Source: Verrucomicrobiota bacterium
GTDB taxonomy: Bacteria > Verrucomicrobiota > Verrucomicrobiia > Limisphaerales > CAIQOK01
NCBI GenBank assembly: GCA_046346715.1
Contig: JAXMHO010000007.1
Coordinates: 35,517-99,516, forward strand
Direction of reading: 5' to 3'
Length of the DNA stretch: 64,000 nt
Below the pieces are notes generated by a model that saw only the letters and a program-made list of their open reading frames with translations, was not told the DNA's origin and did no database searches. Positions 1-64,000 of this stretch are shown piece by piece; positions within the stretch are counted from its first letter, which is position 1, and each line of letters opens with the position of its first letter. The position numbers were made by a program, and so were the translations under genes.

Positions 1-312
1 CTCGGCGCGGACGGCATCGTCCCGAGCGTCGGCAACCTGGTTCCCAAAGCGTGCGAAAATCTCTGCACCTTCGCACAGCGCAAAGACTGGACCGGCGTCG
101 ATCGCGAATTCTCCCGCATGAGCACCGTGGCCGCGCTTTATCAGAAAGGCCGCACGCTGAACGAATCGCTGTCGGTCCTCAAGGCGGCCGTCCACTGCCG
201 CGGCCTCTGCGGTCCGCATGTGTTGCCGCCGCTGCTGCCCCTGCCCGCCGGGGAAATCGCCGCGCTGCGGAGGGAGATGTCCCGCCTGCAACTGCTCGAC
301 GGCACCCGATGA
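1..312 (+). CDS. DapA/N-acetylneuraminate-lyase family aldolase, C-terminal fragment (5' end outside window)
   Basis: Frame 1 is open from base 1 (LGADGIVPSVGNLVPKACE...KGRTLNESLSVLKAAV...). It resembles the C-terminal third of class I DapA-family aldolases. TGA 310-312 overlaps ATG 309 of the next gene (ATGA). Confidence 0.55.
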   Translation, partial: LGADGIVPSVGNLVPKACENLCTFAQRKDWTGVDREFSRMSTVAALYQKGRTLNESLSVLKAAVHCRGLCGPHVLPPLLPLPAGEIAALRREMSRLQLLDGTR

Positions 313-1355
313 ACACCAAGCCCGTTCTCGGACTGACCATGGGCGACCCGGCCGGCATCGGCCCGGAAATCTGCCTGCGCGCCCTTGGCGAACCTTCCGT
401 GCTCGCAGAATGCACTCCGGTGCTGTTTGGCGACGTTGGCGTCCTCAAACGCGTGGAGGCGGAGATCACCAAGCGCCAGGGAAAATCCCAGACCAGCCTG
501 GCCGCGTTTCGTTCGGTGGGCCTCGATGAATTCAACCAACTGCCCGCCGTCACCGGGCCCTTGATTGTGGACTGCGCCACCATTGACGCGGACAGCATCA
601 AGCCCGGCGCAGTCTCCGCCGCCTGCGGACGCTCCGGTTATCTTTACATCGAGAACGCCATCCGCGCGGCGATGGCCCGTAAAATCGACGGCACCGTCAC
701 GGCACCGATTCACAAGGAGGCCCTGCGGCTGTCCGGCGTGAATCATCCGGGACACACCGAGATCTTCACCGCGCTCACCGGCGCGCGCCGCAGCTGCATG
801 ATGCTTTACTCGGACGTGCTCACGGTGACGATGGTCACGACGCACATCGGCTATTACGAGGTTCCCGGCAAGCTTTCGGTCGAACGCATATTGAACGTCA
901 TCGAACTCACCGCCGAGGCCATGTCCTGGATGCTGCGCCGCGCGCCGCGCATCGGTGTCTGCGGCCTGAACCCCCACGCCGGCGAACACGGGTTGTTCGG
1001 CCAGCGCGAGGAGGAAAGCTTCGTCGCGCCCGCCGTGGCGCAGGCTCGGGCGCGCGGCATCGACGCCCAGGGACCGCTGGTGCCCGATGCGGCGTTCACC
1101 ACCGGCCAGCGGAAGAAGTTTGACGCCATCGTCACGCTTTACCACGACCAGGGCCACATTCCCTTCAAGATGCTGGCGTTTGACACCGGCGTGAACATCT
1201 CCCTCGGCCTGCCCATCATCCGCACCTCCGTGGACCATGGCACGGCGTTTGACATTGCGTGGCAGGGCGTGGCCGACCCGCGCAGCCTGTATTCAGCAAT
1301 TCAAGTCGCCACCCGGATGTCAGCCGGGCGGAACATCGGACCGGTGGTGGTATGA
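309..1355 (+). CDS. PdxA-family NAD-dependent dehydrogenase (PdxA2/ApnO-like acid-sugar enzyme by context)
   Basis: The N-terminus MNTKPVLGLTMGDPAGIGPEI and the motifs NHPGHTE, NPHAGEHG and DHGTAFDIA are typical of the PdxA family. ORF-track ORF 51..1355 was trimmed to ATG 309 because the upstream part overlaps the DapA-like frame. There are ATGA overlaps on both sides. Confidence 0.85.
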   Translation: MNTKPVLGLTMGDPAGIGPEICLRALGEPSVLAECTPVLFGDVGVLKRVEAEITKRQGKSQTSLAAFRSVGLDEFNQLPAVTGPLIVDCATIDADSIKPGAVSAACGRSGYLYIENAIRAAMARKIDGTVTAPIHKEALRLSGVNHPGHTEIFTALTGARRSCMMLYSDVLTVTMVTTHIGYYEVPGKLSVERILNVIELTAEAMSWMLRRAPRIGVCGLNPHAGEHGLFGQREEESFVAPAVAQARARGIDAQGPLVPDAAFTTGQRKKFDAIVTLYHDQGHIPFKMLAFDTGVNISLGLPIIRTSVDHGTAFDIAWQGVADPRSLYSAIQVATRMSAGRNIGPVVV

Positions 1356-2539
1356 TTGGCGTCATTGCGGATGACATCAGCGGCGCGGCGGAAATCGCCG
1401 GGGTCGGCTTGCGTCATGGCTTGCGCGCCGAGGTGCTGCTGAAAGGCCGCCCCGGCAAAGGCGCCGACCTCGTCTGCATCGACACCGACTCCCGGTTCTG
1501 CTCCCCCCGCGAAGCCGCCCGCCGCACTGCCGCCGCCGCAAAAGTGCTGCACCGCGCCGGGGCAAAATGGATTTACAAGAAGACGGACTCGGTGCTGCGC
1601 GGCGAAGTCGCCGCAGAAGTTCTCGCCGTGGCAAAGGAGCTTCGCCTGTCCGCCATCCTGCTGCATCCCGCCAATCCCGGCTTCGGCCGCATTATCCGCG
1701 GCGGCAACTATTTCGTGGGCGGAAAACTTCTCCACAAGACCGAGTTCCTGCGCGACCCGGCCCATCCGCGCACCACGGCGGATGTCTGCAAGCTGCTCGA
1801 CGCCGCCGAGTCGGCATCCGTGCGCCTCGGCAAATTGAGCAAGCCCGTGGCGGCGGAAGGCATTATTATCTGCGAATCCACCTCGGCCCGGGAAGTTCGG
1901 GCCTGGGCGCGCCGCGCAACGCCCGACCTGCTGGTCGCGGGCGGCTCCGAGTTTTTCTCCGCGCTGCTGGACGTACGCCTGCCTGCCGGAAGGCGACGCA
2001 CCGGCAAAACTCCGGCGCGCGGCAAATCGCCTTCCAGGAAAGCCCCCGGCCGCGAGTTGTTCGTCTGCGGCACCACCAGCAAATCCGCGCAGGATTTCGT
2101 CCGCGGTGCGCGCCTGGCCGGAACGCCGATCTTCTCGCTGCCCGGCGAACTCGCCTGGGGCGCGGACTTCACCCGCCCGGCCATCGACATCATCAAGGGA
2201 AAGGTGCTCGCCGCGTTTGCGCATCATCCCCGTGTCATTCTCCAAACCGGCCTGCCGCCCGTGCAGGAAATTCCCGTCGCCCAGCGATTGGCCGGTTACC
2301 TCACGCAGCTCGCGGGCGTCATTCTCAAGGACTCCGCAGTCCAGCGCGTTTACGCCGAAGGCGGCGCGACCGCCGTCGAACTGGCCCGGCGCATGGGCTG
2401 GACCCGTCTGACGGTCGTCCGTGAAATCGCCCCCGGCGTCGCCACCCTCGGCGTGCCCGGAAGGTCGTCATTGCATTTGACGATCAAGCCCGGCACTTAT
2501 GTCTGGCCGAAGGAAATTCAAACGCCGTCGGACCGCTGA
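1352..2539 (+). CDS. Four-carbon acid-sugar kinase family protein (DUF1537), copy 1
   Basis: It has the N-terminus MIGVIADDISGAAEIAG and a C-terminal VYAEGGATAVELARRMG nucleotide-binding-domain style, as in DUF1537 kinases. ATG 1352 overlaps the PdxA-family stop (ATGA). Confidence 0.8.
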   Translation: MIGVIADDISGAAEIAGVGLRHGLRAEVLLKGRPGKGADLVCIDTDSRFCSPREAARRTAAAAKVLHRAGAKWIYKKTDSVLRGEVAAEVLAVAKELRLSAILLHPANPGFGRIIRGGNYFVGGKLLHKTEFLRDPAHPRTTADVCKLLDAAESASVRLGKLSKPVAAEGIIICESTSAREVRAWARRATPDLLVAGGSEFFSALLDVRLPAGRRRTGKTPARGKSPSRKAPGRELFVCGTTSKSAQDFVRGARLAGTPIFSLPGELAWGADFTRPAIDIIKGKVLAAFAHHPRVILQTGLPPVQEIPVAQRLAGYLTQLAGVILKDSAVQRVYAEGGATAVELARRMGWTRLTVVREIAPGVATLGVPGRSSLHLTIKPGTYVWPKEIQTPSDR

Positions 2540-2546
2540 AAATATT

Positions 2547-5500
2547 ATGAAGAACTCCCTGCTGCGGGGCGCAACGCCCCGTCATTGGCCGTGTCTTGTC
2601 ATCCTCCTTGCGCTGCTGGCCCCGGCCGCCTTTGCCGCCACGGTCGAAGCTTTGCGCTGCGAAAACCTCGTCAATCCCGAGGGCCTCGACGCCCCCGCGC
2701 CGCGCCTGAGCTGGCAGCTCGCGTCGAAGCGGCCGGACGAAATTCAAACCGCCTGGCAGGTTCTGGTCGCCACCAGCCCCGCGCTGCTCAGGGAAGGCCG
2801 CGCCGACCTGTGGGACAGCGGCAAGGTCGCGTCGCCGCAATCCATTCTCGTCCCCTATGCCGGCCGCGCCCTGCCGCCCCGCGCCGACTGCTTCTGGAAG
2901 GTGCGCGTCTGGGATGCCCGCGGAAAAGCCTCGTCATGGAGCGAGCCGGCGCGCTGGTCCACCGGCATTTTCTCCCCCGAAGACTGGCACGCGCAATGGA
3001 TCGGTCAGGATGGCGTCGAGCAGACCAACATCCTCCTCGGCACCTCGTGGATCTGGTATCCGGGTGGTCATCCGGAAATCTCCGCGCCGCTCGAGACGAA
3101 TTATTTCCGCCGCGTCATCACCTTGCCCGCCAACCGGAAAATCCGCCGCGCCACCTTTGAATACACCGGCGACAACGAATGCCGCGGCTGGCTCAATGAC
3201 TTCGACCTCGGCGCGCGCAACAATTACAAGTCGGTCAAATGGAATGACATCACCACGCGCCTGGAACCGGGCAAGACCTACCTGTTCGCCTTCACCGGCC
3301 GCAACACCGGCAACGAACCGAACCCCGCCGGGCTGGTCGGCAAACTGACCGTGGAGTTCACCACCGGCGAACCGATGATCGTCGCCACCGACGATCAATG
3401 GCGCGTGTCCAAGACGCTCGAACCAGGCTGGAACACCCTCAACTTCGATGACTCCAAATGGCGGTTCGCCCAAGTGCTTGGGCCGGCGGGCATGCAGCCT
3501 TGGCCGGACACGCGCGTGCCCGAAGACCGCCGCCAGCCCGCCCGCTGGCTGCGCAAGGAATTTTCCGTTGATAAAAAAATCCGCCGCGCCACGGTCAGCT
3601 GCTCCGGCCTCGGACTCTCCGAGCTTTATCTGAACGGCGACAAGGTCGGTGATGCCGTGCTCTCCCCCGCCCTCTCGCAATACGACAAGCACGTTCTCTA
3701 CGTCACCCACGACGTGACCAGGCAGGTTCGCAACGGCGTGAACGCTATCGGCGCCGTGCTCGGCGGCGGACGATTCTACGCCGATCGCAGCAAGGTGTAT
3801 TCGGGAACGGTGACGTTCGGTTGGCCGAAGCTGTTGTTGAATCTCCGGATTGAATTCACCGATGGAACCACGCAGGAAATTGTCAGCGACGCGTCCTGGA
3901 AGATCACGCTCGACGGACCGATCCGTTCCAACAGCGAATACGACGGCGAATTTTACGATGCCCGGATGGAACTCGACGGCTGGAACCGCCCGGGCTTCGA
4001 TGCGTCGCGCTGGCAGGCCGCCGACGTGGTCGCAAAACCCGCCGGCCAGCTCGTCGCCGTGGCGGCCGAACCGATGCGCGTGACGGGGACGCTCAAGCCC
4101 CGCTCGGTCAAGGAAGTGTCCCCCGGCGTGTTCATTTTCGACATGGGGCAGAACATGGTCGGCTGGTGCCGGCTCCACGTCAGCGGCCCGCGCGGCACCG
4201 CCGTGCAACTCCGTCATGCCGAAACCCTCAAGCCGGACGGCAATCTTTACATGGCGAACCTCCGCGGCGCGCAGGTCACGGACACCTACACGCTGCGCGG
4301 CACGGGCGCCGAGGAAGTTTACGAACCCCGCTTCACCTATCACGGTTTCCGCTTCGTGGAGGTCACCGGCTTTCCCGGCAAGCCCACGCTCGCCTCCCTG
4401 GAAGGCCGCGTTGTGAACGACGACCTGCCCGTCGCCGGCGAGTTCGTCACCTCGAACGAATTGATCAACCAGATTTACACCAACATCGTCTGGGGCACGC
4501 GCGGCAACTACCGCAGCATCCCGACCGACTGCCCGCAGCGCGACGAACGCCAGGGCTGGCTCGGTGACCGCTCCGAAGAATGCCGCGGCGAAAGCTACCT
4601 GTTCGACATGTCGAAGCTGTATGCCAAATGGCTCCGCGACATCAGCGACGCCCAACGCCCCTCCGGCAGCGTCCCCGACGTCGCGCCGACCTCCTGGTCC
4701 ATCTACTCCGACAACGTCGTCTGGCCCAGCACGCTGGTCATTGCGCCTGGGGTGCTGCGCTGCCAGTTCGGCGACACCGCGAGCATCGCCGCGCGCTACG
4801 ACAGCTGCCGCAAGTGGCTTGATTACATGGCGGGCTTTTTCAAGGACGGCATCATCACCAAGGACAGCTACGGCGACTGGTGCGTGCCGCCGGAAGATCC
4901 CAAGCTGATTCATTCCAAGGATCCCGCGCGCCAGACCGACAAGGGCCTGCTCGCCACCTCCTACTTTTTCCACGACCTCAAACTCATGGAGCAATACGCC
5001 ACGCTCCTCGGCAAAACGAGTGATGCGGCACATTTCGCCACCTGGGCCGAAGAGGTCAAGACCGCCTTCAACCAGAAATACCTGAACCGCGAAAAGGGCC
5101 AGTATGACAACGGCTCCCAGACCTCCTGCGTGCTGCCGCTCGCGTTTGGATTGGTGCCCGAGGACATGACCGGCCGCATCTTCGCGCATCTGGTGGACAA
5201 GATTGAAAACGAAACCCGCGGCCACATCGGCACCGGCCTCGTCGGCGGTCAATACCTCATGCGCGTCCTCAGCCAGCATGGGCGGCCCGACCTCGCCTAC
5301 ACCATCGCCACCCAGAAGGATTATCCCGGCTGGGGCTACATGATCGCCAACGACGCCACCACCATCTGGGAACTCTGGAACGGCAACACCGCCGACCCCA
5401 CCATGAACTCCGGCAACCACGTCATGCTCGTCGGCGACCTCGTCGTCTGGTTTTACGAAAACCTGGCGGGCATCAAGCCGGACCCGGCGCAGCCCGGCTT

Positions 5501-5768
5501 CAAGCACGTCATCCTGCAACCCACGCCCGTGGGCGATTTGAAGTTTGTGAAAGCGACGCATCGTTCGCCCTACGGTTTGATCGCCAGCGAATGGCGCAAG
5601 GACGGTGGCAAGTTTGACTGGCAGATTGAAATTCCAGCCAACACCACCGCCACCGTGGTGTTCCCGCTCCAGCCCGGACAATGCGTCAAGCAGGACGGCA
5701 AGAAATTGCCCGCCTCCTGCCGCACACTGTCCCTTGGCAGCGGCAAATACCGCTTCGTCTGCGAATAG
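2547..5768 (+). CDS. Alpha-L-rhamnosidase, glycoside hydrolase family 78 (secreted)
   Basis: A signal peptide (LVILLALLAPAAFA) is followed by VEALRCENLVNPEGLDAPAPRLSWQL, a typical GH78 N-terminus. The protein is 1073 aa. The start was trimmed to ATG 2547. Confidence 0.85.
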   Translation: MKNSLLRGATPRHWPCLVILLALLAPAAFAATVEALRCENLVNPEGLDAPAPRLSWQLASKRPDEIQTAWQVLVATSPALLREGRADLWDSGKVASPQSILVPYAGRALPPRADCFWKVRVWDARGKASSWSEPARWSTGIFSPEDWHAQWIGQDGVEQTNILLGTSWIWYPGGHPEISAPLETNYFRRVITLPANRKIRRATFEYTGDNECRGWLNDFDLGARNNYKSVKWNDITTRLEPGKTYLFAFTGRNTGNEPNPAGLVGKLTVEFTTGEPMIVATDDQWRVSKTLEPGWNTLNFDDSKWRFAQVLGPAGMQPWPDTRVPEDRRQPARWLRKEFSVDKKIRRATVSCSGLGLSELYLNGDKVGDAVLSPALSQYDKHVLYVTHDVTRQVRNGVNAIGAVLGGGRFYADRSKVYSGTVTFGWPKLLLNLRIEFTDGTTQEIVSDASWKITLDGPIRSNSEYDGEFYDARMELDGWNRPGFDASRWQAADVVAKPAGQLVAVAAEPMRVTGTLKPRSVKEVSPGVFIFDMGQNMVGWCRLHVSGPRGTAVQLRHAETLKPDGNLYMANLRGAQVTDTYTLRGTGAEEVYEPRFTYHGFRFVEVTGFPGKPTLASLEGRVVNDDLPVAGEFVTSNELINQIYTNIVWGTRGNYRSIPTDCPQRDERQGWLGDRSEECRGESYLFDMSKLYAKWLRDISDAQRPSGSVPDVAPTSWSIYSDNVVWPSTLVIAPGVLRCQFGDTASIAARYDSCRKWLDYMAGFFKDGIITKDSYGDWCVPPEDPKLIHSKDPARQTDKGLLATSYFFHDLKLMEQYATLLGKTSDAAHFATWAEEVKTAFNQKYLNREKGQYDNGSQTSCVLPLAFGLVPEDMTGRIFAHLVDKIENETRGHIGTGLVGGQYLMRVLSQHGRPDLAYTIATQKDYPGWGYMIANDATTIWELWNGNTADPTMNSGNHVMLVGDLVVWFYENLAGIKPDPAQPGFKHVILQPTPVGDLKFVKATHRSPYGLIASEWRKDGGKFDWQIEIPANTTATVVFPLQPGQCVKQDGKKLPASCRTLSLGSGKYRFVCE

Positions 5769-5780
5769 CCGGGGTGTGCC

Positions 5781-5808
5781 CCCGCACTCCGCCGGCGCGG
5801 AGTGCGGG
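5781..5808 (+). terminator. GC-rich hairpin downstream of GH78 gene (possible terminator, no U-tract)
   Basis: There is a perfect 12-bp stem, cccgcactccgc (5781-5792) / gcggagtgcggg (5797-5808), with loop cggc. It lies 13 nt after stop codon 5766-5768. No T-run follows. Confidence 0.3.
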
Positions 5809-5963
5809 AGCGGGATGAGCAGCGGGACTCCCGCCGGATTATAAAGGTGGACATTTGCCGTTCCGGCCCCATGTTGTGGCATCGTTTCAAAACCTTCTCC
5901 CCATCGCCTCTCCGGGGAGACATGCCCGTTGCCAGATTCATCCAGCCACAACCCACTGCCACT

Positions 5964-6203
5964 ATGACCATACTCATCGAAAAACAAGAACCGCTCGAAT
6001 ACCTCAACCGCACGGGCGCCTGGAGTAAAAACCCGACGGAGGGACGCCCGTTTCCCAACATGGCTGCGGCTTATGGGATTGCCAAACAGGAGGCCATCGG
6101 CCGGTTCAACATCGTCTGCTACATCCTGGAAACGAACCAGTTTGTAAACCTCAACGTCGGCCGCGGCAAAGGAGCGCCGACGGAGCCGGCCCGAGCCGTG
6201 TAA
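5964..6203 (+). CDS. Small hypothetical protein (79 aa)
   Basis: This is the ATG-initiated part of ORF 5802..6203 (MTILIEKQEPLEYLNRTGAW...). No family was recognised. It is the only plausible ORF in a roughly 600-nt gap between convergent genes. Confidence 0.3.
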   Translation: MTILIEKQEPLEYLNRTGAWSKNPTEGRPFPNMAAAYGIAKQEAIGRFNIVCYILETNQFVNLNVGRGKGAPTEPARAV

Positions 6204-6331
6204 GGCCGAAGCTCTGTTCCTGAAGCGCTGCCGCCGCCGGAGGCCTGCCGAAGTGTCGGTTGGATGCCGGCGCGGTGCGCGCCGGCGGCATTGAGCGGCA
6301 GGGCAAACCTTGCAAGTGGGCGCCTGAATTT

Positions 6332-6369
6332 AAAAACGAAAAAGGCCGGCTGGAAAAATCCAGCCGGCC
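6332..6369 (-). terminator. Rho-independent terminator of the 6388..9780 gene
   Basis: The stem is ggccggctgga (6344-6354) / tccagccggcc (6359-6369) with loop aaaa. On the minus strand the hairpin is followed by tttttcgttttt. It lies 19 nt downstream of the stop codon. Confidence 0.65.
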
Positions 6370-6387
6370 TTGTGCTTTGAGAGAGGT

Positions 6388-9300
6388 TTACGGCGTCACG
6401 AGGCGGAAGAACACGCTCGGGTTGGCCGGGTCAATCGTGATGTTCACCGGGCTGGAGCCGCCGCCGGGATAATCCGACCAGTTGCCGGAGAGGCCGGTGG
6501 TCAGGCTGTTGGTCTGCGATTGCAGCTTGAACGAGCCGGTCCAGGAGAGCGTCAGGGTGCTGCCGGACTGCGAGTAGCCGAGGGTCGGCTGCGCGACGGC
6601 GGCCGTGACGACAGAGAGCACGCCATTGGTGAAGGACCAGTTCAGGCCCGCGCCGGGCGTGGCCGGACTGAAGGCGCTGAACGCGCCGGTGTGCGTGGTG
6701 GCGCTGAACAGCGTGAAGCTCTCGCCGCCGGTAAGCGTGCCGGCGAGGTTGTTGATGGTCAGCGTGCCGCCGTAGGTAGCGGTGCCGATGCCGGTGACGA
6801 GGTCCTGGGTGCCGGCGGTCTTGTTGATGTCCACCGAGGTGTTGCCCTTCAGGGTAAGGTCGCCGTTCACCGTGAGCGTGCCGATGCCGGCGGTGCCCGG
6901 AGCCAGATTGCCCGCCGTTTCCACGGTCAACGCGCTGGCGAACGTGCCGATGCCGGCGAGGGTTCCGTTGCTGACGGTGGTGCCGCCCGCAAAGGTGTTG
7001 AGGCCGTTGACGAGCAGGACGCCCGCGCCGGTCTTGACCAGGCCGCCGTTGCTGAGCACGCCGCCGAGGGTGGTGTTCGCGCTGTTGTTGCAGGCGATGA
7101 CGCGGGTGCCCGCGCCGAGGTCCATGGCACCGTTCAAGGTCAGCGCATCGGAACCTTCGATGGTGAGGTCCTGGTTGGCGCCGGCCGGCCAGGTGATGGC
7201 GTTGCCGACAGAGCGCGCGCCGCCGGAGGCGAACAGGCGATGGAGCGTGTTCGGGTTGTTTTCCAAGGTCAGCGCGCCAGTGCCGATCGGACCGGAGGTC
7301 ACGACGGGGCTGCCGGTCGAATCGATGCCGAAACCAATGGCGCCATCCGCGATGACGGTGCCGCCGGTGTAGGTGTTGTCGCCGTTCAGGATGGTGCGGC
7401 CGGCCACGCCAGCCAGGGGCGAGCGACGACCCACGGTGCCCGCACCGGAGATGACGCCGTTGTAGATCTGATCGCCATCATTGTTGTAAGTGGCGAAGGT
7501 GAACGTGCCGTTCAACACCAGGTTGGGGTTGAAGGTGAAGCTGTTGGTCAGACCGTTGTTTAGGCGGACGCGGGTGGCGGTGGTGGCCGCGCCGGTCGGC
7601 GTGACGGTGAGGGTCTTGCCGGAGCTGCCGGTCAGGTTGCCGTTCAGGACCACGGCGTTGTTGGCCGTGGAGGCGAAGCTGAGGGTGCTGTCAGAAACGA
7701 CGCTTACGTCATTGGTAAGGGTGGTGGTGGCGGGAATCGCCAGCGTGCCGCCGGCGAGGGTGGCGCCGCCGGTGCCGAGCGCGCCCGCGTTTTGAATCAC
7801 GAGCGTGCCGTTGCTGATGACGGTGCCGCCGGCGTAGGTGTGCGCGACGGTGAGGGCGAGGAGGCCGGTGTTGATCTTGGTCAGCGCGCCGGGGCCGGTG
7901 ATGACGGGCGTGTTGGTGAAGTTGATGCCGGTGGGAATGTCGAACGTGCCGCCGGAAGCGCCCAGCGTGACACCGCGGTTCGCCGCGATGCTGCCACTGG
8001 CGGTGTATTGGATGGCGCCACCGTTCAAGGTGAGCTGATCCGCCGTGAAGGACGCGGGAGCCGCGCCCAGGTAGCTGGCCGTCGGGAGACTGATGGCGCC
8101 GCCATTGACGGTGGTCTTGCCCGTGAAGCTGTTGACCGTGCCCATGGTCAGGGTGCCGGAACCGCTCTTGGTGAGGGTGGCCACGCCGCCGAGGCTGCCG
8201 CCGGTGGTGCTGCCGATGGTGTAGTTCTGCGAGCCGGTGACCGTGATGGCGTTCGGGCTGATGACGCCGGTGAGGTCCACGGCGGGAGAAACGCTGCCGG
8301 TGTCATTGAAGGTGACATTGTCATTCGCCTGGAAAGTGGTGGCTTCGCCAGTCCAGTTGGCGGTGGCTGTGTCCCACTTGTTGAGCGTGTTGTCACCGAC
8401 CCAGGTGAGGTTGCGGGGAATCACCACGGTCAGGGCCACGCGCGAGGAGGTCACCGAAGGCGGGCAGGTGCCGCTGACAACGACATCATAGCCGTCAAGG
8501 GAGGTGGCATCATCGCTCAAGGCCACAGGGTTGATGGTGAGCGTGGCGGTGGTGGCGCCGGAGATGTTGCCGCCGTTGGAAATGTTGGTGCCGTCCCGAC
8601 GCCATTGATAGGTTAGGCCCGCGCCGCTGGCCACGACGGTGAAGCTGGTGCTGCCGCCGAGCGCGGGATTCTGCGCCGAAGGCTGGGTGCCGATGGAGGG
8701 CGAGGCATTGACGGTGATGACCGCGTTGCCGGTCATGCTGCCGATGCAGAGGGTCGCGGTGTTGCTGGCCAGAACGGTGTAAGTGCCCGCGACGTTTTGC
8801 AGGCCAAAGTCCAGGGCCGCGCCGGTGCCTGGGAGCGGCGAACCAACATCCGCGCCGCCGCGGCGCAAATAATAATCGAGGCCAATTTCAGAATTTGCCA
8901 AGCCAACGGAAAGGCCGGGGTCGCCCGAGCAGATTGCACCCCCGCCGGTGACGGCAAAGGAAGTTCCAGGCGAGCAACTTGACGGCGTGACGGCCGCCCA
9001 AGTGGACGCGATGCGGATTTCATCCACATAAAAACTGCCGGGCGGATTCGGAGTGGTCTGGTGAACAACCCAGAGGGAGCTGATCGTTGCCGCATCCGAC
9101 CCGGACGCGGTGTTGATAGTTGCCCCTGGAACACTGCCTTCAACCGCTCCCAAGGAACCCGGATCGACCCAAAGCGCAAAATCATCGTTCGCAGAGCCGC
9201 TCACGAATGAGTAGCGGACAACCACGAGATGTGTTCCGGCAGACAAGGCAGTCCCCATCGTTGCCCCTGCAGCCGTGGTGGAATTCTTGCCGATGGCTAG

Positions 9301-9780
9301 TTTGCCATCAGTAGTCAGGAAGATGGTCATTGGAGTGGAAGGCCCTGAACCGGTGGTCGCCGGGGATAGAGAAAAAATTTGTTTCAAACCGGAGGGATTC
9401 GCCTGAACGTTCAGTAGAAACGACATGTAAACGGTGGGGTTGCCGGCCGATAGAGTTTGCGTGGTGAACACCGCCGCCCGATTGCGACCCGAACTTGGTG
9501 TTGTTGGCGAATACCACAAAATATTGCCAGTCGGCGCGGGCATGCCGGGAAAGCTGAGCGTGGGCGTGTTAGTCGTGACAGCGCTGCCGGTGCCTGCTGA
9601 GTTGCCGATTGTCCAGTTAGTGATGCTGTTTCCCGCGGTGCCGATGCGTTCACCGCTTGAATAGGCGAATCCTTCGTAAACGGGAAACGAAAATTGCGCT
9701 TGGGCCCAGGGAACGGTGAGTCCGAGGAGCAGACAGAACGCAAACAGGTGTTTGATTCGATGAGGGATGAGTTGCTTCAT
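6388..9780 (-). CDS. Giant secreted autotransporter-associated beta-strand repeat (PATR) protein with Ig-like domain
   Basis: It has a signal peptide (MKQLIPHRIKHLFAFCLLLGLTVPWAQA). Reiterated G-rich modules such as GSGTLTxxxxNTYTGGTxxxxGTL are present, along with an Ig-like segment (TYQWRRDGTNISNGGNISGATTATLTINP). The C-terminus is ...LSWTGSFKLQSQTN...SVFFRLVTP. The protein is 1130 aa. Confidence 0.8.
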   Translation of the reverse strand: MKQLIPHRIKHLFAFCLLLGLTVPWAQAQFSFPVYEGFAYSSGERIGTAGNSITNWTIGNSAGTGSAVTTNTPTLSFPGMPAPTGNILWYSPTTPSSGRNRAAVFTTQTLSAGNPTVYMSFLLNVQANPSGLKQIFSLSPATTGSGPSTPMTIFLTTDGKLAIGKNSTTAAGATMGTALSAGTHLVVVRYSFVSGSANDDFALWVDPGSLGAVEGSVPGATINTASGSDAATISSLWVVHQTTPNPPGSFYVDEIRIASTWAAVTPSSCSPGTSFAVTGGGAICSGDPGLSVGLANSEIGLDYYLRRGGADVGSPLPGTGAALDFGLQNVAGTYTVLASNTATLCIGSMTGNAVITVNASPSIGTQPSAQNPALGGSTSFTVVASGAGLTYQWRRDGTNISNGGNISGATTATLTINPVALSDDATSLDGYDVVVSGTCPPSVTSSRVALTVVIPRNLTWVGDNTLNKWDTATANWTGEATTFQANDNVTFNDTGSVSPAVDLTGVISPNAITVTGSQNYTIGSTTGGSLGGVATLTKSGSGTLTMGTVNSFTGKTTVNGGAISLPTASYLGAAPASFTADQLTLNGGAIQYTASGSIAANRGVTLGASGGTFDIPTGINFTNTPVITGPGALTKINTGLLALTVAHTYAGGTVISNGTLVIQNAGALGTGGATLAGGTLAIPATTTLTNDVSVVSDSTLSFASTANNAVVLNGNLTGSSGKTLTVTPTGAATTATRVRLNNGLTNSFTFNPNLVLNGTFTFATYNNDGDQIYNGVISGAGTVGRRSPLAGVAGRTILNGDNTYTGGTVIADGAIGFGIDSTGSPVVTSGPIGTGALTLENNPNTLHRLFASGGARSVGNAITWPAGANQDLTIEGSDALTLNGAMDLGAGTRVIACNNSANTTLGGVLSNGGLVKTGAGVLLVNGLNTFAGGTTVSNGTLAGIGTFASALTVETAGNLAPGTAGIGTLTVNGDLTLKGNTSVDINKTAGTQDLVTGIGTATYGGTLTINNLAGTLTGGESFTLFSATTHTGAFSAFSPATPGAGLNWSFTNGVLSVVTAAVAQPTLGYSQSGSTLTLSWTGSFKLQSQTNSLTTGLSGNWSDYPGGGSSPVNITIDPANPSVFFRLVTP

Positions 9781-9987
9781 GGTTTTGTGGGGTTTGGGAT
9801 TGGCCTTACCCTGTCACCAACGGCAGAAGCCGACGGGACGTTGAATCTGACCATGCATGATGAACACGGCTGGACTTCATAGGTTAAGGATTATGCAGGC
9901 ACCATATCAGAGTCGGCTTCCGAAGAAAAGCCAAGTGCTGCATAATAGTTTGAAAAAAACGCACCTCTCCGTCCGCGGGATTACGGA

Positions 9988-11256
9988 TTACTTGGCGGGA
10001 TGGCGTCGCCAGTAATTGGCCAGGACGGATCCGCTGACGTTCATCCACGGGCTGAAAATGGCCGCCGCCAGGCCGATGGTGCCCAGCTTGCCCATCTGGG
10101 CGGCAAGACCGGAGGCCATCGCGCCGTTTTGCAGGCCGACTTCAAACGCCACGGACCGCGCGGAGTTTTTGTCCAGCCCGCTCGCCCGGCTGAGCCAGTA
10201 GCCGAAGACATACCCCAGGGCGTTGTGAATGACCGACGCCAGGAACAGCAGCAGACCGACCTTCAGCAAATTGTCACGCCCCGCCGCCGTGGTGATCGTG
10301 GTGAAGTAAACAATGCCGGCCATCGAAGCCGCAGGCATCCATGAGTCCAGTTTGACAACCACCCGGCTGAGCCGGTGATAAACCACGCCGAAGACAATCG
10401 CCGCGCAGAAGAATCCGAAAATGCCTGCGCACACCAGCCCATCTTCGGACAGGCTTTCCTTCAGCCAGCCCCAGCCGCCGAACGCCACGAATCCCAGCCA
10501 GACCGCGCCCAAGGTTGCGAGCACCTGAACCACCGTCCGCCCCCGCGAACTCGCATGCTTGAGATAATCGTGCAGCAGCGCCGCACCGATCGGCACGATG
10601 ACGATCTTGATGATCTCCATCATCATCCCGAAGTAGGTCATCGTCACTTCCGCGCCGGCAAGCCATTTGACCCAGAACGGCGTGATGAACGGCGCGACCA
10701 CGGTGGTCATCGCCGTCACGGTGACGGACAGCGCGAGGTTGGATTTGGCGATGTAGGCCATGACGTTCGACGCCAGCCCGCTGGAACAGGAACCGATCAG
10801 GATGATTCCCGCCGCGATCTCCGGCTCGAAATGAAAGAGCTTGGTCAGTGCCAGCCCCACGAGCGGCATCACCGTGAAGTGACAGAAAATACCCACGAAC
10901 ACCCCGCGCGGATTCTTCACCACACCCGCGAAATCCTGCAGACTCATCTGCGTGCCCATCCCAAACATCACCGTCTGCACCACCAAAAGCTTGACCCATT
11001 TGTTTTGCAGGTCGAACCCGCCCCACTTGGAAAACCACTGCGGATAAATCATTGCCACGGTCACCGCCGCGATGATCCAGGCGGTGAACTGGTAGTTGCG
11101 GAACTGCTTGGAGAAGCGCAGCGCGATCGCCAGAACCACCGGACCAATCGCTGCCGCCGGTTTCCAAATTTCCGGATGACCGGTCAGCCAGGCGGGCAAA
11201 ATCATGGTGAATATCATCGCCAGCAGGACCAGTTCAAATTTCGCCACGGGAAACAT
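9988..11256 (-). CDS. Bile acid:sodium symporter (BASS/SBF-like) family transporter
   Basis: This is a polytopic membrane protein. The motif FEVGLQNGAMASGLA and the overall pattern are typical of BASS family permeases. Confidence 0.75.
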   Translation of the reverse strand: MFPVAKFELVLLAMIFTMILPAWLTGHPEIWKPAAAIGPVVLAIALRFSKQFRNYQFTAWIIAAVTVAMIYPQWFSKWGGFDLQNKWVKLLVVQTVMFGMGTQMSLQDFAGVVKNPRGVFVGIFCHFTVMPLVGLALTKLFHFEPEIAAGIILIGSCSSGLASNVMAYIAKSNLALSVTVTAMTTVVAPFITPFWVKWLAGAEVTMTYFGMMMEIIKIVIVPIGAALLHDYLKHASSRGRTVVQVLATLGAVWLGFVAFGGWGWLKESLSEDGLVCAGIFGFFCAAIVFGVVYHRLSRVVVKLDSWMPAASMAGIVYFTTITTAAGRDNLLKVGLLLFLASVIHNALGYVFGYWLSRASGLDKNSARSVAFEVGLQNGAMASGLAAQMGKLGTIGLAAAIFSPWMNVSGSVLANYWRRHPAK

Positions 11257-11280
11257 TTTAATCGGGGATTGCCACCGCCC

Positions 11281-11940
11281 TCACAGCACCGTCGCCAAAT
11301 AATCCACGGCTATGCCGGGGCTGGCAAAGATCGGCACACGTTTGTCACCCTGGGCAAGCGAATCCACCACCCGCGCCATCGAAGCCTGCGCCAGCACGAT
11401 GACCTCCACCTGCTGCGAAAGCTCCTTCAGCGCCGCTGCCACCTTGGCGTCATGCGTCGCCCCGTCACCGGCCATCAAGGCTTCAAACGCGCCCTCGACG
11501 AGCTTCGAGGTGAGTTCGATTTTCTTGTTGGCGATGGCCGCGCGGCGTTGGATCAAATCCGCCGTTGGCTCAAGCGTCGTCGAAAGCGTGGCGATGACGC
11601 CGATCCTCTTGCCAGCGGCCACGGCCTTGTCCGCCATCGGTTGGTCCACGCGCAAGACCGGCACGCCCATCAACTTCGCGCCCGCCTCCACGGCCGGCCC
11701 GATGGATGAGCAGGTCACCATGATATAATCCGCGCCCGCCAGTTCGGCGGATTCCAGATAGCCCGCCACGCGTCGGGCAATGGTCGCCGTGAGCGAACCG
11801 GCCTCACGGATGCCACGCACGAGCGAATCATCGGCGATGTTGAACACATTCACGCCCGGCAGCTTTTCCTTGCAGAGCTGGGCAAACACCGGCACCAGCG
11901 TGGCCGAAGTATGGATGAGACCGAGGGTTTTCTTTTTCAT
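11281..11940 (-). CDS. Asp/Glu/hydantoin racemase family protein
   Basis: MKKKTLGLIHTSATLVPVF...VTCSSIGP...IVLAQASM matches the two-Cys/Ser half-site pattern of the Asp/Glu racemase superfamily. ATG 11940 was chosen over the upstream GTG at 11949. Confidence 0.65.
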   Translation of the reverse strand: MKKKTLGLIHTSATLVPVFAQLCKEKLPGVNVFNIADDSLVRGIREAGSLTATIARRVAGYLESAELAGADYIMVTCSSIGPAVEAGAKLMGVPVLRVDQPMADKAVAAGKRIGVIATLSTTLEPTADLIQRRAAIANKKIELTSKLVEGAFEALMAGDGATHDAKVAAALKELSQQVEVIVLAQASMARVVDSLAQGDKRVPIFASPGIAVDYLATVL

Positions 11941-12071
11941 GGTTCGCACCCAAGCTAACGAATGGCAGTGGCGGCGTCCATGCCGGGCTGCGCCAGATTC
12001 AATTATAAAACTGCCATGCGCCGGGCGGTGAAGGATTGCGATGCACTCCGAATTCCCGCTATCGTTTTTCG

Positions 12072-13367
12072 ATGACCCAATCTGCCAGCAACAGTGCCAC
12101 GTCCGTTATTGCCGCCGGTGCCGCCAGCCGCGCCCGTTATGGCACCCTGGCTTTTGCCCTGGTCATCACGGCCGTTTCCTATCTCGACCGCGTCTGCATC
12201 TCGATGACCGGCCCGTTCATGCAGGAGGATCTCGGCCTGAGCGACAAGCAGCTTGGCTACCTCTTCAGCGCCTTTACCTTCGCCTACGCCTTGTTTGAAA
12301 TTCCCGCCGGCTGGCTGGCGGACCGGTTCGGACCAAGGATGATGCTGACCCGGGTCGTGGTGTGGTGGTCGCTGTTGACGGCCGCCACGGGATTCGCCGG
12401 CGGATTTGCCACCCTGTTTGTGGCGCGCCTGCTGTTCGGCATCGGCGAGGCGGGAATGTTTCCCGGACTCTCCCGCGTTTTCTCCCGCTGGCTGCCCGCG
12501 AGCTGGCGGGGCAACGCCTTTGGCCTCGCCATCATGACCGGATTGATCGGCGGCGCGCTCACCCAGAAGCTGACCGCCGAACTGCTCGGCACGTTTCACT
12601 GGCATTGGCGGACGGTCTTTTTCGTTTACGCCTCCACGGGCATTGTCTGGGCGGCCGGATGGTTCATCTGGTTTCGCGACGAACCCAACCAGCACCGCTC
12701 CGTCAATGAAGCCGAATTGAAGCTGATCAACGCCGCGCCGATTCCGCCCCACGCCCGCGTTCCCTGGCGGAATCTTGTGCGCAACCGTTCCCTGCTCCTG
12801 CTCTGCGGCATGTATTTCGGCGTCATCTACGGCTGGTATTTCTTCCTGACGTTTATGCCCAAGTATCTGCTTCAGGCGCGCGGCTTCGATCTCAAAACCA
12901 CCGGCTGGCTGGCCATGCTTCCGTTGCTGTGCATGGCCGCCGGCGTCGCCACCGCCGGCTGGGCCAGCGACCGCTGCATCAAACGCTTCGGGCTGCGCTG
13001 GGGTCGCCGGCTCCCGGGTTTGTGCGGACTGCCCATCGCCGCCATCGTCATCGTGGTGGCGGTGTTGATTCAGGATGCCAAAGCTTCGGCGTGTTTGTTC
13101 GCAATCGCGGCGGGGCTCGCGACGTTAGGTGTGGCACCAGGCTGGGCGGCCTGTCTCGACATCGGCGGTGCCCATGCGGGTGTCGTGACCGGCGCGATGA
13201 ACACCTTCGGCAATCTCGGCGGCACGGCGATGCCGCTGCTGATGGGCTTGTGTCTTGAACACTTGAATTCTTGGAACGTCTCCCTGCTGACGGTCGGATT
13301 TTTCTATTTGTTCTCCGCCATCTGCTGGCTGGGCATCCGAGCGGACGAACCGATTCCGGAAACCTGA
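12072..13367 (+). CDS. MFS transporter, anion:cation symporter (ACS; hexuronate/galactonate-type) family
   Basis: A 12-TM pattern is present, with LDRVCISMTGPFMQEDLGLSDKQLGYLFSAFTFAYALFEIPAGWLADRFGPR typical of ACS-family MFS. The start was trimmed to ATG 12072. Confidence 0.8.
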   Translation: MTQSASNSATSVIAAGAASRARYGTLAFALVITAVSYLDRVCISMTGPFMQEDLGLSDKQLGYLFSAFTFAYALFEIPAGWLADRFGPRMMLTRVVVWWSLLTAATGFAGGFATLFVARLLFGIGEAGMFPGLSRVFSRWLPASWRGNAFGLAIMTGLIGGALTQKLTAELLGTFHWHWRTVFFVYASTGIVWAAGWFIWFRDEPNQHRSVNEAELKLINAAPIPPHARVPWRNLVRNRSLLLLCGMYFGVIYGWYFFLTFMPKYLLQARGFDLKTTGWLAMLPLLCMAAGVATAGWASDRCIKRFGLRWGRRLPGLCGLPIAAIVIVVAVLIQDAKASACLFAIAAGLATLGVAPGWAACLDIGGAHAGVVTGAMNTFGNLGGTAMPLLMGLCLEHLNSWNVSLLTVGFFYLFSAICWLGIRADEPIPET

Positions 13368-13374
13368 ACGGCGT

Positions 13375-14742
13375 TCAGCGCGATCCCCGCCGCACGATTT
13401 CAAAATAATTCTCCGGCCCAACCTGGCCGCCCTTGAATACCACCTCACAGCCGTCCACCGGCGAGTTCGTTGCCCGCGCCCGGCACAACGGCGCGCCCGG
13501 CGTGAGCGGGGCAATCATCTCCAGCGCCTCTATTCCCATGGCCCGCGCGGCGTAACTGGACGTGTCCCCCCCGGCGATGCTGACGCGGCGGACGGAAGTT
13601 TGTTTCACCGCCTCGTGCAAAACTTTCCCCAGCGCCGAACCGAGAACTTCCGCGGTGCGCCCTTTCAATTTGGCAGCAATGCGCGGATTTGATCCCGACC
13701 TGGTGGAATGCACGATGACGCTGCGGTCAGCGAGCAACAGCTTGGCGGCTGCCTGAGCAGCGCGGGATATTTCTTGAAGGGATGTCTTGGCATCGGCCAG
13801 CAACAAAGCATTCAAGGCCACTTCCGCAAATCCATGCTTCAAAGCCCAGGTAATCTGCCCATTCGTCACTGGCGAGCAACTACCTGAGCCGATCAGAACT
13901 TGTGTAGCAGCGGACGTGAGTCCGCTGATCTTACCTCTGCTGGTTTCAGTTTGAGCCGACCCACGTCGGCTGTTGCCCGCGCTAAAAGCCGCCGCCAACG
14001 CAGCCTCAATTCCCGACGATCCCACCGAGAACAAAGGACTTTTCTTCGCCGCAGAGTCTTTCAGCAGTTCACCAATCCGCGCAATGTGCTCCGCCGTCAG
14101 CGCATCAAATAGCACCACGTCAGGCTTCTCGGCGAGTAATTGCCGGAATGCCACATGGAATTCTTTTTCCGGCAGCGAGAATTTCAGGATGTCGAACAGG
14201 GCGCTCCTTTTCTGGGTCTGCTTCGAGAGATGCAGCCGCAAGTCCGCCTCGGTCATCGGCGTGACCGGGTGTTTGCTGATGGAGGGATGGCGGTCAAGCC
14301 GGTGGATAGCGCCGGCGCTGCCGATACCGTAGCGCGCGAAGTGTTGGCCGAAGATCGTGTAGCGTCCGAGCGAAGGCGCGGCGACCAGCAACGGAATGAA
14401 CGGCGCAGGAAAAATTTTCGCCGCCACATCCATAACCTTGCCGATACTGCCGACGTGCGGCGCAGAATCGAACGTGGAACAAACTTTGTAGTGAACGTGC
14501 CGCGGCTTCAACTTCTTCAGCGCGAGCATGGCGGGCTTCAGTTCCTGTTCCATCGCCGCGGGAGCGAGCGACCGGGTCTTGCCCGCAACGCCCACGGCCT
14601 GCAGCCCGGGAAACTTCTTCAGTTGCGCTGGCGTGGGCGGCGCGATGAACAGCGCCGTGCGGATGCCCGCCAGCGACAGTTGCTCCAGCGCATCCGTCGA
14701 ACCGGTGAAGTCGTCGCCGTAAAATGTGAGGAGGAGGTTCAT
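13375..14742 (-). CDS. Four-carbon acid-sugar kinase family protein (DUF1537), copy 2
   Basis: It has MNLLLTFYGDDFTGSTDALEQL (the DDxTG motif) and a C-terminal SIAGGDTSSYAARAMG motif. ORF-track ORF 13375..14937 was trimmed to ATG 14742 because the upstream extension reads through a repeat element. Confidence 0.8.
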   Translation of the reverse strand: MNLLLTFYGDDFTGSTDALEQLSLAGIRTALFIAPPTPAQLKKFPGLQAVGVAGKTRSLAPAAMEQELKPAMLALKKLKPRHVHYKVCSTFDSAPHVGSIGKVMDVAAKIFPAPFIPLLVAAPSLGRYTIFGQHFARYGIGSAGAIHRLDRHPSISKHPVTPMTEADLRLHLSKQTQKRSALFDILKFSLPEKEFHVAFRQLLAEKPDVVLFDALTAEHIARIGELLKDSAAKKSPLFSVGSSGIEAALAAAFSAGNSRRGSAQTETSRGKISGLTSAATQVLIGSGSCSPVTNGQITWALKHGFAEVALNALLLADAKTSLQEISRAAQAAAKLLLADRSVIVHSTRSGSNPRIAAKLKGRTAEVLGSALGKVLHEAVKQTSVRRVSIAGGDTSSYAARAMGIEALEMIAPLTPGAPLCRARATNSPVDGCEVVFKGGQVGPENYFEIVRRGSR

Positions 14743-14755
14743 GCAGCGAAAATTA

Positions 14756-14879
14756 AACCACAGAGACGCAGAGACACGGAGAGAGGAATGAAAAGACGTT
14801 GGCACAAAGATAGCCAGTGGATTGCAGCGAACGGCAAACTCTGATCGGCATGCCTCTGTGTCTCTGCGTCTCTGTGGTT
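14756..14879. repeat. Inverted-repeat element (22-bp perfect arms, 80-nt spacer) of the aaccRcagagaMcgcagag repeat family, 'empty' copy
   Basis: aaccacagagacgcagagacac at 14756-14777 is the exact reverse complement of 14858-14879. The element is flanked by ttaa(a) on both outer sides. Confidence 0.85.
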
Positions 14880-15295
14880 CATTTAAATACGCCTCCAAGC
14901 ACGACGCGTTCAATTCCATCTTTGAGCAAAGGCACATTAAAATTTATCAGCAGACCTAGTAGGTTTTGGTTTAGTTTGAGGTAGGTCAACAGCTGAGCCT
15001 TGTGCACCGGCAGGATTTCTTGAACGGCCTTAAGTTCAACGATCAGTTCGTTGGCGATGATGAAATCTAGGCGATAACCGCAGTCCAGCTTCACGCCCTT
15101 GTAATCGAGCGGAAGATCAACCTGCTTTTGAAATGGAATTCCAGCCCGAGAAAGTTCATGAGCCAACGCCGCCTCATAAGCTGATTCCAATAATCCCGGT
15201 CCAAGCACACGATGCACCTCGATACAAAGACCAATGACACGCTTACTTAACTCATTCAGCGTCTTTCTTTGTGCCTCTGCGTCTCTGTGGTTCAT
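14879..15295 (-). CDS. GxxExxY protein (PD-(D/E)XK nuclease-like small protein)
   Basis: IEVHRVLGPGLLESAYEAALAHEL contains the GxxExxY motif, and LDFIIANELIVELKAV has a nuclease-like core. The region is visibly more AT-rich than its neighbours. The N-terminus MNHRDAEAQRK is encoded by the repeat. Confidence 0.8.
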   Translation of the reverse strand: MNHRDAEAQRKTLNELSKRVIGLCIEVHRVLGPGLLESAYEAALAHELSRAGIPFQKQVDLPLDYKGVKLDCGYRLDFIIANELIVELKAVQEILPVHKAQLLTYLKLNQNLLGLLINFNVPLLKDGIERVVLGGVFK

Positions 15296-15298
15296 TTA
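15273..15298. repeat. Additional copy of the repeat family (direct repeat of 14860-14885)
   Basis: ctctgcgtctctgtggttcattta occurs at both 15275-15298 and 14862-14885. It contains the overlapping stop (TGA) of the upstream gene and the ATG of the downstream reading frame. Confidence 0.8.
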
Positions 15299-16554
15299 GC
15301 TTTCCCGAACTTCTCCACAGACTTTTTCAACTCCGGATATTTCGCTGCGGCCTGTTCGAGCGTGAGTCCTTCGACCGCCGCTTCCCACCACTTTTGCAGC
15401 GAGCGCACACCGGCTGCCGGGCCATCGGGATGCGCCGCAATGCCGCCGCCCGCCATGTAGAGCAGATCAACCGTCTGGGTGCGGCGATACGTTTCGCACG
15501 CCTGTCCGCCCCATTGACCGGAGGAAACAACAGGCAAGACGGACATACCACCGAGCAACGGCTTCGCACAGGCAGCCATTGACCGCACGACCGAATCATC
15601 GCTCTCCCAAAATTTGTTCGCGATTCCGTTGACGTGGAGTTGGTCCGCGCCCGCCAACCGCCAGAGGACTTGATACGCGGGAAATTCAATGCCGAGCTGC
15701 GGATGACGATTCAACATCCCCCAGCCGTTGCGATGGCCGTGAATGGCAAGTGCACCGATGTCGCAAATCTTTTTCGCACCGCTCAAGCCGACGCTGTTGA
15801 GCGAAATCATCGCGCACGTGCCGCCGGACTTCACGATCTTCTCGTAATGCCGTTGCATCGCGTCGAGTTCGTCACTGACATTGAAGGCATACATTACCTT
15901 TTTGCCGGTGCGATCGGCGTGAGCATTGATGACGCGCATGATGGCATCGACGCGTTCATCGAACGGCGAGTGCGGCGGGTCCGCCATCAACTCGTCGTCT
16001 TTCACGAAATCAATTCCCGCCTCACAGAGAACTTTCACCATTTCCGCCGTCTGCTGCGGCGACATGCCGATACTCGGCTTGATGATCGTGCCGATGAACG
16101 GACGGCCTTCGACCTTGGTCAGCTTCCGGCAACCCGCGACGCCGAACTTCGGTCCGCGAAAATGCTGGGCGAACGACGGTGGCAGTTCGAGGTTCATCAG
16201 CTTGAGGCCGGTGAACGCGGTGATTTCGTAGAGATTGCCTTGGATGGTGGAAACGAGCGTGGGCAGGTTATAACCCATGTTCTCGATCGACCACGAGACG
16301 ACGACTTCTGCGCGTTGAAATTTTCCCGAGGCCGATCTCGCACCCGGCAAGCTCGGCGTAGCGACGGTTTCCAGCAGCGTGATCTTCTCCACGCGCGCAG
16401 CAAAGCGTTGCTTGAGTTCTTCGGTTTCTCCCGGGACAGCCACAAAGGTTCCGGAAGATTGTTCACCCGCCAGCGTGGCGGCGGCTTTCTCCACCGCGAG
16501 CGGCGTCTCGATATGATACGTGGCGAAAATGCGTTCCATGACTGATAAATTCAT
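15292..16554 (-). CDS. RuBisCO-like protein (form IV RLP)
   Basis: GTIIKPSIGMS, DFVKDDELMADPPHSPF (the KDDE metal/carbamate site) and IHGHRNGWG correspond to RuBisCO large-subunit active-site segments. ATG 16554 was chosen; alternatives are TTG 16581 and ATG 16539. Confidence 0.85.
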   Translation of the reverse strand: MNLSVMERIFATYHIETPLAVEKAAATLAGEQSSGTFVAVPGETEELKQRFAARVEKITLLETVATPSLPGARSASGKFQRAEVVVSWSIENMGYNLPTLVSTIQGNLYEITAFTGLKLMNLELPPSFAQHFRGPKFGVAGCRKLTKVEGRPFIGTIIKPSIGMSPQQTAEMVKVLCEAGIDFVKDDELMADPPHSPFDERVDAIMRVINAHADRTGKKVMYAFNVSDELDAMQRHYEKIVKSGGTCAMISLNSVGLSGAKKICDIGALAIHGHRNGWGMLNRHPQLGIEFPAYQVLWRLAGADQLHVNGIANKFWESDDSVVRSMAACAKPLLGGMSVLPVVSSGQWGGQACETYRRTQTVDLLYMAGGGIAAHPDGPAAGVRSLQKWWEAAVEGLTLEQAAAKYPELKKSVEKFGKAK

Positions 16555-16722
16555 TGTGGGGATTTCTTTTAGCGAATCCAAGCCCCTTGATTCATGGAAT
16601 TATCGCCGAAAGTGTTTTGAAAAGCGCCACCGCCTTCATTGGACTTTCCTGTCGCGCTTGCCGTGCTATTGTCACCCTCATCACCGCGGGCCAACGATGG
16701 TCGCGCCGTGGCCGAATCAATT

Positions 16723-17817
16723 ATGCGCTTAACCATCGCCCTGTTTGCCTTGACCGTCATCCTCGCCGGATGCGCCACCGCCCCCCATCACTCCCACACT
16801 CCGCCATCGGCCCTGGTGAAATCGGAATTCATTTACGAGACCGCGCCATTTCCCTCGTGTCACGCGTCCACGCTGGCCGAAACAAAATCCGGGCTGGTCG
16901 CGGCCTGGTTTGGCGGCACGGCCGAACGCAATCCCGACGTCTGCATTTATGTTTCGCTGTTGGTGAACGGCGCGTGGACCTCGCCGGTGTCGGTGGCGGA
17001 CGGCGTGGGATTTACCACCAACCGGCAGCCCACCTGGAATCCGGTGTTGTTCCAGCCGCGCCAGGGACCGTTGATGCTTTTCTACAAGGTGGGTCCGTCG
17101 CCCAAGGATTGGTGGGGCATGATGATTCAGTCCGAGGATGACGGCAAAACCTGGTCGGCGCCCGTTCGTTTGCCGGATGGCATTCTTGGTCCGATCAAAA
17201 ACAAGCCGGTGCAGCTCGCCAACGGCGACATTCTTTCCCCCACCAGCGTCGAGGGTTCGGGCGGATGGCAGGTGCACTTCGAGCGCAGCAGTGATTTGGG
17301 AAAGACCTGGACAGCCACGCCGCCGGTGAACGACGGCAAAGTGATCGGCGCAATCCAGCCCAGCCTGTTGCTCCACGGACAAAACCGTCTGCAGGCCGTG
17401 GGCCGGACGAAGAACGACAAGGTCTTTGAAGTCTGGTCCGAGGACGCCGGCAAGACCTGGGGACCGATGACGCTGCTGGATTTGCCCAACCCGAATTCCG
17501 GCACGGACGCCGTGACGCTTCGCGATGGCCGGCAGCTGCTGGTTTACAATCACAACACCCGTGACGGTGCCGGTCACAAGGGCCGCAATCCCGTCAACGT
17601 CGCCCTGTCAGAGGACGGCAAACACTGGCAGGCCGCGCTGGTGTTGGAAGATGATCCGTCCGCGCCCAACGGGTTTGCCTACCCCGCCGTCATTCAAACC
17701 GCCGACGGCCTCGTCCACATCACCTACACGTGGGAACGCAAAAAAATCAGGCACGTCGTGATTAATCCCGCGAAGCTCGACTTGAAGCCGATCGTCAATG
17801 GTGTCTGGCCAAAGTAA
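16723..17817 (+). CDS. Sialidase-like BNR/Asp-box beta-propeller glycosidase (lipoprotein)
   Basis: A lipoprotein signal is present (MRLTIALFALTVILAGC). There are four Asp-boxes: SEDDGKTW, SSDLGKTW, SEDAGKTW and SEDGKHW. Confidence 0.75.
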   Translation: MRLTIALFALTVILAGCATAPHHSHTPPSALVKSEFIYETAPFPSCHASTLAETKSGLVAAWFGGTAERNPDVCIYVSLLVNGAWTSPVSVADGVGFTTNRQPTWNPVLFQPRQGPLMLFYKVGPSPKDWWGMMIQSEDDGKTWSAPVRLPDGILGPIKNKPVQLANGDILSPTSVEGSGGWQVHFERSSDLGKTWTATPPVNDGKVIGAIQPSLLLHGQNRLQAVGRTKNDKVFEVWSEDAGKTWGPMTLLDLPNPNSGTDAVTLRDGRQLLVYNHNTRDGAGHKGRNPVNVALSEDGKHWQAALVLEDDPSAPNGFAYPAVIQTADGLVHITYTWERKKIRHVVINPAKLDLKPIVNGVWPK

Positions 17818-17833
17818 GGCCGGGAACCACAAC

Positions 17834-18607
17834 TCAAAACGCCTCGGCTGCGCCGCCGTCCACCGGCATCACCACGCCGCTGACGTATTTGGCCGCCGGC
17901 GACGCGAGATAAACCGCCGCCCAGCCGATGTCGTCGGGTTCACCGAACCCGCCCATCGGAATGCGCGCCATGATCTTCGCCTTGCGCGCCGGATCGCCAC
18001 TGAGAGCTTTGTCGAGCATGTCGGAGGCAATCCAGCCCGGAGCAATCGCGTTCACCCGCACACCCTGCGCGCCCCACTCGGTCGAGAGCGTGCGCACGAT
18101 GCCGACATAGGCGGACTTCGCGGCGGAATACGCCACGACGAGCGGCATGCCCATGAAGGAAACCATCGACGCCGTGAACAGGATGCAGCCGGAGCGGCGC
18201 GCCACCATGCGTTTGCCCGCCTCGCGTGTGAGGGCAAACGCGCCGAACACATGGGTCTCGATGACTTTGGCAAACTCCGCGTCGGAAGTTTCCGTCGCGG
18301 GCTTTTTCAAATGCACCCCGGCGTTGTTGACCAGAATGGAAATGGGACCGGCCAGCTTCTCCGCCTCTTCCAGCAATCCAGGGACAGAATCCAGCTTCGT
18401 CACGTCGCCCGCCAGCGCGAATGCCTGCGGGCCGAGCGCGACGCAGGCCTTGGTCAATTCCTCGCGACGACGTCCCACGAGAACAACCTTTGCGCCCGAG
18501 GCCACAAAACACTTGGCCATGCCAAAGCCCAGACCGGTGCCGCCGCCGGTGATCAGGGCGGTCTGCCCGGTGAGATTAAACGGTGAAGCAGTTCCAGAAG
18601 TTTTCAT
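17834..18607 (-). CDS. SDR family oxidoreductase (KduD/gluconate-5-dehydrogenase-like)
   Basis: It has TGGGTGLG (TGxxxGxG) and YSAAKSA (YxxxK). ATG 18607 overlaps the upstream stop (ATGA). Confidence 0.8.
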
Positions 18608-19818
18608 GCGCGGCAACCGGCGGTGAGTGAAGGTGTGTTTTGATGTTTATACATGACGAAGTATTCGCGATGGCCGAGCGCCTCCGGCTTGCTGGGTTCG
18701 CCGGCGGCGACTTTCAACAGCAGTTCGGCCAGTTCCAGCCCAGCCTGAGGCAGGCTCAGCCCGCCGGTTAAAACTCGGCCGGCATCGAAATCCATGTCGT
18801 CGGCCAGGGCCCGGAAGGTCGAGCTGTTGCCGGTGACTTTCACCAGCGGCGCAACGGGACTGCCAATCACGCTGCCGCGGCCGGTGACGAACAGCACGAT
18901 CTGCGCGCCGGCGCTGATCAAATCCATGATGCCTTCGGTGTCGTTGGGATTGGTGTAGCCAAACTGCATGAAATGCTCGTCGGGCACGCTGTCGAGAATC
19001 CACAGCCCCGGCCCGCGCGGCGACTCGGAGACGCGGATGACGCCTTGAATTGGCCGCGTGCCGGACTTGGCAAAAGCCCCGAGACTCTTTTCCTCAATGG
19101 TGGTGAGGCCGCCCGCGAAATTTCCCGGCGACACGGACCATTGCCCCACCGAACGGCAATACCGTTCCGCCTTGTCGTAGGCATCGGCGAGTTGTTTGCG
19201 GGCTTCGTCATTGGCCGCGCGCGCCAGCATGTGCCCGCGCAATCCCATCATCTCGACGGTCTCCTCAAAAATGGCGCGCCCTCCGGCGTCCACCAGCAAA
19301 TCAAAAAACGCGCCGACGGTTGGATTGCCCGCCAACCCCGACGTCCCGTCCGAACCGCCGCATTCGCAGCCGACGGTCAGGTCGGCCAACGTCATCGGCG
19401 CCCGTGGAGTTTCGCGGCGGATGTGTTCACGGAGACCGGCGACAACTTCCTTTCCCTTGGCGACGGAAGATTTCGTTCCGCCGGTCTGCTGGATGAAAAA
19501 CCATTCTGCGGGACGCCCCGACTTCCGGACCGCCTCGGCGATTTTTTCCGGCTGGGTGTATTCACAGCCGAGTCCGACCGACAGCACCGCGCCCACGTTC
19601 GGATGCCGCGCCAGCGCCAGCATCAGACGGATGGCATAGGCATTGTCATAGCAGCCGGGAAAGCCGATGACATGGACATCCTCCTCGCCGGCCGCAATCG
19701 CGTGGGCGACGTGCTGCGCGCATTCGACGGTATAAACTACGAGCACCAAGTTGCGGATACCCTTGCGACCATCAGGACGCAGGTAGCCGGACCAGGAAGT
19801 TTTCAGCAGGTCAGACAT
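18604..19818 (-). CDS. UxaA-family sugar-acid dehydratase, large (C-terminal) subunit
   Basis: [38 protein letters not shown] resembles the altronate/galactarate dehydratase (UxaA/GarD) C-domain. The start was trimmed to ATG 19818. Confidence 0.8.
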
Positions 19819-20143
19819 AGGCGGAAGTCGTGTCGGTTGGCGCGCCCGAGTGAAGATCCAAGGTGCCGGAGCGGACGTCCAAATCGCTGGCCATGTTGTG
19901 GAGATGAACCCAGGCGCCACGCGGGATGGCCTGGGTCGCATGACCGATGCGCACCCCGTATTTGATCACTGCTTCACCCTTGGCAATGTCGCGGATGGCG
20001 AGCTTGTGGCCGTGGGTGATTTTTTCCGAGGCGAAAACCTCACCGCTGGCGGCTCCGAAAATCTCGACCACCCCCGCCGGCGCGTCGTCAATCAACGTGG
20101 CGACGTTGTCTTGGGGTTGGATTTGGAAGGCGCGGGGTTTCAT
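19811..20143 (-). CDS. UxaA-family dehydratase, small N-terminal SAF-domain subunit
   Basis: [20 protein letters not shown]...[22 protein letters not shown] is typical of the SAF/UxaA N-domain. There is an 8-nt overlap with the large subunit gene. Confidence 0.75.
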
Positions 20144-20154
20144 CGGGGGATTAT

Positions 20155-20188
20155 TTAACCGCAAAGAGCGCAGAGAACGCAGAGAAAA
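20155..20188. repeat. Repeat-family arm (left arm of cargo-bearing element)
   Basis: The sequence is ttaaccgcaaagagcgcagagaacgcagagaaaa. It lies 12 nt upstream of the UxaA-small-subunit ATG. Confidence 0.75.
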
Positions 20189-20228
20189 TTCCCTTTTCAG
20201 GGCTTGCGCTAATCTTCGCTGCAAATAT

Positions 20229-20690
20229 TTAGGTTTCACCACAACAAATGGTCTTAATTTTGTTTTTTAAAAATTCCCAGGACGTGTCTGTCTGGGCAGC
20301 TAATTCAATTGGGTATCTCTCCGCGAGCTGAGGCATTGCATTAATACGACGTTCGCATTCTGCCACATCAGAAGTGTAAACCCACCACTGCCTCGTGCCG
20401 TTTTCGGTTAGAACTGCTGTAAGCACTGCAAGGAAATCATGTTCAAAGGCATCTACAAAATGGTTTTCAAAATCCTTTAGTTGACTCAATTCTTCTTCAT
20501 CGGGAATACCAGAACTGCCGTCATGCACGTATCCCCACGTGATGATCAGCAAACGGGAATAACCCGCGTAATCTGTCACGTCGCAAAATCCTTCCCTGAA
20601 TCGAAACATAAATGGTGCATTACCGTGCTTGCCTGTAATTCTAGTCCAACGATCTTGCTTCACTGCGGCGATTACTTGCTGTGACTTCAT
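20229..20690 (-). CDS. DUF695-like small protein (cargo of repeat-flanked element)
   Basis: LLIITWGY...GIPDEEELSQLKDFENHFVDAFEH...TENGTRQWWVYTSD matches my recollection of the DUF695/RraB-like pattern. The stretch is conspicuously AT-richer than its surroundings. Confidence 0.5.
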   Translation of the reverse strand: MKSQQVIAAVKQDRWTRITGKHGNAPFMFRFREGFCDVTDYAGYSRLLIITWGYVHDGSSGIPDEEELSQLKDFENHFVDAFEHDFLAVLTAVLTENGTRQWWVYTSDVAECERRINAMPQLAERYPIELAAQTDTSWEFLKNKIKTICCGET

Positions 20691-20697
20691 GGGAGAG

Positions 20698-20733
20698 TTT
20701 TCGCTTTGCGCTCTTTGCGTTCTCTGCGGTTAA
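20698..20733. repeat. Repeat-family arm (right arm, inverted relative to 20155-20188)
   Basis: Its reverse complement reads ttaaccgcagagaacgcaaagagcgcaaagcgaaaa. The TAA stop of the enolase-superfamily gene (20730-20732) lies inside the ttaa terminus. Confidence 0.75.
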
Positions 20734-21848
20734 ACCTTCGTCACCTTGTGTTCCACACACGTGCGATCAATCGCATCCCAATTCAGTTCTACGCCGATGC
20801 CGGGCTTTTGCGGAACGTGCGCCATGCCGAATTTGTCGATGGGATATTTGTCCTTCATCGGAAAACGGAACGGCTCTTCGGGAATCAGCAGCTCAAAGTA
20901 TTCGCAATTCTTGATGGCGCAGCTCACGTGCAGATTGGCGATATCCATGAAGCCCATCGTCGTGCAATGCACTTCGCAGCGCAGCCCGTGCGCCTCGGCG
21001 AGATGCGCGATCTTCAGCGTCCCGGTGACGCCGGCCTTCCACGAAACATCCGCGCGCACGATGTCCACGGCGTTGAATTGAATCGCCTGCGCCACGCCCC
21101 ACGGACCGCCACGCGTCGTCTCCGTGCCGGCAATGGGAATGTCCAACGCGGCGCAGAGCTTGGCGTATTTCGCGAGTTCGAAATCGCGGAACGGTTCTTC
21201 GAACCAATGGTAATTCAGTTTCTCCAGATCGCGCCCGACGCGAATCGCTTCTTCGAGCGAATAATCAGCCACCGGATCGGTCATCAAAACGTAATCGTCT
21301 CCAGCTGCCTCGCGCAACGCGCGGTGAATCTCGATATCTTTCCGCCACGGGCCAGGCGGATGCGCTTTGTAAGCCGGAAAACCGCGCTTCTTGTAAGCGC
21401 GCAATTGCTTCACATAATCCTCGACCTTTGGCATGAACAAACTGCTCGCATACGTCGGAAGACTCGTGCGACACGTGCCGATGAATTGATACAGCGGCAA
21501 CCCCGCGTCCTGCGCGGCGATGTCCCACAGCGCGACGTCCACCGGGCCGGGAAGATAGACCGGAAAGAACGTCAGATGCCGGTCAATCGTCCAAAGCTCG
21601 TGCCAGATCGCCTCGCGTTCCACCGGCGAACGGCCCATGACCACCGGCGCAATGTTCTCGTGCAGGTAAGCCTGCGTCACGATGCTGGAACGCGCCGCGA
21701 GCGCCGTGGCGTGGCCGGTGAGACCGGTGTCCGTGGTCAACTTCAACACGACCACGTCCCAATTCATCGGGCTGCGGCCCGTGCGCGAGGAATCGAACAA
21801 CGACTCTTGCCGCTGACAACGCCAGGTTTCAAACGAGGTGATTTTCAT
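20730..21848 (-). CDS. Enolase-superfamily (mandelate racemase/muconate lactonizing enzyme family) acid-sugar dehydratase
   Basis: The 372-aa protein begins MKITSFETW...VVLKLTTDTGLTGHA, a capping-domain start. Its length and pattern are typical of MR-subgroup dehydratases. Confidence 0.75.
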   Translation of the reverse strand: MKITSFETWRCQRQESLFDSSRTGRSPMNWDVVVLKLTTDTGLTGHATALAARSSIVTQAYLHENIAPVVMGRSPVEREAIWHELWTIDRHLTFFPVYLPGPVDVALWDIAAQDAGLPLYQFIGTCRTSLPTYASSLFMPKVEDYVKQLRAYKKRGFPAYKAHPPGPWRKDIEIHRALREAAGDDYVLMTDPVADYSLEEAIRVGRDLEKLNYHWFEEPFRDFELAKYAKLCAALDIPIAGTETTRGGPWGVAQAIQFNAVDIVRADVSWKAGVTGTLKIAHLAEAHGLRCEVHCTTMGFMDIANLHVSCAIKNCEYFELLIPEEPFRFPMKDKYPIDKFGMAHVPQKPGIGVELNWDAIDRTCVEHKVTKV

Positions 21849-21857
21849 GCTATTGAT

Positions 21858-21986
21858 TTAACTGCAAAGAACGCAAAGAGCGCAAAGAATACAATAAATA
21901 CGAACGGCTGCCTGACATCATTGCAACGCGTTGGAATCCATTTTCTTTTCCCCTTCTTTGTGTTCTCTGCGATCCCTGCGGTTAAC
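21858..21986. repeat. Inverted-repeat element of the same family, 'empty' copy (about 33-nt imperfect arms, about 63-nt spacer)
   Basis: The arms are ttaactgcaaagaacgcaaagagcgcaaagaat (21858-21890) and the reverse complement of 21954-21986, gttaaccgcagggatcgcagagaacacaaagaa. The element fills the gap between the RraA-like stop and the enolase-family start. Confidence 0.75.
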
Positions 21987-22651
21987 TAAAGAATCCCATA
22001 CTTCTTAAACGCCGCGGTGCTGCTCATGCCCGCCTCGATTTCCTTGCGGACGAGCTTTTCGCCGCGGGCCTTGGCCAGGGCGCGCTCCACCACTTCGGAC
22101 TCAACCTTCTTCGGCACGATCACAACGCCGTCCAGATCACCAAACACCAGATCACCGGGCTGGACCGTGACGGGGCCAATTTCGATCTGACAACGGAAAT
22201 CCACGACTTGGGTGCGCACGGAGGAGTCCTGGGCAAAGCGTCCGCGTGAAAAGACCGGCCAGTTTTGCTCCAGCATCTTCGGCGTGTCGCGGTGAAAGCC
22301 GTTTATGACCGCGCCGGCCGCGCCACGTTTCTTGGCGGTGGCGGTGAGGATTTCGCCCCAATAAGCGCAGCGCATTTCCCCGCCGCTGGCCAGATAGATT
22401 TCGCCGGGCTCAAGCTGGTCGAGCGCTTCGGTGAGCAGGCCGAACGGCTTCTTCTGCTTGCCGAAGACGTCGATCATCACCACCGGCATCGCGCGGCCGG
22501 TGAGTTTCATGTCGTCGCGCGCGGGCTGGATGGGCTGGGGTAGAAATTGATGCGTGAAGCCGAGGTCGTCGAGGATGTCGCCGACGACCGGCGTGTAAAG
22601 TTCACGGGTGCACAGTGAGAACAATTCGGAGTCAGATTTCCATTCGGACAT
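21986..22651 (-). CDS. RraA-family protein (4-hydroxy-4-methyl-2-oxoglutarate aldolase-like)
   Basis: MSEWKSD...[14 protein letters not shown]...LTGRAMPV...[14 protein letters not shown] is the typical RraA/HMG-aldolase fold signature. Confidence 0.7.
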
Positions 22652-22718
22652 GCGAGAATTTTAGCCAAGCGGAACGATTAAACAATTCACATTCTGCCAA
22701 TCCGCCCGCGCATTTCTG

Positions 22719-23687
22719 TCACGGTTCGGGGGCATGGTCCAATAGTCCATGAAGAATTCCCGCCGGCACCGACAGCGCCGTGCCGTGCTTGTGGCCGGGC
22801 GGGAAGGAGACTTCGCGGGAGATGTCCGTGAAGGTTTTGAAGTCGCGGGTGCGCAGCGCGCCGTAGGTCTTGTCACGGTAGGCGTCGAAATAAATCAGCC
22901 AGTCGTCGCCAATCTTCAACGCGGTCGGCCCCTCGGTGAACTTTGGCGTCAACGGTTCGGTGAAATTGCCCCAAGGCCCGGCCGGATTGCCGCCGAACGC
23001 CACGCGGAGACCAAGCACCGGCCGGGAGTTGTCCTTGTGCAGCAAAACATAGCGGCCGGAATCCTTCACAATGAATGAATCAATAACGCTGAAACCGGGG
23101 TCGAGATACAACTGGGCCGGCGTGAACGTTTCAAAATCCCGGGTGGCGGTGAAGTAAAGCCGGTGATTGTTGTTCGTGGCTTCGAGCTTTTCGGGAAATC
23201 GTCCGGGAATCGTGGAGGCCCAGACGATGAGGAAGTGCCGCTGGCGTTCGTTGTAATACAGTTCGGGCGCCCAGACGTTCACAGTCGCGGGTTCGTTGGT
23301 CATCACGGGAATGAACCGCTGCGCCGACCAGTGGAGCAGGTCGGGCGAACTGGCATAGCCAAACCCCGGGTCGCCTTTCCAGGCAGTGGTCCAGACCAGA
23401 TGAAACGTTCCGTCCCGTCCGCGCAGCAGGCTGGGATCCCGCAGCAGCTTTCCCGCGCCCACGGTCGGGACGAGAAAACGTCCGGGCACCTGCTGCCAGT
23501 GATACCCGTCATGGCTGTAAAGAAACCGCAGACCGGGCGGCTGGTTGTCTTGAAAGGAGGTGAAGAGCCAGGCCGATTGCCCGGCGGAATGCCTGGACGG
23601 CGAAACAGTTCCACAACCGGAAAAGAGCGACGCCGCAATCAGCACCAGCCCAATCGCAAACCTAGCGATGATCACAGGGCGTTTCAC
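22719..23687 (-). CDS. Glycoside hydrolase family 43-like (five-bladed propeller), lipoprotein
   Basis: The GTG start at 23687 gives VKRPVIIARFAIGLVLIAASLFSGCG, a lipobox. LRDPSLLRGRDGTFHLVWT and VWAPELYY are GH43-type motifs. There is a GTGA overlap with GH31. Confidence 0.65.
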   Translation of the reverse strand: MKRPVIIARFAIGLVLIAASLFSGCGTVSPSRHSAGQSAWLFTSFQDNQPPGLRFLYSHDGYHWQQVPGRFLVPTVGAGKLLRDPSLLRGRDGTFHLVWTTAWKGDPGFGYASSPDLLHWSAQRFIPVMTNEPATVNVWAPELYYNERQRHFLIVWASTIPGRFPEKLEATNNNHRLYFTATRDFETFTPAQLYLDPGFSVIDSFIVKDSGRYVLLHKDNSRPVLGLRVAFGGNPAGPWGNFTEPLTPKFTEGPTALKIGDDWLIYFDAYRDKTYGALRTRDFKTFTDISREVSFPPGHKHGTALSVPAGILHGLLDHAPEP

Positions 23688-26179
23688 TTGAATTCCCCCG
23701 CCAGCACTTTGATTTCTTCCCCGATGTAGCGGACCACCCTCGTTGTGCTGCCTGCGGTGGAAACGAAAACGAGCCGGCACTCCCGCTCCGTCACCATGCC
23801 GGGGAACCGTCCCTGACGCGTTGCCATCGTGAGTTCGCCGCGCGTGTCGTCCCACGACAACTCCACGATGGCAGAGGCACCCTGCTCATAGTCGTAACCA
23901 TCGCCCGCATCCTCGTAGAGCGTGAAGGAGCCGTCGGCGCCACGGTAAATCCGAATCTCGTAAGGCGCTTTCGGATGTTCGTCCACGAACTGCATCGGCT
24001 CGGTCATCGGCAGGATGGAACCGGCGCGGACATACAACGGCATCGTTTCCAGCGGTGCGTCCGCAGAGATAGTTTGTCCGCCGGAGAAAACCTGCTCCGT
24101 CCAGAAATCAAACCACTTCGCGCCAGCGGGAAGATAAACTTCGCGACTCTTTTGCGCGTCGGCGATCGGCTGGGAGTTTTTTTCGTAATACATCGGCGTC
24201 GTCACCGGCGCGACGAGCAAGGCGGGGCCGAAGAGGAATTCATCCGTGAGCGAATGGGTTTTCACATCCGCCGGAAACTCCAGCGCCACCGCACGCAGCA
24301 TCGGGGTGCCGGATTGGGTCACTTTGGCCGCCAGCGAGTAGAGGTAAGGCAGCAACTGGTAACGCAGCCGGATGAACTTGGCGATGGTGTCGTAGAAAAT
24401 ATTGCCCGCGTCACCAAAGCGCCAGATCTCACGGGCGGCGTCGGTGCCGTGGGAACGGAACATCGGGAGAAAGGCCGCGTATTGCACCCAGCGTGTGTAA
24501 AGCTCCCAGAAGCCCAGATCGCGACAGCCGGTGTCTTTCGGGTCCGGCGCCAACGCGTTCATGTCGGTCAACCCACGACAGCCTTCGGCATAATCACCGC
24601 GCCAGAACCAGAGTTTCGGATCGTTGTTAATGAAAAAGCCGCCGATATCCACCGTCCAGTAAGGTTCGCCGGTGGCGCAAAAATTCACGCCCTCGGGAAT
24701 GCAATTCCGCAACGTCTGCCAGGTCGCGCAGATGTCGCCGTTCCAACAAATCGTCGCGTAACGATGCTGCCCCGCGTAACCGGAGCGGGTGAGATTCACC
24801 ACGCGTTTGGCAGCGGTGGCCTGGCGCTGGCCTTCGTAGATGCCCTGCGAATGCGGCAGCGAGTAGGTGTTGATCTGGCCGTGATCGAGATATTTCTTGG
24901 CGGCGCCGGTGTTCAGTTCCAGCCGCGGCTGCGGCTCGGGTTTGGTTTCGCCGGACCAATCGGCTTCGAACGGTTCGGTGCAATCGCACCACCAGCCATC
25001 GATGCCCTGGGCGAACAACCCCTGCTGCGCCTGCCGCCAATAAATCTCCCGCGCCTCGGCGGAGAACGCGTTGTAGGTGGACTGATTGCCGAGCATCAGG
25101 CCGCGGTCCTGCAATTCGCGCTGGTTGGGGCAATCGCCGGTCATAATCGGCCAGATGGACACCATCATTTTCGCGCCCAGCGCATGCAGCTCGTCGGTCA
25201 ACGCTTTCGGGTCGGGAAAACGCAGCGGATCAAAATTCTTCTGCCCCCACCCTGCTCCGTTTGGCCACGACTTCCAGTCGAGCACGATGAGGTCGAGCGG
25301 AATTTTCCGGCGACGATATTCGCGGACGACTTCCACCAGTTCCTTCGCGTTGACGTAACGCTCCTTCGACTGCGCGAACCCGAACGCCCACTTCGGCAGC
25401 ATGGGCGCCTTGCCGGTCAGCCGATGAAGATTTTCCGTGACCGCATCGAAGGATCCGCCGGCGATGAAATAAAAATCCAGTTCGTCCACCACGTCCGCCC
25501 ACCAACAGGCGCCGTCCGGGTCGTCGCGGAAGGTCATCAGCGAACCGCAATCCAGCAGCACGCCGTAGCCGCGCGTGGAAATGAAGTACGGCACGACGAT
25601 CTTCATGTTCTGCTGGTAGAGCAGCCGTTCCTTGCCGCGCAGATTGCCGTAGCCTTCCTCGTGCGAGCCGAGACCGAAGATGGCTTCGTCGGGCGCGAAC
25701 TGAAACTCCAGCCTGGCCTCGAACGCATCTCGATCAAAAACCGTCTCAAACTCCGTTGCCGCCGCCCGGGCGCCGTCGATGCTCTGGCCGGCAGCAACGG
25801 TTGCGCCCTGCTTGAAGACGTTGCGAAAGACCTTCTTGGGCGTCAGCGATTTGCCACCGCGCAATGGTTCGCGCAGTAAAGGTTTGCCGGTGGCATCGAA
25901 ATAGGCAATCGCACCGGTCGCCTTGTTCACGACCAGCTTGAGGGCAGAAGTGGAGAGTTCAAACACCTCCCCGGTTTCCTGAACTTTGAAGCCGGAGAAT
26001 TGAGACGTCGCCGTGACAATGAGGCTGGGCTTGTTCTGGAATGATTTTCCCTGCGTGACGGTGATGCGCGCGATGCCTTTCGTGACGAAGACAACTCGCA
26101 GACGCTTGTCGCCGGCGGCGAGAATCACCGCGCCCTGGTTGCTTTCGAGAGTGAACATGCGATCGGTCGAAAAATTCAA
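23684..26179 (-). CDS. Glycoside hydrolase family 31 (alpha-xylosidase/alpha-glucosidase type)
   Basis: GIDGWWCDCTEPFE is the GH31 catalytic-region motif, and WPNGAGWGQKNFDP is also present. The protein is about 830 aa. The start is TTG 26179 (TTGA overlap with the transporter) or ATG 26158. Confidence 0.85.
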   Translation of the reverse strand: MNFSTDRMFTLESNQGAVILAAGDKRLRVVFVTKGIARITVTQGKSFQNKPSLIVTATSQFSGFKVQETGEVFELSTSALKLVVNKATGAIAYFDATGKPLLREPLRGGKSLTPKKVFRNVFKQGATVAAGQSIDGARAAATEFETVFDRDAFEARLEFQFAPDEAIFGLGSHEEGYGNLRGKERLLYQQNMKIVVPYFISTRGYGVLLDCGSLMTFRDDPDGACWWADVVDELDFYFIAGGSFDAVTENLHRLTGKAPMLPKWAFGFAQSKERYVNAKELVEVVREYRRRKIPLDLIVLDWKSWPNGAGWGQKNFDPLRFPDPKALTDELHALGAKMMVSIWPIMTGDCPNQRELQDRGLMLGNQSTYNAFSAEAREIYWRQAQQGLFAQGIDGWWCDCTEPFEADWSGETKPEPQPRLELNTGAAKKYLDHGQINTYSLPHSQGIYEGQRQATAAKRVVNLTRSGYAGQHRYATICWNGDICATWQTLRNCIPEGVNFCATGEPYWTVDIGGFFINNDPKLWFWRGDYAEGCRGLTDMNALAPDPKDTGCRDLGFWELYTRWVQYAAFLPMFRSHGTDAAREIWRFGDAGNIFYDTIAKFIRLRYQLLPYLYSLAAKVTQSGTPMLRAVALEFPADVKTHSLTDEFLFGPALLVAPVTTPMYYEKNSQPIADAQKSREVYLPAGAKWFDFWTEQVFSGGQTISADAPLETMPLYVRAGSILPMTEPMQFVDEHPKAPYEIRIYRGADGSFTLYEDAGDGYDYEQGASAIVELSWDDTRGELTMATRQGRFPGMVTERECRLVFVSTAGSTTRVVRYIGEEIKVLAGEFK

Positions 26180-27549
26180 ACGGCCTTCGCGCGGCGGACG
26201 TCGAGCTCGGCGTGAATCTGCGGTTCCATGCGCTCAAAGCGGCGGTAGAAAAACACCGGCAGCAGGCTCAACGTCAGGCAGATGGCCGGCAGCCAGACGA
26301 TGCCGAACTCAATGGCCTTCAAGGCGGCGGGAGTTTGCTCGGTATTCGGCTGGTAACCGTTTGTGCCCATGATCCACAACGGAATCGCCCCGCCCAGTCC
26401 GGCCCCGGCCTTGAGGCAGAACGCAGCGCCGACGGCTGTCAACAATCCGGCCGCGCGAATGCCGGTTTTCCATTCGCCGTAATCAACGCTGTCCGAAAGA
26501 ATGGAAAACGGAATGGCCATCGCCATGCCACTGCCGAGAAAGCCGATGACCCAGCCGGTCATGATGAGGGGGATGGAGTGGTTGGATGCCATGCCAAAGT
26601 AGAGAACGAGTTGCCCGGCGATCATCATGGCCAGGCCCCAACCCCACGCGGCGGTCTTGGAGGTGATTTTGCAGAACCACGGCAGCAGGAACGCCGTGGC
26701 CAGCGAGACGAAATCCAGGCTGTAGGCAAGCGAGGTGAGGTCCTTGCGGTGCAGGTTGTATTCAAAGAAGTACGGCACCACCGAAACCCGCGCGATGAAT
26801 CCCACCCAGAAGAAAAAGCTGCTGAAGAAAATGATGAACCACGGCCAGTTGCCTTTCAGCGCGCCGAAGGTTCCGAGAATGGGCTGGATCTTCTTTTCCT
26901 GCGGCACGACTTCCTTGAGGTTCCGGAACGCGAGCAGGAACAGCAGAATTGAAAACACCGCGAACACCGGCAAGGTGAGCATGTAACCTTTCCGGTCATC
27001 GCCCTGACCGAAAAACGCCACGAGCTTGAGCGCCGTCAGGTTGACCAGCAGCACGCCGAGCTTGGAGCCGAACATGCGGAAGGTCATCAGCGTGATGCGC
27101 TCCTGCGGGCTGGTGGTCAGCGTCGAGAGAATGGAAGTCACCGGAGTGTTGATGCCGGTGTAGATGACACTGCATGCAATGTAGGTGAACGCCGCGTAGA
27201 TGACTTTGCCGTTGTAACTGAGGTTGGGCGTCATGAAGGTCAGCACGCCAAACAGGGCGAAAGGCAGGCACAGCCAGAGAAACCATGGACGGTATTTGCC
27301 GAGCCGGCTGTGGGTGCGGTCGAAGATGATTCCCCAGATCGGCGCGTCCACGGCGTCAATCCAGCGCGCCAGACCGAGAATCGTGCCGCAGGTCACCGCG
27401 CTCAGGCCGTAAACGTCGGTGAAAAATTTCCCCATGTAGCCGCCGATGATGAAGGTAAAAATCAGCTGTCCGGCGATGTCGGGGGCCGCATAGCTGAACC
27501 GGGTGATGTAGGAGGTCTTGTTCAAGGTTTGCGGAGATAGATACCGCAA
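26176..27549 (-). CDS. Glycoside-pentoside-hexuronide (GPH):cation symporter family transporter
   Basis: A 12-TM pattern is present, with FSYAAPDIAGQLIF...LARWIDAVDAPIWGIIFDRT typical of MelB/GPH carriers. The start is a TTG at 27549, so it is uncertain. Confidence 0.8.
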   Translation of the reverse strand: MRYLSPQTLNKTSYITRFSYAAPDIAGQLIFTFIIGGYMGKFFTDVYGLSAVTCGTILGLARWIDAVDAPIWGIIFDRTHSRLGKYRPWFLWLCLPFALFGVLTFMTPNLSYNGKVIYAAFTYIACSVIYTGINTPVTSILSTLTTSPQERITLMTFRMFGSKLGVLLVNLTALKLVAFFGQGDDRKGYMLTLPVFAVFSILLFLLAFRNLKEVVPQEKKIQPILGTFGALKGNWPWFIIFFSSFFFWVGFIARVSVVPYFFEYNLHRKDLTSLAYSLDFVSLATAFLLPWFCKITSKTAAWGWGLAMMIAGQLVLYFGMASNHSIPLIMTGWVIGFLGSGMAMAIPFSILSDSVDYGEWKTGIRAAGLLTAVGAAFCLKAGAGLGGAIPLWIMGTNGYQPNTEQTPAALKAIEFGIVWLPAICLTLSLLPVFFYRRFERMEPQIHAELDVRRAKAV

Positions 27550-27605
27550 GCCGCCCGGGGTGCGCGAGAATTTCCTGCGCGCTGCCAGTTTTTGAATGGC
27601 TTTTG

Positions 27606-28685
27606 TCAGTAATAGGGCTGCACCATCCTGGCCACCTGCTCGGCTTCGCGCTCGTCCTTGAACTGGATCAGCATGTAAACGCCCTTGGGTCCGAGGGTGT
27701 CGAGCAGCGGCTGGACTTCGTTCAATTCCACATTGACCACCTGCACGCTTTTGCCGGCGGCGAGAATGCGCTTGTACATCTCATGCCAGCGCTGGTGCCC
27801 GCCGGTTTCAATGCCGGCCTGCGGCGTCCATTCGATGGCGTCGAGCGGCTCGATCTCCAACAAGGCATCGAGATGCTGGACGGCCTGAGTGCCGTCGAGG
27901 TGGTAGAGCGAATAATCCAGCCAGGCGCATTGCTGGGTGAGCGAAGGGACAACGAACCGGCGATACATCTGGGGCGAAAACATGGCCGAGGAATCGCACT
28001 GCACCTTGGCTACTTTGCCCGGGCCCCAGAGATAAAAGGCGTCATAGACCGAACTGCCGTCCTCCAACTTGATGAGGTCGTAGATGCGCTGGTAGGCGTC
28101 GAACCAGACCCGGTTGATCTCGGCGATTTTTTCCTCGATCCACGCGGGACGTTCCAGCATGTCCATGCACAGCGTCTGCGCATCGCGCAGCGACGACAGC
28201 ACGTCCATGTTTTCAATGAGGTCCGGGCAGCCGACGAAATATTTTCCGCGGGACTTCTCCACGCAGGCGCGAATCACCGCCTCGGTGGTCTGCCACCATT
28301 TGCTGGCGGGATCAAACTTCAGCGGCGGCAGATTCTCGGGCTCCTCCTCGTTTTGAAAGACCGGATGAAACCAGACAGTCGTTTCGGCAAAGCCCGGTTC
28401 GGAACCCAGATACGCGGCCAGGATGCCCGGCCCCAAATCCGGCGACGCGGTCGGCAGCACGTCCAGGGGAAAAATCGAGCGCGCCAGCCGGTAATGGTTT
28501 TGCTCCGCGCGAAACCGGGGATTGGTCCAGCGCTCGGGCAGGGTCGCCGGCGTCGCCGGGGCGGCAGCGGGCTCGTGAATGCAGGCGGCGGTTTCCGGCG
28601 CACCCCACATGCCGACCAGCAGGCCGTCGCGGTTCCACCATTTGACGAATCGTTCCTTGGTCTGCGGCCAGTTTTCCTTCCACAT
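27606..28685 (-). CDS. Divergent uroporphyrinogen-decarboxylase (URO-D)-like TIM-barrel protein, putative substrate:corrinoid methyltransferase
   Basis: The 359-aa protein begins MWKENWPQTKERFVKWWNRDG. Its overall layout resembles URO-D/MtaA-like proteins, but no HxC zinc motif was seen. It lies immediately downstream of the corrinoid MT genes in the same operon. Confidence 0.5.
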   Translation of the reverse strand: MWKENWPQTKERFVKWWNRDGLLVGMWGAPETAACIHEPAAAPATPATLPERWTNPRFRAEQNHYRLARSIFPLDVLPTASPDLGPGILAAYLGSEPGFAETTVWFHPVFQNEEEPENLPPLKFDPASKWWQTTEAVIRACVEKSRGKYFVGCPDLIENMDVLSSLRDAQTLCMDMLERPAWIEEKIAEINRVWFDAYQRIYDLIKLEDGSSVYDAFYLWGPGKVAKVQCDSSAMFSPQMYRRFVVPSLTQQCAWLDYSLYHLDGTQAVQHLDALLEIEPLDAIEWTPQAGIETGGHQRWHEMYKRILAAGKSVQVVNVELNEVQPLLDTLGPKGVYMLIQFKDEREAEQVARMVQPYY

Positions 28686-28707
28686 ACTCGGTAAATAGGT
28701 TGGGGTT

Positions 28708-29739
28708 CTAGTTTGCGTCCAAGAAAGCGGACACTTTGCGCTGAATCGTCCTTTCGCTGCCCGGCACGCTCAAGACGTCACACTCGCTGCCGAGCACGAA
28801 CGGATGCCCGGTGGCGCGCATCCGGCAGGACAACTCCGCCGCGAGTTCACGGACCTTTTCCAGACTCATCACGCGGTCGGAATAAAACTGCTTCGTCGGC
28901 AGGTTGCCGTAGAGCACGGTGGACCGAGGCAGCAGCGCCGCATCCTCCCATAATTTTCGCGAGCTTCCCAAACTCATCATTGCCGCGTCCAGCAGGGCAA
29001 ACCGGCTGACCATGCCATCCAGCAGTTCACCGCAGTTATGAAAAATCAGTTCCACGCCGTTTGCCGCCAGCTGGTCGCGGAGGGCAAGGTTGAACCTCAT
29101 CACATAACGCTCAAAAACATCATAGCTTTCGGCCAGCTGGTTCGGTGAGAAATAGACCTTGTTCGCCGCCGGCTCACAAAGAATGATCGCCTCTGCGCCG
29201 GCGTCCATCTGGGCTGCAAGATATTCCCGGATGGTTTGAAATGACAGCTCCAGAAGCCGTTCCACCAGGGCAACCTCATCATCTTCCGAGGCCGTCGATC
29301 CAGCCCCGGCCATGAAGACCGGCGTGATCGGGTCAGCAATCAATTGGGTCATCAAAGAAAACGGACCGATGGCGATGCCGACTGGCAGCAGATTCGTTTG
29401 CGTGGCGATGTAATTGATGCCGGCGCAGATCGCCATCATTCGTGGGGTGAGTTTGAAGGCGGGGCTCCGGCCCGGCACTTCAACAAAACGAAACGCCTCC
29501 ACCAAGGGCGGTGCCACTCCCTGAGCCAGCAGGAGCGCCTCTTTTTCCAGCTTCAGATCCATCAAGGGAAACGCCAGCGGCGTGCGAAACCGCCGAGCCG
29601 CCTCTTCCACCACCCGGCCCAGGCGCCGGCCATCAAGCACAACAGTCTCGTGGTCCGCGTGTTCGTGCAGCACCAGATGCGTGCCGATCGGCATTCGCAG
29701 CCCCGCCGAAGCAATATCGAGGAAACGCTGGCGGTTCAT
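28708..29739 (-). CDS. URO-D/MtaA-family methyltransferase (methylcobamide-type)
   Basis: MNRQRFLDIASAG...CEPAANKVYFSPNQ...IFHNCGELLDG carries a His-x-Cys zinc-ligand motif, and a later Cys occurs in GSECDV. The start was trimmed to ATG 29739, 1 nt after the corrinoid-protein stop. Confidence 0.7.
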   Translation of the reverse strand: MNRQRFLDIASAGLRMPIGTHLVLHEHADHETVVLDGRRLGRVVEEAARRFRTPLAFPLMDLKLEKEALLLAQGVAPPLVEAFRFVEVPGRSPAFKLTPRMMAICAGINYIATQTNLLPVGIAIGPFSLMTQLIADPITPVFMAGAGSTASEDDEVALVERLLELSFQTIREYLAAQMDAGAEAIILCEPAANKVYFSPNQLAESYDVFERYVMRFNLALRDQLAANGVELIFHNCGELLDGMVSRFALLDAAMMSLGSSRKLWEDAALLPRSTVLYGNLPTKQFYSDRVMSLEKVRELAAELSCRMRATGHPFVLGSECDVLSVPGSERTIQRKVSAFLDAN

Positions 29740-29740
29740 G

Positions 29741-30370
29741 TCAGCTCCGCAACATCGCCAGCGCCGTATCCACGGCCGTGCCCGCGTCGGGCGCGTAACC
29801 GTCCGCCTCAATTTCTTTCGCGAAGTCCGGCGTGATGGGCGCGCCGCCGATCACAATCTTAACCGGCAGCCCCAGGGCACGCACCTGCCTGACCGTTTGG
29901 CGCATGGCGGGCATGGTGGTGGTGAGGAGCGCGGACAATCCAAGCAAACTCGGCCGGTGCTGCTTCACGGCCTCGACAAATTTTGCCGGCGGCACGTTCA
30001 CGCCCAGATCAACGACCTCGATGTTTGCGCCCTTCCACATCATCGCCACGAGATTTTTTCCGATGTCGTGCAGGTCGCCTTCAACCGTGCCGATGACGGC
30101 GGTGTATTCGGGCTTCACCCCGGCGGCAACGAGCATGGGCTCGAGAATTTTCAACGCCTCCTTCATGGCGCGGGCGGCAATGAGCATTTCCGGCACGAAG
30201 ATTTCATTCCGCTTGAAGCGCTCGCCAACGACCATCATGCCAGGCACGAGCCGCTTCTCAACGATCTCCGCAGCCTTCTCTCCCGCTGCAAGACATTGCT
30301 GGACCAGCTCGGGGACCTCTTTGCGCTTCCCGGCAATGATGACCTGCGTCAGCGGATGATCGACGTTCAT
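29741..30370 (-). CDS. Corrinoid (cobalamin)-binding protein, MtaC/MtbC-like
   Basis: An N-terminal helical B12-binding_2-like part is followed by a Rossmann part with TVEGDLHDIGKN (the DxHxxG motif), then SALLTTT and GGAPIT motifs. The start was trimmed to ATG 30370. Confidence 0.85.
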   Translation of the reverse strand: MNVDHPLTQVIIAGKRKEVPELVQQCLAAGEKAAEIVEKRLVPGMMVVGERFKRNEIFVPEMLIAARAMKEALKILEPMLVAAGVKPEYTAVIGTVEGDLHDIGKNLVAMMWKGANIEVVDLGVNVPPAKFVEAVKQHRPSLLGLSALLTTTMPAMRQTVRQVRALGLPVKIVIGGAPITPDFAKEIEADGYAPDAGTAVDTALAMLRS

Positions 30371-30481
30371 GAGGCAACAGGCTAGGCAGGGCCGCGGCAG
30401 ACGTCTTGTAATCCGGGACGATTCTTTGGTGATCCGGTGCTCTGCCATTGAAAATCATCCGGACTTCCTTTTAATGCCGGC

Positions 30482-31381
30482 ATGCAACGCATTCCTCTGC
30501 TCGCGCAACTGGCCACCACCCCCCTGCTTGCCGATGGCGCGATGGGCACCCAATTGATGGCCCGCGGACTCGGGAGCGGAGAATGCGGGATGCTGTGGAA
30601 CGTCAACCGCCGCCCGGATGTTGCCGCCGTTCACGAAGCCTACCATCGCGCGGGCAGCCACCTGATCACGACCAATTCCTTCGGAGGTTCGCGGTATGTG
30701 CTCGAACGGCATGGCTTGACGGCGCGGGGTGTCGAACTGAACCGCGCCGCCGCCGCCATCGCCCGAAAGGTGCTGGGCGAAACCGGCTGGGTTTTGGGAG
30801 ACGTCGGCCCGGTCGGGGATTTTCTGGAACCGGTCGGAGATGTTTCGGCAGAGGATTTGCGGGCAGCTTTCCGCGACCAGATTGCCGCCCTCATCGAAGG
30901 CGGTGCGGACGCCATCCTGGTCGAAACCATGAGCGACCCGGCGGAGGCGGTGGTCGGCGTCGAAGCCGCCCGGGAATGCAGCGCAAAAATCCCGGTGGTG
31001 GTCACCTATGCCTTTCAGAAAACTGCGGCGAACGAATTTCGAACCATGATGGGAACCACCGTAGCCGAAGCCGTGGAGAGGTCCGTCAAGGCCGGCGCGG
31101 ACATTATCGGCACGAACTGCGGCACGGATCTGGGCTTGGAGGATTACGTGGTTCTCGCCAGACAGCTTACGATTGCCGCCGGAAGGACGCCCGTGATTGT
31201 GCAACCCAACGGCGGAACGCCACGCATTGAAAACGGACGGACGGTTTATGATGCCTCGCCGGAGCAAATGGCCGCGCTGGCATCCAAGCTGATCTCCGCC
31301 GGCGCCAGTATCGTCGGCGGCTGCTGCGGCACAACCCCGGAACACCTGGCCGCGATGAGCCGGGCTGTGAAACAAGGCTGA
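30482..31381 (+). CDS. Homocysteine S-methyltransferase-domain protein (stand-alone MetH Hcy-domain-like)
   Basis: ADGAMGTQL, ITTNSFG, GTNCG and GGCCGTTPEH (zinc-binding Cys triad positions) match the Hcy-binding domain. The protein is 299 aa. It is divergent from the corrinoid protein gene. Confidence 0.8.
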   Translation: MQRIPLLAQLATTPLLADGAMGTQLMARGLGSGECGMLWNVNRRPDVAAVHEAYHRAGSHLITTNSFGGSRYVLERHGLTARGVELNRAAAAIARKVLGETGWVLGDVGPVGDFLEPVGDVSAEDLRAAFRDQIAALIEGGADAILVETMSDPAEAVVGVEAARECSAKIPVVVTYAFQKTAANEFRTMMGTTVAEAVERSVKAGADIIGTNCGTDLGLEDYVVLARQLTIAAGRTPVIVQPNGGTPRIENGRTVYDASPEQMAALASKLISAGASIVGGCCGTTPEHLAAMSRAVKQG

Positions 31382-31414
31382 AACGGAGTTCCAAAGTTTG
31401 CGGACCGGACAATC

Positions 31415-32155
31415 CTAAGCCTTGCCCACAAGACCGCCGGCCTTGGCGCGGGACTCTTCCCGGAACAGCTTGGGGGTGCGCCCTTTCACCTCCTGAAAGA
31501 CGCGCGTGAAGTAGCTCTGATCGCAGAAGCCGCAGGTGTCCGCAATCTGCGCCAGGGATTTTTCGGTGCCCAGCAGAAGTTCGCAGGCAAGGTCAACGCG
31601 GCATTGGCGGAGCAATTCGGTGAATGAACGACCCGTGCGCTCCTTCAGCAGCCGTGAGAAATGGCTCGGGGAAATGCCCGCGTGCCGCGCCGTCTCATCG
31701 CGGGAAATGTCGCGGTGCAGATTCTCACGCATGAACCCGAGCGCCCGGCCGATGAGCAGCGGCGGCGTGAAATCCTCCTGCCGTTCAATGGTTGAGAACA
31801 CATGCTCCAGCGTTTTGCGCAGCCATGCCGCAAGGTATTCGTCGTCATTGATGCCCGCCAGCTCGGTCAGGAAGCGGAAGTTCATCCCCAGCACTTCCGA
31901 CTGCACGGCGCCCGCCTCCACCGCCGCGCGGGAAATCATCACGACCAGTTCCAGCAGCAGCCCCTTCAGCAGTTCGCTGCGCTCCTCGCCCGCGCTGTAG
32001 ATGTGGACGAGCACATGGTTGATGATGCGGCGCGCCTCGCCGCGGTCGCCCCGGCGGATGGCGGCGAGCAGTTGCAGCTCCTGCAGCAGATACAGCTCGC
32101 GGATGCGGTCGTAAGGCCGGTGTTCGAGCAGCGGGATGGCGGGGAAATCGTTCAT
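31415..32155 (-). CDS. AraC-family transcriptional regulator
   Basis: The C-terminal HTH is ARHAGISPSHFSRLLKERTGRSFTELLRQCRV...IADTCGFCDQSYFTRVFQ. Confidence 0.8.
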   Translation of the reverse strand: MNDFPAIPLLEHRPYDRIRELYLLQELQLLAAIRRGDRGEARRIINHVLVHIYSAGEERSELLKGLLLELVVMISRAAVEAGAVQSEVLGMNFRFLTELAGINDDEYLAAWLRKTLEHVFSTIERQEDFTPPLLIGRALGFMRENLHRDISRDETARHAGISPSHFSRLLKERTGRSFTELLRQCRVDLACELLLGTEKSLAQIADTCGFCDQSYFTRVFQEVKGRTPKLFREESRAKAGGLVGKA

Positions 32156-32165
32156 GCGGCGTCAA

Positions 32166-33803
32166 TCACGGCAGCAGCAAATGCTCGACGTAGCGGTCTT
32201 CGAAACCGTCCGTCAGGTTCAATTCCACCACCCTGACCCGGGCGCGGAGATTTTCCATCTCCGCCAAGAGGGTGCGATCCAGCAGCGCCAGCAGCGCGCC
32301 CGCCAGCGACGTGTTGCCGACGACCTTCACCTGCCGCACGTCAAAACCCGGCAACAGTCCAATGGCGATGGCGTGCGCAACGTCGAGGTGCATCCCAAAA
32401 CCGCCCGCGAGATAAACCGTCCCCACGTCCGCCGCGCGGATGCCGGCGGTTTCCAACAGGACTTCGATGCCCGCGCCAATCGCCGCCTTGGCCTGCAGCA
32501 GCAACGCCACGTCCACTTCGCTGATGCGCAGATCGTCCGGGCCGTTCCGCGCGGCGAGACGAACCGCACGTTGGTCGTCATTCGACCAACGATGCGTCTC
32601 CGGCAGCTCCTCCCAGCGCCTCAGCTCAAACCGTCCCGTGGTCCCCAGCAAGCCGATTTGGCGCGCCGTCGCCAAAAAATCCAGATAGGCCGATCCGCAA
32701 ATGCCCTCCGCCCGAGCCAACGACGTTGCGCCGATGACTTCAACCTTCAGCAAAAAGGGATTGAGCGCCAGGCTCAAGTCGCTCACCGCCCCGGTCCGGG
32801 CCCGGGTGCCGCACGACAGCCCGCAGCCTTCAAACGCCGGCCCGGCCGCCGTGGCGCAGCCAAAAAACCTTCCGTCCGCCTGCAAAACGATTTCGCCATT
32901 CGTTCCGATGTCCACCAGCAGCGCGGGTTTTTCGTCGTAGCACATGCCGGTGGCCAGCATGCCCGCGGTGATGTCCGCGCCCACATAGGCCGCGATGCCG
33001 GGCAGGAGCTGGATCGGAGTTTCGACGGCCAAACCTTCGGCGACCAAACCAACTTCCCGGGCTGCCAAGGTTCGGCCGGCGATGAACCGCGGCGTAAACG
33101 GAGCCACGCCCAGCGGTGTCGGGTCTTCTCCGGCAAGGAGGTGCAGCATGGTCGTGTTCGCCGCGATGGTTCCGCCCGCGATTCGTTCAGCGGGGCGGCC
33201 GGCCTGCTCCAACGCCCGCTTCAATAACGGCTGGATGGTTTCCATCACGACAGCACGTTGCATGGCGGCAAGTTGCTCCGGCTTTTGGGCGGCTTCGATG
33301 CGCGTGACGACATTGTCGCCAAAACGGATTTGCTCGTTGAATCCTCCGGCCCGCGAAAGCACGTCGCCGGTCTTCAGATCCACCAACAGCACCACCACGG
33401 TGGTCGTGCCGACATCCACGGCAAAGGCGGTGTCGCGGCCGGGCGTAAAGGGAAACAGCGGCTGATGCGCATACGGCACGGCGATTTCAAAGGTCTCGCT
33501 GACTTGGGGGCGATGCTCCAGACGCGAGCGGTCGGGCAAATGAAACGCCAGATCGCCGGCCAGCCGGGCGCGGCAGGCTTTCACCACCGCCGGAGCCGTG
33601 ACGCGGGTTCCATCCACTGACACGCTGCCGGAGATCAAATCCATTTCACACCCACGGCACCGGCCGCGTTGGCCGCAGCGGGTGTTCAAGGGCAGACCTT
33701 GCGCCGCGAGAATGTCGGCGAGGGAACGCGTCTCGTCCGAAGCAACCAACCGGCGCGTCTCGCCGGAATCCAATCGAACCTCGATGTTCCCGCCGCAGCT
33801 CAT
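32166..33803 (-). CDS. Corrinoid reductive activase (RACo-like: N-terminal [2Fe-2S] ferredoxin + ASKHA ATPase/DUF4445)
   Basis: An N-terminal Cys cluster is present (NTRCGQRGRCRGCE). The body has actin-fold phosphate motifs (AVDVGTTTVV, LLVDIGTNGEI, GPAFEG). Confidence 0.75.
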   Translation of the reverse strand: MSCGGNIEVRLDSGETRRLVASDETRSLADILAAQGLPLNTRCGQRGRCRGCEMDLISGSVSVDGTRVTAPAVVKACRARLAGDLAFHLPDRSRLEHRPQVSETFEIAVPYAHQPLFPFTPGRDTAFAVDVGTTTVVVLLVDLKTGDVLSRAGGFNEQIRFGDNVVTRIEAAQKPEQLAAMQRAVVMETIQPLLKRALEQAGRPAERIAGGTIAANTTMLHLLAGEDPTPLGVAPFTPRFIAGRTLAAREVGLVAEGLAVETPIQLLPGIAAYVGADITAGMLATGMCYDEKPALLVDIGTNGEIVLQADGRFFGCATAAGPAFEGCGLSCGTRARTGAVSDLSLALNPFLLKVEVIGATSLARAEGICGSAYLDFLATARQIGLLGTTGRFELRRWEELPETHRWSNDDQRAVRLAARNGPDDLRISEVDVALLLQAKAAIGAGIEVLLETAGIRAADVGTVYLAGGFGMHLDVAHAIAIGLLPGFDVRQVKVVGNTSLAGALLALLDRTLLAEMENLRARVRVVELNLTDGFEDRYVEHLLLP

Positions 33804-34552
33804 GGGTCCACCCGCATGATGGATTCATCCGGAGCATGGCCAAGACACCGGCCAGGCGGAATAATTTGAAAGCGTTTCTCGTCCCAGCGGCCCCAGAGCA
33901 AATCACGCAGCAGCGTGGCATCGCCGCGGATTCGTTCAAACTTCCAGCCCAGCCATTCGGCGCAGCGCCTGGCATAGGCCGCTTCACTCTCAGCGTCGTC
34001 CGTGCCGAGATCGAGGTAAGTGGCAGTGTCGTGCAACGCCCATTGTTCGCGCTCGGTTTGAATGATGAAGTCCACGTCCTCGGGATCAAACCTCCCCGAA
34101 AGTTCGCGCCGCAGGGCTTCCAGCTTTTCCGGTCCAGGCACGCGGCGGTTCCGGTTCCAGCCCGGAGTGTAGTAATAGCAGGTGGGACAGCGGCCTTGAT
34201 GTGCGGCGTAGGTTTCCTTGCTCCCCATGAAAACGGTGATGCAGTCATGCGCCCGCGGAATGACGACTGGATGCCGCAACGGTCGCAGGCCGGCAGTACC
34301 GCGACCGCACAAGCCATAGGCCATCACCACGGCTTCGATGTCCGCCCGCGCATCGATGGCCTCCAAGTGCTCCTGCAGGATGCCGCGCATCTGGTCGGGA
34401 TGGTCATGCAACCCCATCTCGAACCAACGAATCTCGGCAAGGTGCGGAGCATCTGGAGCCAGCAGCTTGATCTCGCGCTCAAAGACCGAACACGCCAGCA
34501 GCGCCATGCGGGGCGGCAAGGCGGCGGTCGGATGGTTCGCAGACAGTTTCAC
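33800..34552 (-). CDS. DUF1638 domain protein
   Basis: LLACSVFEREI...WFEMGLHDHP...YGLCG matches my recollection of DUF1638, a family habitually linked to corrinoid methyltransferase genes. There is an ATGA overlap with the activase gene. Confidence 0.6.
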   Translation of the reverse strand: MKLSANHPTAALPPRMALLACSVFEREIKLLAPDAPHLAEIRWFEMGLHDHPDQMRGILQEHLEAIDARADIEAVVMAYGLCGRGTAGLRPLRHPVVIPRAHDCITVFMGSKETYAAHQGRCPTCYYYTPGWNRNRRVPGPEKLEALRRELSGRFDPEDVDFIIQTEREQWALHDTATYLDLGTDDAESEAAYARRCAEWLGWKFERIRGDATLLRDLLWGRWDEKRFQIIPPGRCLGHAPDESIMRVDP

Positions 34553-34616
34553 AGTCTTGCTTCAGATTAAACCTTTGGCGGCAGCTGTCCGGAGGCAAAC
34601 CGGCGGCGGCGCTTTC

Positions 34617-35702
34617 TCAGGTCGGCAGATTTTCCAGGCCATGACGGGCAAGCACGTTCTTGATTTTCACCGGATGACCCGACGCGCACGTTTCTTCCAT
34701 GGCCACCAGCAAGGCGATGGTCACGACGCCTTCCAAGGCATCCGGACGGGGCGTTTCCCCGGCGACCAGGCAGCGGGCAAAGTATTCGATGTAGTTCTGA
34801 TATTCGCCGGCATGGTGCGTTCGACCGCCGAAGCGGAAGTAATAATCTTCCTCCTCTTCAAAGCGTTCGATGACGGAATGACCGCCGGAGCGCCATGAGT
34901 AACGCAGCTCGGGGTAGTCCGCCTGGCTCGAACCGTTCGCGCAGCGGAGGATGCAGGTCATTCCGCTGTCGCGTTGCGACGGGACGATGGGGCAGGAGTA
35001 GCAGCCGCTGACGCGGGCGATTTTGCCGGAGCTGGATTTCAAAATGAAATGGAAGGTGTCGTCATTCTTCAGACCGCCCGCGCGGCCGTTTTCACTGAGC
35101 GTGGAATAGCCCATGACTTCCTCAACGTCGGGCAGATACCACCGCAGCAGGTCGGCCGGGTGGCTCAGGCCGCCGAAGAGCCAGCGGAAGGATTTCTCCT
35201 TGGCCCATGGCTTTTCCAGAAACCAGCGGTGGTCGGCGTGATAGGCGGCTTCGAGGGTGTTCAACTCGCCGAGCGCGCCGGCCAGGAAATGTTCGCGCTG
35301 GCGTCGAAACGGCTCGAAGAAGCGCGTGCTCTGGCCCACAAACACCCGCCGGCCGCTCTGCTGCTGCGCGTCCAAAACCGCCCGGGCCTGGGACAGATCA
35401 TTGAGGAACGGCTTGGTGCAGATGACGTGCTTCCCGGCGCGCAAGGCCGCGATGGCATGGCCGGCATGGAGATGGTCGGGCGTGTAGATGCCGACGGCGT
35501 CCACGGCGGGATTGGCCAGCAGCTTTTCAAACGAGGTGTTGAATTGTTCGGGGGGCAGTGAAAACTCGCGGCAACGCTCCGCGCCGAGCTGCGGGTTGAT
35601 GTCGCACAGCTGCACCACCTCCCACAGCTCGCTGTTCACGCCGGCGGAAATGATGCTGCGCCCTTCACCGAGACCAAGTACGCCCAGACCGAATTTCTTC
35701 AT
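34617..35702 (-). CDS. Gfo/Idh/MocA family oxidoreductase
   Basis: MKKFGLGVLGLGEGRS is the Rossmann start, followed by VDAVGIYTPDHLHAGHAIAALRAGKHVICTKP, the typical family core. The start was trimmed to ATG 35702. Confidence 0.8.
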   Translation of the reverse strand: MKKFGLGVLGLGEGRSIISAGVNSELWEVVQLCDINPQLGAERCREFSLPPEQFNTSFEKLLANPAVDAVGIYTPDHLHAGHAIAALRAGKHVICTKPFLNDLSQARAVLDAQQQSGRRVFVGQSTRFFEPFRRQREHFLAGALGELNTLEAAYHADHRWFLEKPWAKEKSFRWLFGGLSHPADLLRWYLPDVEEVMGYSTLSENGRAGGLKNDDTFHFILKSSSGKIARVSGCYSCPIVPSQRDSGMTCILRCANGSSQADYPELRYSWRSGGHSVIERFEEEEDYYFRFGGRTHHAGEYQNYIEYFARCLVAGETPRPDALEGVVTIALLVAMEETCASGHPVKIKNVLARHGLENLPT

Positions 35703-35774
35703 GCAATTATTTGGGTAAAAAGCAAAAGAGCGCAGGAGGGCTTTGCCTTCCTGCGCTCGTGGAAGCACGAAAGC

Positions 35775-36596
35775 CTAGATGGACTCCTTCTTCTTGTCCG
35801 GGAATGGGCCCCAGTTCGCCTCGGAGTCTTCGGCGTGATTGTAAACGTTCTTCCCATCCTTCAAGAACGGCGTCGCCATCGCCCACGGTTTGCCGTCGGG
35901 GCGGTTGATGGGTGCGCCGCTGTATTGGGGAAGGTAAATGCGGCGCATGCGGTTCGTCTTGTTCGCGCCGCTGCGATGGAACAGAAAGCTGTCGAACGCC
36001 ACGATGCTGCCGGCGGGAACGATCAACGGATCACCGGGATCGCTGCCGGTGTAGCCGATCAGGTCGTTGGTGCCCTCCTCCTTGAAATGGTCGATCAGCT
36101 TGCCGCGCGTGCCGCCACGGGAATGCGGGAGGATGTAAACGGTGCCGTTTTCCTCATTCACCGCGTCAAGCGTGCACCAGCAGGTGACGTAAGGCTTGTG
36201 GTTGGTGGTGGGGTCATACCACTTCACGTAGCCGCTGTCCTGGTGCCAGGCGAACTTCATGCCCTGCTCGGCGCCCTTGACGACCCATTGTTCGTGGAAC
36301 AACTGGGCGTTGGGTCCGACCGTCGCCTCGGCAACTTTCGCCATGAGGTCGCTGAAGATGAACTGGTAAAGGCGATTGCTCAGACGGTAGCGGTTGTTGA
36401 TGAAGTAGCGGTTGCCGCGATGGGTGATGCCCACGCTCTTGACCCCCTTGGAGTCCATCAGCGCGTCCATGTAGCCGATATAGTAGGAGCACTCCTCGCG
36501 GAGCATTTCGAGCATGTCGGGCGGGATGACCGCCGGCAAAATCATGTAGCCTTCCTTCTGGTAAAGGTCCCGTTGTTCTTTGGAAATGGTGATCAT
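35775..36596 (-). CDS. Phytanoyl-CoA dioxygenase (PhyH) family Fe(II)/2-oxoglutarate-dependent oxygenase
   Basis: LYQKEGYMILPAVIP...WHQDSGY (the HxD facial-triad region)...FHRSGAN has a PhyH-like layout. Confidence 0.7.
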   Translation of the reverse strand: MITISKEQRDLYQKEGYMILPAVIPPDMLEMLREECSYYIGYMDALMDSKGVKSVGITHRGNRYFINNRYRLSNRLYQFIFSDLMAKVAEATVGPNAQLFHEQWVVKGAEQGMKFAWHQDSGYVKWYDPTTNHKPYVTCWCTLDAVNEENGTVYILPHSRGGTRGKLIDHFKEEGTNDLIGYTGSDPGDPLIVPAGSIVAFDSFLFHRSGANKTNRMRRIYLPQYSGAPINRPDGKPWAMATPFLKDGKNVYNHAEDSEANWGPFPDKKKESI

Positions 36597-36669
36597 GTCC
36601 AGACGATGGCAAAAATGGGTTGGCTGGGCTTCTCATTTTGCCCGCGTCTTGTTATCATTTTTTGTCGTC

Positions 36670-37476
36670 ATGCGCCAAAAGCTTGAACTGCCCCGGACAC
36701 TGGAAGGCAACCTCTGGCATTACCACCAGCAGGGACGGGCGAACGCCATGCATCATCATGCCGAACTGGAGTTCAACCTCGTCACGCAAGGCAGCGGCCT
36801 GTATCTCCTGGAACAGAGCAAATACCACATCCGGCGCGGTGACCTGCTGTGGCTGTTCCCTGCACAGGAGCATGTGCTGGTCGAGCAATCCGCGGATTTC
36901 GAAATGTGGATCGGGGTCATGAAACCGCGGGCCATCCAGCGCATCGCCACCGACGAAAGCACTAGAGTTCTGCAGGCAAAGAATCCGGCGGGAGATTTCT
37001 GCCGACGACTGTCCCAGCCCGCCCTGCAACGGCTGGAGCAGCTGTTCTCGGAAATTGTCGCCACCGGAGATCAACCCGGGCTATTCAATGCCGGACTGGC
37101 CTACTCTTTTCTGTCAGCGTGGCAGGAATATCAAAAGGCTGCCGAGGTCCCCGTGCTGGATGTGCATCCCGCCGTGGAAAAAGCCGCCCGGCAGATCCGC
37201 AACCAGAACAACACCCTTTCCCTCGATGAACTCGCCCGCCATGCCGGTCTCAGCGCGCATCGCCTAAGCCGGCTGTTCAAACAGCAAACCGGCGTCGCCC
37301 TGGTGGACTTCCGCAACCGGCAGCGGGTGGAACGGTTCCTTCAGATCTACGGCACCGGCCAGCGGCACACCATGCTGGATGCGGCGCTGGCGGCGGGCTT
37401 TGGCAGCTACGCCCAGTTTCATCGCGTCTTCAAACGCGTGACCGGACGTTCGCCAGGGAAGCACCGGCAGGCTTAA
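36670..37476 (+). CDS. AraC-family transcriptional regulator (cupin sensor + HTH)
   Basis: An N-terminal cupin-like HHHAELEFNLVTQGSG is followed by the C-terminal HTH ARHAGLSAHRLSRLFKQQTG...GFGSYAQFHRVFK. The start was trimmed to ATG 36670. Confidence 0.8.
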   Translation: MRQKLELPRTLEGNLWHYHQQGRANAMHHHAELEFNLVTQGSGLYLLEQSKYHIRRGDLLWLFPAQEHVLVEQSADFEMWIGVMKPRAIQRIATDESTRVLQAKNPAGDFCRRLSQPALQRLEQLFSEIVATGDQPGLFNAGLAYSFLSAWQEYQKAAEVPVLDVHPAVEKAARQIRNQNNTLSLDELARHAGLSAHRLSRLFKQQTGVALVDFRNRQRVERFLQIYGTGQRHTMLDAALAAGFGSYAQFHRVFKRVTGRSPGKHRQA

Positions 37477-38318
37477 GCCGTGAGCCTGCACCAGAGCTGG
37501 TCGATCTCGCGACGCAGGATCTGCTTTTCCTCCCAGCTGTTCTTGAACGTGGAAAGCCTGTAGCCACCTTCGAGCGGGCCAAGTTCGGGACAGATGAAAA
37601 TCTCGCGGCCAGTGTGGCGGTTCCCCCCCAGCCACACCTTCAAAAGCGCCTCGGCAAACGGCAGCCAGTCCTGCACCTCCAACGTGAGGTTCCCGTTGCC
37701 GTCCGTGATGGGCACCTGCACATGATGCCCGTTGAACGGCCGGAAGTGAAACTGCTGGGCGTGCTGGATCAAGTCGGGCCGCACCAGGAGGCGCTTGGCG
37801 AAATTCTCGGGCACCAGGTGCTTCACCACGGCGAAGTGCGAGAAATCAATCGAGAGCGGGAGGAGCTCGCCGGTCGCCTTCTGATACGCATCGCACAGCG
37901 CGTAGTGCTTCTCCGGAGTCTCCGTGCAGGTGCCGCGATGGGTTTCAACTCCGGGAACGACCCCGATGCGCTTGCCTTCGCGATTCAGCACCAGCGCAAG
38001 TTCCAGAGCTTCGGGCGTCAGCACTTCATCGGCGGCGAGCTGGACATTCACATGCACCGCCCCGCAATCCTTTTGCTCCTGCAACAGCCGGGGAAAATCC
38101 GCGGCCTTCCCCGAAGCCATGCCGCCGACAAAGATCAAGCCGTGCCTTTTGCAGCCGGCGGCCAGCTCCGGGCTGCCACCCCAGCAGACACCGTCAAAGC
38201 CGGCGGCTTTCATGGCGGCGAGTTTCTGGTCGAGCGACCATTCGCTTTCCTTCGTCGGATGCCCCATGAAGGTCCAGAGGTTGGCGATGTGACGAAGAAC
38301 GGGTTTGGGGGTGGACAT
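37473..38318 (-). CDS. Xylose isomerase-like TIM-barrel protein (sugar isomerase/epimerase)
   Basis: At 281 aa it has the size and composition of AP-endonuclease-2/xylose-isomerase-like TIM barrels (AAGFDGVCWGG, ...VETHRGT..., IDFSHF). The assignment is by resemblance only. Confidence 0.5.
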   Translation of the reverse strand: MSTPKPVLRHIANLWTFMGHPTKESEWSLDQKLAAMKAAGFDGVCWGGSPELAAGCKRHGLIFVGGMASGKAADFPRLLQEQKDCGAVHVNVQLAADEVLTPEALELALVLNREGKRIGVVPGVETHRGTCTETPEKHYALCDAYQKATGELLPLSIDFSHFAVVKHLVPENFAKRLLVRPDLIQHAQQFHFRPFNGHHVQVPITDGNGNLTLEVQDWLPFAEALLKVWLGGNRHTGREIFICPELGPLEGGYRLSTFKNSWEEKQILRREIDQLWCRLTA

Positions 38319-38357
38319 GATATTTCTTTGGAAGCGATCAATTCGGAGCATTTATGA

Positions 38358-39840
38358 CTACAACACCCGCTTCACGGCATTCTGCCAGCCGACATGCAAC
38401 CGGGTAGCTTCCGGAAGTGGCATCCTGGTTCGGAAAACGGTCTGCGGACGTGGCAGCTTTTCCAAGTCACGGAAAGATTTGCAGACGCCTAGACCGAGCA
38501 GTCCGTTCATCGCCGCGCCCCAGGCTGAACTCTCGGCGACTTCGGCCACCTTGATCTCGGTGCGCGTCAGGTCGGCGGTGAACTGCATGAGAAATTTGTT
38601 CCGCGTCGGACCGCCGTCGGCGTGCAGACTTTGCAGCTTCACCTTGGCGTCGGCGCGCATCATGTCGAGCACGTCGCGGATCTGGTAGCTAATGGCTTCC
38701 TGCGCGGCGCGGACGACGTGGGCTTTGTTCGTGTGCGCCGTCATGCCCAGGATGGCCGCCCGCGCTTCCGGCGACCAATACGGCGCGCTCAACCCCGCAA
38801 ACGCCGGCACGAGATAAACGCCGCCGTTACCCTTCACGCTCAACGCCAGCTTCTCAACCTCCGCCGCGCTTTGAATCAAACCAAGCTGATTTTTGAGCCA
38901 TTCAATCGTCGCTGCGGAAAAATTGATGAGTCCTTCGAACGCGTAAGTGGGTTTGCCTTGGTAAACCCAGGCGAGCGCGGTAACGGCGCCTTTCTGCGAG
39001 ACGCGCAGTTGGTCGCCGATGTTGAGCAACACGCTCGTGCCCGTGCCGAACGTGGCTTTCGCCGTGCCGGGTTGATAACACCGCTGCGCAAACAGCGACG
39101 CCTGGGAATCGCCCATCACGCCGACAATCGGAACGGTCTTGGGCAACAGGCCATTCAGATTGGTTTCACCAAACTGCGCGGCGCTCTCGCGCACTTCCGG
39201 CAAAGCGCTCGCCGGAACTTTGAAAAGTTTACACAACTCGGCATCCCACTTCAGTTTGCCAATGTCGAACAGCAGCGTGCGGCTGGCGTTGGTAAAGTCG
39301 GTGGCAAAGACGTGTCCCCCGGTTAGCCGGTGAATCAGATAGGCGTCAATCGTGCTGACGACGGCCTCGCCGCTTTTGAGTTTGGCGGCGATGGCCGGTT
39401 TGTTTTCCACCAGCCAGCGGACTTTCGACGCCGAGAAATACTGTCGATCTTCAGCCCCGTTTTTCTGGAGCACGCTTGGGCCGTGACCTTGTTTGTCCAG
39501 CGCACCGCAGATGGCATCACCGGCGATCCTGCCAGACCAACGCGTTGTGCAGCGGCTTGCCGGTCTTGCGGTCGAACACCAGCACGGTCTCGCGCTGGTT
39601 CGTGATGCTGAGCGCGGCAAGCTTGTTCAGCAGGACAATTGCGCTTGGCGATCTCGCCGATGACCGCGAGGACGTTTTTCCAGATTTCCTCGGCGTCATG
39701 TTCCACCCAGCCGGGCTGCGGATAGATCTGGCGATGGTTGCGGGAGGGTTTTGTCCAGCACCTTGCCGCGCATCAAAGAGCACGGCTTTCGTGGCGGAAG
39801 TGGATTGGTCGAGGGCGAGAGGATCATGAGTGAGAAACAA
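38358..39840 (-). pseudogene. FGGY-family carbohydrate kinase (glycerol-kinase-like), multiply frameshifted
   Basis: The kinase sequence must be pieced together from three frames. [17 protein letters not shown] comes from ORF 39517..39840, GKVLDKT from ORF 39696..39920 and [33 protein letters not shown] from ORF 39335..39706. [38 protein letters not shown] returns to the first frame, and [10 protein letters not shown]... to the end comes from ORF 38358..39620. Shifts lie near 39768, 39746, 39637 and 39520, with a compensating pair at about 39461/39440. Confidence 0.8.
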
Positions 39841-39916
39841 AGGCGGCGCAGCAGCGCCTTTCTGTTACGGTAGGGACGCGCTGCTGCGCGTGCCAAATTA
39901 CACTGTGCCGGTGAAG

Positions 39917-40918
39917 TCATTTCTTTAGCAGGCTCAACGCCGTCTCGCTCAACCCTTCCATGCTGATGCCGTAGTGCCGGAAGATGTCCGCCTGCGCGCC
40001 GGGAACGGTTTCCTCATCAGGTATGCCCACGATGCGGAAGGGTTTCCACACGCCCGCTTGCAAGAGTGTAGAGGCTACCGCTTCACCGAGTCCGCCGTTG
40101 CACCATGTGTTCTTCCACCGTGACGACGGCTTTGCATTCGCGACCGGCTTTGAGGATGGCTTCCGTGTCGAGTGGCTTCACGGTGTGGACGGATAACACG
40201 CGTGCTTGGATACCGTTCCCCGGCAAGCTGTGCGGCGGCGAGGACAGCATGAACCACCGTTTCGCCGTTGGCGAGGAACGCCACATCGTTGCCTTCGCGC
40301 AGCGTGATGGCTTTGCCGACTTCAAACTTCGTTTCCGGTTTAGCAGACCATACATCGCGGCTTTGCCGAAGCGGACAAAGACCGGCTTTGTCGCCTTGGC
40401 GGCGGCGAGGATGACTTGGCGGGATTCAAAGTTGTCGGCGGGGACGATGATGGTGAGGTTGTTGATCGCGCGCAGGACGGCGAGGTCGTGCAGCGAATGA
40501 TGCGTCGTGCCGAGTGCGCCGTAGCTCGTGCCGGAGCTGATGCCGACCAGCACGGCGGGAACGTCCGAGTAACAGACATCATTTTGATCTGCTCCAGCGA
40601 CCGCGCCGTGAGGAAGCAGCTCGGCGAAACACCGAACGCCTTCTTGCCGCAGGCCGCGAGACCGGCAGTGATGCCGACGAGGTTTTGCTCCGCGATGCCG
40701 ACTTCCACAATCTGCTTGGGCAGCGCCTTGCCGAACGGCGCGAGCTTGCCTGAGCCACGCGAGTCGCTGGTGACGGCGATGATGTTCGGGTTTGCCTTCG
40801 CGAGTTCTTCCAGCGTGGCAGCAAACTCTTCGAGATTGGCGCGGCCCATTTTCAGGCCGAGCTTTTCCGCCGTGGCTTTTGCCGCAGGCGTGAACATTGA
40901 GGGTGCGGGTGCGCTCAT
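39917..40918 (-). pseudogene. Transketolase C-terminal (pyrimidine-binding) subunit, multiply frameshifted
   Basis: MSAPAPSMF...IVEVGIAEQNLVGITAGLA...SLEQIK comes from frame 1. (N)DVCYSDVPAVLVGISSGTSYGALGTTHHSLHD...FGKAAMYG comes from frame 2, and AKPETKFEVGKAITLREGNDVAFLANGETVVHAVLAAAQLAG from frame 3. NGIQARVLSVHTVKPLD...VTVEEH returns to frame 2, and NGGLGEAVAS...LSLLKK* to frame 3. The first shift is at the T-run 40582-40585. The others lie near 40345, 40215 and 40100. Confidence 0.8.
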
Positions 40919-40954
40919 GGGTGGGAAAATATCAATGATTTGAAAAAGCTGGGA

Positions 40955-41008
40955 AGCCCCTCTCCCTGTCCCTCTCCCCGCGCTTCGCTGCGGGGCGAGG
41001 GAATCGGA
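40955..41008. repeat. REP-like hairpin repeat type A, copy 1
   Basis: The sequence is agcccctctccctgtccctctccccgcgcttcgctgcggggcgagggaatcgga. It contains an imperfect 12-bp palindrome, ccctctccccgc/gcggggcgaggg. Confidence 0.8.
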
Positions 41009-41102
41009 AGCGTGCTGTATTTTGCCAGCGCTCGGGCAACATGAATCACCCATGCAACACGACGCTGTAATGCCAGAGCAGCATCGAACGCACGCGCGCC
41101 CA

Positions 41103-41153
41103 CTCCCTCTCCTCCATTCGGAATGGAGGAGAGGGCTGGGGAGAGGAGGTGCT
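41103..41153. repeat. REP-like hairpin repeat type B, copy 1
   Basis: The sequence is ctccctctcctccattcggaatggaggagagggctggggagaggaggtgct. The palindrome is ccctctcctccatt/aatggaggagaggg. Confidence 0.8.
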
Positions 41154-41168
41154 CTTGAAAATTGCGGC

Positions 41169-41870
41169 TCACTTTGCGTTTCCTTTCCTCGGAATGATTC
41201 TGTCAGGATTGGGCGGAACAAACCGATGGTTCTGAACCTTGCGCATCACGGCAACACACCCAGTGCGACGATGTAAGGCTTCCCAAACCTCCAGCAACAC
41301 GCCCTCACGATTCTTGTTCCATTGATGATTCCAGAACCGGAGTTCTTCGATGCCTTGCGAAGCTAGAAATTTTGTTCGCTCGGCGTCGTGCTGCAACTGC
41401 TCCGGCAAGCCGTGTTGAAAACCATCCAGCTCGATGGACAACTTCGCGGTGGGGCAATAGAAGTCGAGGTAGTGGTCGCCTACTTCGTGCTGCCGACGGA
41501 ATTTGAATCCAGCAAAGCGTCCGGCTTTCAACGCTTGCCAGAGTTGTTTCTCCTCGTCTGTTTGGTTGCCACGCAACAGGCGGGCGAGCGTTTTTGGAGC
41601 AGCCCCTCTCCCTAACCCTCTCCCCGCTCTTGCGTCGCAGGGAGAGGGAATCGACTCCGCGCCACGGACGTTCTTGGTATTGCGGATGCCATCAGTCTGG
41701 CGACCGGATGGAGCGTTGACTCCCTCTCCTCCATTGGATGGAGGAGAGGGCCGGGGAGAGGAGGTGCTTTGGCCGAGTTCATGAGCAGCCCCTCTCCCTA
41801 ACCCTCTCCCCACTCGCGCCTCGCGGGGAGAGGGAATCGCGCGGTTAGTGATATCACAGGTGCTGGGCAT
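41169..41870 (-). CDS. DUF559 (Vsr-like endonuclease domain) protein with repeat-encoded N-terminal region
   Basis: The C-terminal LLRGNQTDEEKQLWQALKAGRFAGFKFRRQHEVGDHYLDFYCPTAKLSIELDGFQH...FLASQGIEELRFWNHQ is typical DUF559. The N-terminal part (IPSPREARVGRGLGRGA, twice) is translated from the REP-like repeats. The start is uncertain; ATG 41870 was taken. Confidence 0.65.
   Translation of the reverse strand: MPSTCDITNRAIPSPREARVGRGLGRGAAHELGQSTSSPRPSPPSNGGEGVNAPSGRQTDGIRNTKNVRGAESIPSPCDARAGRGLGRGAAPKTLARLLRGNQTDEEKQLWQALKAGRFAGFKFRRQHEVGDHYLDFYCPTAKLSIELDGFQHGLPEQLQHDAERTKFLASQGIEELRFWNHQWNKNREGVLLEVWEALHRRTGCVAVMRKVQNHRFVPPNPDRIIPRKGNAK
41601..41654. repeat. REP-like hairpin repeat type A, copy 2
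   Basis: The sequence is agcccctctccctaaccctctccccgctcttgcgtcgcagggagagggaatcgac. Confidence 0.8.
41720..41768. repeat. REP-like hairpin repeat type B, copy 2
   Basis: The sequence is ctccctctcctccattggatggaggagagggccggggagaggaggtgct. Confidence 0.8.
41787..41840. repeat. REP-like hairpin repeat type A, copy 3
   Basis: The sequence is agcccctctccctaaccctctccccactcgcgcctcgcggggagagggaatcgcg. Confidence 0.8.
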
Positions 41871-41872
41871 GG

Positions 41873-42709
41873 TCACGCGTTTTGCAGTTTCGCTTCCGCC
41901 GTGTCGAGTTCGGCCAGCGCTTGTTTCAGTTCCGCTTCGCTCGGCACGCCGTGATGCCATTTGGCGACGTTTTCCATAAAGCTGACGCCTTTGCCTTTCA
42001 CGGTGTTGGCGATGACGAAGACCGGTTTGCCTGACGAGGGTTCGGTTAGGGCTTTCGTAAGCGCAGCGTAGTCATGGCCGTTCACACTGCGGACTTCCCA
42101 GCCGAACGCGCGCCACTTTTCGTCGAGCGGCTCGTTGCTCATCACGTCGCGCGTGTGGCCGGTGATTTGGAGCGTGTTGTGATCGAGAATCGCCGTGAGA
42201 TTATCCAACTTATAGTGTGCCGCGGCCAAGCCGCCTTCCCAGTTTGAACCTTCGGCGAGTTCGCCGTCGCCGAGCAGCGTGAAGACGCGGTAGCTGGCGG
42301 CATCCATTTTGCCCGCGAGCGCCATGCCGATGCAGATGGGCAGGCCGTGGCCGAGTGCGCCGGTGTTCATCTCCACACCTGGAATGTGCCGAGTGGGATG
42401 GCCGACGTAGTGCGATTGATAATGGCAGACGGTGTCCAAATCCGATGCCGGGAAAAAGCCGCGGTCGGCGAGCACGGCGTAGAGCGCCTCGACGCAATGG
42501 CCCTTGCTCTGCACGTAGCGATCGCGCGTCGGGCTGGTGAAGGTCTGCGGCGAGACGTTGAGCACGCGGTTGTAGAGGACGTTCAGGATGTCCAGGCAGG
42601 ACAACCCGCCGCCCGTGTGGCCCGCGCCGGCTCCGACGATGAGGTTCAACATCGATTTGCGCAGCGCGCATGCTTTCAGTTGCAGTTCGTGGTCGGTCAT
42701 GAAATTCAT
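41873..42709 (-). CDS. Transketolase N-terminal (TPP-binding) subunit, intact
   Basis: GHTGGGLSCLDIL, SKGHCVEALYAVL, GALGHGLPICIGMA and LLGDGELAEGSNWE (the GDG-x-N TPP motif) are present. The protein is 278 aa. Confidence 0.85.
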   Translation of the reverse strand: MNFMTDHELQLKACALRKSMLNLIVGAGAGHTGGGLSCLDILNVLYNRVLNVSPQTFTSPTRDRYVQSKGHCVEALYAVLADRGFFPASDLDTVCHYQSHYVGHPTRHIPGVEMNTGALGHGLPICIGMALAGKMDAASYRVFTLLGDGELAEGSNWEGGLAAAHYKLDNLTAILDHNTLQITGHTRDVMSNEPLDEKWRAFGWEVRSVNGHDYAALTKALTEPSSGKPVFVIANTVKGKGVSFMENVAKWHHGVPSEAELKQALAELDTAEAKLQNA

Positions 42710-42712
42710 TTT

Positions 42713-43763
42713 CTATTCGTGGCCCAGCATGAGTCTGCGCACCCGCTTGCTTTCGGGCCGTTGCTCCGCCATGCCGATGGCGTTGAGCGGGCCTTTGCGT
42801 TGTTTGCTATTTCCATCAACGACGGCATACCAGCTCGTCTCCACAGTCTTTTTCGGGTCTGCGCCGGCTTTGAGCAAGCGCCGGGCGATCTCATCCTCGT
42901 CTTGGGCGGCGGCATGCATCAACGGCGTCCAACGCGCAACCTGCCACCACGCTGTGCGTTTACATCTGCACCAGCCTTGATGAGCAAATCGAGAATCGCC
43001 AATCGTTCCTTAGGCTTCATTTCTCGTTCTATCGCTGCCATCTCCGCCGGGTTTTTGACGACAGCCACGAACAGCGGCGTGTCGCCCTTCGCATTGGAAA
43101 GCGCCCTAACTGGCAGTCAAACCCAAATTCACATCCCGGGCTTGGCGGCGAGCCCAGTAATTCGACAATCTCCAGGTCGCGCTGAAACACCGGATGATGC
43201 AATCCGTCCATCCGCAGACAACCCGCCTTCAACAGCAGGCGAATCAAGTCCCGGTCAATCTTTGTCGCTTGAATATCGCTAAGCTTAACGCCGTTCGGCC
43301 TCGACGCGTCTTGGCTTTCACATCTGCGCCGTGCTTCAGGAGTTTGGTCATCATTTCGTGATTGCCATCTTCGGCAGCGACCGACAGACGGGAATCTCGC
43401 CGGGATCGCCTTCGTCACTGACTGAGGATTTTTGTTCACGTCCGCGCCGGCTTCGATCAGCAAGTCCACGATTTCACCGTGCCCCGCTTCGCAGGCACTC
43501 ATCAACGGCGAATCCTCGCCCGGGAGTTTTTTGTTCACGTCCGCACCGCTCTTGATCAACTGCTTTACGAGCGAAACCAAACCGTGCTCGGCCGCGGCCG
43601 ACAACAGCAAGAAGCCACCCTTTTGCAGATTCAGAGTCAGTGGTTGATTCGCGTCCCACTCGCCATCGGCAACGCACTTCTCGACCGCCGCCCAATCCTC
43701 GGCGTTGACCAGTTTCCACATGGCTTCGTTGGTTTTCATGTTGTCGCTGGTTGTGTGAGCCAA
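42713..43763 (-). pseudogene. Ankyrin-repeat protein, multiply frameshifted
   Basis: Ankyrin-like segments are spread over three frames. They include GFLLLSAAAEHGLVSLVKQLIKSGADVN, SPLMSACEAGHGEIVDLLIEAGADVN and SVAAEDGNHEMMTKLLKHGADVKAKTRRGRTALSLA. Further segments are DRDLIRLLLKAG, GDTPLFVAVVKNPAEMAAIEREMKPKERLAILDLLIKAGADVNAQ and TPLMHAAAQDEDEIARRLLKAGADP. At least four shifts are required. Confidence 0.7.
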
Positions 43764-43771
43764 CCATCACA

Positions 43772-44137
43772 TCATTCGTGCTGACCCAATCTCGTGTATC
43801 GGGCCTTGCCTCCCTCAGCCCAAACAAGCTGCATGTGATCGCCGCGCAACTCGCACTTCGCCGCATGTGGTCCGGGTCTGGGCGTCGTGCCATCAAATCG
43901 CAGTGTCAGTCTGGCCGGCGGTTCAAACGAATAAGTTCCCATCGTTATCTCCGTGCCGGTGGTCACCTTCACCATTCCGTCCGCCTGAAACGTCAGCAAC
44001 GTGGCTGTGCCCTCCTCCGACCATGTGCCAAAGATGCCGCGCTGGGACTGGCTTGTGGCGCATCCTGCTATGATGAGCAGCAAGATCAGCGTGACCTGCA
44101 CGCTCACCAGCTTCCAAATAGTTTTATACGTTGTCAT
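43772..44137 (-). CDS. Small lipoprotein of unknown function
   Basis: It has a signal peptide with a lipobox (VTLILLLIIAGCATSQ). The 121-aa protein belongs to no recognised family. Confidence 0.55.
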   Translation of the reverse strand: MTTYKTIWKLVSVQVTLILLLIIAGCATSQSQRGIFGTWSEEGTATLLTFQADGMVKVTTGTEITMGTYSFEPPARLTLRFDGTTPRPGPHAAKCELRGDHMQLVWAEGGKARYTRLGQHE

Positions 44138-44150
44138 CAGCGTGAGAATT

Positions 44151-45038
44151 TTATGATTTCTTTTTACCGCCGGATTTTGCGCCGAGCTGCTTGAAAAACT
44201 TCGTCACGGACTCTTCGTAAGCCGCCGCGCCATAATCGGCGGCGGAACTGCCCTCGGCATCCTTGGCTTTCACGTCCACGCCAAGCTTCACGAGCCGTTC
44301 CAGCAATCGCACGGCGATTGCCGCCTCGTCCTCGTCCGACGCATCGCGTGCGAACAATGCCGCCCAGATGAATACCGTCCGGTCATCGGCGCTGGCGGCG
44401 TGCGGATCAGCTTTCGCCTCCAGCAAAGTTTCCATGACAGTTATCTGTCCGCAGCTCACAGCGTCCATGAGTGCGGTTTTGCCCTGCGCATCGCGCAAAC
44501 CCACCGGCACGCCTCGCGCCAGCAGCAACTCGACGATCTCCGTGCGCCCCTTGGCCGCCGCCGCATGCAACGGAGACAACTTCGCACCCGCCTGCAAATG
44601 CGATTTCGCACCCGCCGCCAGAAACGAATTCACCAGCGGCTTCGACCCGATACGAACCGCTTCGACCAGTGGCGTCGTGCCGTTGTTGGACGCCGCGTCG
44701 GGATTCGCGCCGGCCTCGAGCAGCAATTTCACCACGTCCAGATGCGGCTTCTCCGCCTTGCCCGCGAGCAACGCGAAGTGCAGCGCCGTCTGGTCACCCG
44801 CGCCGCCGGACTCACTCGTGGTCCGTGCCGCCACGTCTGCGCCCGCTTTGAGCAGCAGCCTCACGCAATCGGCACTGGCTGCGTTGGCCGCGAGCATCAA
44901 CGGCGTCACGTCGCGGATGTAGCCGTTGACCGTGCGGGCGTTGCCCTCCGCGCCGGCTTTCAGAGCGGCGGTGACTTTTGCGGCGTCGCCGCTTTCACAC
45001 GCTTTGAACAGGGCTGATGAACTGGCTTTCGTTTTCAT
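44151..45038 (-). CDS. Ankyrin-repeat protein (intact)
   Basis: The protein begins MKTKASSSALFKACESGDAAKVTAALKAGAEGN. Repeats follow, such as TPLMLAANAASADCVRLLLKAGADV, TPLVEAVRIGSKPLV, SPLHAAAAKGRTEIVELLLARGV and KTALMDAVSCGQITVMETLLEAKADP. ORF-track ORF 44151..45452 was trimmed to ATG 45038. Confidence 0.75.
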   Translation of the reverse strand: MKTKASSSALFKACESGDAAKVTAALKAGAEGNARTVNGYIRDVTPLMLAANAASADCVRLLLKAGADVAARTTSESGGAGDQTALHFALLAGKAEKPHLDVVKLLLEAGANPDAASNNGTTPLVEAVRIGSKPLVNSFLAAGAKSHLQAGAKLSPLHAAAAKGRTEIVELLLARGVPVGLRDAQGKTALMDAVSCGQITVMETLLEAKADPHAASADDRTVFIWAALFARDASDEDEAAIAVRLLERLVKLGVDVKAKDAEGSSAADYGAAAYEESVTKFFKQLGAKSGGKKKS

Positions 45039-45057
45039 TCTTGTGGTTGCGCGCGGT

Positions 45058-45864
45058 TTACCGGACAAACACCTTCCAGTTGGAAAGCACGATCGAACAC
45101 ACCGCCGGAACGCGGCTGATGAGTTTGAGTTCGATCTGACTGTAGCCTTTCGGGAATTGCAGTCCGACTTCGTAAGTGCCGGCCCAGGTCGTGTCCTCGC
45201 CGTTCTTTTTGGTGCGCGCCACCCACTTGTCGCTTTTGCCGTCGAGCACCACGTCCTCGACCAACTTCGCCCGTTGCCAGTCGGAAACCGTGTCGAAATC
45301 CGAAACGCCCAGCGGCTTCTTCGGATTGCCCAGGCGCACATAAACATCGGAGTCGACGCAGCCGTAGCTGTTGATATGCGTAACGCGGACGACCGTGCGG
45401 CTCTTGGAACTGGGCGGCTTCGGAATCGTCGTCGCGCGCAGGACGGATTCACCGGTCAGGTGGAAACTGGCTTCCGCATTCTTTTGTTCGACCTGTTTCC
45501 GCTGTTCGGTGGCGGCGTTCGTTGCGGCCGGCTTAGACGATTTGCCAAGCGGCGATTCAGTGAGGAACTCCACACCATCCCGGCGGTTGTATTTGGTCAC
45601 CCGTTCGTCCAGGAAATTGAAAAGCGTGTAGGTCTTGCTTCGACGGGTGAGCCGGTAGCGGCGAGTCTTGCTCGGGCCTTTGAATAATTTTGACGCAAGG
45701 CTCACCACGCAGGAAAATTCATTTTCCAACTCGGCGGTGTAAGAGCCTGTATCGTAACCCATCTGATACTTGCCGTCCTTGAGCGTGAAAGGCAGCGCCG
45801 GGCTGCCGACTTGATAGTAAGCTCCTTCCAAGCCATCAATCTTCTGATTTTTTTTGGTGCTCAT
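45058..45864 (-). CDS. Hypothetical protein
   Basis: The ORF is long and has non-low-complexity composition (MSTKKNQKIDGLEGAYYQVGSPALPF...). No family was recognised. The start is ATG 45864, with 45885 as an alternative. Confidence 0.5.
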   Translation of the reverse strand: MSTKKNQKIDGLEGAYYQVGSPALPFTLKDGKYQMGYDTGSYTAELENEFSCVVSLASKLFKGPSKTRRYRLTRRSKTYTLFNFLDERVTKYNRRDGVEFLTESPLGKSSKPAATNAATEQRKQVEQKNAEASFHLTGESVLRATTIPKPPSSKSRTVVRVTHINSYGCVDSDVYVRLGNPKKPLGVSDFDTVSDWQRAKLVEDVVLDGKSDKWVARTKKNGEDTTWAGTYEVGLQFPKGYSQIELKLISRVPAVCSIVLSNWKVFVR

Positions 45865-45877
45865 CGTGTCCAGCCTT

Positions 45878-46570
45878 TCAGTCATAGGACCGTTGCAAAA
45901 TCTCCAGAACGTCTCCTTTAATCGACTCAGGTTTCCCATCGTGCGAGTCCAAATAGAACAACGTTGAAGCTGGAGGCTCTATGCGATGCAACACAAACTG
46001 ATCGCCCTCGCGCTCTGCAAGGACAAGGAAATCGCCATCCGCGAAAGCCGTGCGATATGCTGTCTTAGCGTCGTGAATCGTCCAGTCACCGAAATCCTGT
46101 TTTTGATGCTTCGTCAAAAACTCACGCCACGAATCAGGTATCGGTGGCGGTTCATTTGTGGAATCAACCACCATTGGGTCTGCCAACAATCGGGCGGACG
46201 GCGCGGCATCCCATTCGGCGAAAGCGATGGCTTTTGGATTCGGTGTGATCGTGAAATCGAAAATATGGCCGCCAATACTCGTAAGCGTCGCCTTGTAGGT
46301 TCGCTTGGTGACGCTAAACCGGACTTCCGCCAGTTGGAACTCGCCAGTGCGAGGGAATGTCGGAACGTCACTCCAATCCACCTTTCCAGACCGCCTCCGA
46401 TAAAAACAAATCTCGTTGGGATGCCGCTGGACGAGCGTGATGCTTGCGACTTGCGAATCAAAGATGGATTGAGCCGGCGGTGGCAACACCTCTCGCACAA
46501 CGGCCACAAGCCGCTCTTCCAACGGCGAAAAACGCCGCCAAAGCAAGCTGAGTCGTTGTGTGATGGTCAT
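45878..46570 (-). CDS. Hypothetical protein, C-terminal half weakly SUKH/SMI1-KNR4-like
   Basis: The protein is 230 aa. The C-terminal part, IPDSWREFLTKHQKQDFGDWTIHDAKTAYRT...GDFLVLAEREGDQFVLHRI, is reminiscent of SUKH immunity-type domains. This is a weak, by-eye resemblance. Confidence 0.4.
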   Translation of the reverse strand: MTITQRLSLLWRRFSPLEERLVAVVREVLPPPAQSIFDSQVASITLVQRHPNEICFYRRRSGKVDWSDVPTFPRTGEFQLAEVRFSVTKRTYKATLTSIGGHIFDFTITPNPKAIAFAEWDAAPSARLLADPMVVDSTNEPPPIPDSWREFLTKHQKQDFGDWTIHDAKTAYRTAFADGDFLVLAEREGDQFVLHRIEPPASTLFYLDSHDGKPESIKGDVLEILQRSYD

Positions 46571-46606
46571 GACCTTTTGAGACTTATTCAGTTCGTGATT
46601 CGGATT

Positions 46607-48024
46607 TCAGCCGTGATGTTGAACTTCCCACCCGAAATAATTCCCAAACGCTTCAGCCAGGATTTCCGCCGAGTGCGATTGCGTCATGACGACGTGATGT
46701 TCAAAGCCTTTTTCGCAGACGTGACGCAGGACTTTTTGCAGGTTCGGCACTTTGGCCACGGCGCGGTTGCCGAAGGTCTTGAGTTCGTCGTTCGTGAGTT
46801 CGCCTTCGCCGACGTAGCAGCGGATTTTGCCCTCGGCATCGGCGGTGGTGATGCGGCCGTAGGTCAGCGGGCCGGCGGGCGTGCGACCGTCGAGCGCGCC
46901 ATAGGTGTTTTCCACGCCGAGAATGCTGCCAAGGATCGGCGCGTTGGCGATCTTGATGTCGGGCAGGAAGGATTTTGCCCAGTTGCCGCAATGGAAGAGG
47001 ACGCATTTGTCGTCGTCGTCCGCGTAGTTGTTGTTCCAGTCCACGAGCGCGGCGGGCGTGCCGCCGGCGAGTTGCATGGCATACATGGTGAGCACGCCGG
47101 TGACGTCCACTTCGCAGGCGCTGGGCATGAACTTCTCGCTCATCATGCTCATGAGCGTGCAGACGTTGCAGCCGAAGTTCGCCTGCACGGACGTCCAGCA
47201 TTGGATGGCGGTGGCGTCGAGGTGATTGGCGTTCATCCAATCGGTGAGCACCACGCCCATCTTGGCCATCTGCACGAGCTTGTCGTTCGGCACGCCGGGC
47301 GCGGGGGCGTAGCCGGTGATTTCTTTGAGCTTGGATACGACGGATGGGGCGGAGGCGTCCAATTTGTTCGCTGCGCCGATGATTTCTGACAAATCCACGG
47401 TCGTGACGCTGATGCCGTGGCGTTCGAGGATTTTTCGGAGTAACGCACTGTGTTGAATGCGCCGGGCCGCGCGCCGACCGCGCCGAGGCGGACGCCGCGC
47501 AGGCCATTCACCACGCGGCAGACGCCGAGGAACTTTTGCAGGTCGCGCTTGAAGCTGTCGGACGCTGGATGCGAAACGTGTTTGCTGGTGAGCGTGAACT
47601 TGATGCCGGCCTGCACGAGGTTGTTGCAGACGGAAATCTTGCCGCAGAAGGAATCGCGTCGGCGCGACGGCATGAGTTGCTTCGGATCGTCGGGATAACC
47701 TTGGATGAGCACGGGAACATTCAGTCCCGCGAGCTTCAGCGTGTCAGCCACGCCTTTTTCGTCGCCAAAGTTCGGCAGGCAGACGAGCACGCCGTCAATT
47801 TCATCCGCGTGCTTCTTGAACAGCTCGGCGCACTTGCGGGCGTCGTTGTGCGTCTCCACGCCGCCGAGCTTGGAATCGGATTCGCCGAGCTGGATGGCTT
47901 TGATGCCGTATTCGGCAAACAGTTTGGCGATGTCCGCCCGCGCTTCGGTGACGAGGGCATCGGGGAAGAAATCGCGGTTGCCGTAGATCACACCAAGGAC
48001 GGGCGGTTGGAGATTGGTTTTCAT
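46607..48024 (-). pseudogene. L-fucose/L-arabinose isomerase-family sugar isomerase interrupted by a single frameshift
   Basis: The N-terminal 190 aa or so come from ORF 47233..48024 (...GAVGARPGAFNTVRYSEK). The rest comes from ORF 46607..47398 (...DLSEIIGAANKL...). Adding one base to the T5 run at 47431-47435 would restore SEKILERHGISVTTVDLSEII. Confidence 0.75.
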
Positions 48025-48052
48025 ATGATAAGAGTTTACAGGTTAAATTTGT

Positions 48053-48676
48053 TCAGTGCGCCGGCGTATTGGTCGTTTCCGACAAGGTCTTCTTTTTCCG
48101 GTTTGAGATCACGCCCTGGGCGGAAAGGTAATTGTTGATCTTGCCTTTGTAGCGGTTGAAAATGGCGGACTTCTCGTCGGCGCTCCCGGCATCGACGGCT
48201 TCTTCCCGGGCCTCCTTGAGCAGGGACAGCACGCGCGCCTTCTGTTCTTCGGTCAGGCCGGAGTATTCGTTGAGGTAGCCCGTGTAGGTAAACTGCACCT
48301 TGCCGTAGGTCATCTTGTCCTTCACGGCCTCAACCTGTTCCGGCGTCAGGTCCAAGGCCAACCGGGCGAAGAAAATCTCGTGAACCGCCCGGAGGGATTG
48401 CTTGAACCGATCGGTCTCCTCGCCTCTGGCCAGCTTGCGGGGCGCGTCGTTGGTGTCGTGCCAGTCGCGCAGCGTGCGGTATTGCGCAATGATGGCGTCG
48501 TGCACCCGGGCGGCGCGGTTGGTGTCGGCCAGGGTCAGAACTTTCAGAATGTCCGCGGCGCGGCCCTCGATGGCGGCGGCGTATTTCGCCTCGGCTTCCG
48601 GGGTGGAATTGGTCGGGGCGGCGAGACAACCGGCCGCGAGCAGGAGGCCAGCCAAGGTCAGCGATGCTGTTTTCAT
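48053..48676 (-). CDS. DUF3826 domain protein (secreted)
   Basis: It has a signal peptide (MKTASLTLAGLLLAAGCLA). ...IIAQYRTLRDWHD...KMTYGKVQFTYTGYL...IFNRYKGKINNYLS resembles DUF3826, a family found in pectin utilisation loci. Confidence 0.65.
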   Translation of the reverse strand: MKTASLTLAGLLLAAGCLAAPTNSTPEAEAKYAAAIEGRAADILKVLTLADTNRAARVHDAIIAQYRTLRDWHDTNDAPRKLARGEETDRFKQSLRAVHEIFFARLALDLTPEQVEAVKDKMTYGKVQFTYTGYLNEYSGLTEEQKARVLSLLKEAREEAVDAGSADEKSAIFNRYKGKINNYLSAQGVISNRKKKTLSETTNTPAH

Positions 48677-48799
48677 AGTGAGGACTGAGTCATGAACCGG
48701 GAAAGTGTAAATTCATTGCCGGCTGGAGATAAGCGAAAAACTGCCGGATACATTTTGAATAATGCCCGTTGCCTGGTGTGCCGCAGACGAACAAAACCA

Positions 48800-50818
48800 T
48801 CATCGCCGGTCCGCCGTCGCCGAACCATCCCCGGCGGCAAGAGGAAGCCAGACGCTCATCTCAGACGGCCCGCGGTTTTGCCAGAGGGCGTAGGGGATGA
48901 ATTTGACGGCGTTCAGCTGCCACTTCGCCGGCTGAACTTCACGATATAATTTTCCATTCCAGTCTGACGCGGCGGCGGTGAGAACTTTGCCCTCCAATAC
49001 CGCCACGCCCCCCAGCAGACGCCGGTCATAGCGGGCCCGCAGTTCGAGGTTCGACGGAATCCGAACGTCGGAAATCTTCATGCCCTTCGGCAGGTCGGGC
49101 GATTCAAGGCAATAGACCACCGGCCCGCGCTGGAACGCGACCTGGTTGAGGGTTTCCTCCACGAGCGGATTGGCTTCCATCATGCGCACGGGCATCGGCA
49201 GGTCCAAATCAACGAGATCTCCCCGCCGCCACTCGCGGCGGAGCTCCAGATAACTGTCGGCTCCCACGGAACGGGCTGGCTGCCGATTCAAGCGCACAGC
49301 TGCCGACTTCGCCCAGCCGGGAATGCGCAGCTTGAGGGCGAACTCCCGCGCCGGGGCTTCGAGAATTTTTATCCGCACCCGGCCGTTCCATGGATACTCC
49401 GTCTGCTGTTCGAGGCGAACCGGCGCGCCTTGCACGTCGGTTTTGAATTCACTGCCGCCATACAGATTGACCCAGATGGTGTCCGGGGATTTACCGTAGG
49501 CGTAACCGGCGGATTCCGCGATCGTCCGCACCAGGTTCGGCGGGCAGCAGAACGAGCTGACGAACGGCACGCGCGTCCGCGCCCAGCGAAGTTCCGTCGG
49601 CAAGGGATCGGTGACCCGCAGCGGATTGGTGTAAAAGAAATTGGTCCCATCAAGACCGCCACCCGAGAGGATGGCATTGTAGAGCTCCAATTCCACGACA
49701 TCCATGAATCGCCCCTCCCCCGTGGCGAGAAACATCCGCCAGTTCCACATGGCGTTGCCGATGTTGGCGCAGGTTTCATTGTGCGCCGTGGTATTGGGGA
49801 GCTGATAGTTGCGGCCATAGGATTGGTGAACCCTGGTGATGCCGGCCTGATACTTGGCTGCGTCGGGCGACGCCCCGTCGTAGAGCGCGCCGCAGCCGCC
49901 GGTGATGTAGAGCTTCTCCTCGACAACGTTCGTCCAGATCGGACCAAGGGGTTTCAGATAGGCGGCGTCACCGGTCTCTAGAAACAGATCAGCCGCGCTG
50001 GCAAACAGGTAGTTCGCGCGCACCGCATGGCCGGCGGCGGTGGTCTGCTTGCCGAAGGGAATGCGGTCCTGGTTGTCGTCACCACCGTCCTTCACCTCGC
50101 TCCGCAGTTCAAACAGCCGCTTGGACAAGGCGAGATACCGCCGCTCCCCGGTGGCGCGATATAGATCGAGCAAGCCCATGTAATGCGACGGACAAACCGG
50201 GCTGCGGGCGTGGTCCGGCGTGGCATTGCTGAAACTGTGGTCGAGAAAATCCGCCGCCTTCACGGCGATGACCAGCATGTTTGTCCGGCCCGTGATGCGA
50301 TGATGCACGCAGGCGGTGGTGAAGAGATGCCCGAAGTTGTACATCTCGAAATTGCCGCGGTCAGAAAATGGCGCGGCGTTGGTGTCACCCCGCATCTTTA
50401 TCAGCGTGGGCGTGTTCAGGTAACCGTCCGCCCGCTGCGCCCGGCCGATGACCGCGATGATGCGGTCCAGTGAATTGTTGAGCGCCGCATCGTTGGTGAC
50501 CGCCAGCGTGGCGCAGGCGCCTTCGATCCATTTGTAGAAATCCCCGTCGTTGAAGGATGCGCCGCGCGACCGGCCCTCGGCGAGCCCGGCGGCAATTTCA
50601 AAGTTGCGGAAGAACTGCGTGTAGTTCGTGCCCTCCATCAAACGACCCATGCTGGGAATCATCTGGGTGCGGCACAGCTCGAACTTGTCGTGCCAGAAGC
50701 CCGAGGTCCAGCGCACGTCCGCCAAGGCCACCGGCTGCACCTTTGCCGAGGGCAGTGGTTCCGCGGCATGGACCGCAAGACAGGCAAACAATCCCAGACC
50801 AACTGTCGTAATCTTCAT
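48800..50818 (-). CDS. Glycoside hydrolase family 127 (beta-L-arabinofuranosidase/DUF1680)
   Basis: It has a signal peptide, the motif GHAVRANYL and the Cys-rich zinc-site motif SSFCCPPNLVRT typical of GH127. There is an ATGA overlap with the upstream gene. Confidence 0.8.
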   Translation of the reverse strand: MKITTVGLGLFACLAVHAAEPLPSAKVQPVALADVRWTSGFWHDKFELCRTQMIPSMGRLMEGTNYTQFFRNFEIAAGLAEGRSRGASFNDGDFYKWIEGACATLAVTNDAALNNSLDRIIAVIGRAQRADGYLNTPTLIKMRGDTNAAPFSDRGNFEMYNFGHLFTTACVHHRITGRTNMLVIAVKAADFLDHSFSNATPDHARSPVCPSHYMGLLDLYRATGERRYLALSKRLFELRSEVKDGGDDNQDRIPFGKQTTAAGHAVRANYLFASAADLFLETGDAAYLKPLGPIWTNVVEEKLYITGGCGALYDGASPDAAKYQAGITRVHQSYGRNYQLPNTTAHNETCANIGNAMWNWRMFLATGEGRFMDVVELELYNAILSGGGLDGTNFFYTNPLRVTDPLPTELRWARTRVPFVSSFCCPPNLVRTIAESAGYAYGKSPDTIWVNLYGGSEFKTDVQGAPVRLEQQTEYPWNGRVRIKILEAPAREFALKLRIPGWAKSAAVRLNRQPARSVGADSYLELRREWRRGDLVDLDLPMPVRMMEANPLVEETLNQVAFQRGPVVYCLESPDLPKGMKISDVRIPSNLELRARYDRRLLGGVAVLEGKVLTAAASDWNGKLYREVQPAKWQLNAVKFIPYALWQNRGPSEMSVWLPLAAGDGSATADRR

Positions 50819-53523
50819 TTCGTTCCCAGTTTAACATCCCGCTTTTTCAATTCCACCGACTGCGGCACCACGCCGAGCACGACGAAGCTGCCCTTCCCGA
50901 TCAACTCCAGCTTGTGCCGTCCGGGCTCGTAACGGAAGGCATGCACGTTGACGTTCGGACATTCGTCAATGACCGCCGCGTTGCGCAGCACCACGTCGAT
51001 GCCGCCACGCTCATCAGCCTGCGAGGCGAAGTCGAGGTTGGGTACCTGCAACCAGAGGTCCCGCTCGCTTTGGAAATACCCGACCAGCACACGCACCGGT
51101 TCCGCGACCTCGAATTCGACCGGCACATACTTGCCGTTCTTTGCGTTTTCATGCGAGAAACGAATCCCCGTCAGCCCGGCCAATTCCGGCGCCAGTTCAG
51201 CAATCGTGTATTTGCGATCGGCAAAAGGCTTGGCGCCCAGCTTCACTTCGTACGTTTCCGCGTTTGTGCCGATGACAGCGAACTTCGCCGCCGGCCAGGC
51301 ATAAACCACGCCCGGCTCCGGGGCGGCGGGCGGCGGCTTCGACAACCCGGCGACCTGCGCCCGGAAGTCGGCCAGCTCCTTTTCATACAACGGCAGCACC
51401 TGGGACCAAAGATAGTTGGTTCCCACTCCGTTCGCCGCGCCGCCAAACGGAATCTTGCGGTGTCCGGTCTGCATGGAGTTCACAAAGCGATAAGCCGGCG
51501 TCGTCAGTTCGGCCAGTTGCTTAAAGACCTGGACGCTGTCCGCCAGCTGCTTTTCGGCAGCCGCCATGTCGGCGGCAGCCTTGCTGTAACCAAAGCGCAG
51601 CACCAGTTCGGCGGCCTTGGTCTTGGCCGCGTAATTCTTCGCGATAAGTTCAATGGCCTTGAAGTCGGTCAGTGAACGGTTGAACTCATCGCGATTCTTC
51701 GTCACGCCTGCCGCGGCGGCTTCGGCGGAGGCGATGGCGTTGCTGGCGAACTTCAGACAGTCGGCAATGACTGACACCGGCGTTTCCCCGACATGCGTTT
51801 CCTTGTTCCATTCCTTGCGGACGTATTCGTCCAGACGTTCGCCCGGCGGCGCGAGCGACTCCCACAAGTCCGCCACGGCGTTGTAGCGCCTGGGATTCAC
51901 CAACTGGTCGAGCGTGATGCCCAGGGACATCGTCTGACGGTTGCCTTCGGTGATGCCAAAGCGGCGAATGAGCATCGGCGCAACCTCACCCGCGGCGTTG
52001 TAAGCGTCCAGCAGCTTGCCGGCAATGTCCGGCTGGCAACCGTAAAACTCCGCCAACCGTCCCACCCAATACGCGCGGTCATCAGCCGCTGACACATCGG
52101 GATTCCAGGCATAGCGCGCCCACGCATCAAACCACATCCAGTCGCGGTCCCATTGCTTCAACGGAGCGTCGGTGCGATCGGCCGAATACGGCCAGTTCCA
52201 ATAGGCGAGCGGATACAGGTGCAGTCCGCTAGCGTCATAGCGGTCGCGCGATGCGAGCATGGCCTTGCGGATAAACTCCGTGGCGCCATAACGGAACGGC
52301 TCGAGGTTGGAGAGGATGTGGACGTTGACGAGATGCGGTCCGAGCTTTGCCATGTTCCGATGGGTCTGCTGGACTTTGCCGCGCGGCTCATAGGTCGTGA
52401 GTGATTCGCCGCTGTATTTCGTTTCCGTGAAGAGGTTGGAATACACCTGAAAGCACGCGGGCATGATCGCCTCGGGACTCATCGCGTGAGTGCGGATGAC
52501 CACCGGTGGTTGTTCCTTCAGTCCGGCCGCCTTCATGCCGTCCAGGACGCCGGGCAGAATCGTGTTCGTCGCCCAGTTGATCTGGTTGTCCGTGTTCTGC
52601 AAGGCTTCACCGAGGCAGACCATCAGGCCGACGTTCGGATACTGCTTCACGAATTCCGCGATGGACTTCCGGGTGTAATCCGACGCCAGCGGCGTGGGCG
52701 CGGAAAGCTGGGTGGAGACGCCGCGTTTTTCGGCGAGCGGCTTCGGCAGGAAAATGTTGTAGAACATCTGCACCAGCCAGATGCCGCGCTTGTCGCATTC
52801 GCTTGTGAGCCAATGGAACATTTCCACGTTCTGTTCAAAAACTTCCGGCGAAACTTCGACGGCCTCGGGGTAATCCTTCAGCTTCACCAGCGAGGCGAAC
52901 GGATGTCCGTTCCAGAGGTAAAGCGTGTTCATGCGGTTCTCGACCAGGAAATCCAGATACTCGCGCCAGAGCGTCTTGTCGTAGAACCACGGGAACAACT
53001 CCGGCGTGTAAGGATACTCGTAAACTTTCCGGCCCGGCAGGATGGTGGTCTTCTGCATGCCCACGCAGGTGCCGCGCAGGGTCATGGCAGGCTTGTCGGT
53101 GAAATTCAAACCGGTGGGAACCTTGCCGGCGGCTTGGATGCGCTGCGCCAGTTCCAAGCAACCATACAGCCGGCCGGAATCATCCGCGCCGGTCACGATA
53201 GGAAAACCGTCCAGTTTGGAGGGCGTGACTGCGAACGACTCCTTCCCCGTCAGCCTGCCCGACTGAACTGCCGGGCCGGCCTTGATAACGCCGCCCAATT
53301 CAGAACCCGCATTGATGTAAATCGCCCGACCGGATGGAGGAGCCGTTTGGGCAATGATCACCTGATCGCCAACGACCTTGAGCGCCCCCGCAATTTTCTC
53401 CGCGCCAAACTCGACGCGCGGCGCGGCGTTGGAAGCGATGACAATCGTGACCGTCTCGGCTTGAAGGCGGATAGCTCCGGTTGCCAGCAAACCGGCCAAT
53501 GCCAGATGATGAATGGTTTTCAC
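50815..53523 (-). CDS. Large secreted protein of unknown function, probable carbohydrate-active enzyme
   Basis: The GTG start gives the signal peptide VKTIHHLALAGLLATGAIRLQA. The central region (LRGTCVGMQK...NRMNTLYLWNGHPF...) looks like a TIM-barrel glycosidase, but no family could be assigned confidently. The protein is 902 aa. Confidence 0.5.
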   Translation of the reverse strand: MKTIHHLALAGLLATGAIRLQAETVTIVIASNAAPRVEFGAEKIAGALKVVGDQVIIAQTAPPSGRAIYINAGSELGGVIKAGPAVQSGRLTGKESFAVTPSKLDGFPIVTGADDSGRLYGCLELAQRIQAAGKVPTGLNFTDKPAMTLRGTCVGMQKTTILPGRKVYEYPYTPELFPWFYDKTLWREYLDFLVENRMNTLYLWNGHPFASLVKLKDYPEAVEVSPEVFEQNVEMFHWLTSECDKRGIWLVQMFYNIFLPKPLAEKRGVSTQLSAPTPLASDYTRKSIAEFVKQYPNVGLMVCLGEALQNTDNQINWATNTILPGVLDGMKAAGLKEQPPVVIRTHAMSPEAIMPACFQVYSNLFTETKYSGESLTTYEPRGKVQQTHRNMAKLGPHLVNVHILSNLEPFRYGATEFIRKAMLASRDRYDASGLHLYPLAYWNWPYSADRTDAPLKQWDRDWMWFDAWARYAWNPDVSAADDRAYWVGRLAEFYGCQPDIAGKLLDAYNAAGEVAPMLIRRFGITEGNRQTMSLGITLDQLVNPRRYNAVADLWESLAPPGERLDEYVRKEWNKETHVGETPVSVIADCLKFASNAIASAEAAAAGVTKNRDEFNRSLTDFKAIELIAKNYAAKTKAAELVLRFGYSKAAADMAAAEKQLADSVQVFKQLAELTTPAYRFVNSMQTGHRKIPFGGAANGVGTNYLWSQVLPLYEKELADFRAQVAGLSKPPPAAPEPGVVYAWPAAKFAVIGTNAETYEVKLGAKPFADRKYTIAELAPELAGLTGIRFSHENAKNGKYVPVEFEVAEPVRVLVGYFQSERDLWLQVPNLDFASQADERGGIDVVLRNAAVIDECPNVNVHAFRYEPGRHKLELIGKGSFVVLGVVPQSVELKKRDVKLGTK

Positions 53524-53563
53524 AGGATGCGTTTCAAGGTGGTTGAAGTTGACCGATTTCGTT

Positions 53564-54469
53564 TCAGGGCGCTTGAAAAACAGATTTCAAATACGCGACG
53601 TTGGCGCCGAAGTTCTTTTTGACATTGCGGGAATCCCGGGCGTCGCGCGACCGCTCGACCACCAGCCAACCGCTCCAACCCATGGAGTCCAAGGCGTCCT
53701 TGATGTTCCTGGCATTCACGGCAGGGTCGTTTTGCAGCCAGACACCGTCCTGGTTGGAAAAATGGATCTGGCAAAGACGGTCCTTGCCCAGCAGCAGCAG
53801 TTCCTTCACGTAATTGCGCTGGTTCTGAATCGCATTGGCCAGGTTGTAATAAATCTTGATGGCCGGAGAACCCACCTCGTCCAGCAGCTTGATTTGTTCA
53901 TCGGCGGCCAGCTCTGATTCCAAACCGATAACGACACCCGCCGATTCGGCCTGCTTACCGATCACCTTGAGGCGCTCGACGACTTTCGGACGCAGTTCCG
54001 GATGCTTGAGCAGGTCACTGCGAACGCCCAGCGGCAGGAAGGCGATCTTCACCTTCATCGCCTTCATGGTGTCGATGCAGTCCTGCGTCATGCGCGGCAC
54101 CGTGGGACGTTCGGCAAACGACTGGGCGTAAAAGCCCGACATGGCGATCGACGGAATCTCCAAGCCAAGTTCCCGGGCCTTGTCGAGAAACTGCTGGCGC
54201 ACAACGGCGTTGCTGGTGATGACGCTGTCGAAGGTCTCATGATCACCGAGCGAACCCATGTCCACCTCGACGCCGTCTGCGCCAATGTCCTTCGTGAGTT
54301 GAAACGCGCCGAGCTTCTGGCGCTTCAGAATCATCCAATCGCACACGGCGATTTTAAACCGCTGCGCGGAGATGCTGTTCGTGGTCTCGCCATTCGCTGG
54401 CGTGCCCGAGATCAATGATCCCGCCAGCACCAGCATCAACGCAAATGTTCCTGACAATTTCATTTTCAT
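53564..54469 (-). CDS. Xylose isomerase-like TIM-barrel protein with N-terminal signal peptide
   Basis: The signal peptide is MKMKLSGTFALMLVLAGSLISGTPANG. The body (GADGVEVDMGSLG...IPSIAMSGF...VIGLESE...) has sugar-phosphate isomerase/epimerase family style. Confidence 0.55.
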   Translation of the reverse strand: MKMKLSGTFALMLVLAGSLISGTPANGETTNSISAQRFKIAVCDWMILKRQKLGAFQLTKDIGADGVEVDMGSLGDHETFDSVITSNAVVRQQFLDKARELGLEIPSIAMSGFYAQSFAERPTVPRMTQDCIDTMKAMKVKIAFLPLGVRSDLLKHPELRPKVVERLKVIGKQAESAGVVIGLESELAADEQIKLLDEVGSPAIKIYYNLANAIQNQRNYVKELLLLGKDRLCQIHFSNQDGVWLQNDPAVNARNIKDALDSMGWSGWLVVERSRDARDSRNVKKNFGANVAYLKSVFQAP

Positions 54470-54470
54470 A

Positions 54471-57400
54471 TCATTCCTTGATTAACCACACCACGCCGCC
54501 CGGCAATTTGACCTTGCCGCCGGCATTTACAAGTTCACCACCAGTCTGCACCCGGCCGCTGCGCGCATCCACCGGATGGAGACGAAACGCGCCGGACTCG
54601 CCGGACAAATCCAATTCTGCCCCCTGCTCCGACCACGCGATGACTTGTCTACCCGGCTCGCGCAAGGCCCGGACGTTTTCATTGCCGCCGGTCCAAGGCT
54701 GGAGTCGCGGGATGGCCGCCAGAAGTTTTTCGTCGGTGTCGCGGGGCAGTTGTGGAATGGAACCGCCGCCGCAGAGATAGGCCCAGCCGCCGCGGCCGAC
54801 GTTGTTGATGACGGCTTTGCCCGGAAAGCGTCCGCGATATTCCGCCGCCATCTGCGCAAGGTCTCCGTCCGAAGGCGCGCCCATGTTCTTCTTCAGGACA
54901 TTCTTCCAGTAACGGTCGTGCTGGCGCGGAGAAAGGTTCTGGCCACCCTTTGGGTCATAGAGTCCGCGGTCGCTTTGCCACCAGTAACGGAAATCAATCA
55001 CGTCCACCACCGCCGCGCGTTTCGGATCCGCGAGAATGCCATCCTGCACATCCTTGGTCGCGCTCAAGGCGATCAGCGGATGCCGCCCCGTGTCGGACTC
55101 CCACTGGCCGACGGTGTCGATCCAGAACTGCATGAACGCCAGCGGGCCGGTGAACTCGGCGCTGGTGAACTGGATGACGTTGGCGGAGTTGGTGAAGTTG
55201 TCGAGGTTCTGCCGGATGAAGCCCTCGTGGAGTTTGCGGCGCGCCGGATGGGTCACGTCGTAGAACTGCTCGGCCATGAAGATGCGCTTGTCCCCAGCGA
55301 ACGGCGGCGGTTCGGGAAAGCCGGTGCCGTTGATGTTGTTGGCCGTGCGCCACGGGCAGTCCACCCAGTGCGCGCCCGCCTCGATGATGTTGTGCTGAAA
55401 ATAATTCTGGTTGAACAGCACCAGACCGCGCTCGTCGCAAAGGCCGGCGAACTCCTTCAGGCGCGACCAATACCACGGGTTGAACTTCGTCAGGTCGTAT
55501 TTGCTCAAGCCGTCCCAGGCGGTTCCCTGCCCGCTGCGCGCAAACGGCTGCTCAAAGAACGGCGGGATGACATCGCCGGTCATGCGCCGAACACGCTCGT
55601 GATCGTCGCGCCGGATGTCATACCAGAGACCGTAGTGATGATCGAAAAAGACCTGGTCCTTGCGGAGCATGTTGGCGGCGACTTCTCCCAGATCGTCCGT
55701 CAACCCGTGACCGCTGCGGCCGGGCGCAAAGCGCGTCAAGGCCGGACCAAACTTGCCGGCTTCCGCGGGCCGGATGCTCCCGCGCCACCACGCCGTGTCT
55801 TCACCACCGCCAATCAGCAGTTTCCCGTCACAGACAATCCAGCCGTTGGTGAGGGAAATCTCCCGGCGCAATTTGCCGGCAACTTTCTTCGGCTCCGGAA
55901 CATCTTCAACGCGCGGCGCGCTGCCCGGCTGAACATCAATCGGGTTCCGTTTCCCAGCCGTCGCAATGAAATCCACCAGCAACGGCGACGGTTTGCGTGA
56001 GTTGGCGATGAGCGCCGCAGCCTCTTCAATGGTGGGGTTGGTGGATTCCTTGGAAGCCCGCGACATCAGCGTCACGCGGCGTCCGGTCCGTTCGAGCAAC
56101 TGCGCGGCGTAAAGGCTTTCGGGCCGCATGAAGCCGTTGGATTCCCGCCAGATGCCGTCCCCCTCAAAGCCCGCCCAGGAACCGAACGACCAGTTCTGGG
56201 CATCGGGCGGATTCGCGCAGCGGATGACCGACGCGCTGCAGTTCCAGAGCACGGAGTTCGCCGCCGCCCAGCCGATACTTTCCATGTTGCCCGGACGAAA
56301 GCCCAGCGAGATCGCGTTGCCATCAATCCGCACACAGTCGAACAGCGTCCCGCTCGACCAGCTTTCAATCGCGCCGCTGTCCGCCGCGGGCAGGTCGGCC
56401 TCGCATTGTACAAAGGCATTGGGACCCGCCGCGCAATCACCGACGGAAAAATCATGACGCCCCTGCTCCGCATGGCACCGCAGGAAAAGCGTCTGCTGGC
56501 CCATGGTGAAAAACGTGTTCCGCCGATACCCGCCGTCCTCGGAAACCGGCGCGAACGAAGCACAGTCCTCCACGGTCACCTGCTGGCAGGTTTCATAGAG
56601 CGCGACCGCCGAACCGGCGAAATGCCAGAACGAAACCTGCCGCACCCAGGCATCCAGCGTGTTCTCCATCGTGATCGCAAACCAGGCGTGGTTCTCATCC
56701 TTCGAATTGCCGGCATCGAAGGCGGACTCCAACCGGAGGTTTTCAATGCCGACATTCTGAATCCGGCCCGGCCAGGAGAAGGCTTCCACGAAACCGCCGC
56801 CGAAATTCGTGTCGATGGCGGTGGTCAGCGGCGCGTTCAGGGTGACGACGCGATCTTGAACCGATTTCACCACGCGATCCCAGACGATGTCATACTCGCC
56901 GGGCTTCCAGCCGCCGCCTTCGCCGCCGCCGAAATCATTCGCTCCCAGCCGATCAATCCACGCCTTGGTGCTGGGCCGAACCACCCGGACGGTGTCGCCG
57001 ACGCGCAGTCCCTCGGCTGACGCCAGTTGAAAACTCGTCGCGCCGACCGGCACATAGGCATCCGCGATTCGCCAGGAAGCATTCGGGCGGGCCTGGTAAT
57101 CATCGCGGCCGAGCACGCGGATCAAAGTCCGGCGATCCAGACCGGTGGCGACCAGCAGAGTTCCCTCTTCGCCGCAGCCTTGCCCGCGCAGCACGACGCC
57201 GGAAGTCCTGAGCGAGAGTCCGCCGGAAATTTCGTAACGGCCCTTCAGCAGCAGCACCGTGCCGCGAAACCCGTTGGTGTCCATCGGCAGACTTCCAACG
57301 TAATCAATGGCCCGTTGCAGGCGCGCCGTTTGATCGCCGGGCGACGGCGAGACCACCACCTGCACCGGCACCATCGGGATATCCCGGTCTGCTCCGGCGA

Positions 57401-57557
57401 AGCCACAGCTTGAAAAATCCGGAACGCGGTCGCCGCGCTCGTTCTTGCCATAAGCAAAGCCGTTGGGTGTGGACGAAATAATTGGCGGAGGCGGTTTCGG
57501 CGCGGCGGACGCAGCCATCCCGGCAACGACGCAAAGAGCGAAGAGAAATTTTTTCAT
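54471..57557 (-). CDS. Large secreted protein: N-terminal right-handed beta-helix-like region plus C-terminal domain of unknown function; probable carbohydrate-active enzyme
   Basis: The signal peptide is MKKFLFALCVVAGMAASA. The N-terminal half resembles the pectate-lyase-superfamily pattern (LQRAIDYVGSLP...GTVLLLKGRYEISGGL). The C-terminal half (FFDHHYGLWYDIRRDDH...) is of unknown family. ATG 57557 overlaps the upstream stop (ATGA). Confidence 0.5.
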   Translation of the reverse strand: MKKFLFALCVVAGMAASAAPKPPPPIISSTPNGFAYGKNERGDRVPDFSSCGFAGADRDIPMVPVQVVVSPSPGDQTARLQRAIDYVGSLPMDTNGFRGTVLLLKGRYEISGGLSLRTSGVVLRGQGCGEEGTLLVATGLDRRTLIRVLGRDDYQARPNASWRIADAYVPVGATSFQLASAEGLRVGDTVRVVRPSTKAWIDRLGANDFGGGEGGGWKPGEYDIVWDRVVKSVQDRVVTLNAPLTTAIDTNFGGGFVEAFSWPGRIQNVGIENLRLESAFDAGNSKDENHAWFAITMENTLDAWVRQVSFWHFAGSAVALYETCQQVTVEDCASFAPVSEDGGYRRNTFFTMGQQTLFLRCHAEQGRHDFSVGDCAAGPNAFVQCEADLPAADSGAIESWSSGTLFDCVRIDGNAISLGFRPGNMESIGWAAANSVLWNCSASVIRCANPPDAQNWSFGSWAGFEGDGIWRESNGFMRPESLYAAQLLERTGRRVTLMSRASKESTNPTIEEAAALIANSRKPSPLLVDFIATAGKRNPIDVQPGSAPRVEDVPEPKKVAGKLRREISLTNGWIVCDGKLLIGGGEDTAWWRGSIRPAEAGKFGPALTRFAPGRSGHGLTDDLGEVAANMLRKDQVFFDHHYGLWYDIRRDDHERVRRMTGDVIPPFFEQPFARSGQGTAWDGLSKYDLTKFNPWYWSRLKEFAGLCDERGLVLFNQNYFQHNIIEAGAHWVDCPWRTANNINGTGFPEPPPFAGDKRIFMAEQFYDVTHPARRKLHEGFIRQNLDNFTNSANVIQFTSAEFTGPLAFMQFWIDTVGQWESDTGRHPLIALSATKDVQDGILADPKRAAVVDVIDFRYWWQSDRGLYDPKGGQNLSPRQHDRYWKNVLKKNMGAPSDGDLAQMAAEYRGRFPGKAVINNVGRGGWAYLCGGGSIPQLPRDTDEKLLAAIPRLQPWTGGNENVRALREPGRQVIAWSEQGAELDLSGESGAFRLHPVDARSGRVQTGGELVNAGGKVKLPGGVVWLIKE

Positions 57558-59101
57558 GGCAGCTTTCCGGAAAGTTTCGACAGGCTGGTGGCCCGGGCGA
57601 TTTCCTTGCCGTCGGCAAAGATCATTAGACCTTGGCCTCGGCGATAACGCGTTCCATCCGTGTCCCACAAAATGGTGAGCTCGCGTCCGTGATATTTCAC
57701 GCCATCGAGGCAGAACCAATCCCACGTTTCGTCGGGCAGCAGCGGATTCACCTCGACGACATCCGCAGCCTGCGGCCGCAAGCCGACGATGCCGGTGATG
57801 AGCAGGTCGGCAAAGGTCGAGTGGTTGTAGTAACGGCTGCGGTTATTTTTGCCGTTGATCCAGTCGCCCGTGACCTCGTCGAGATATTCCCCGATGTAGG
57901 GTTTGCCGCCGGCGTGCTGGCTGTGGACGTAGGTGAGAAAAGCATCCAGGTAATCCGACCGGCTCAAGCCGACGGGCGGATAATCCTGGAGCACATTGCC
58001 GAGCGCATACAAAGTCTGGCAGGTGGCGAACGGCCAGACTGCGCCGTCCCATTCACAGGTGCCGACGCCGTGGGAGCGAAACTGCGGATGGCGGCGCTCC
58101 GCGGTGGTGACGCCAAACGGCGCGGCAAAACCTTCCGCATCGAGTAGCTGAGCCCACGCCGCGCCAGAATCGAGACGCGCTGACGGCAAACCAAACATCC
58201 ACGGAACAAACCCGACAGCTTCGCGCGCCGTGGAAAAGACACCGTCAGGCCGTCGGACTTTGAAAAACTTTGCCTGGGCATCCCACAAGGTTTCCTGCGT
58301 GAGTTGTTGCAGGGTGTCCGCCTTCCGCTGAAAATCAGCCGCAACCTCCGGACGCTTTGCCGCAAGGGCCAGCGCCGCAATCGCGCGGGCATTGGCGAAC
58401 ATGTAGCTGTTGATGGTAGGGCGAAGGTTTCGGTTGGTGCGCGAACCCGAGATGGATTCCTCCATGCCGTCGCGGACGTCAAACTGCCAGTAGAGCCCGT
58501 TGGTGGCCTGACGCTCCCGTTCCCAGAAATGGTATTCGGCAATAAAGTCGTCGAGGAGATCCACGGCAGGTTTGTTGTCGCCGGTCACCAAACAACGGTC
58601 ATAGGCAGCGGCGGGAATCCAGCTACTGAAACCGTGCAGCTTCTTCTGCGGCCCGCCCTGATTGCCGCGAAACCAGAAGCGCAGATAGTCATCAACATAA
58701 CTTTGATCGCGCAGCCAGCGGCCTTCGGCAACATGGAAGCCCGTGGCGCAACTGATGGCATTGAAGACATCGGCATGCCCCACCGGCGTGAGAAACTCGG
58801 TGATGATCCAGCCCGCCGGCGTGCGGACGAGATGCTTGCGGAAGGACCACCAACGGTAGAAATACATCTCCTCAACCTCGGCGTCCGGACACTCGAACCG
58901 GGGGATTTCCGTTTGCATCCACGCCACCGCCTGTGCGTTGGACAGGGTGTTCGTGTAATGCTCGTCTTCCATCGCGTTGAAACGCGTGACATGACGAACC
59001 AGTGCGTCGGACGTCAGCACCGGCGGCGGCGCGGCCGAGCCATCCACGGCCAAACCCACCAGCATCAACAGCATCCCAGTATGCCGTCGGAGGCTGGTCA
59101 T
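57554..59101 (-). CDS. Secreted (alpha/alpha)6 six-hairpin glycosidase-like protein (GH63/MGH1-like)
   Basis: A signal peptide is present. YFYRWWSFRKHL...GLYWQFDVRDGMEES...CEWDGAVWPFATCQT is reminiscent of six-hairpin glycoside hydrolases. The family is not certain. Confidence 0.45.
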   Translation of the reverse strand: MTSLRRHTGMLLMLVGLAVDGSAAPPPVLTSDALVRHVTRFNAMEDEHYTNTLSNAQAVAWMQTEIPRFECPDAEVEEMYFYRWWSFRKHLVRTPAGWIITEFLTPVGHADVFNAISCATGFHVAEGRWLRDQSYVDDYLRFWFRGNQGGPQKKLHGFSSWIPAAAYDRCLVTGDNKPAVDLLDDFIAEYHFWERERQATNGLYWQFDVRDGMEESISGSRTNRNLRPTINSYMFANARAIAALALAAKRPEVAADFQRKADTLQQLTQETLWDAQAKFFKVRRPDGVFSTAREAVGFVPWMFGLPSARLDSGAAWAQLLDAEGFAAPFGVTTAERRHPQFRSHGVGTCEWDGAVWPFATCQTLYALGNVLQDYPPVGLSRSDYLDAFLTYVHSQHAGGKPYIGEYLDEVTGDWINGKNNRSRYYNHSTFADLLITGIVGLRPQAADVVEVNPLLPDETWDWFCLDGVKYHGRELTILWDTDGTRYRRGQGLMIFADGKEIARATSLSKLSGKLP

Positions 59102-60024
59102 AGGTTCAGCTTCGCCACTTCGCCTTGAAGCTCCTGCAAACGAACGCGCACCAGTTCCCGTTCGCTTTCCCGGAATCGGCGGAAGGGTTCCGCCATGAAA
59201 TCATCGCAAACCCCGAGGCAGCTTGCGGCACATTTGATGCCCTTGATGATCGAGGAGGAGTATTTGCCGATGCGATAGAGGGAATCGCTGACCCGCTGGA
59301 TCTGTCGCTGCAATTCCTGGGCGCGGGCAAGATTTCCACGGCGATGCGCCTCGCAGACTTTGACATACAGCTTGGGAAACAGATTGGCACCGCCACTGAC
59401 GCCGCCGTGGCCGCCAACTTGAAGAGCGTCGAACAGTTTCTCTTCCGGACCGATCAGCAACGGCCAGTCGGGGCGATGCTGTTTGATGAGACCCGCGGCC
59501 TTCGCAAAATAATTCAAGTCGCCCGAGCTGTCCTTGAGGCCGATGATGCGCGGGTTGTCCATCGCCCGGCGCACCGTATCCAATTCGAAGTGCACCTTGG
59601 TGAGCGCCGGCATGTTGTAGATGTAGAGCGGCAGCGGCAGTTCCGGCACGAGGTGATCGAGATACTCCTGCAGTTCCGGCTGCGCCTCGGGAAGATAATA
59701 CGGCGGCGCGACAACCAAGGCATTCGCTCCGGACTCCGCCGCCGCCCGCGCGACGCTGACAGACTCGGCAAAAGCCGTGTCGGTGATGCCCACCAGGACC
59801 GGCACGCGTCCCTTGACCTGGGCGCAAACCCGGCTGATCACCTCGCGCCGCAGCCGATAGCTGAGGCTGGGGCCTTCGCCAGTGGTTCCGAGAATGAAAA
59901 GACCGCTGACGCCGCCGGCGAGGATGTGTTCAACCAGACGTTCAAGTCCGGCGTGGTCAAGCTCGTCGCGCCCGCGAAGCGGGGTGATCATCGGAGGAAT
60001 GATTCCAGTCAAAGGTGTGTTCAT
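59098..60024 (-). CDS. DapA-family class I aldolase/dehydratase (2-keto-3-deoxy-sugar-acid type)
   Basis: The protein begins MNTPLTGIIPPMITPLRGRDELDHAGLERLVEHILAGGVSGLFILGTTGEGPSLS. It also has the PYY motif region (VAPPYYLP) and the Schiff-base Lys region IGLKDSSGD. The start was trimmed to ATG 60024. Confidence 0.8.
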   Translation of the reverse strand: MNTPLTGIIPPMITPLRGRDELDHAGLERLVEHILAGGVSGLFILGTTGEGPSLSYRLRREVISRVCAQVKGRVPVLVGITDTAFAESVSVARAAAESGANALVVAPPYYLPEAQPELQEYLDHLVPELPLPLYIYNMPALTKVHFELDTVRRAMDNPRIIGLKDSSGDLNYFAKAAGLIKQHRPDWPLLIGPEEKLFDALQVGGHGGVSGGANLFPKLYVKVCEAHRRGNLARAQELQRQIQRVSDSLYRIGKYSSSIIKGIKCAASCLGVCDDFMAEPFRRFRESERELVRVRLQELQGEVAKLNL

Positions 60025-60079
60025 GAATCTGTCAGTGCCGGGATTCTTGGCCAGCCGGCCGGAGCCGGCAAGGACGTTG

Positions 60080-61546
60080 TTATTTGCGGGCCGGCAAGGA
60101 ATATTCGCCGACCAGTGAATTAAGATATTTTTCCAGGTTGGTGTAGCCGTCGCCGTTCCAATCCTGACTGCCGTCGCCGGCATTTTGAGGATTCAGGCCG
60201 TGAGCCTTTTCCCAGGCGTCAGGCATGCCGTCCTGGTCGGCATCCCAGTCTGCCGCGCGCTGAACCTCGGGATATTTGTCCCAGCCGCCGACGTCCTCCT
60301 GAGAATCGGGCAACCCCGGCAAACCCGTCTTGCTGCCCTTGTATTTGAAAGTTCCCTCGCGCACTTCGGTGAGGACGCGCTGATCGTGATCGTCCAAGGC
60401 CGGAAAGTTGCAGCCCACATTCGCCAGGACATTCGCATAGGCTTCCTCGGCGGTTTGAGTTTTCACCTGGGCGTCGAAGAAGGGCTGGTCCGACCACGGG
60501 CTGTAGTCCACAGGCAACCGTCCGCCACGCTCGGTGGTGGCGGTGCGGCCGGCGGACTGGTTGGTGAGACCGAAGCGTCCGGGCATGACATTCCCGTCAA
60601 AGAAATAGCGCTGCGAACCGGGGAACCCACCGTATTGGGCATTCAACGCATAGAAGAAGGCCGTGGCCGGACCGGGCTTATAGAAGTTAGCCACGAAGTT
60701 CACCTCGTGGGCTCCGCCATCGGTCGCGCGGCTCTTCCAGTTGTAAACCACGTTGTTCCGGATATCGAGACGGCCGGCGTAGGTGTTGTCGGCCTTGTTC
60801 AACCCGCCGGCGAGACTCCAGTTCCGGCCCGCGCAGTGAGCGAGCAGGTTGTGATGAAAGCTGCCGATGTCCCCGCCGATGCTCGCGGCATAACCATGCT
60901 GGGTGCCCGGCGGATATTTTTTATGGCCGGCATCATTGAGCGCCTCGGAAATCAAGGTGCGTTGCAGGGTGATGTTCTTCGCACCCCGCGAACTGAAGGA
61001 TTCGTCGAGCGTCCAGCTGATCGAACAATGATCGATGATGCAGTTGTCGCTGGAGGCCATGCCCATGCCGTCGAGCGTCGTGCCGGAGATGTTTCCTGGA
61101 CGCACGCGCAGATAGCGGATGACCACGTTGCTGGCGCCCAACATGCCGAGGTTGTATTGACGAAGGCAGACACCGTTGCCCGGCGCGGTTTGTCCCGCGA
61201 TGGTCAGGTCAGAGTTGGCCTTGCGGATGATGAGCCGCGATTCCAGAGTGATGAGTCCGGAGACGTCGAACACGACGGTGCGCGGTCCAGAGGCCTCCAC
61301 CGCGGCGCGCAAGCTGCCGGGGCCGGCGTCATTGAGATTCGTTACGTGCAAAACCCGGCCTCCGCGTCCGCCCTGGGCAAATCTGCCATAACCTTCCGCG
61401 CTGGGAAACGCCACCTTCGGAGAATGAACCGCGGGCGCGTTTGTTTCCAAAGCGAATCCTGCCGAGGCAAGAAGCAAGAACGGCAGCATCAGACCGGCCT
61501 GCATGATCCGGCAACGAAGCTGGGGAATGGGTTGATGATTTGTCAT
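60080..61546 (-). CDS. Pectate lyase (PL1-like) with C-terminal calcium-binding/dockerin-like Asp-rich tail
   Basis: AEGYGRFAQGGRGGRVLHVTNLND, ...IDHCSISWTLDES... and VRYLRVRPG are PL1-type motifs. The C-terminus is DADQDGMPDAWEKAHGLNPQNAGDGSQDWNGDGYTNLEKYLNSL. The start may instead be ATG 61504 (MQAGLMLPFLLLASA). Confidence 0.75.
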   Translation of the reverse strand: MTNHQPIPQLRCRIMQAGLMLPFLLLASAGFALETNAPAVHSPKVAFPSAEGYGRFAQGGRGGRVLHVTNLNDAGPGSLRAAVEASGPRTVVFDVSGLITLESRLIIRKANSDLTIAGQTAPGNGVCLRQYNLGMLGASNVVIRYLRVRPGNISGTTLDGMGMASSDNCIIDHCSISWTLDESFSSRGAKNITLQRTLISEALNDAGHKKYPPGTQHGYAASIGGDIGSFHHNLLAHCAGRNWSLAGGLNKADNTYAGRLDIRNNVVYNWKSRATDGGAHEVNFVANFYKPGPATAFFYALNAQYGGFPGSQRYFFDGNVMPGRFGLTNQSAGRTATTERGGRLPVDYSPWSDQPFFDAQVKTQTAEEAYANVLANVGCNFPALDDHDQRVLTEVREGTFKYKGSKTGLPGLPDSQEDVGGWDKYPEVQRAADWDADQDGMPDAWEKAHGLNPQNAGDGSQDWNGDGYTNLEKYLNSLVGEYSLPARK

Positions 61547-61579
61547 GGCATGATGGACGCCGCAGCCGGCCTTTTGGTT

Positions 61580-61617
61580 AACGAAAAGCCGGGGCGGGCT
61601 TGCGCCCGACCCCGGCT
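61580..61617 (-). terminator. Rho-independent terminator of the 61654..64000 gene
   Basis: On the minus strand, agccggggtcgggc gcaa gcccgccccggct is a 13-bp stem with one bulge, followed by tttcgtt. It lies about 37 nt after the stop codon. Confidence 0.55.
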
Positions 61618-61653
61618 GAATGAAACCCGCAAGGGGTGATTTAGTTGTCCGGA

Positions 61654-64000
61654 TTACGGATAAACCATCCGGAAGAACGACGTGTCGATCGCCGCATCAT
61701 TCGTGATGTAGAGATCGTTGGTCGTGGTCGAACCGGTGACATTCACCCAGTTGGTGAACAGACCGACCGAGATGGGATTAGTCTGCTGCTGCAAGCGCCA
61801 GCCGATGTATTCCGCCGGCCACTGCAAGTGGGTCACCACGCTGGAGCCATCGCTGAACGATGAGAACGTGATGTTGGTTCCCGTGGTGGGGAAGCTGACG
61901 ATGTTGATATAGCCGTCCACGAAAACCTTCGGGACTGGAACAACGCCATCGGCATCACCGACATCCCGCAAGTAGGTAAGATCCCACTTTGTATTCACAG
62001 CAGGAACGATCGGTTGGACGATCGGATAACGATTGGTGGTATTCAGGCCCTCATCACCAATGTCAGACAACGGGTTGAGGGAGGCATTGAACACACCTTG
62101 GAACACCCGGAACATTTGGCCGGCAGCGAACAGACCAGCACCGGGGTTGACATTCGTCATCAGGATGGTGCAGCCATCGAAGGATCTGACAGACGTGTTG
62201 CCGCCAAAATCAGTGTATGCCGATTTCACGATTGTGTTGGTCTGCGGATTGGCAAGGTCAACTTTGATCAAAGTGGTTGAGCCTGCAAGCATGGTAAGAC
62301 GACCAGGGAAGGAGGAACCAACACCCGAGGAGCGGATGAAGGTAGTACCCACTCCGTCACCACCGGGCAGGAAGGTCGCTCCACCATTTACGGTAAGGGT
62401 TGTCAGATAAATGTTACCCACACCGGTGTCTTTGAATGTTCCGTTGATCGTGAGGGTGTTTGCGGTGGCGGTCTGAATTTCACCATTGTCACCGATCGTT
62501 CCTTCATTGATCAAAGTGGCGCCAGCCGCCACGTTTCCAGAACCGCCAGAGCCGATGCTGCGCAACCAGCCACTCGTGCCGTTGTGCAACAAGCCGCTGC
62601 CATTTACAGCCAAGCTGCCGCCCTGGATGGTGCCAAAGTTGGTCAGCACGCCAGAAACGCTCACAGAACCGTTGGCAGAAGAGCCACTCAGGAGGGTGGC
62701 CACTGCTCCGCTGTCGACCGTGAGACCCGCCGTGACGCTACCTGCATAAGACATGGCCGTGTTGGTGGCCAAGGTAACACCACCAATGACTCCCGTGCCC
62801 AGCAAAGTTCCGCCATCGAACTGAACCACGGCGCCGCTGGAAACGTTGTTTTCAAAATTCGCGGTGCCAACCTTGGTCATGGGGCAGCCCGAAATCGAAC
62901 CAGAACCTTCAAAGATATAGGCACTGGCGGAGTTGCTCATGGTGATGCCGGCAGGAATGACAGCGTCGGCGATCGAGATGGTTTTGAAGTTTGGATTGTT
63001 GGTTTCCGCAAAGATGACAGTGTCGGCATCAAAGAATGCAACCTGTGAACCGTTGGCGGTGTTAAACCAGTTCGGTGTGGAGTGATCCCAAACATTGTTC
63101 ACATAGCCTTTCCAAACCAGTGTGGCCGGGGCGTTGGTGTTGATGCGCAATTCGATGTTTTTGTCCACGCCATTGTCAACAATCAGCACGTTGTTGTAGC
63201 CCGCCGGAAGCGATCCTATGCCAATCTGATGCGCACCAGCACCGGTTGCGCTTTCATAGTGGATCAAGATGTTAGTCGCCGGAACAGTCGGTGAAAAACC
63301 ATTGAGCGAAGCGATGTTAATTTTGGAATTGGCGGCATCGGTCAAGTTGGTGACGTAGCAGCTGGTGACACCTGCCGTCACATTCAAGGTCAGACGGCCA
63401 TTGCCTTGAATCGTCAAGGTGGTCAAAGCCTTCAGCGGTGATCCCATGGTGTTGGTGAGGATCAGATTACCGCCGTTGTTGATGGTGATTGTATTTCCAG
63501 AAGTGGCAGCTCCAATTTGGATCGAATTGGCCCGGACAATACCGTTTGTGTTAATCACCACGCGGCCAAAGCCGGTTGGAGTTGCAGTGGTATCGGAAGA
63601 AATCTCTGCAAATCCGAGCTCCAAGAGATTGTTCACTGACAAAACAGCATTGGCACCAGGGAAGCCGCCGACGGTGATTGTGGACTGCACGGCGTTGTTG
63701 TTGGTCCATTGTTTGAAACCAGAACGCAGCGTGTTGACGTCAATGATACCACGATCAAAAAGGAGGTTGCCAATGACGGCGTTGCCGCCGGTGAAATTAG
63801 TCCGGTTGTGACCAAGCCACATGGTGTCAACCAGCATGTCCACGGTGCCACCAATAAAATACGCACCCGCACCACGAGTACGAGCCGTGAAACTTGTCAA
63901 ACCGCTATCAATGCCCACACCAAACAGCGACATACGGCCGCCGTTGGTTCCGCGAAATACAGCCTTACAGGGGATGTTGGTGAATGCCGGGTTGAACCGC
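61654..64000 (-). CDS. Giant autotransporter-associated beta-strand repeat (PATR) protein, C-terminal 780 aa or so (5' end outside window)
   Basis: The frame stays open from 63933 to the window edge. G/T/N-rich beta-strand repeat modules are present (GNGRLTLNVTAG, GTLLGTGVIGG, ...). The C-terminus is ...LQWPAEYIGWRLQQQTN...TSFFRMVYP. Confidence 0.8.
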   Translation of the reverse strand, partial: RFNPAFTNIPCKAVFRGTNGGRMSLFGVGIDSGLTSFTARTRGAGAYFIGGTVDMLVDTMWLGHNRTNFTGGNAVIGNLLFDRGIIDVNTLRSGFKQWTNNNAVQSTITVGGFPGANAVLSVNNLLELGFAEISSDTTATPTGFGRVVINTNGIVRANSIQIGAATSGNTITINNGGNLILTNTMGSPLKALTTLTIQGNGRLTLNVTAGVTSCYVTNLTDAANSKINIASLNGFSPTVPATNILIHYESATGAGAHQIGIGSLPAGYNNVLIVDNGVDKNIELRINTNAPATLVWKGYVNNVWDHSTPNWFNTANGSQVAFFDADTVIFAETNNPNFKTISIADAVIPAGITMSNSASAYIFEGSGSISGCPMTKVGTANFENNVSSGAVVQFDGGTLLGTGVIGGVTLATNTAMSYAGSVTAGLTVDSGAVATLLSGSSANGSVSVSGVLTNFGTIQGGSLAVNGSGLLHNGTSGWLRSIGSGGSGNVAAGATLINEGTIGDNGEIQTATANTLTINGTFKDTGVGNIYLTTLTVNGGATFLPGGDGVGTTFIRSSGVGSSFPGRLTMLAGSTTLIKVDLANPQTNTIVKSAYTDFGGNTSVRSFDGCTILMTNVNPGAGLFAAGQMFRVFQGVFNASLNPLSDIGDEGLNTTNRYPIVQPIVPAVNTKWDLTYLRDVGDADGVVPVPKVFVDGYINIVSFPTTGTNITFSSFSDGSSVVTHLQWPAEYIGWRLQQQTNPISVGLFTNWVNVTGSTTTNDLYITNDAAIDTSFFRMVYP

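Follow-up and report, generated by a model that had tools for sequence, protein, structure and literature searches.

The locus studied here raises the question of where a methyl group goes once it has been loaded onto a small corrinoid protein, when the acceptor-type enzyme encoded beside that protein is a stand-alone homocysteine S-methyltransferase (hereafter the Hcy module). The answer that we favour, and consider reasonably likely, is that the enzyme is the Hcy module of a split cobalamin-dependent system and methylates homocysteine from the adjacent methyl-corrinoid protein, yielding methionine. The genes concerned are listed in Table 1, with positions given in the window, that is, the whole 64-kb stretch of DNA that was analysed, which makes up half of one contig. 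Hcy module, corrinoid protein, RACo/RamA-type activase and DUF1638 protein are all four encoded close together, between 29741 and 34552. The sequence-only reading from which this work started had assigned the Hcy feature to 30371-31381; its end coincides with that of the gene, but its beginning is the first intergenic base, the gene itself starting at 30482.

Table 1. Genes and intergenic region of the cluster, by position in the window.
Feature	Position	Strand	Description
GH31 gene	23684..26179	-	PF01055 5e-87; GH31 accessory domains
GPH/MFS_2 sugar symporter	26176..27549	-	PF13347 4e-75; same operon
UROD2 (U1F65_05485)	27606..28685	-	359 aa; uncharacterised; predicted divergent URO-D/MtaA-like barrel
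UROD1	28708..29739	-	343 aa from an ATG one base past the corrinoid stop; URO-D-family methyltransferase candidate
Corrinoid carrier gene	29741..30370	-	209 aa; cap domain and Rossmann domain (B12-binding_2, B12-binding)
Divergent intergenic region	30371..30481	.	111 nt between the corrinoid operon and the Hcy gene
Hcy module gene	30482..31381	+	299 aa; NCBI MFO1487914.1; single-domain homocysteine S-methyltransferase
AraC-family regulator	31415..32155	-	HTH_18 8.5e-24; convergent with the Hcy gene; conserved core member
RACo/RamA-type ATP-dependent corrinoid reductive activase	32166..33803	-	N-terminal 2Fe-2S domain
DUF1638 protein	33800..34552	-	PF07796 2e-36

The identity of the Hcy module is the firmest part of the argument. 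Its ORF shows the codon-position GC of high-GC coding periodicity (0.68/0.51/0.73), and in Pfam scans PF02574 spans residues 15-296 of the protein, corresponding to profile positions 1-283 of 283, with a score of 219.2 bits (cut-off 22) and an E of 1.3e-64, a match far above chance. The zinc ligands announced by the sequence-only reading are all three in place, C213 in GTNCG and C281 and C282 in GGCCGT, in keeping with the family's pattern of a single cysteine past strand 6 and a Cys-Cys pair past strand 8, and they are invariant in an alignment that took in E. coli MetH, E. coli MmuM, the Bmt proteins of S. meliloti and Paracoccus and eight stand-alone homologues. The same alignment reveals invariance of E148 and T149 (the ET motif) and conservation of D18 and G19 in at least 90% of the sequences, the exception being a homologue whose gene call begins 20 residues later (L001). 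The aspartate of the DGA/DGG motif (D18) and the glutamate of the ET motif (E148) align with residues that we take to hold the amino-acid part of homocysteine in BHMT and MetH structures. That the protein might itself methylate THF was rejected, given its intact zinc-thiolate site; to our knowledge, the PF02574 family has no pterin-binding member.

Within this family, sequence and predicted structure place the protein nearest to MetH. Its closest PDB sequence match is the Hcy barrel of T. maritima MetH (4.9e-44), followed by MmuM (5e-17) and BHMT (1.8e-14), and its AF2 model (pLDDT 88, pTM 0.89), a (beta/alpha)8 barrel, superposes on T. thermophilus MetH (8ssc; TM 0.90, rmsd 2.2 A) and T. maritima MetH (1q7m/3bof; TM 0.88-0.89) more closely than on MmuM (TM 0.78) or BHMT (TM 0.80-0.82), where the rmsd is about 3.1 A. 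Sequence identity amounts to 31% with E. coli MmuM, 33-36% with MetH barrels and 37-38% with S. meliloti and Paracoccus Bmt, and a neighbour-joining tree sets the Verrucomicrobiota Hcy proteins in a clade of their own, apart from MtgE/Bmt. On these grounds the 299-aa protein is best described as a MetH-type homocysteine module, with MmuM and BHMT as more distant relatives. The N-terminal barrel of MetH (T. maritima, T. thermophilus, E. coli) is its best match in both sequence and fold and has the zinc cysteines and the DGA and ET motifs in common with it, and the same half-reaction would be expected of both. Unlike in MetH, the Hcy module is here unfused to pterin, cobalamin and activation modules, its presumed partner being a free corrinoid protein of the methanogen/acetogen type, and reactivation would fall to an ATP-dependent RACo instead of a SAM-dependent activation domain.

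Membership in PF02574 also admits a corrinoid-independent methyltransferase, using S-methylmethionine, SAM, DMSP or betaine directly and lying next to a corrinoid gene through shared regulation only. Enzymes of this kind do fall within the family: MmuM/YagD and BHMT share its fold and the zinc-thiolate chemistry on homocysteine, and they take the methyl group from small-molecule donors. There is, moreover, the precedent of purified Phaeobacter Bmt, which needs neither cobalamin nor THF to make methionine from DMSP or betaine (PMC12366255), and the NCBIfam model for bacterial betaine-homocysteine methyltransferases (PRK07534) gives the Hcy module 227.5 bits. This score is nonetheless below the model's cut-off of 338, as are the 107 bits obtained with the MmuM equivalog model PRK09485 (cut-off 215), so that every curated cut-off is missed, and the MmuM and BHMT barrels are further away than MetH in sequence and fold. 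The window ORFs scanned, in turn, contain no transporter or catabolic gene for S-methylmethionine or betaine and no amino-acid permease match, and the linkage to corrinoid, RACo and DUF1638 genes, which occurs in both gene orientations, is hard to attribute to regulation alone. We regard direct use of such donors as quite improbable.

The neighbour across the intergenic region is a corrinoid protein of the methyltransferase-cognate type. It matches PF02607 (3e-21), PF02310 (1e-27) and, at 1.6e-52, TIGR02370 (methyltransferase cognate corrinoid protein), and its PDB matches include 1y80 (1.8e-53), the O-demethylase corrinoid protein 4jgi (5e-33) and the B12 domain of MetH (2e-29). As read from the sequence, its gene starts at the ATG at 30370, a start favoured over an upstream in-frame ATG at 30448 by homologues of 209-211 aa, and the divergent spacer hence measures the 111 nt originally reported. 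Control of the Hcy gene by a SAM or B12 riboswitch was considered and dropped, since the Rfam scans were empty of riboswitches: no match reached the gathering score in the window, and 30250-30600 at E<=5 returned a chance snoRNA match only. A scan of the spacer for promoters and terminators was uninformative, with no convincing sigma-70 site in 30371-30481.

The genes downstream of the corrinoid gene supply candidates for loading it. UROD1 matches PF01208 (1.6e-13) and, weakly, MtbA/MT2 (2e-7), bears HxC...C motifs (FHNCGE, SECD) and has homologues, 58-78% identical, that adjoin corrinoid genes in eight other loci (L001, L008, L014, L015, L017, L019, L024 and L092); it is probably the MT I that puts the methyl group on the corrinoid protein. 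PDB sequence searches with UROD1 and UROD2 returned nothing significant, and UROD2, a member of a large conserved family of proteins annotated as 'hypothetical' and devoid of Pfam and NCBIfam matches as well, was placed by fold search only: the top matches of its AF2 model (pLDDT 73.8) are the URO-D 6w2o (7e-6) and the M. mazei methyltransferase 4ay8 (2e-5), which would make it a candidate second MT I. The symporter is kept together with UROD2 and GH31 in two relatives (L001 and L092). The activase has the expected RACo domains (RACo_C_ter 1e-66, Raco_middle 4e-46, Fer2 1.5e-5) and matches an AcsV-type model at 9e-99. The cluster probably serves to strip methyl groups from sugars or methanol, in a soil or freshwater Verrucomicrobium. 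It resembles the three- or four-component O-demethylases and MtgABC/MtaABC systems found in acetogens, Desulfitobacterium and methanogens in its URO-D or MtaB-type loader, small corrinoid protein and RACo/RamA, and presumably also in running two half-reactions on Co(I)/methyl-Co(III). In those systems, however, the second methyltransferase is pterin-binding (THF/H4MPT) or MtaA-like (coenzyme M), whereas the sole acceptor-type enzyme here is the Hcy module: the acetogen-type set is represented by MT I candidates, the corrinoid protein and RACo, but no pterin-binding MT II (PF00809) turned up in the window.

Conservation of the linkage speaks for a functional association. Of 22 distinct Verrucomicrobiota loci, with Hcy proteins 54-76% identical to the one studied here, 16 have a corrinoid gene and the Hcy gene no more than 7 kb apart, and in most of them RACo, DUF1638 and the AraC regulator are present too; copies of the regulator, 74-91% identical, are found at the same place in L001, L005, L006, L008 and L010-L013. 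The layout may be divergent or co-directional, four loci (L014, L015, L017, L019) presenting the one-strand order corrinoid-(MtaB)-UROD1-Hcy-DUF1638-RACo. Around this constant Hcy/corrinoid/RACo/DUF1638 core the loading methyltransferases and sugar genes differ from locus to locus; 140 neighbouring ORFs comprise 16 URO-D, nine MtaB, three PfkB and three RbsD_FucU members, besides sugar transporters. Of 61 more distant loci from other phyla, 22 have the corrinoid and Hcy genes within 10 kb of each other, mostly side by side, and the pair is found in Bacteroidales, Ignavibacteria, Lentisphaerae and other groups. The co-occurrence of Hcy gene and corrinoid cluster in related genomes, which had been proposed as a check, therefore extends across the Verrucomicrobiota. 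On the other hand, five Verrucomicrobiota loci have the Hcy gene without a corrinoid gene nearby, and in Nibricoccus (L092) the genes for RACo, corrinoid protein and UROD1 adjoin one another: the Hcy gene that lies between RACo and the corrinoid gene in the window is missing there, and the 21 kb of locus examined contain none elsewhere. Demethylase genes without an Hcy gene, and Hcy genes without a corrinoid gene, count against reading the two proteins as donor and acceptor.

The arrangement is not without precedent, and the novelty ascribed to it at the outset turns out to be smaller than assumed. In the split MetH of Phaeobacter, Hcy, B12 and DUF1638 genes (PGA1_c13370, c13350 and c13340) are clustered and the pterin gene (PGA1_c16040) is unlinked to them (PMC5764234, PMC12478193, PMC12366255), DUF1638 being required for function by genetic evidence (PMC5764234). 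The MtgBCDE corrinoid hub of marine Alphaproteobacteria (Rhodobacterales), published in 2025, already couples a separate Hcy module to the demethylation of substrates. The Verrucomicrobiota system is a variant of this modular split-MetH/MtgBCDE type, with which it shares a single-domain PF02574 protein of about 300 aa, a separate corrinoid protein common to substrate-specific loading methyltransferases, a RamA/RACo activase, DUF1638 and the clustering of Hcy, B12 and DUF1638 genes. It departs from it in the divergence of its Hcy module (37-38% identical, under the PRK07534 cut-off and in a separate clade), in its loaders, which are URO-D/MtaB-like and set amid sugar genes where the marine systems have MttB-family betaine methyltransferases, and in that neither an MtgD pterin module nor MetF2 was seen in the window or the orthologous loci.

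The local absence of a pterin module, as first reported, withstood every search. Pfam scans of about 50 coding-looking ORFs over the whole window gave no PF00809 match; six-frame tblastn with the four modules of E. coli MetH picked up the Hcy gene (4e-33) and the corrinoid gene (2e-29) and no other, E being no better than 1.9 for the pterin module and 0.77 for the activation domain; and a profile built from six pterin-binding sequences had no match in the window. Nor is there a pterin-binding gene beside the cluster, within 10 kb on either side, in the orthologous Verrucomicrobiota loci, so that a finding named at the outset as refuting the idea did not materialise. To take this, as the sequence-only reading suggested, for a sign that no THF route exists is unjustified. 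In Phaeobacter, where the genes are laid out locally in the same way, the pterin gene is found at another place in the genome; PVC bacteria have a large and abundant family of stand-alone PF00809 proteins (337-340 aa); and two relatives (L005 and the P0068 locus) carry a gene for PurU (formyl-THF deformylase) directly upstream of the Hcy gene, which points to folate C1 traffic. The original proposal of direct methyl channelling to homocysteine is borne out in part: the MetH-type module and its linkage are supported, the THF-free wiring is not.

These same observations lend weight to a housekeeping role, in which Hcy, corrinoid, RACo and DUF1638 would constitute an ordinary methionine synthase supplied with methyl-THF through an unlinked stand-alone pterin module; the URO-D-like enzymes would share its corrinoid protein, their methyl groups leaving mainly to THF for subsequent oxidation, and homocysteine would be no meaningful sink for substrate methyl. 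Such an architecture, in which the Hcy, B12 and DUF1638 genes cluster and the pterin gene is far away, has been demonstrated genetically in Phaeobacter and Ruegeria. In two loci (L090 and L066) a stand-alone pterin protein directly follows an Hcy module 43-45% identical to the one studied here, the L090 pair (43% identical) adjoining amino-acid biosynthesis genes, and in the three inspected among the five Verrucomicrobiota loci lacking a nearby corrinoid gene (L016, L021, L023) the Hcy gene sits among other, partly housekeeping, genes. Against this stand the absence of any pterin gene within 10 kb in the Verrucomicrobiota loci, as opposed to its occurrence in five loci from other phyla, the retention of the Hcy gene, and not a pterin gene, as the acceptor-type component of otherwise variable demethylase clusters, and a corrinoid protein that is methyltransferase-cognate and not MetH-derived. 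We hold the housekeeping role to be possible, if somewhat unlikely.

Under the favoured reading, methylation of homocysteine from the adjacent corrinoid protein, the URO-D-like methyltransferases of the locus would move a methyl group from its donor to the Co(I) of the 209-aa corrinoid protein, a loading role that MtaB-like enzymes may take in relatives. The donor would most likely be a methoxy sugar brought in by the GPH symporter, and in relatives perhaps methanol or another methoxy compound. The zinc site formed by C213, C281 and C282 would activate the thiol of L-homocysteine, and the resulting thiolate would attack methyl-Co(III), giving methionine and restoring Co(I); corrinoid that had dropped to Co(II) would be re-reduced by RACo, probably together with DUF1638. 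Operation in reverse, with methionine as methyl donor, was rejected on energetics, the transfer of methyl from methyl-Co(III) to homocysteine being strongly exergonic. The Hcy module might in this way act as an assimilatory methyl sink, directing scavenged methyl groups into methionine and SAM and bypassing methyl-THF. Against this reading, in the characterised MtgBCDE hub the methyl group of the Hcy module comes from methyl-THF via the pterin module, and mtgE is down-regulated with methyl donors. The homocysteine pool, presumably small and regenerated through the SAM cycle, would likewise be unable to absorb catabolic fluxes. Folate-independent methionine synthases of the core-MetE/MesA-MesB type (PMC7857596, PMC7005905) provide a functional analogue, in that they too make methionine from homocysteine and a methyl-corrinoid donor without methyl-THF, but they have the fold of the MetE C-terminal barrel, unrelated to PF02574.

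A more far-reaching version of this scheme makes the system a folate-independent, substrate-driven methionine synthase, in which URO-D/MtaB-like enzymes harvest the methyl groups, the corrinoid protein is dedicated to the purpose, no pterin methyltransferase of the genome is involved and homocysteine is the sole sink, the sources being methoxy sugars of pectin (e.g. the 2-O-methyl sugars of rhamnogalacturonan II) or methanol. Taken jointly, these propositions appear unlikely to us.

If the pairing of Hcy module and corrinoid protein is true, the abundant glycan-degrading Verrucomicrobia could build methionine and SAM directly from methanol or from methyl-ether groups on plant sugars, sparing reduced folate C1 units and placing a further demand for B12 on polysaccharide degradation. 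It would also provide a corrinoid route for the removal of O-methyl groups from sugars, so far known only from a cytochrome P450 (PMC6292453), and would extend the corrinoid-hub logic of MtgBCDE, so far a matter of betaine in marine Alphaproteobacteria, to a different phylum and class of substrates. Literature searches turned up nothing relevant on MtaB systems or corrinoid-dependent sugar demethylation in Verrucomicrobia, nor on any connection of rhamnogalacturonan II with cobalamin. The recurrence of the corrinoid and Hcy pair in the other groups named above suggests that the principle may be widespread. The setting also differs from that of the acetogen, Desulfitobacterium and methanogen systems, being a glycan-degrading Verrucomicrobium in which a gene for an O2-dependent PhyH protein lies near the cluster.

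Gene context provides the strongest evidence for our reading of the Hcy module, a stand-alone homocysteine S-methyltransferase encoded in DNA of about 60% GC. Its neighbor on one side, the corrinoid-protein gene, is the first of a minus-strand operon that continues with genes for the URO-D-family protein UROD1, for UROD2 (which has no family match), for a GPH symporter and for a GH31 hydrolase. The start of the corrinoid gene is backed by homologues of 209-211 aa, and from that ATG the divergent spacer to the Hcy gene is exactly 111 nt, as the sequence-only reading had stated. At its other flank the Hcy gene is followed, again on the minus strand, by genes for an AraC regulator, the RACo-type activase and DUF1638, and then for a Gfo/Idh/MocA oxidoreductase and a PhyH-type dioxygenase. 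The latter two also adjoin the cluster in the related locus L001 (82% and 92% identical), and another PhyH is found in locus L005. Since an O2-dependent PhyH enzyme thus adjoins an oxygen-sensitive Co(I) system, this arrangement implies that the cluster operates aerobically or microaerobically, as does the roseobacter hub.

Features of the window and of related loci (L numbers)
Feature	Locus	Position	Strand	Remarks
Stand-alone Hcy module	window	30482-31381	+	299 aa; PF02574 end to end, E 1.3e-64; clear coding periodicity
Corrinoid protein	window	29741-30370	-	209 aa; ATG at 30370 read from sequence
UROD1, URO-D-family protein	window	28708-29739	-	second in corrinoid operon
UROD2	window	27606-28685	-	359 aa; 100% identical to MFO1487911.1 (U1F65_05485)
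Gfo/Idh/MocA oxidoreductase and PhyH-family dioxygenase	window	34617-36596	-	adjoin cluster
PdxA-like dehydrogenase, two DUF1537-type (SBD_N/NBD_C) kinases, RuBisCO-like protein	window	51-2539 and 13375-16581
Split transketolase	window	40083-42709	-	pyrimidine-binding half in ORFs 40340-41221 and 40083-40553
DUF559 endonuclease-like ORF	window	41169-41960
Two ankyrin-repeat proteins	window	43029-45452	-	244 and 433 aa
MtaB-family gene	L005	6965-8344		also listed: L006, L007, L010-L013, L015, L017, L019, L024
PurU-like gene	L005	9153-9989	+	ACT + Formyl_trans_N
RACo, corrinoid, UROD1	L092 (Nibricoccus sp.)	18799-21080		contiguous; 5.09-Mb contig
Trimethylamine-methyltransferase-family, ferredoxin and cobalamin-binding protein genes	L087 (S. 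meliloti)	14589-16834		record labelled pSymB

This association is widely conserved. Of 22 distinct Verrucomicrobiota loci with Hcy proteins 54-76% identical to ours, 16 place a corrinoid-protein gene no farther than 7 kb from the Hcy gene, and in most of these RACo, DUF1638 and that AraC regulator are present too. A further locus (L009) has RACo and DUF1638. The other five have none of these genes; two of the five are on contigs of less than 5.3 kb. The window shares its divergent layout with L001, L006, L008 and L010, while L014, L015, L017 and L019 present the single-strand order corrinoid-(MtaB)-UROD1-Hcy-DUF1638-RACo; that layout varies while linkage is kept argues for function, and against chance or mere shared regulation. 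The surroundings are variable: the window and L001 have the UROD1/UROD2-GPH-GH31 set, and other URO-D genes occur, as do sugar kinases, mutarotases (rhaM, RbsD/FucU) and transporters for sugars. The picture is of a fixed core for accepting, carrying and reactivating, served by interchangeable loading methyltransferases among sugar genes. The cluster is built of modules, and the Hcy gene can be missing from it: in Nibricoccus neither an Hcy nor an AraC gene lies between RACo and corrinoid, where the window has both, and a UROD2-Gfo-MFS-GH31 unit lies 3 kb from the RACo-corrinoid-UROD1 group, adjoining BT_1020-like, GH2 and SASA genes.

The Hcy protein itself is almost certainly a zinc-dependent, MetH-type homocysteine methyltransferase. 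It is 100% identical to NCBI MFO1487914.1, and this match together with that of UROD2 assigns the window to a Verrucomicrobiota MAG. The motifs claimed for it previously, C213 in GTNCG and C281 and C282 in GGCCGT, are present, and in an alignment with E. coli MetH and MmuM, two alphaproteobacterial Bmt proteins and eight stand-alone homologues the three cysteines are invariant, as are E148 and T149, with D18 and G19 kept in at least 90% of the sequences. By sequence and by predicted fold, the protein is nearest to the homocysteine barrel of MetH. In PDB sequence comparisons this barrel (T. maritima, 4.9e-44; Thermus, 1e-43 to 1e-39) outranks MmuM (5e-17) and BHMT (1.8e-14), and the AF2 model (pLDDT 88) gives TM-scores of 0.88-0.90 against it (rmsd about 2 Å), versus 0.78 for MmuM and 0.80-0.82 for BHMT (both about 3.1 Å). 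None of the NCBIfam equivalog models reaches its curated cut-off on this protein (PRK08645, YitJ-type N-terminal half, 253 bits against 453; PRK07534, bacterial Bmt, 227 against 338; TIGR02082, MetH, 146 against 1010.85; PRK09485, MmuM, 107 against 215), hence the NCBI name 'homocysteine S-methyltransferase family protein'. Each of the best 120 database homologues has a single domain and is 279-347 aa long. In a neighbor-joining tree the Verrucomicrobiota clade adjoins a large group of stand-alone modules from other phyla; alphaproteobacterial Bmt/MtgE lie further out, E. coli MetH falls outside these, and MmuM is the outgroup.

Transfer from methyl-Co(III) to homocysteine is the chemistry of the Hcy module of MetH. 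Here, a loading methyltransferase would pass a methyl group from its donor, of a kind suggested by gene context, to the Co(I) of the corrinoid protein; L-homocysteine, held by D18, E148 and the zinc site, would then take it through its thiolate to yield methionine, and RACo and DUF1638 would repair oxidised corrinoid. Linkage suggests that the Hcy module pairs with this particular corrinoid protein, and it is quite likely fed by it. On balance we favor the complete reading, in which the module makes methionine from scavenged methyl groups via the neighboring methyl-corrinoid protein. Because homocysteine is regenerated only via the SAM cycle, it should be able to absorb assimilatory, not catabolic, fluxes, a sink that would suit rare methyl-ether sugars or optional methanol use, not a bulk substrate.

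Three independent tests agree that the window lacks a pterin-binding gene, as previously claimed: Pfam scans of some 50 ORFs over its whole length gave no PF00809 match, six-frame tblastn with the four E. coli MetH modules matched only the Hcy (4e-33) and corrinoid (2e-29) genes, the best pterin-module match having an E-value of 1.9, and a profile from six pterin-binding sequences matched nothing in the window. Nor does any Verrucomicrobiota locus carry one within 10 kb; five loci of other phyla have one within that distance of the Hcy gene. This absence does not, however, show the folate-free wiring that had been drawn from it, and it seems unlikely that the genome has no pterin module and homocysteine is the only sink. 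PVC bacteria commonly encode pterin modules as stand-alone proteins, and in L090 and L066 one directly follows a 43-45% identical Hcy module, the L090 pair adjoining amino-acid biosynthesis genes. In L005 and in the P0068 locus of a further relative, the Hcy gene is preceded, at 12-14 nt and on the same strand, by a PurU-like gene. PurU is a formyl-THF deformylase, and its position gives the module, in some relatives, a link to folate C1 metabolism. On one reading the methyl groups are oxidised by way of folate; since methionine activates E. coli PurU, an enzyme that rebalances folate pools, it is also possible, by analogy, that PurU partners a folate-bypassing methionine source. Verrucomicrobiota Hcy genes with no corrinoid gene nearby are set among other, partly housekeeping genes, which suggests that the ancestral role of the family was ordinary methionine synthesis.

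Locally, the characterised split MetH of Phaeobacter is laid out like the window, with Hcy (PGA1_c13370), B12 (c13350) and DUF1638 (c13340) genes clustered and the pterin gene (PGA1_c16040) and a RamA-like gene elsewhere in the genome (PMC5764234, PMC12478193, PMC12366255). In this MtgBCDE hub, betaine methyl groups pass from MtgB through MtgC and MtgD to THF, while MtgE takes methyl groups for methionine and mtgE drops when methyl donors are supplied; the corrinoid protein serves as the hub, and substrate methyl groups do not have the Hcy module as their sink. Our module would work like MtgE, yet it is not orthologous to it. In S. meliloti (L087), genes for a trimethylamine-methyltransferase-family protein, a ferredoxin and a cobalamin-binding protein lie about 6-8 kb from the annotated bmt, which fits a proposal of 2025 that sees in rhizobial 'Bhmt' the Hcy module of a corrinoid hub. 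As a kind of part, the stand-alone MetH-type Hcy module is already known. What is new here is the presence of URO-D-like or MtaB-like loading enzymes in Verrucomicrobiota glycan-utilisation loci, and the Hcy module as the only acceptor-type enzyme retained in the cluster; our literature search found no paper on such a Verrucomicrobiota system.

Genes of the MtaB family (methanol:corrinoid methyltransferase) adjoin the corrinoid and Hcy genes in nine of the 14 cluster-bearing Verrucomicrobiota loci, which suggests that bacteria that are neither methanogens nor acetogens can supply methionine synthesis from methanol or a different methoxy donor. UROD2 has no Pfam, NCBIfam or PDB sequence match, and its more than 100 homologues at 69-87% identity are, where named, all called 'hypothetical'. 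Its moderate AF2 model (pLDDT 73.8) best matches the folds of URO-D and of an MtaA-like methyltransferase from M. mazei, so that a divergent URO-D/MtaA-like barrel is predicted. Accompanied by Gfo/Idh/MocA, an MFS_2 symporter and GH31 in the window, L001 and Nibricoccus, UROD2 is a candidate new family of sugar-methyl-ether:corrinoid methyltransferases.

Rhamnogalacturonan II carries 2-O-methyl-xylose and 2-O-methyl-fucose. The window also encodes GH78, GH127, GH31 and GH43-like hydrolases, a BNR protein and DUF3826 and DUF6298 proteins; together with the BT_1020-like neighbor of the UROD2 unit in Nibricoccus, this fits RG-II degradation as known from the Bacteroides system, a link that is a lead. 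The PdxA-like, DUF1537-type and RuBisCO-like set is of a type associated with the breakdown of apiose or four-carbon acid sugars, and would be at home in a region for using RG-II/pectin. Elsewhere in the window, the pyrimidine-binding half of a split transketolase is broken over two overlapping ORFs, suggesting a frameshift or an assembly error, with the DUF559 ORF separating the two halves of the transketolase, and two ankyrin-repeat proteins are encoded amid genes that otherwise serve sugar metabolism.

Follow-up and report, generated by a model that had tools for sequence, protein, structure and literature searches.

Residual indels which fragment gene calls are a known failure of low-depth long-read assemblies (Sereika et al. 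2022, PMC9262707; proovframe, 10.1101/2021.08.23.457338). The frameshifts described here resemble such residual errors of long-read and hybrid metagenomes in their size of 1-2 nt, in the fragmented gene calls, in a coding signal that is restored against protein homologues, in their MAG source and in the local nature of the damage. They differ from them in that most events lie outside long homopolymers, in their share of 2-nt events (9 of 22) and in being confined, apart from one event, to two patches in 64 kb instead of scattered. The other comparison is with genuine pseudogenes of the kind described in Burkholderia leaf-nodule symbionts (PMC6054270), where likewise neighbouring genes carry multiple indels and a module is interrupted by inserted DNA. 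However, real bacterial pseudogenes show a broad range of indel sizes, with deletions of ~19 nt on average and an enrichment of multiples of 3 (PMC6054270), and they accumulate substitutions and stop codons, whereas in our case the indels are of 1-2 nt and neither substitutions nor stops have accumulated.

The window analyzed in this study is a stretch of 64,000 nucleotides, which forms part of a 131-kb, PGAP-annotated MAG contig at NCBI from a Limisphaerales-like Verrucomicrobiota. Comparison of its coding sequences with those of relatives indicates that the frameshifts in four of its genes are very probably errors in the deposited consensus and not mutations in the organism.

Results

Four genes of the window were found to be split across several minus-strand frames by six-frame translation, GC3 frame plot and codon-usage Viterbi segmentation. 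The indels were placed by nucleotide alignment to intact orthologues together with frameshift-aware protein-to-DNA alignment, which located 22 events, all of 1-2 nt (nine 1-nt deletions, four 2-nt deletions, four 1-nt insertions and five 2-nt insertions). Seven of these fell in the GlpK-family FGGY kinase, four in tktC, ten in the ankyrin gene ank1 and one in the fucose-isomerase-family gene (Table 1), while the alignments to orthologues showed no indel of at least 3 nt inside the four genes that is specific to the window. The cluster described in the earlier note is therefore real, although its count of at least 14 shifts was too low: the kinase had been credited with at least 6 and the ankyrin gene with at least 4, and the figures of 4 for the transketolase C-subunit and 1 for the isomerase gene agree with ours. 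The homopolymers it had quoted are present at T4 40582-40585, T5 47431-47435 and GGG 39746-39748.

Table 1. Features of the damaged region and its surroundings, with positions in the window; del and ins denote deletions and insertions of the given number of nucleotides
Feature	Position	Strand	Description
Indel patch 1	39441-40584	.	11 events in 1144 nt, ~1%
Indel patch 2	42938-43432	.	10 events in 495 nt, ~2%
GlpK-family FGGY carbohydrate kinase	38358..39827	-	Pfam FGGY_N/FGGY_C; ins2 ~39820, del2 ~39771, ins1 ~39746, del2 ~39637, del2 ~39522, ins1 ~39467, del1 ~39441
tktC, transketolase C-terminal subunit	39917..40918	-	Pfam Transket_pyr/Transketolase_C on fragments; del1 40584, del1 40342, ins1 40221, ins1 40100; net 0
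DUF559 endonuclease-like cassette	40920..41870	-	ORF 41169-41870, Pfam DUF559 full domain
57-nt hairpin-forming repeat, three copies	40951-41007, 41597-41653, 41783-41839		flanks the DUF559 cassette
tktN, transketolase N-terminal subunit	41873..42700	-	Pfam Transketolase_N; intact
ank1, ankyrin-repeat gene	42713..43739	-	intact homologues of 335-349 aa, 71-76% identity; del1 43432, ins2 43388, ins2 ~43263, del1 43216, del2 43203, ins2 43153, ins2 43136, del1 ~43122, del1 43114, del1 42938
Four accessory genes of the 3.9-kb insertion	43772..46570	-	NCBI proteins MFO1487930-933; intact
Lipoprotein-like hypothetical	43772-44137	-	intact
ank2, ankyrin gene	44151-45038	-	intact
Hypothetical E	45058-45864	-	intact
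Hypothetical F	45878-46570	-	intact
Fucose-isomerase-family gene	46607..48024	-	Pfam Fucose_iso_C; one 1-nt deletion, coding-strand A6 -> A5 (T5 at 47431-47435)

The damage had been ascribed to the whole of 38358-47435, but 21 of the 22 indels are concentrated in the two patches, the remaining one is the singleton at 47431-47435, and the rest is clean. No damage was seen in the DUF559 cassette, in tktN and ank2, in three hypothetical genes or in the last 1080 nt (3' part) of the kinase. When the patches (18 events in 1638 nt, with an earlier, conservative count of 7 events for ank1) were compared with the clean checkable sequence of the same region (1 in 7369 nt), the difference was highly significant (Fisher p = 7e-13). 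As the earlier note had stated, the flanking genes are intact: in codon-usage Viterbi segmentation, the other ~54 kb of the window was free of same-strand frame switches. A candidate frameshift at 19814-19941 was rejected, being a genuine two-gene UxaA pair with its own stop and start. The clustering into two patches of 0.5-1.1 kb and one singleton speaks against uniform sequencing error, again as had been proposed.

As for sequence context, the suggestion of homopolymer errors stood only in part: two events, both A6 -> A5, lie in runs of 5 or more, while ~14 lie in 1-3 nt runs or GC/CG/TC dinucleotide repeats and ~5 have no obvious repeat. Natural slippage is rare in such short runs and dinucleotide repeats. 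A GATC (Dam) motif was found within 7 nt of 4 of the 22 indels, compared to ~1 expected; this association was set aside as too weak, given the high local GATC density.

Undoing the 22 indels gave four full-length genes without a stop codon, whose proteins are 92-96% identical to intact orthologues (76% for ank1). The kinase, in which all seven indels lie within the first ~390 nt (39441-39820) and amount to a net -3 nt, yields a stop-free protein of 490 aa (453/490 identical to the orthologue in the relative L082), which passes NCBIfam NF000756 end to end (571.8 bits vs a cut-off of 498; residues 2-488 on profile positions 7-493 of 502) and falls marginally under the TIGR01311 equivalog cut-off (578.7 vs 590.35). 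The corrected tktC protein is stop-free and identical to that of L001 at 313 of 332 residues. Its partner tktN showed no frameshift against L082 and 93% aa identity to L001. For ank1, the identical ten events were obtained against six different intact homologues, with a stop-free corrected frame. The corrected isomerase matches that of L082 at 455 of 474 residues, and a second 1-nt deletion near its C-terminus (46620) was attributed to the end of the alignment, where orthologues differ in their C-termini. Fucose_iso_C (Pfam) is the sole demonstrated membership of this protein; with NCBIfam NF048012, the sulfoquinovose isomerase SftI, it scored 88.5 bits against a cut-off of 700. In its gene content the module resembles the sulfoglycolytic transketolase and D-apiose transketolase pathways, which we take as a lead only, and membership of these pathways is not claimed.

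At sites otherwise invariant among orthologues, window-unique changes at codon positions 1+2 and at position 3 numbered 3/569 and 12/97 in tktC, 9/787 and 16/113 in the kinase and 0/805 and 3/167 in the isomerase gene, with rates at positions 1+2 equal to or below those of intact orthologues and 2-14% at third positions. The same held inside patch 1, where tktC had 2/278 changes at positions 1+2 vs 6/47 at position 3 and the kinase 4/222 vs 7/33; neither non-synonymous nor position-1/2 changes were in excess, the patches included. The earlier note had proposed comparison with orthologues and dN/dS as a check of decay; pairwise dN/dS was 0.05-0.14, matching the values among intact orthologues, and there was no lengthening of the window branch. 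Spontaneous indels in bacteria arise at ~0.1-0.36 of the substitution rate (PMC4978911 Table 1; PMC6054270), so if the 11 indels in 906 nt were real, a minimum of 17-60 additional changes would be expected at invariant positions 1/2. Six were counted, which matches the background (Poisson p between 2e-3 and 6e-19).

The arrangement of isomerase, tktN/tktC and sugar kinase is conserved across Limisphaerales relatives, in which an ABC transporter follows or accompanies the module; it is absent from the window. Here the module carries two accessory insertions: a 3.9-kb insertion separates the isomerase gene from tktN, and the DUF559 cassette sits between tktN and tktC. These do not explain decay, because relatives with the one or the other stay intact: L082 shares the DUF559 insertion (a gap-free ~90% alignment over 41660-40920, no indels) and its module genes are intact, and on the JGI contig of P0128, where the isomerase gene has an ank1 orthologue as neighbour, the genes are again intact. 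In L065, a relative MAG labelled ONT, tktC is also frameshifted. A search with a concatenated corrected/as-is query returned the closer FGGY relatives P0334 and P0339.

Independent sequence of the same population came from two Logan contigs of run SRR14932640 (L081 and L115), which are 100% identical to the window over 47953-48861 and 44870-46179, so that the deposited sequence is exact where checkable, outside the patches; no indel site is covered. Exact-protein look-ups in Logan, ENA and JGI gave only these two contigs, and no ank1 fragment, intact or shifted, was found in Logan, where neighbouring genes occur at 100% identity, an indirect hint of low read depth at this gene. The GTDB-representative scan gave no relative closer than ~93% nt identity; a JGI metagenome scan with protein F, whose family is present there at full length, gave nothing above 87% aa identity; corrected proteins and the concatenated query, the latter swamped by double-scoring tktC orthologues, found no near-identical fragments; and a literature search for SRR14932640 gave no match. 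A chimeric or strain-mosaic consensus was rejected, as sliding-window identity to six relatives left the nearest relative unchanged inside the patches.

In the public annotation there is one NCBI protein accession per gene outside the region, compared to 8 for 5 genes at 38358-43766. The gene ank1 is annotated as a 236-aa fragment only (P0141), with its tail out of frame. No accession exists between MFO1487933 and 934, leaving the isomerase gene without one, and it therefore appears to be treated as a pseudogene by PGAP.

Discussion

Since the coding sequence is otherwise conserved, the indels are most likely consensus errors and not a sign of decaying genes. Among the hallmarks of decaying pseudogenes, disruption of the frame was found, but neither relaxed selection nor a natural indel spectrum, and the picture is that of consensus error: the indels are small, substitution errors are few or absent, and protein homologues allow the frames to be restored. 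The number, sizes and positions of the indels, the intact coding signal after their removal and the MAG origin are observed; we infer a technical cause, as well as any platform or polishing route behind it. At 39441-40584, 42938-43432 and the A-run 47431-47435, the reads behind the consensus would be too few or too noisy. They probably come from long-read sequence that was thinly covered or left unpolished, and indels of 1-2 nt would have remained at a density of 1-2%. Beneath them there would be an intact, selectively maintained sugar-catabolic module of a fucose-isomerase-family enzyme, a split transketolase and a GlpK-family kinase, and a likewise intact ankyrin gene. Some observations sit less easily with this reading. 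The share of 2-nt events (9/22) is higher than expected for simple homopolymer miscalls, general long-read error should give patches elsewhere in the window, where there are none, and such dense indels could not easily be put down to error if the MAG were a short-read-only assembly.

The earlier note had weighed genuine pseudogenisation of the module against a low-quality assembly patch. Real loss of function would be plausible in a setting where accessory insertions interrupt an operon, and one can argue that accessory DNA invaded the operon very recently, making the module and the ankyrin gene dispensable, so that real frameshifts followed: the operon is broken by the 3.9-kb insertion and the DUF559 cassette, several genes of one module are affected, the relatives' ABC transporter is missing from the window, two A6 -> A5 events would be plausible as natural slippage and the checkable parts of the deposited sequence proved exact. 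We nevertheless consider this unlikely, as the corrected frames are free of stops and of any position-1/2 or non-synonymous excess, only 1-2 nt indels occur, at 1-2% density in short patches that adjoin clean parts of the same genes, indels would have to outnumber substitutions by a ratio 10x or more above the bacterial values, tktN is undamaged in the middle of the module, and the genes are intact in relatives with the DUF559 cassette or the ankyrin neighbour. The assembly-patch reading is thus the one favoured by the intact coding signal after correction and by the intact genes of relatives.

A few real events, such as A6 -> A5 in the isomerase and ankyrin genes, might be mixed with dense patches of technical origin; the isomerase event is isolated, far from the patches and in the longest homopolymer involved, and real slippage is usual at runs of A6 length. 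But A6 runs are also classic for sequencing miscalls, the isomerase gene has not a single unique position-1/2 change, and the same context, 'AAAAA|ATCCTC', is affected in ank1 within a patch, which suggests a common technical cause; we hold the mixture to be very improbable. We give a similarly slender chance to indels that are real and near-instant, laid down in one or a few ~0.5-1 kb tracts of error-prone, indel-biased DNA synthesis, such as mutagenic gap-filling or break repair. In that case a wild Verrucomicrobiota population would have been hit at an accessory locus that it could dispense with, and the four genes would have been inactivated before substitutions accumulated. Programmed recoding or phase variation, in which the shifts would serve as ribosomal frameshift sites or as switches of a contingency locus, gains some colour from the net frame change, which is 0 for tktC and -3 nt for the kinase and returns their 3' parts to the starting frame; a zero net is, however, expected by chance in one of three genes, and the ORFs are broken because the out-of-frame stretches contain stops. 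With orthologues unshifted at all 22 sites, no long simple-sequence tracts (the longest run involved is A5/A6) and 4-10 shifts per gene, which fit no known recoding, this explanation is effectively refuted and has next to no probability.

Should the indels be real after all, which we judge unlikely, the locus would bear witness to an unusual mutational process that acts in patches and produces indels only. If they are consensus errors, the public record would hold a mis-annotated ankyrin fragment (P0141), an operon cut into spurious CDSs and an isomerase gene probably wrongly flagged as a pseudogene, so that it would be wrong to infer pseudogenes or 'gene loss' from such MAGs, while the 22 corrections listed in Table 1 would give back four full-length proteins.

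Distribution of frameshifts in the sugar module

The protein sequence of four genes, encoding an FGGY kinase, a transketolase C-subunit (tktC), an ankyrin protein (ank1) and a fucose-isomerase-family protein, switches between frames in six-frame translation, GC3 frame plot and codon-usage Viterbi segmentation. We placed the indels by MAFFT nucleotide alignment against 4-5 intact orthologues and by a frameshift-aware protein-to-DNA dynamic programme. The cluster of at least 14 events reported for these genes in an earlier note is indeed real, as the two kinds of alignment gave 22 events, and the homopolymers quoted there (T4 at 40582-40585, T5 at 47431-47435 and a run near 39746) were found at those positions. 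In ank1, the identical 10 events were recovered against each of six different intact homologues.

Genes of the affected region and the indels placed in them (window positions; ins, insertion; del, deletion; number, nt)
Gene	Position	Strand	Remarks	Indels
Fucose-isomerase-family gene	46607-48024	-	Pfam Fucose_iso_C	n=1: A6 -> A5, T5 at 47431-47435
Hypothetical F	45878-46570	-	part of 3.9-kb accessory block	
Hypothetical E	45058-45864	-	part of 3.9-kb accessory block	
Ankyrin ank2	44151-45038	-	part of 3.9-kb accessory block	
Small lipoprotein-like gene	43772-44137	-	part of 3.9-kb accessory block	
Ankyrin ank1	42713-43739	-	part of 3.9-kb accessory block	n=10: del1 43432, ins2 43388, ins2 ~43263, del1 43216, del2 43203, ins2 43153, ins2 43136, del1 ~43122, del1 43114, del1 42938
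Transketolase N-subunit (tktN)	41873-42700	-		
DUF559 cassette	40920-41870	-	three copies of 57-nt hairpin repeat (40951-41007, 41597-41653, 41783-41839)	
Transketolase C-subunit (tktC)	39917-40918	-		n=4: del1 40584, del1 40342, ins1 40221, ins1 40100
GlpK-family FGGY kinase	38358-39827	-		n=7: ins2 ~39820, del2 ~39771, ins1 ~39746, del2 ~39637, del2 ~39522, ins1 ~39467, del1 ~39441

Every one of the 22 events is of 1 or 2 nt. Only two, one in the isomerase gene and one in ank1 (43429-43433), fall in runs of at least 5 nt, both being A6 -> A5 in the context AAAAA/ATCCTC, and the others lie in runs of 1-3 nt, in GC, CG or TC dinucleotide repeats or outside any repeat, sites at which natural slippage is rare. 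Four of the 22 (39441, 39522, 39820 and 40584) are within 7 nt of a GATC, where about one is expected. Miscalls linked to methylation might be behind this, but the excess is weak, the local GATC density is high, and we do not rely on it. In tktC the changes in length cancel out (-1, -1, +1, +1; net 0 nt), those in the kinase sum to -3 nt, and both genes finish in their starting frame, which has a one-in-three chance per gene.

The events are sharply patchy: 11 lie in 39441-40584 (kinase and tktC) and 10 in 42938-43432 (ank1), at a density of 1-2%. The checkable sequence outside these patches, made up of the 3'-terminal 1080 nt of the kinase gene, the DUF559 cassette, the genes tktN, ank2, E and F, and the remainders of ank1 and of the isomerase gene, carries a single event, in the isomerase gene (Fisher p = 7e-13, on a conservative count). 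Thus, the damage lies inside 38358-47435, as had been described, but it is not spread across those 9 kb and consists of two patches and one singleton. The flanking genes are intact, as was also claimed: the Viterbi path has no further same-strand frame switch in the window save a candidate at 19814, and NCBI holds exactly one accession per gene across 6.4-38.3 and 43.8-54.5 kb. The candidate was rejected, being a genuine UxaA small-subunit/large-subunit pair with separate stops and starts for the two genes; this altronate-dehydratase-like UxaA is encoded by two overlapping genes (18607-20155), for a SAF-domain small subunit (19814-20155) and a large subunit (18607-19941).

The window (GC ~0.60) is part of an NCBI MAG, on a contig of 131,080 bp (proteins MFO1487894 to MFO1487937; PGAP-style locus tags U1F65_055xx). 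Among GTDB species representatives, Limisphaerales / Verrucomicrobia subdivision 3 MAGs come closest, at no more than ~93% nucleotide identity for any gene of the region. The 5 genes over 38358-43766 have 8 accessions and the isomerase gene has none, so the public record already splits the affected genes. A 236-aa NCBI protein (P0141, 43029-43739), listed as a normal protein, joins the N-terminus of ank1 to an out-of-frame tail, its last ~125 residues.

Selection on the corrected genes

Reversing the 22 events restored four full-length ORFs with zero stop codons. The corrected kinase (453/490 residues identical to a relative's locus, L082) clears the NCBIfam GlpK subfamily cut-off end to end; the isomerase is identical to L082 at 455/474 residues and tktC to a second relative, L001, at 313/332, while ank1 shares 76% identity with its best homologue. 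The comparison with intact relatives proposed in the earlier note gave pairwise dN/dS values of 0.05-0.14 on the reconstructed frames, matching those of intact-orthologue pairs and of tktN, which is untouched; the window branch was no longer than that of L001. We also counted, by codon position, the window's differences at sites invariant among all the other sequences. Such changes numbered 3/569 at positions 1+2 vs 12/97 at position 3 in tktC, 9/787 vs 16/113 in the kinase and 0/805 vs 3/167 in the isomerase gene, equal to or below every intact orthologue under the identical test. Within the two coding patches the counts were 2/278 and 4/222 vs 6/47 and 7/33, and the few window-unique residues adjoin indel sites.

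Origin of the frameshifts

Genuine pseudogenisation of a disused module, one of the two explanations offered earlier, does not agree with the absence of stops, with these dN/dS values, with the lack of excess position-1/2 changes or with events of 1-2 nt alone. Deletions in Burkholderia pseudogenes average ~19 nt and are enriched in multiples of three (PMC6054270), whereas the window has 1- or 2-nt events exclusively. Mutations that are real but very recent are an improbable source, and neither the selection tests nor those of the indel spectrum backed real decay. [quoted passage not shown] At least 17-60 changes would be expected at invariant position-1/2 sites, and the 6 seen are at background level (Poisson p 2e-3 down to 6e-19). 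A mixture of real and technical events is less probable still. The return to frame in tktC and the kinase has no functional meaning, since the shifted stretches contain stops, and programmed recoding is practically out of the question. A strain-chimeric consensus is not indicated either, as the nearest relative is unchanged inside the patches in a sliding-window comparison.

The other explanation offered, a distinct low-quality assembly patch, is very probably the right one on these sequence comparisons, with frames that can be restored and the indels concentrated in two stretches. The consensus indels would be residual error of a thinly covered or unpolished long-read-type assembly; long-read assemblies at low depth or without short-read polishing are known to retain small indels that break gene calls (PMC9262707; proovframe preprint). 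Run SRR14932640 is the source of two Logan contigs that match the window at 100% identity, over 47953-48861 and 44870-46179, and neither extends to an indel site. They show that the window's population is present in this run and confirm the deposited sequence as exact across both intervals. Fragments of ank1 from this population, shifted or intact, were absent from the protein collection beyond NCBI's own, which fits thin support across ank1 and is not proof of it. In L065, a relative's MAG with 'ont' in its name, the tktC gene is likewise frameshifted (L065:11618), illustrating a like gene-breaking indel in a nanopore-derived bin.

Accessory insertions and the underlying locus

The isomerase gene directly adjoins tktN in most relatives (L003, L008, L057), and the 3.9-kb block is therefore an insertion. 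This junction (42704-46606) is an insertion hot spot in the clade. It is occupied in the window by F, E, ank2, the lipoprotein-like gene and ank1, in L082 by a Peptidase_S66 gene (L082:6281-7282), and in a JGI contig (that of protein P0128) by an intact ank1 orthologue immediately downstream of the isomerase gene and then by PDDEXK_3 and Pec_lyase/Sde182-like genes. In L001, a 489-aa membrane protein separates tktN from tktC. At that junction the window and L082 share the DUF559 cassette, aligned without gaps at ~90% identity, in which an endonuclease-like gene is flanked by hairpin-forming GGGGAGAGGG-type repeats. It occupies the identical place in L007, and in the window the 5' end of the DUF559 gene is additionally duplicated, in frame, over 186 nt. 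The element looks like a small mobile cassette which leaves the operon undisturbed. Nor do the insertions account for decay: both tktC and the kinase are intact in L082 despite the shared cassette, and the JGI contig's ank1 orthologue beside the isomerase gene is intact.

A Logan allele of F (P0374) is identical over 215 aa, with 5 mismatches among the final 15 residues (45878-45925), which suggests, from the sequence, that the F/E junction may be a strain-level recombination boundary. In the isomerase gene, ~300 nt at ~46900-47200 (codon-alignment columns 825-1125) are 97-100% identical to L001, L002 and L082, with flanks at ~87-93%; either a tract of recent recombination or unusually strong constraint at the nucleotide level could account for this.

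The isomerase matches the sulfoquinovose isomerase profile only weakly (88.5 bits, cut-off 700), so any parallel to transketolase-type sugar pathways stays a lead and not a finding. The underlying locus is an ordinary conserved Limisphaerales isomerase / split-transketolase / kinase sugar module with strain-variable accessory insertions.
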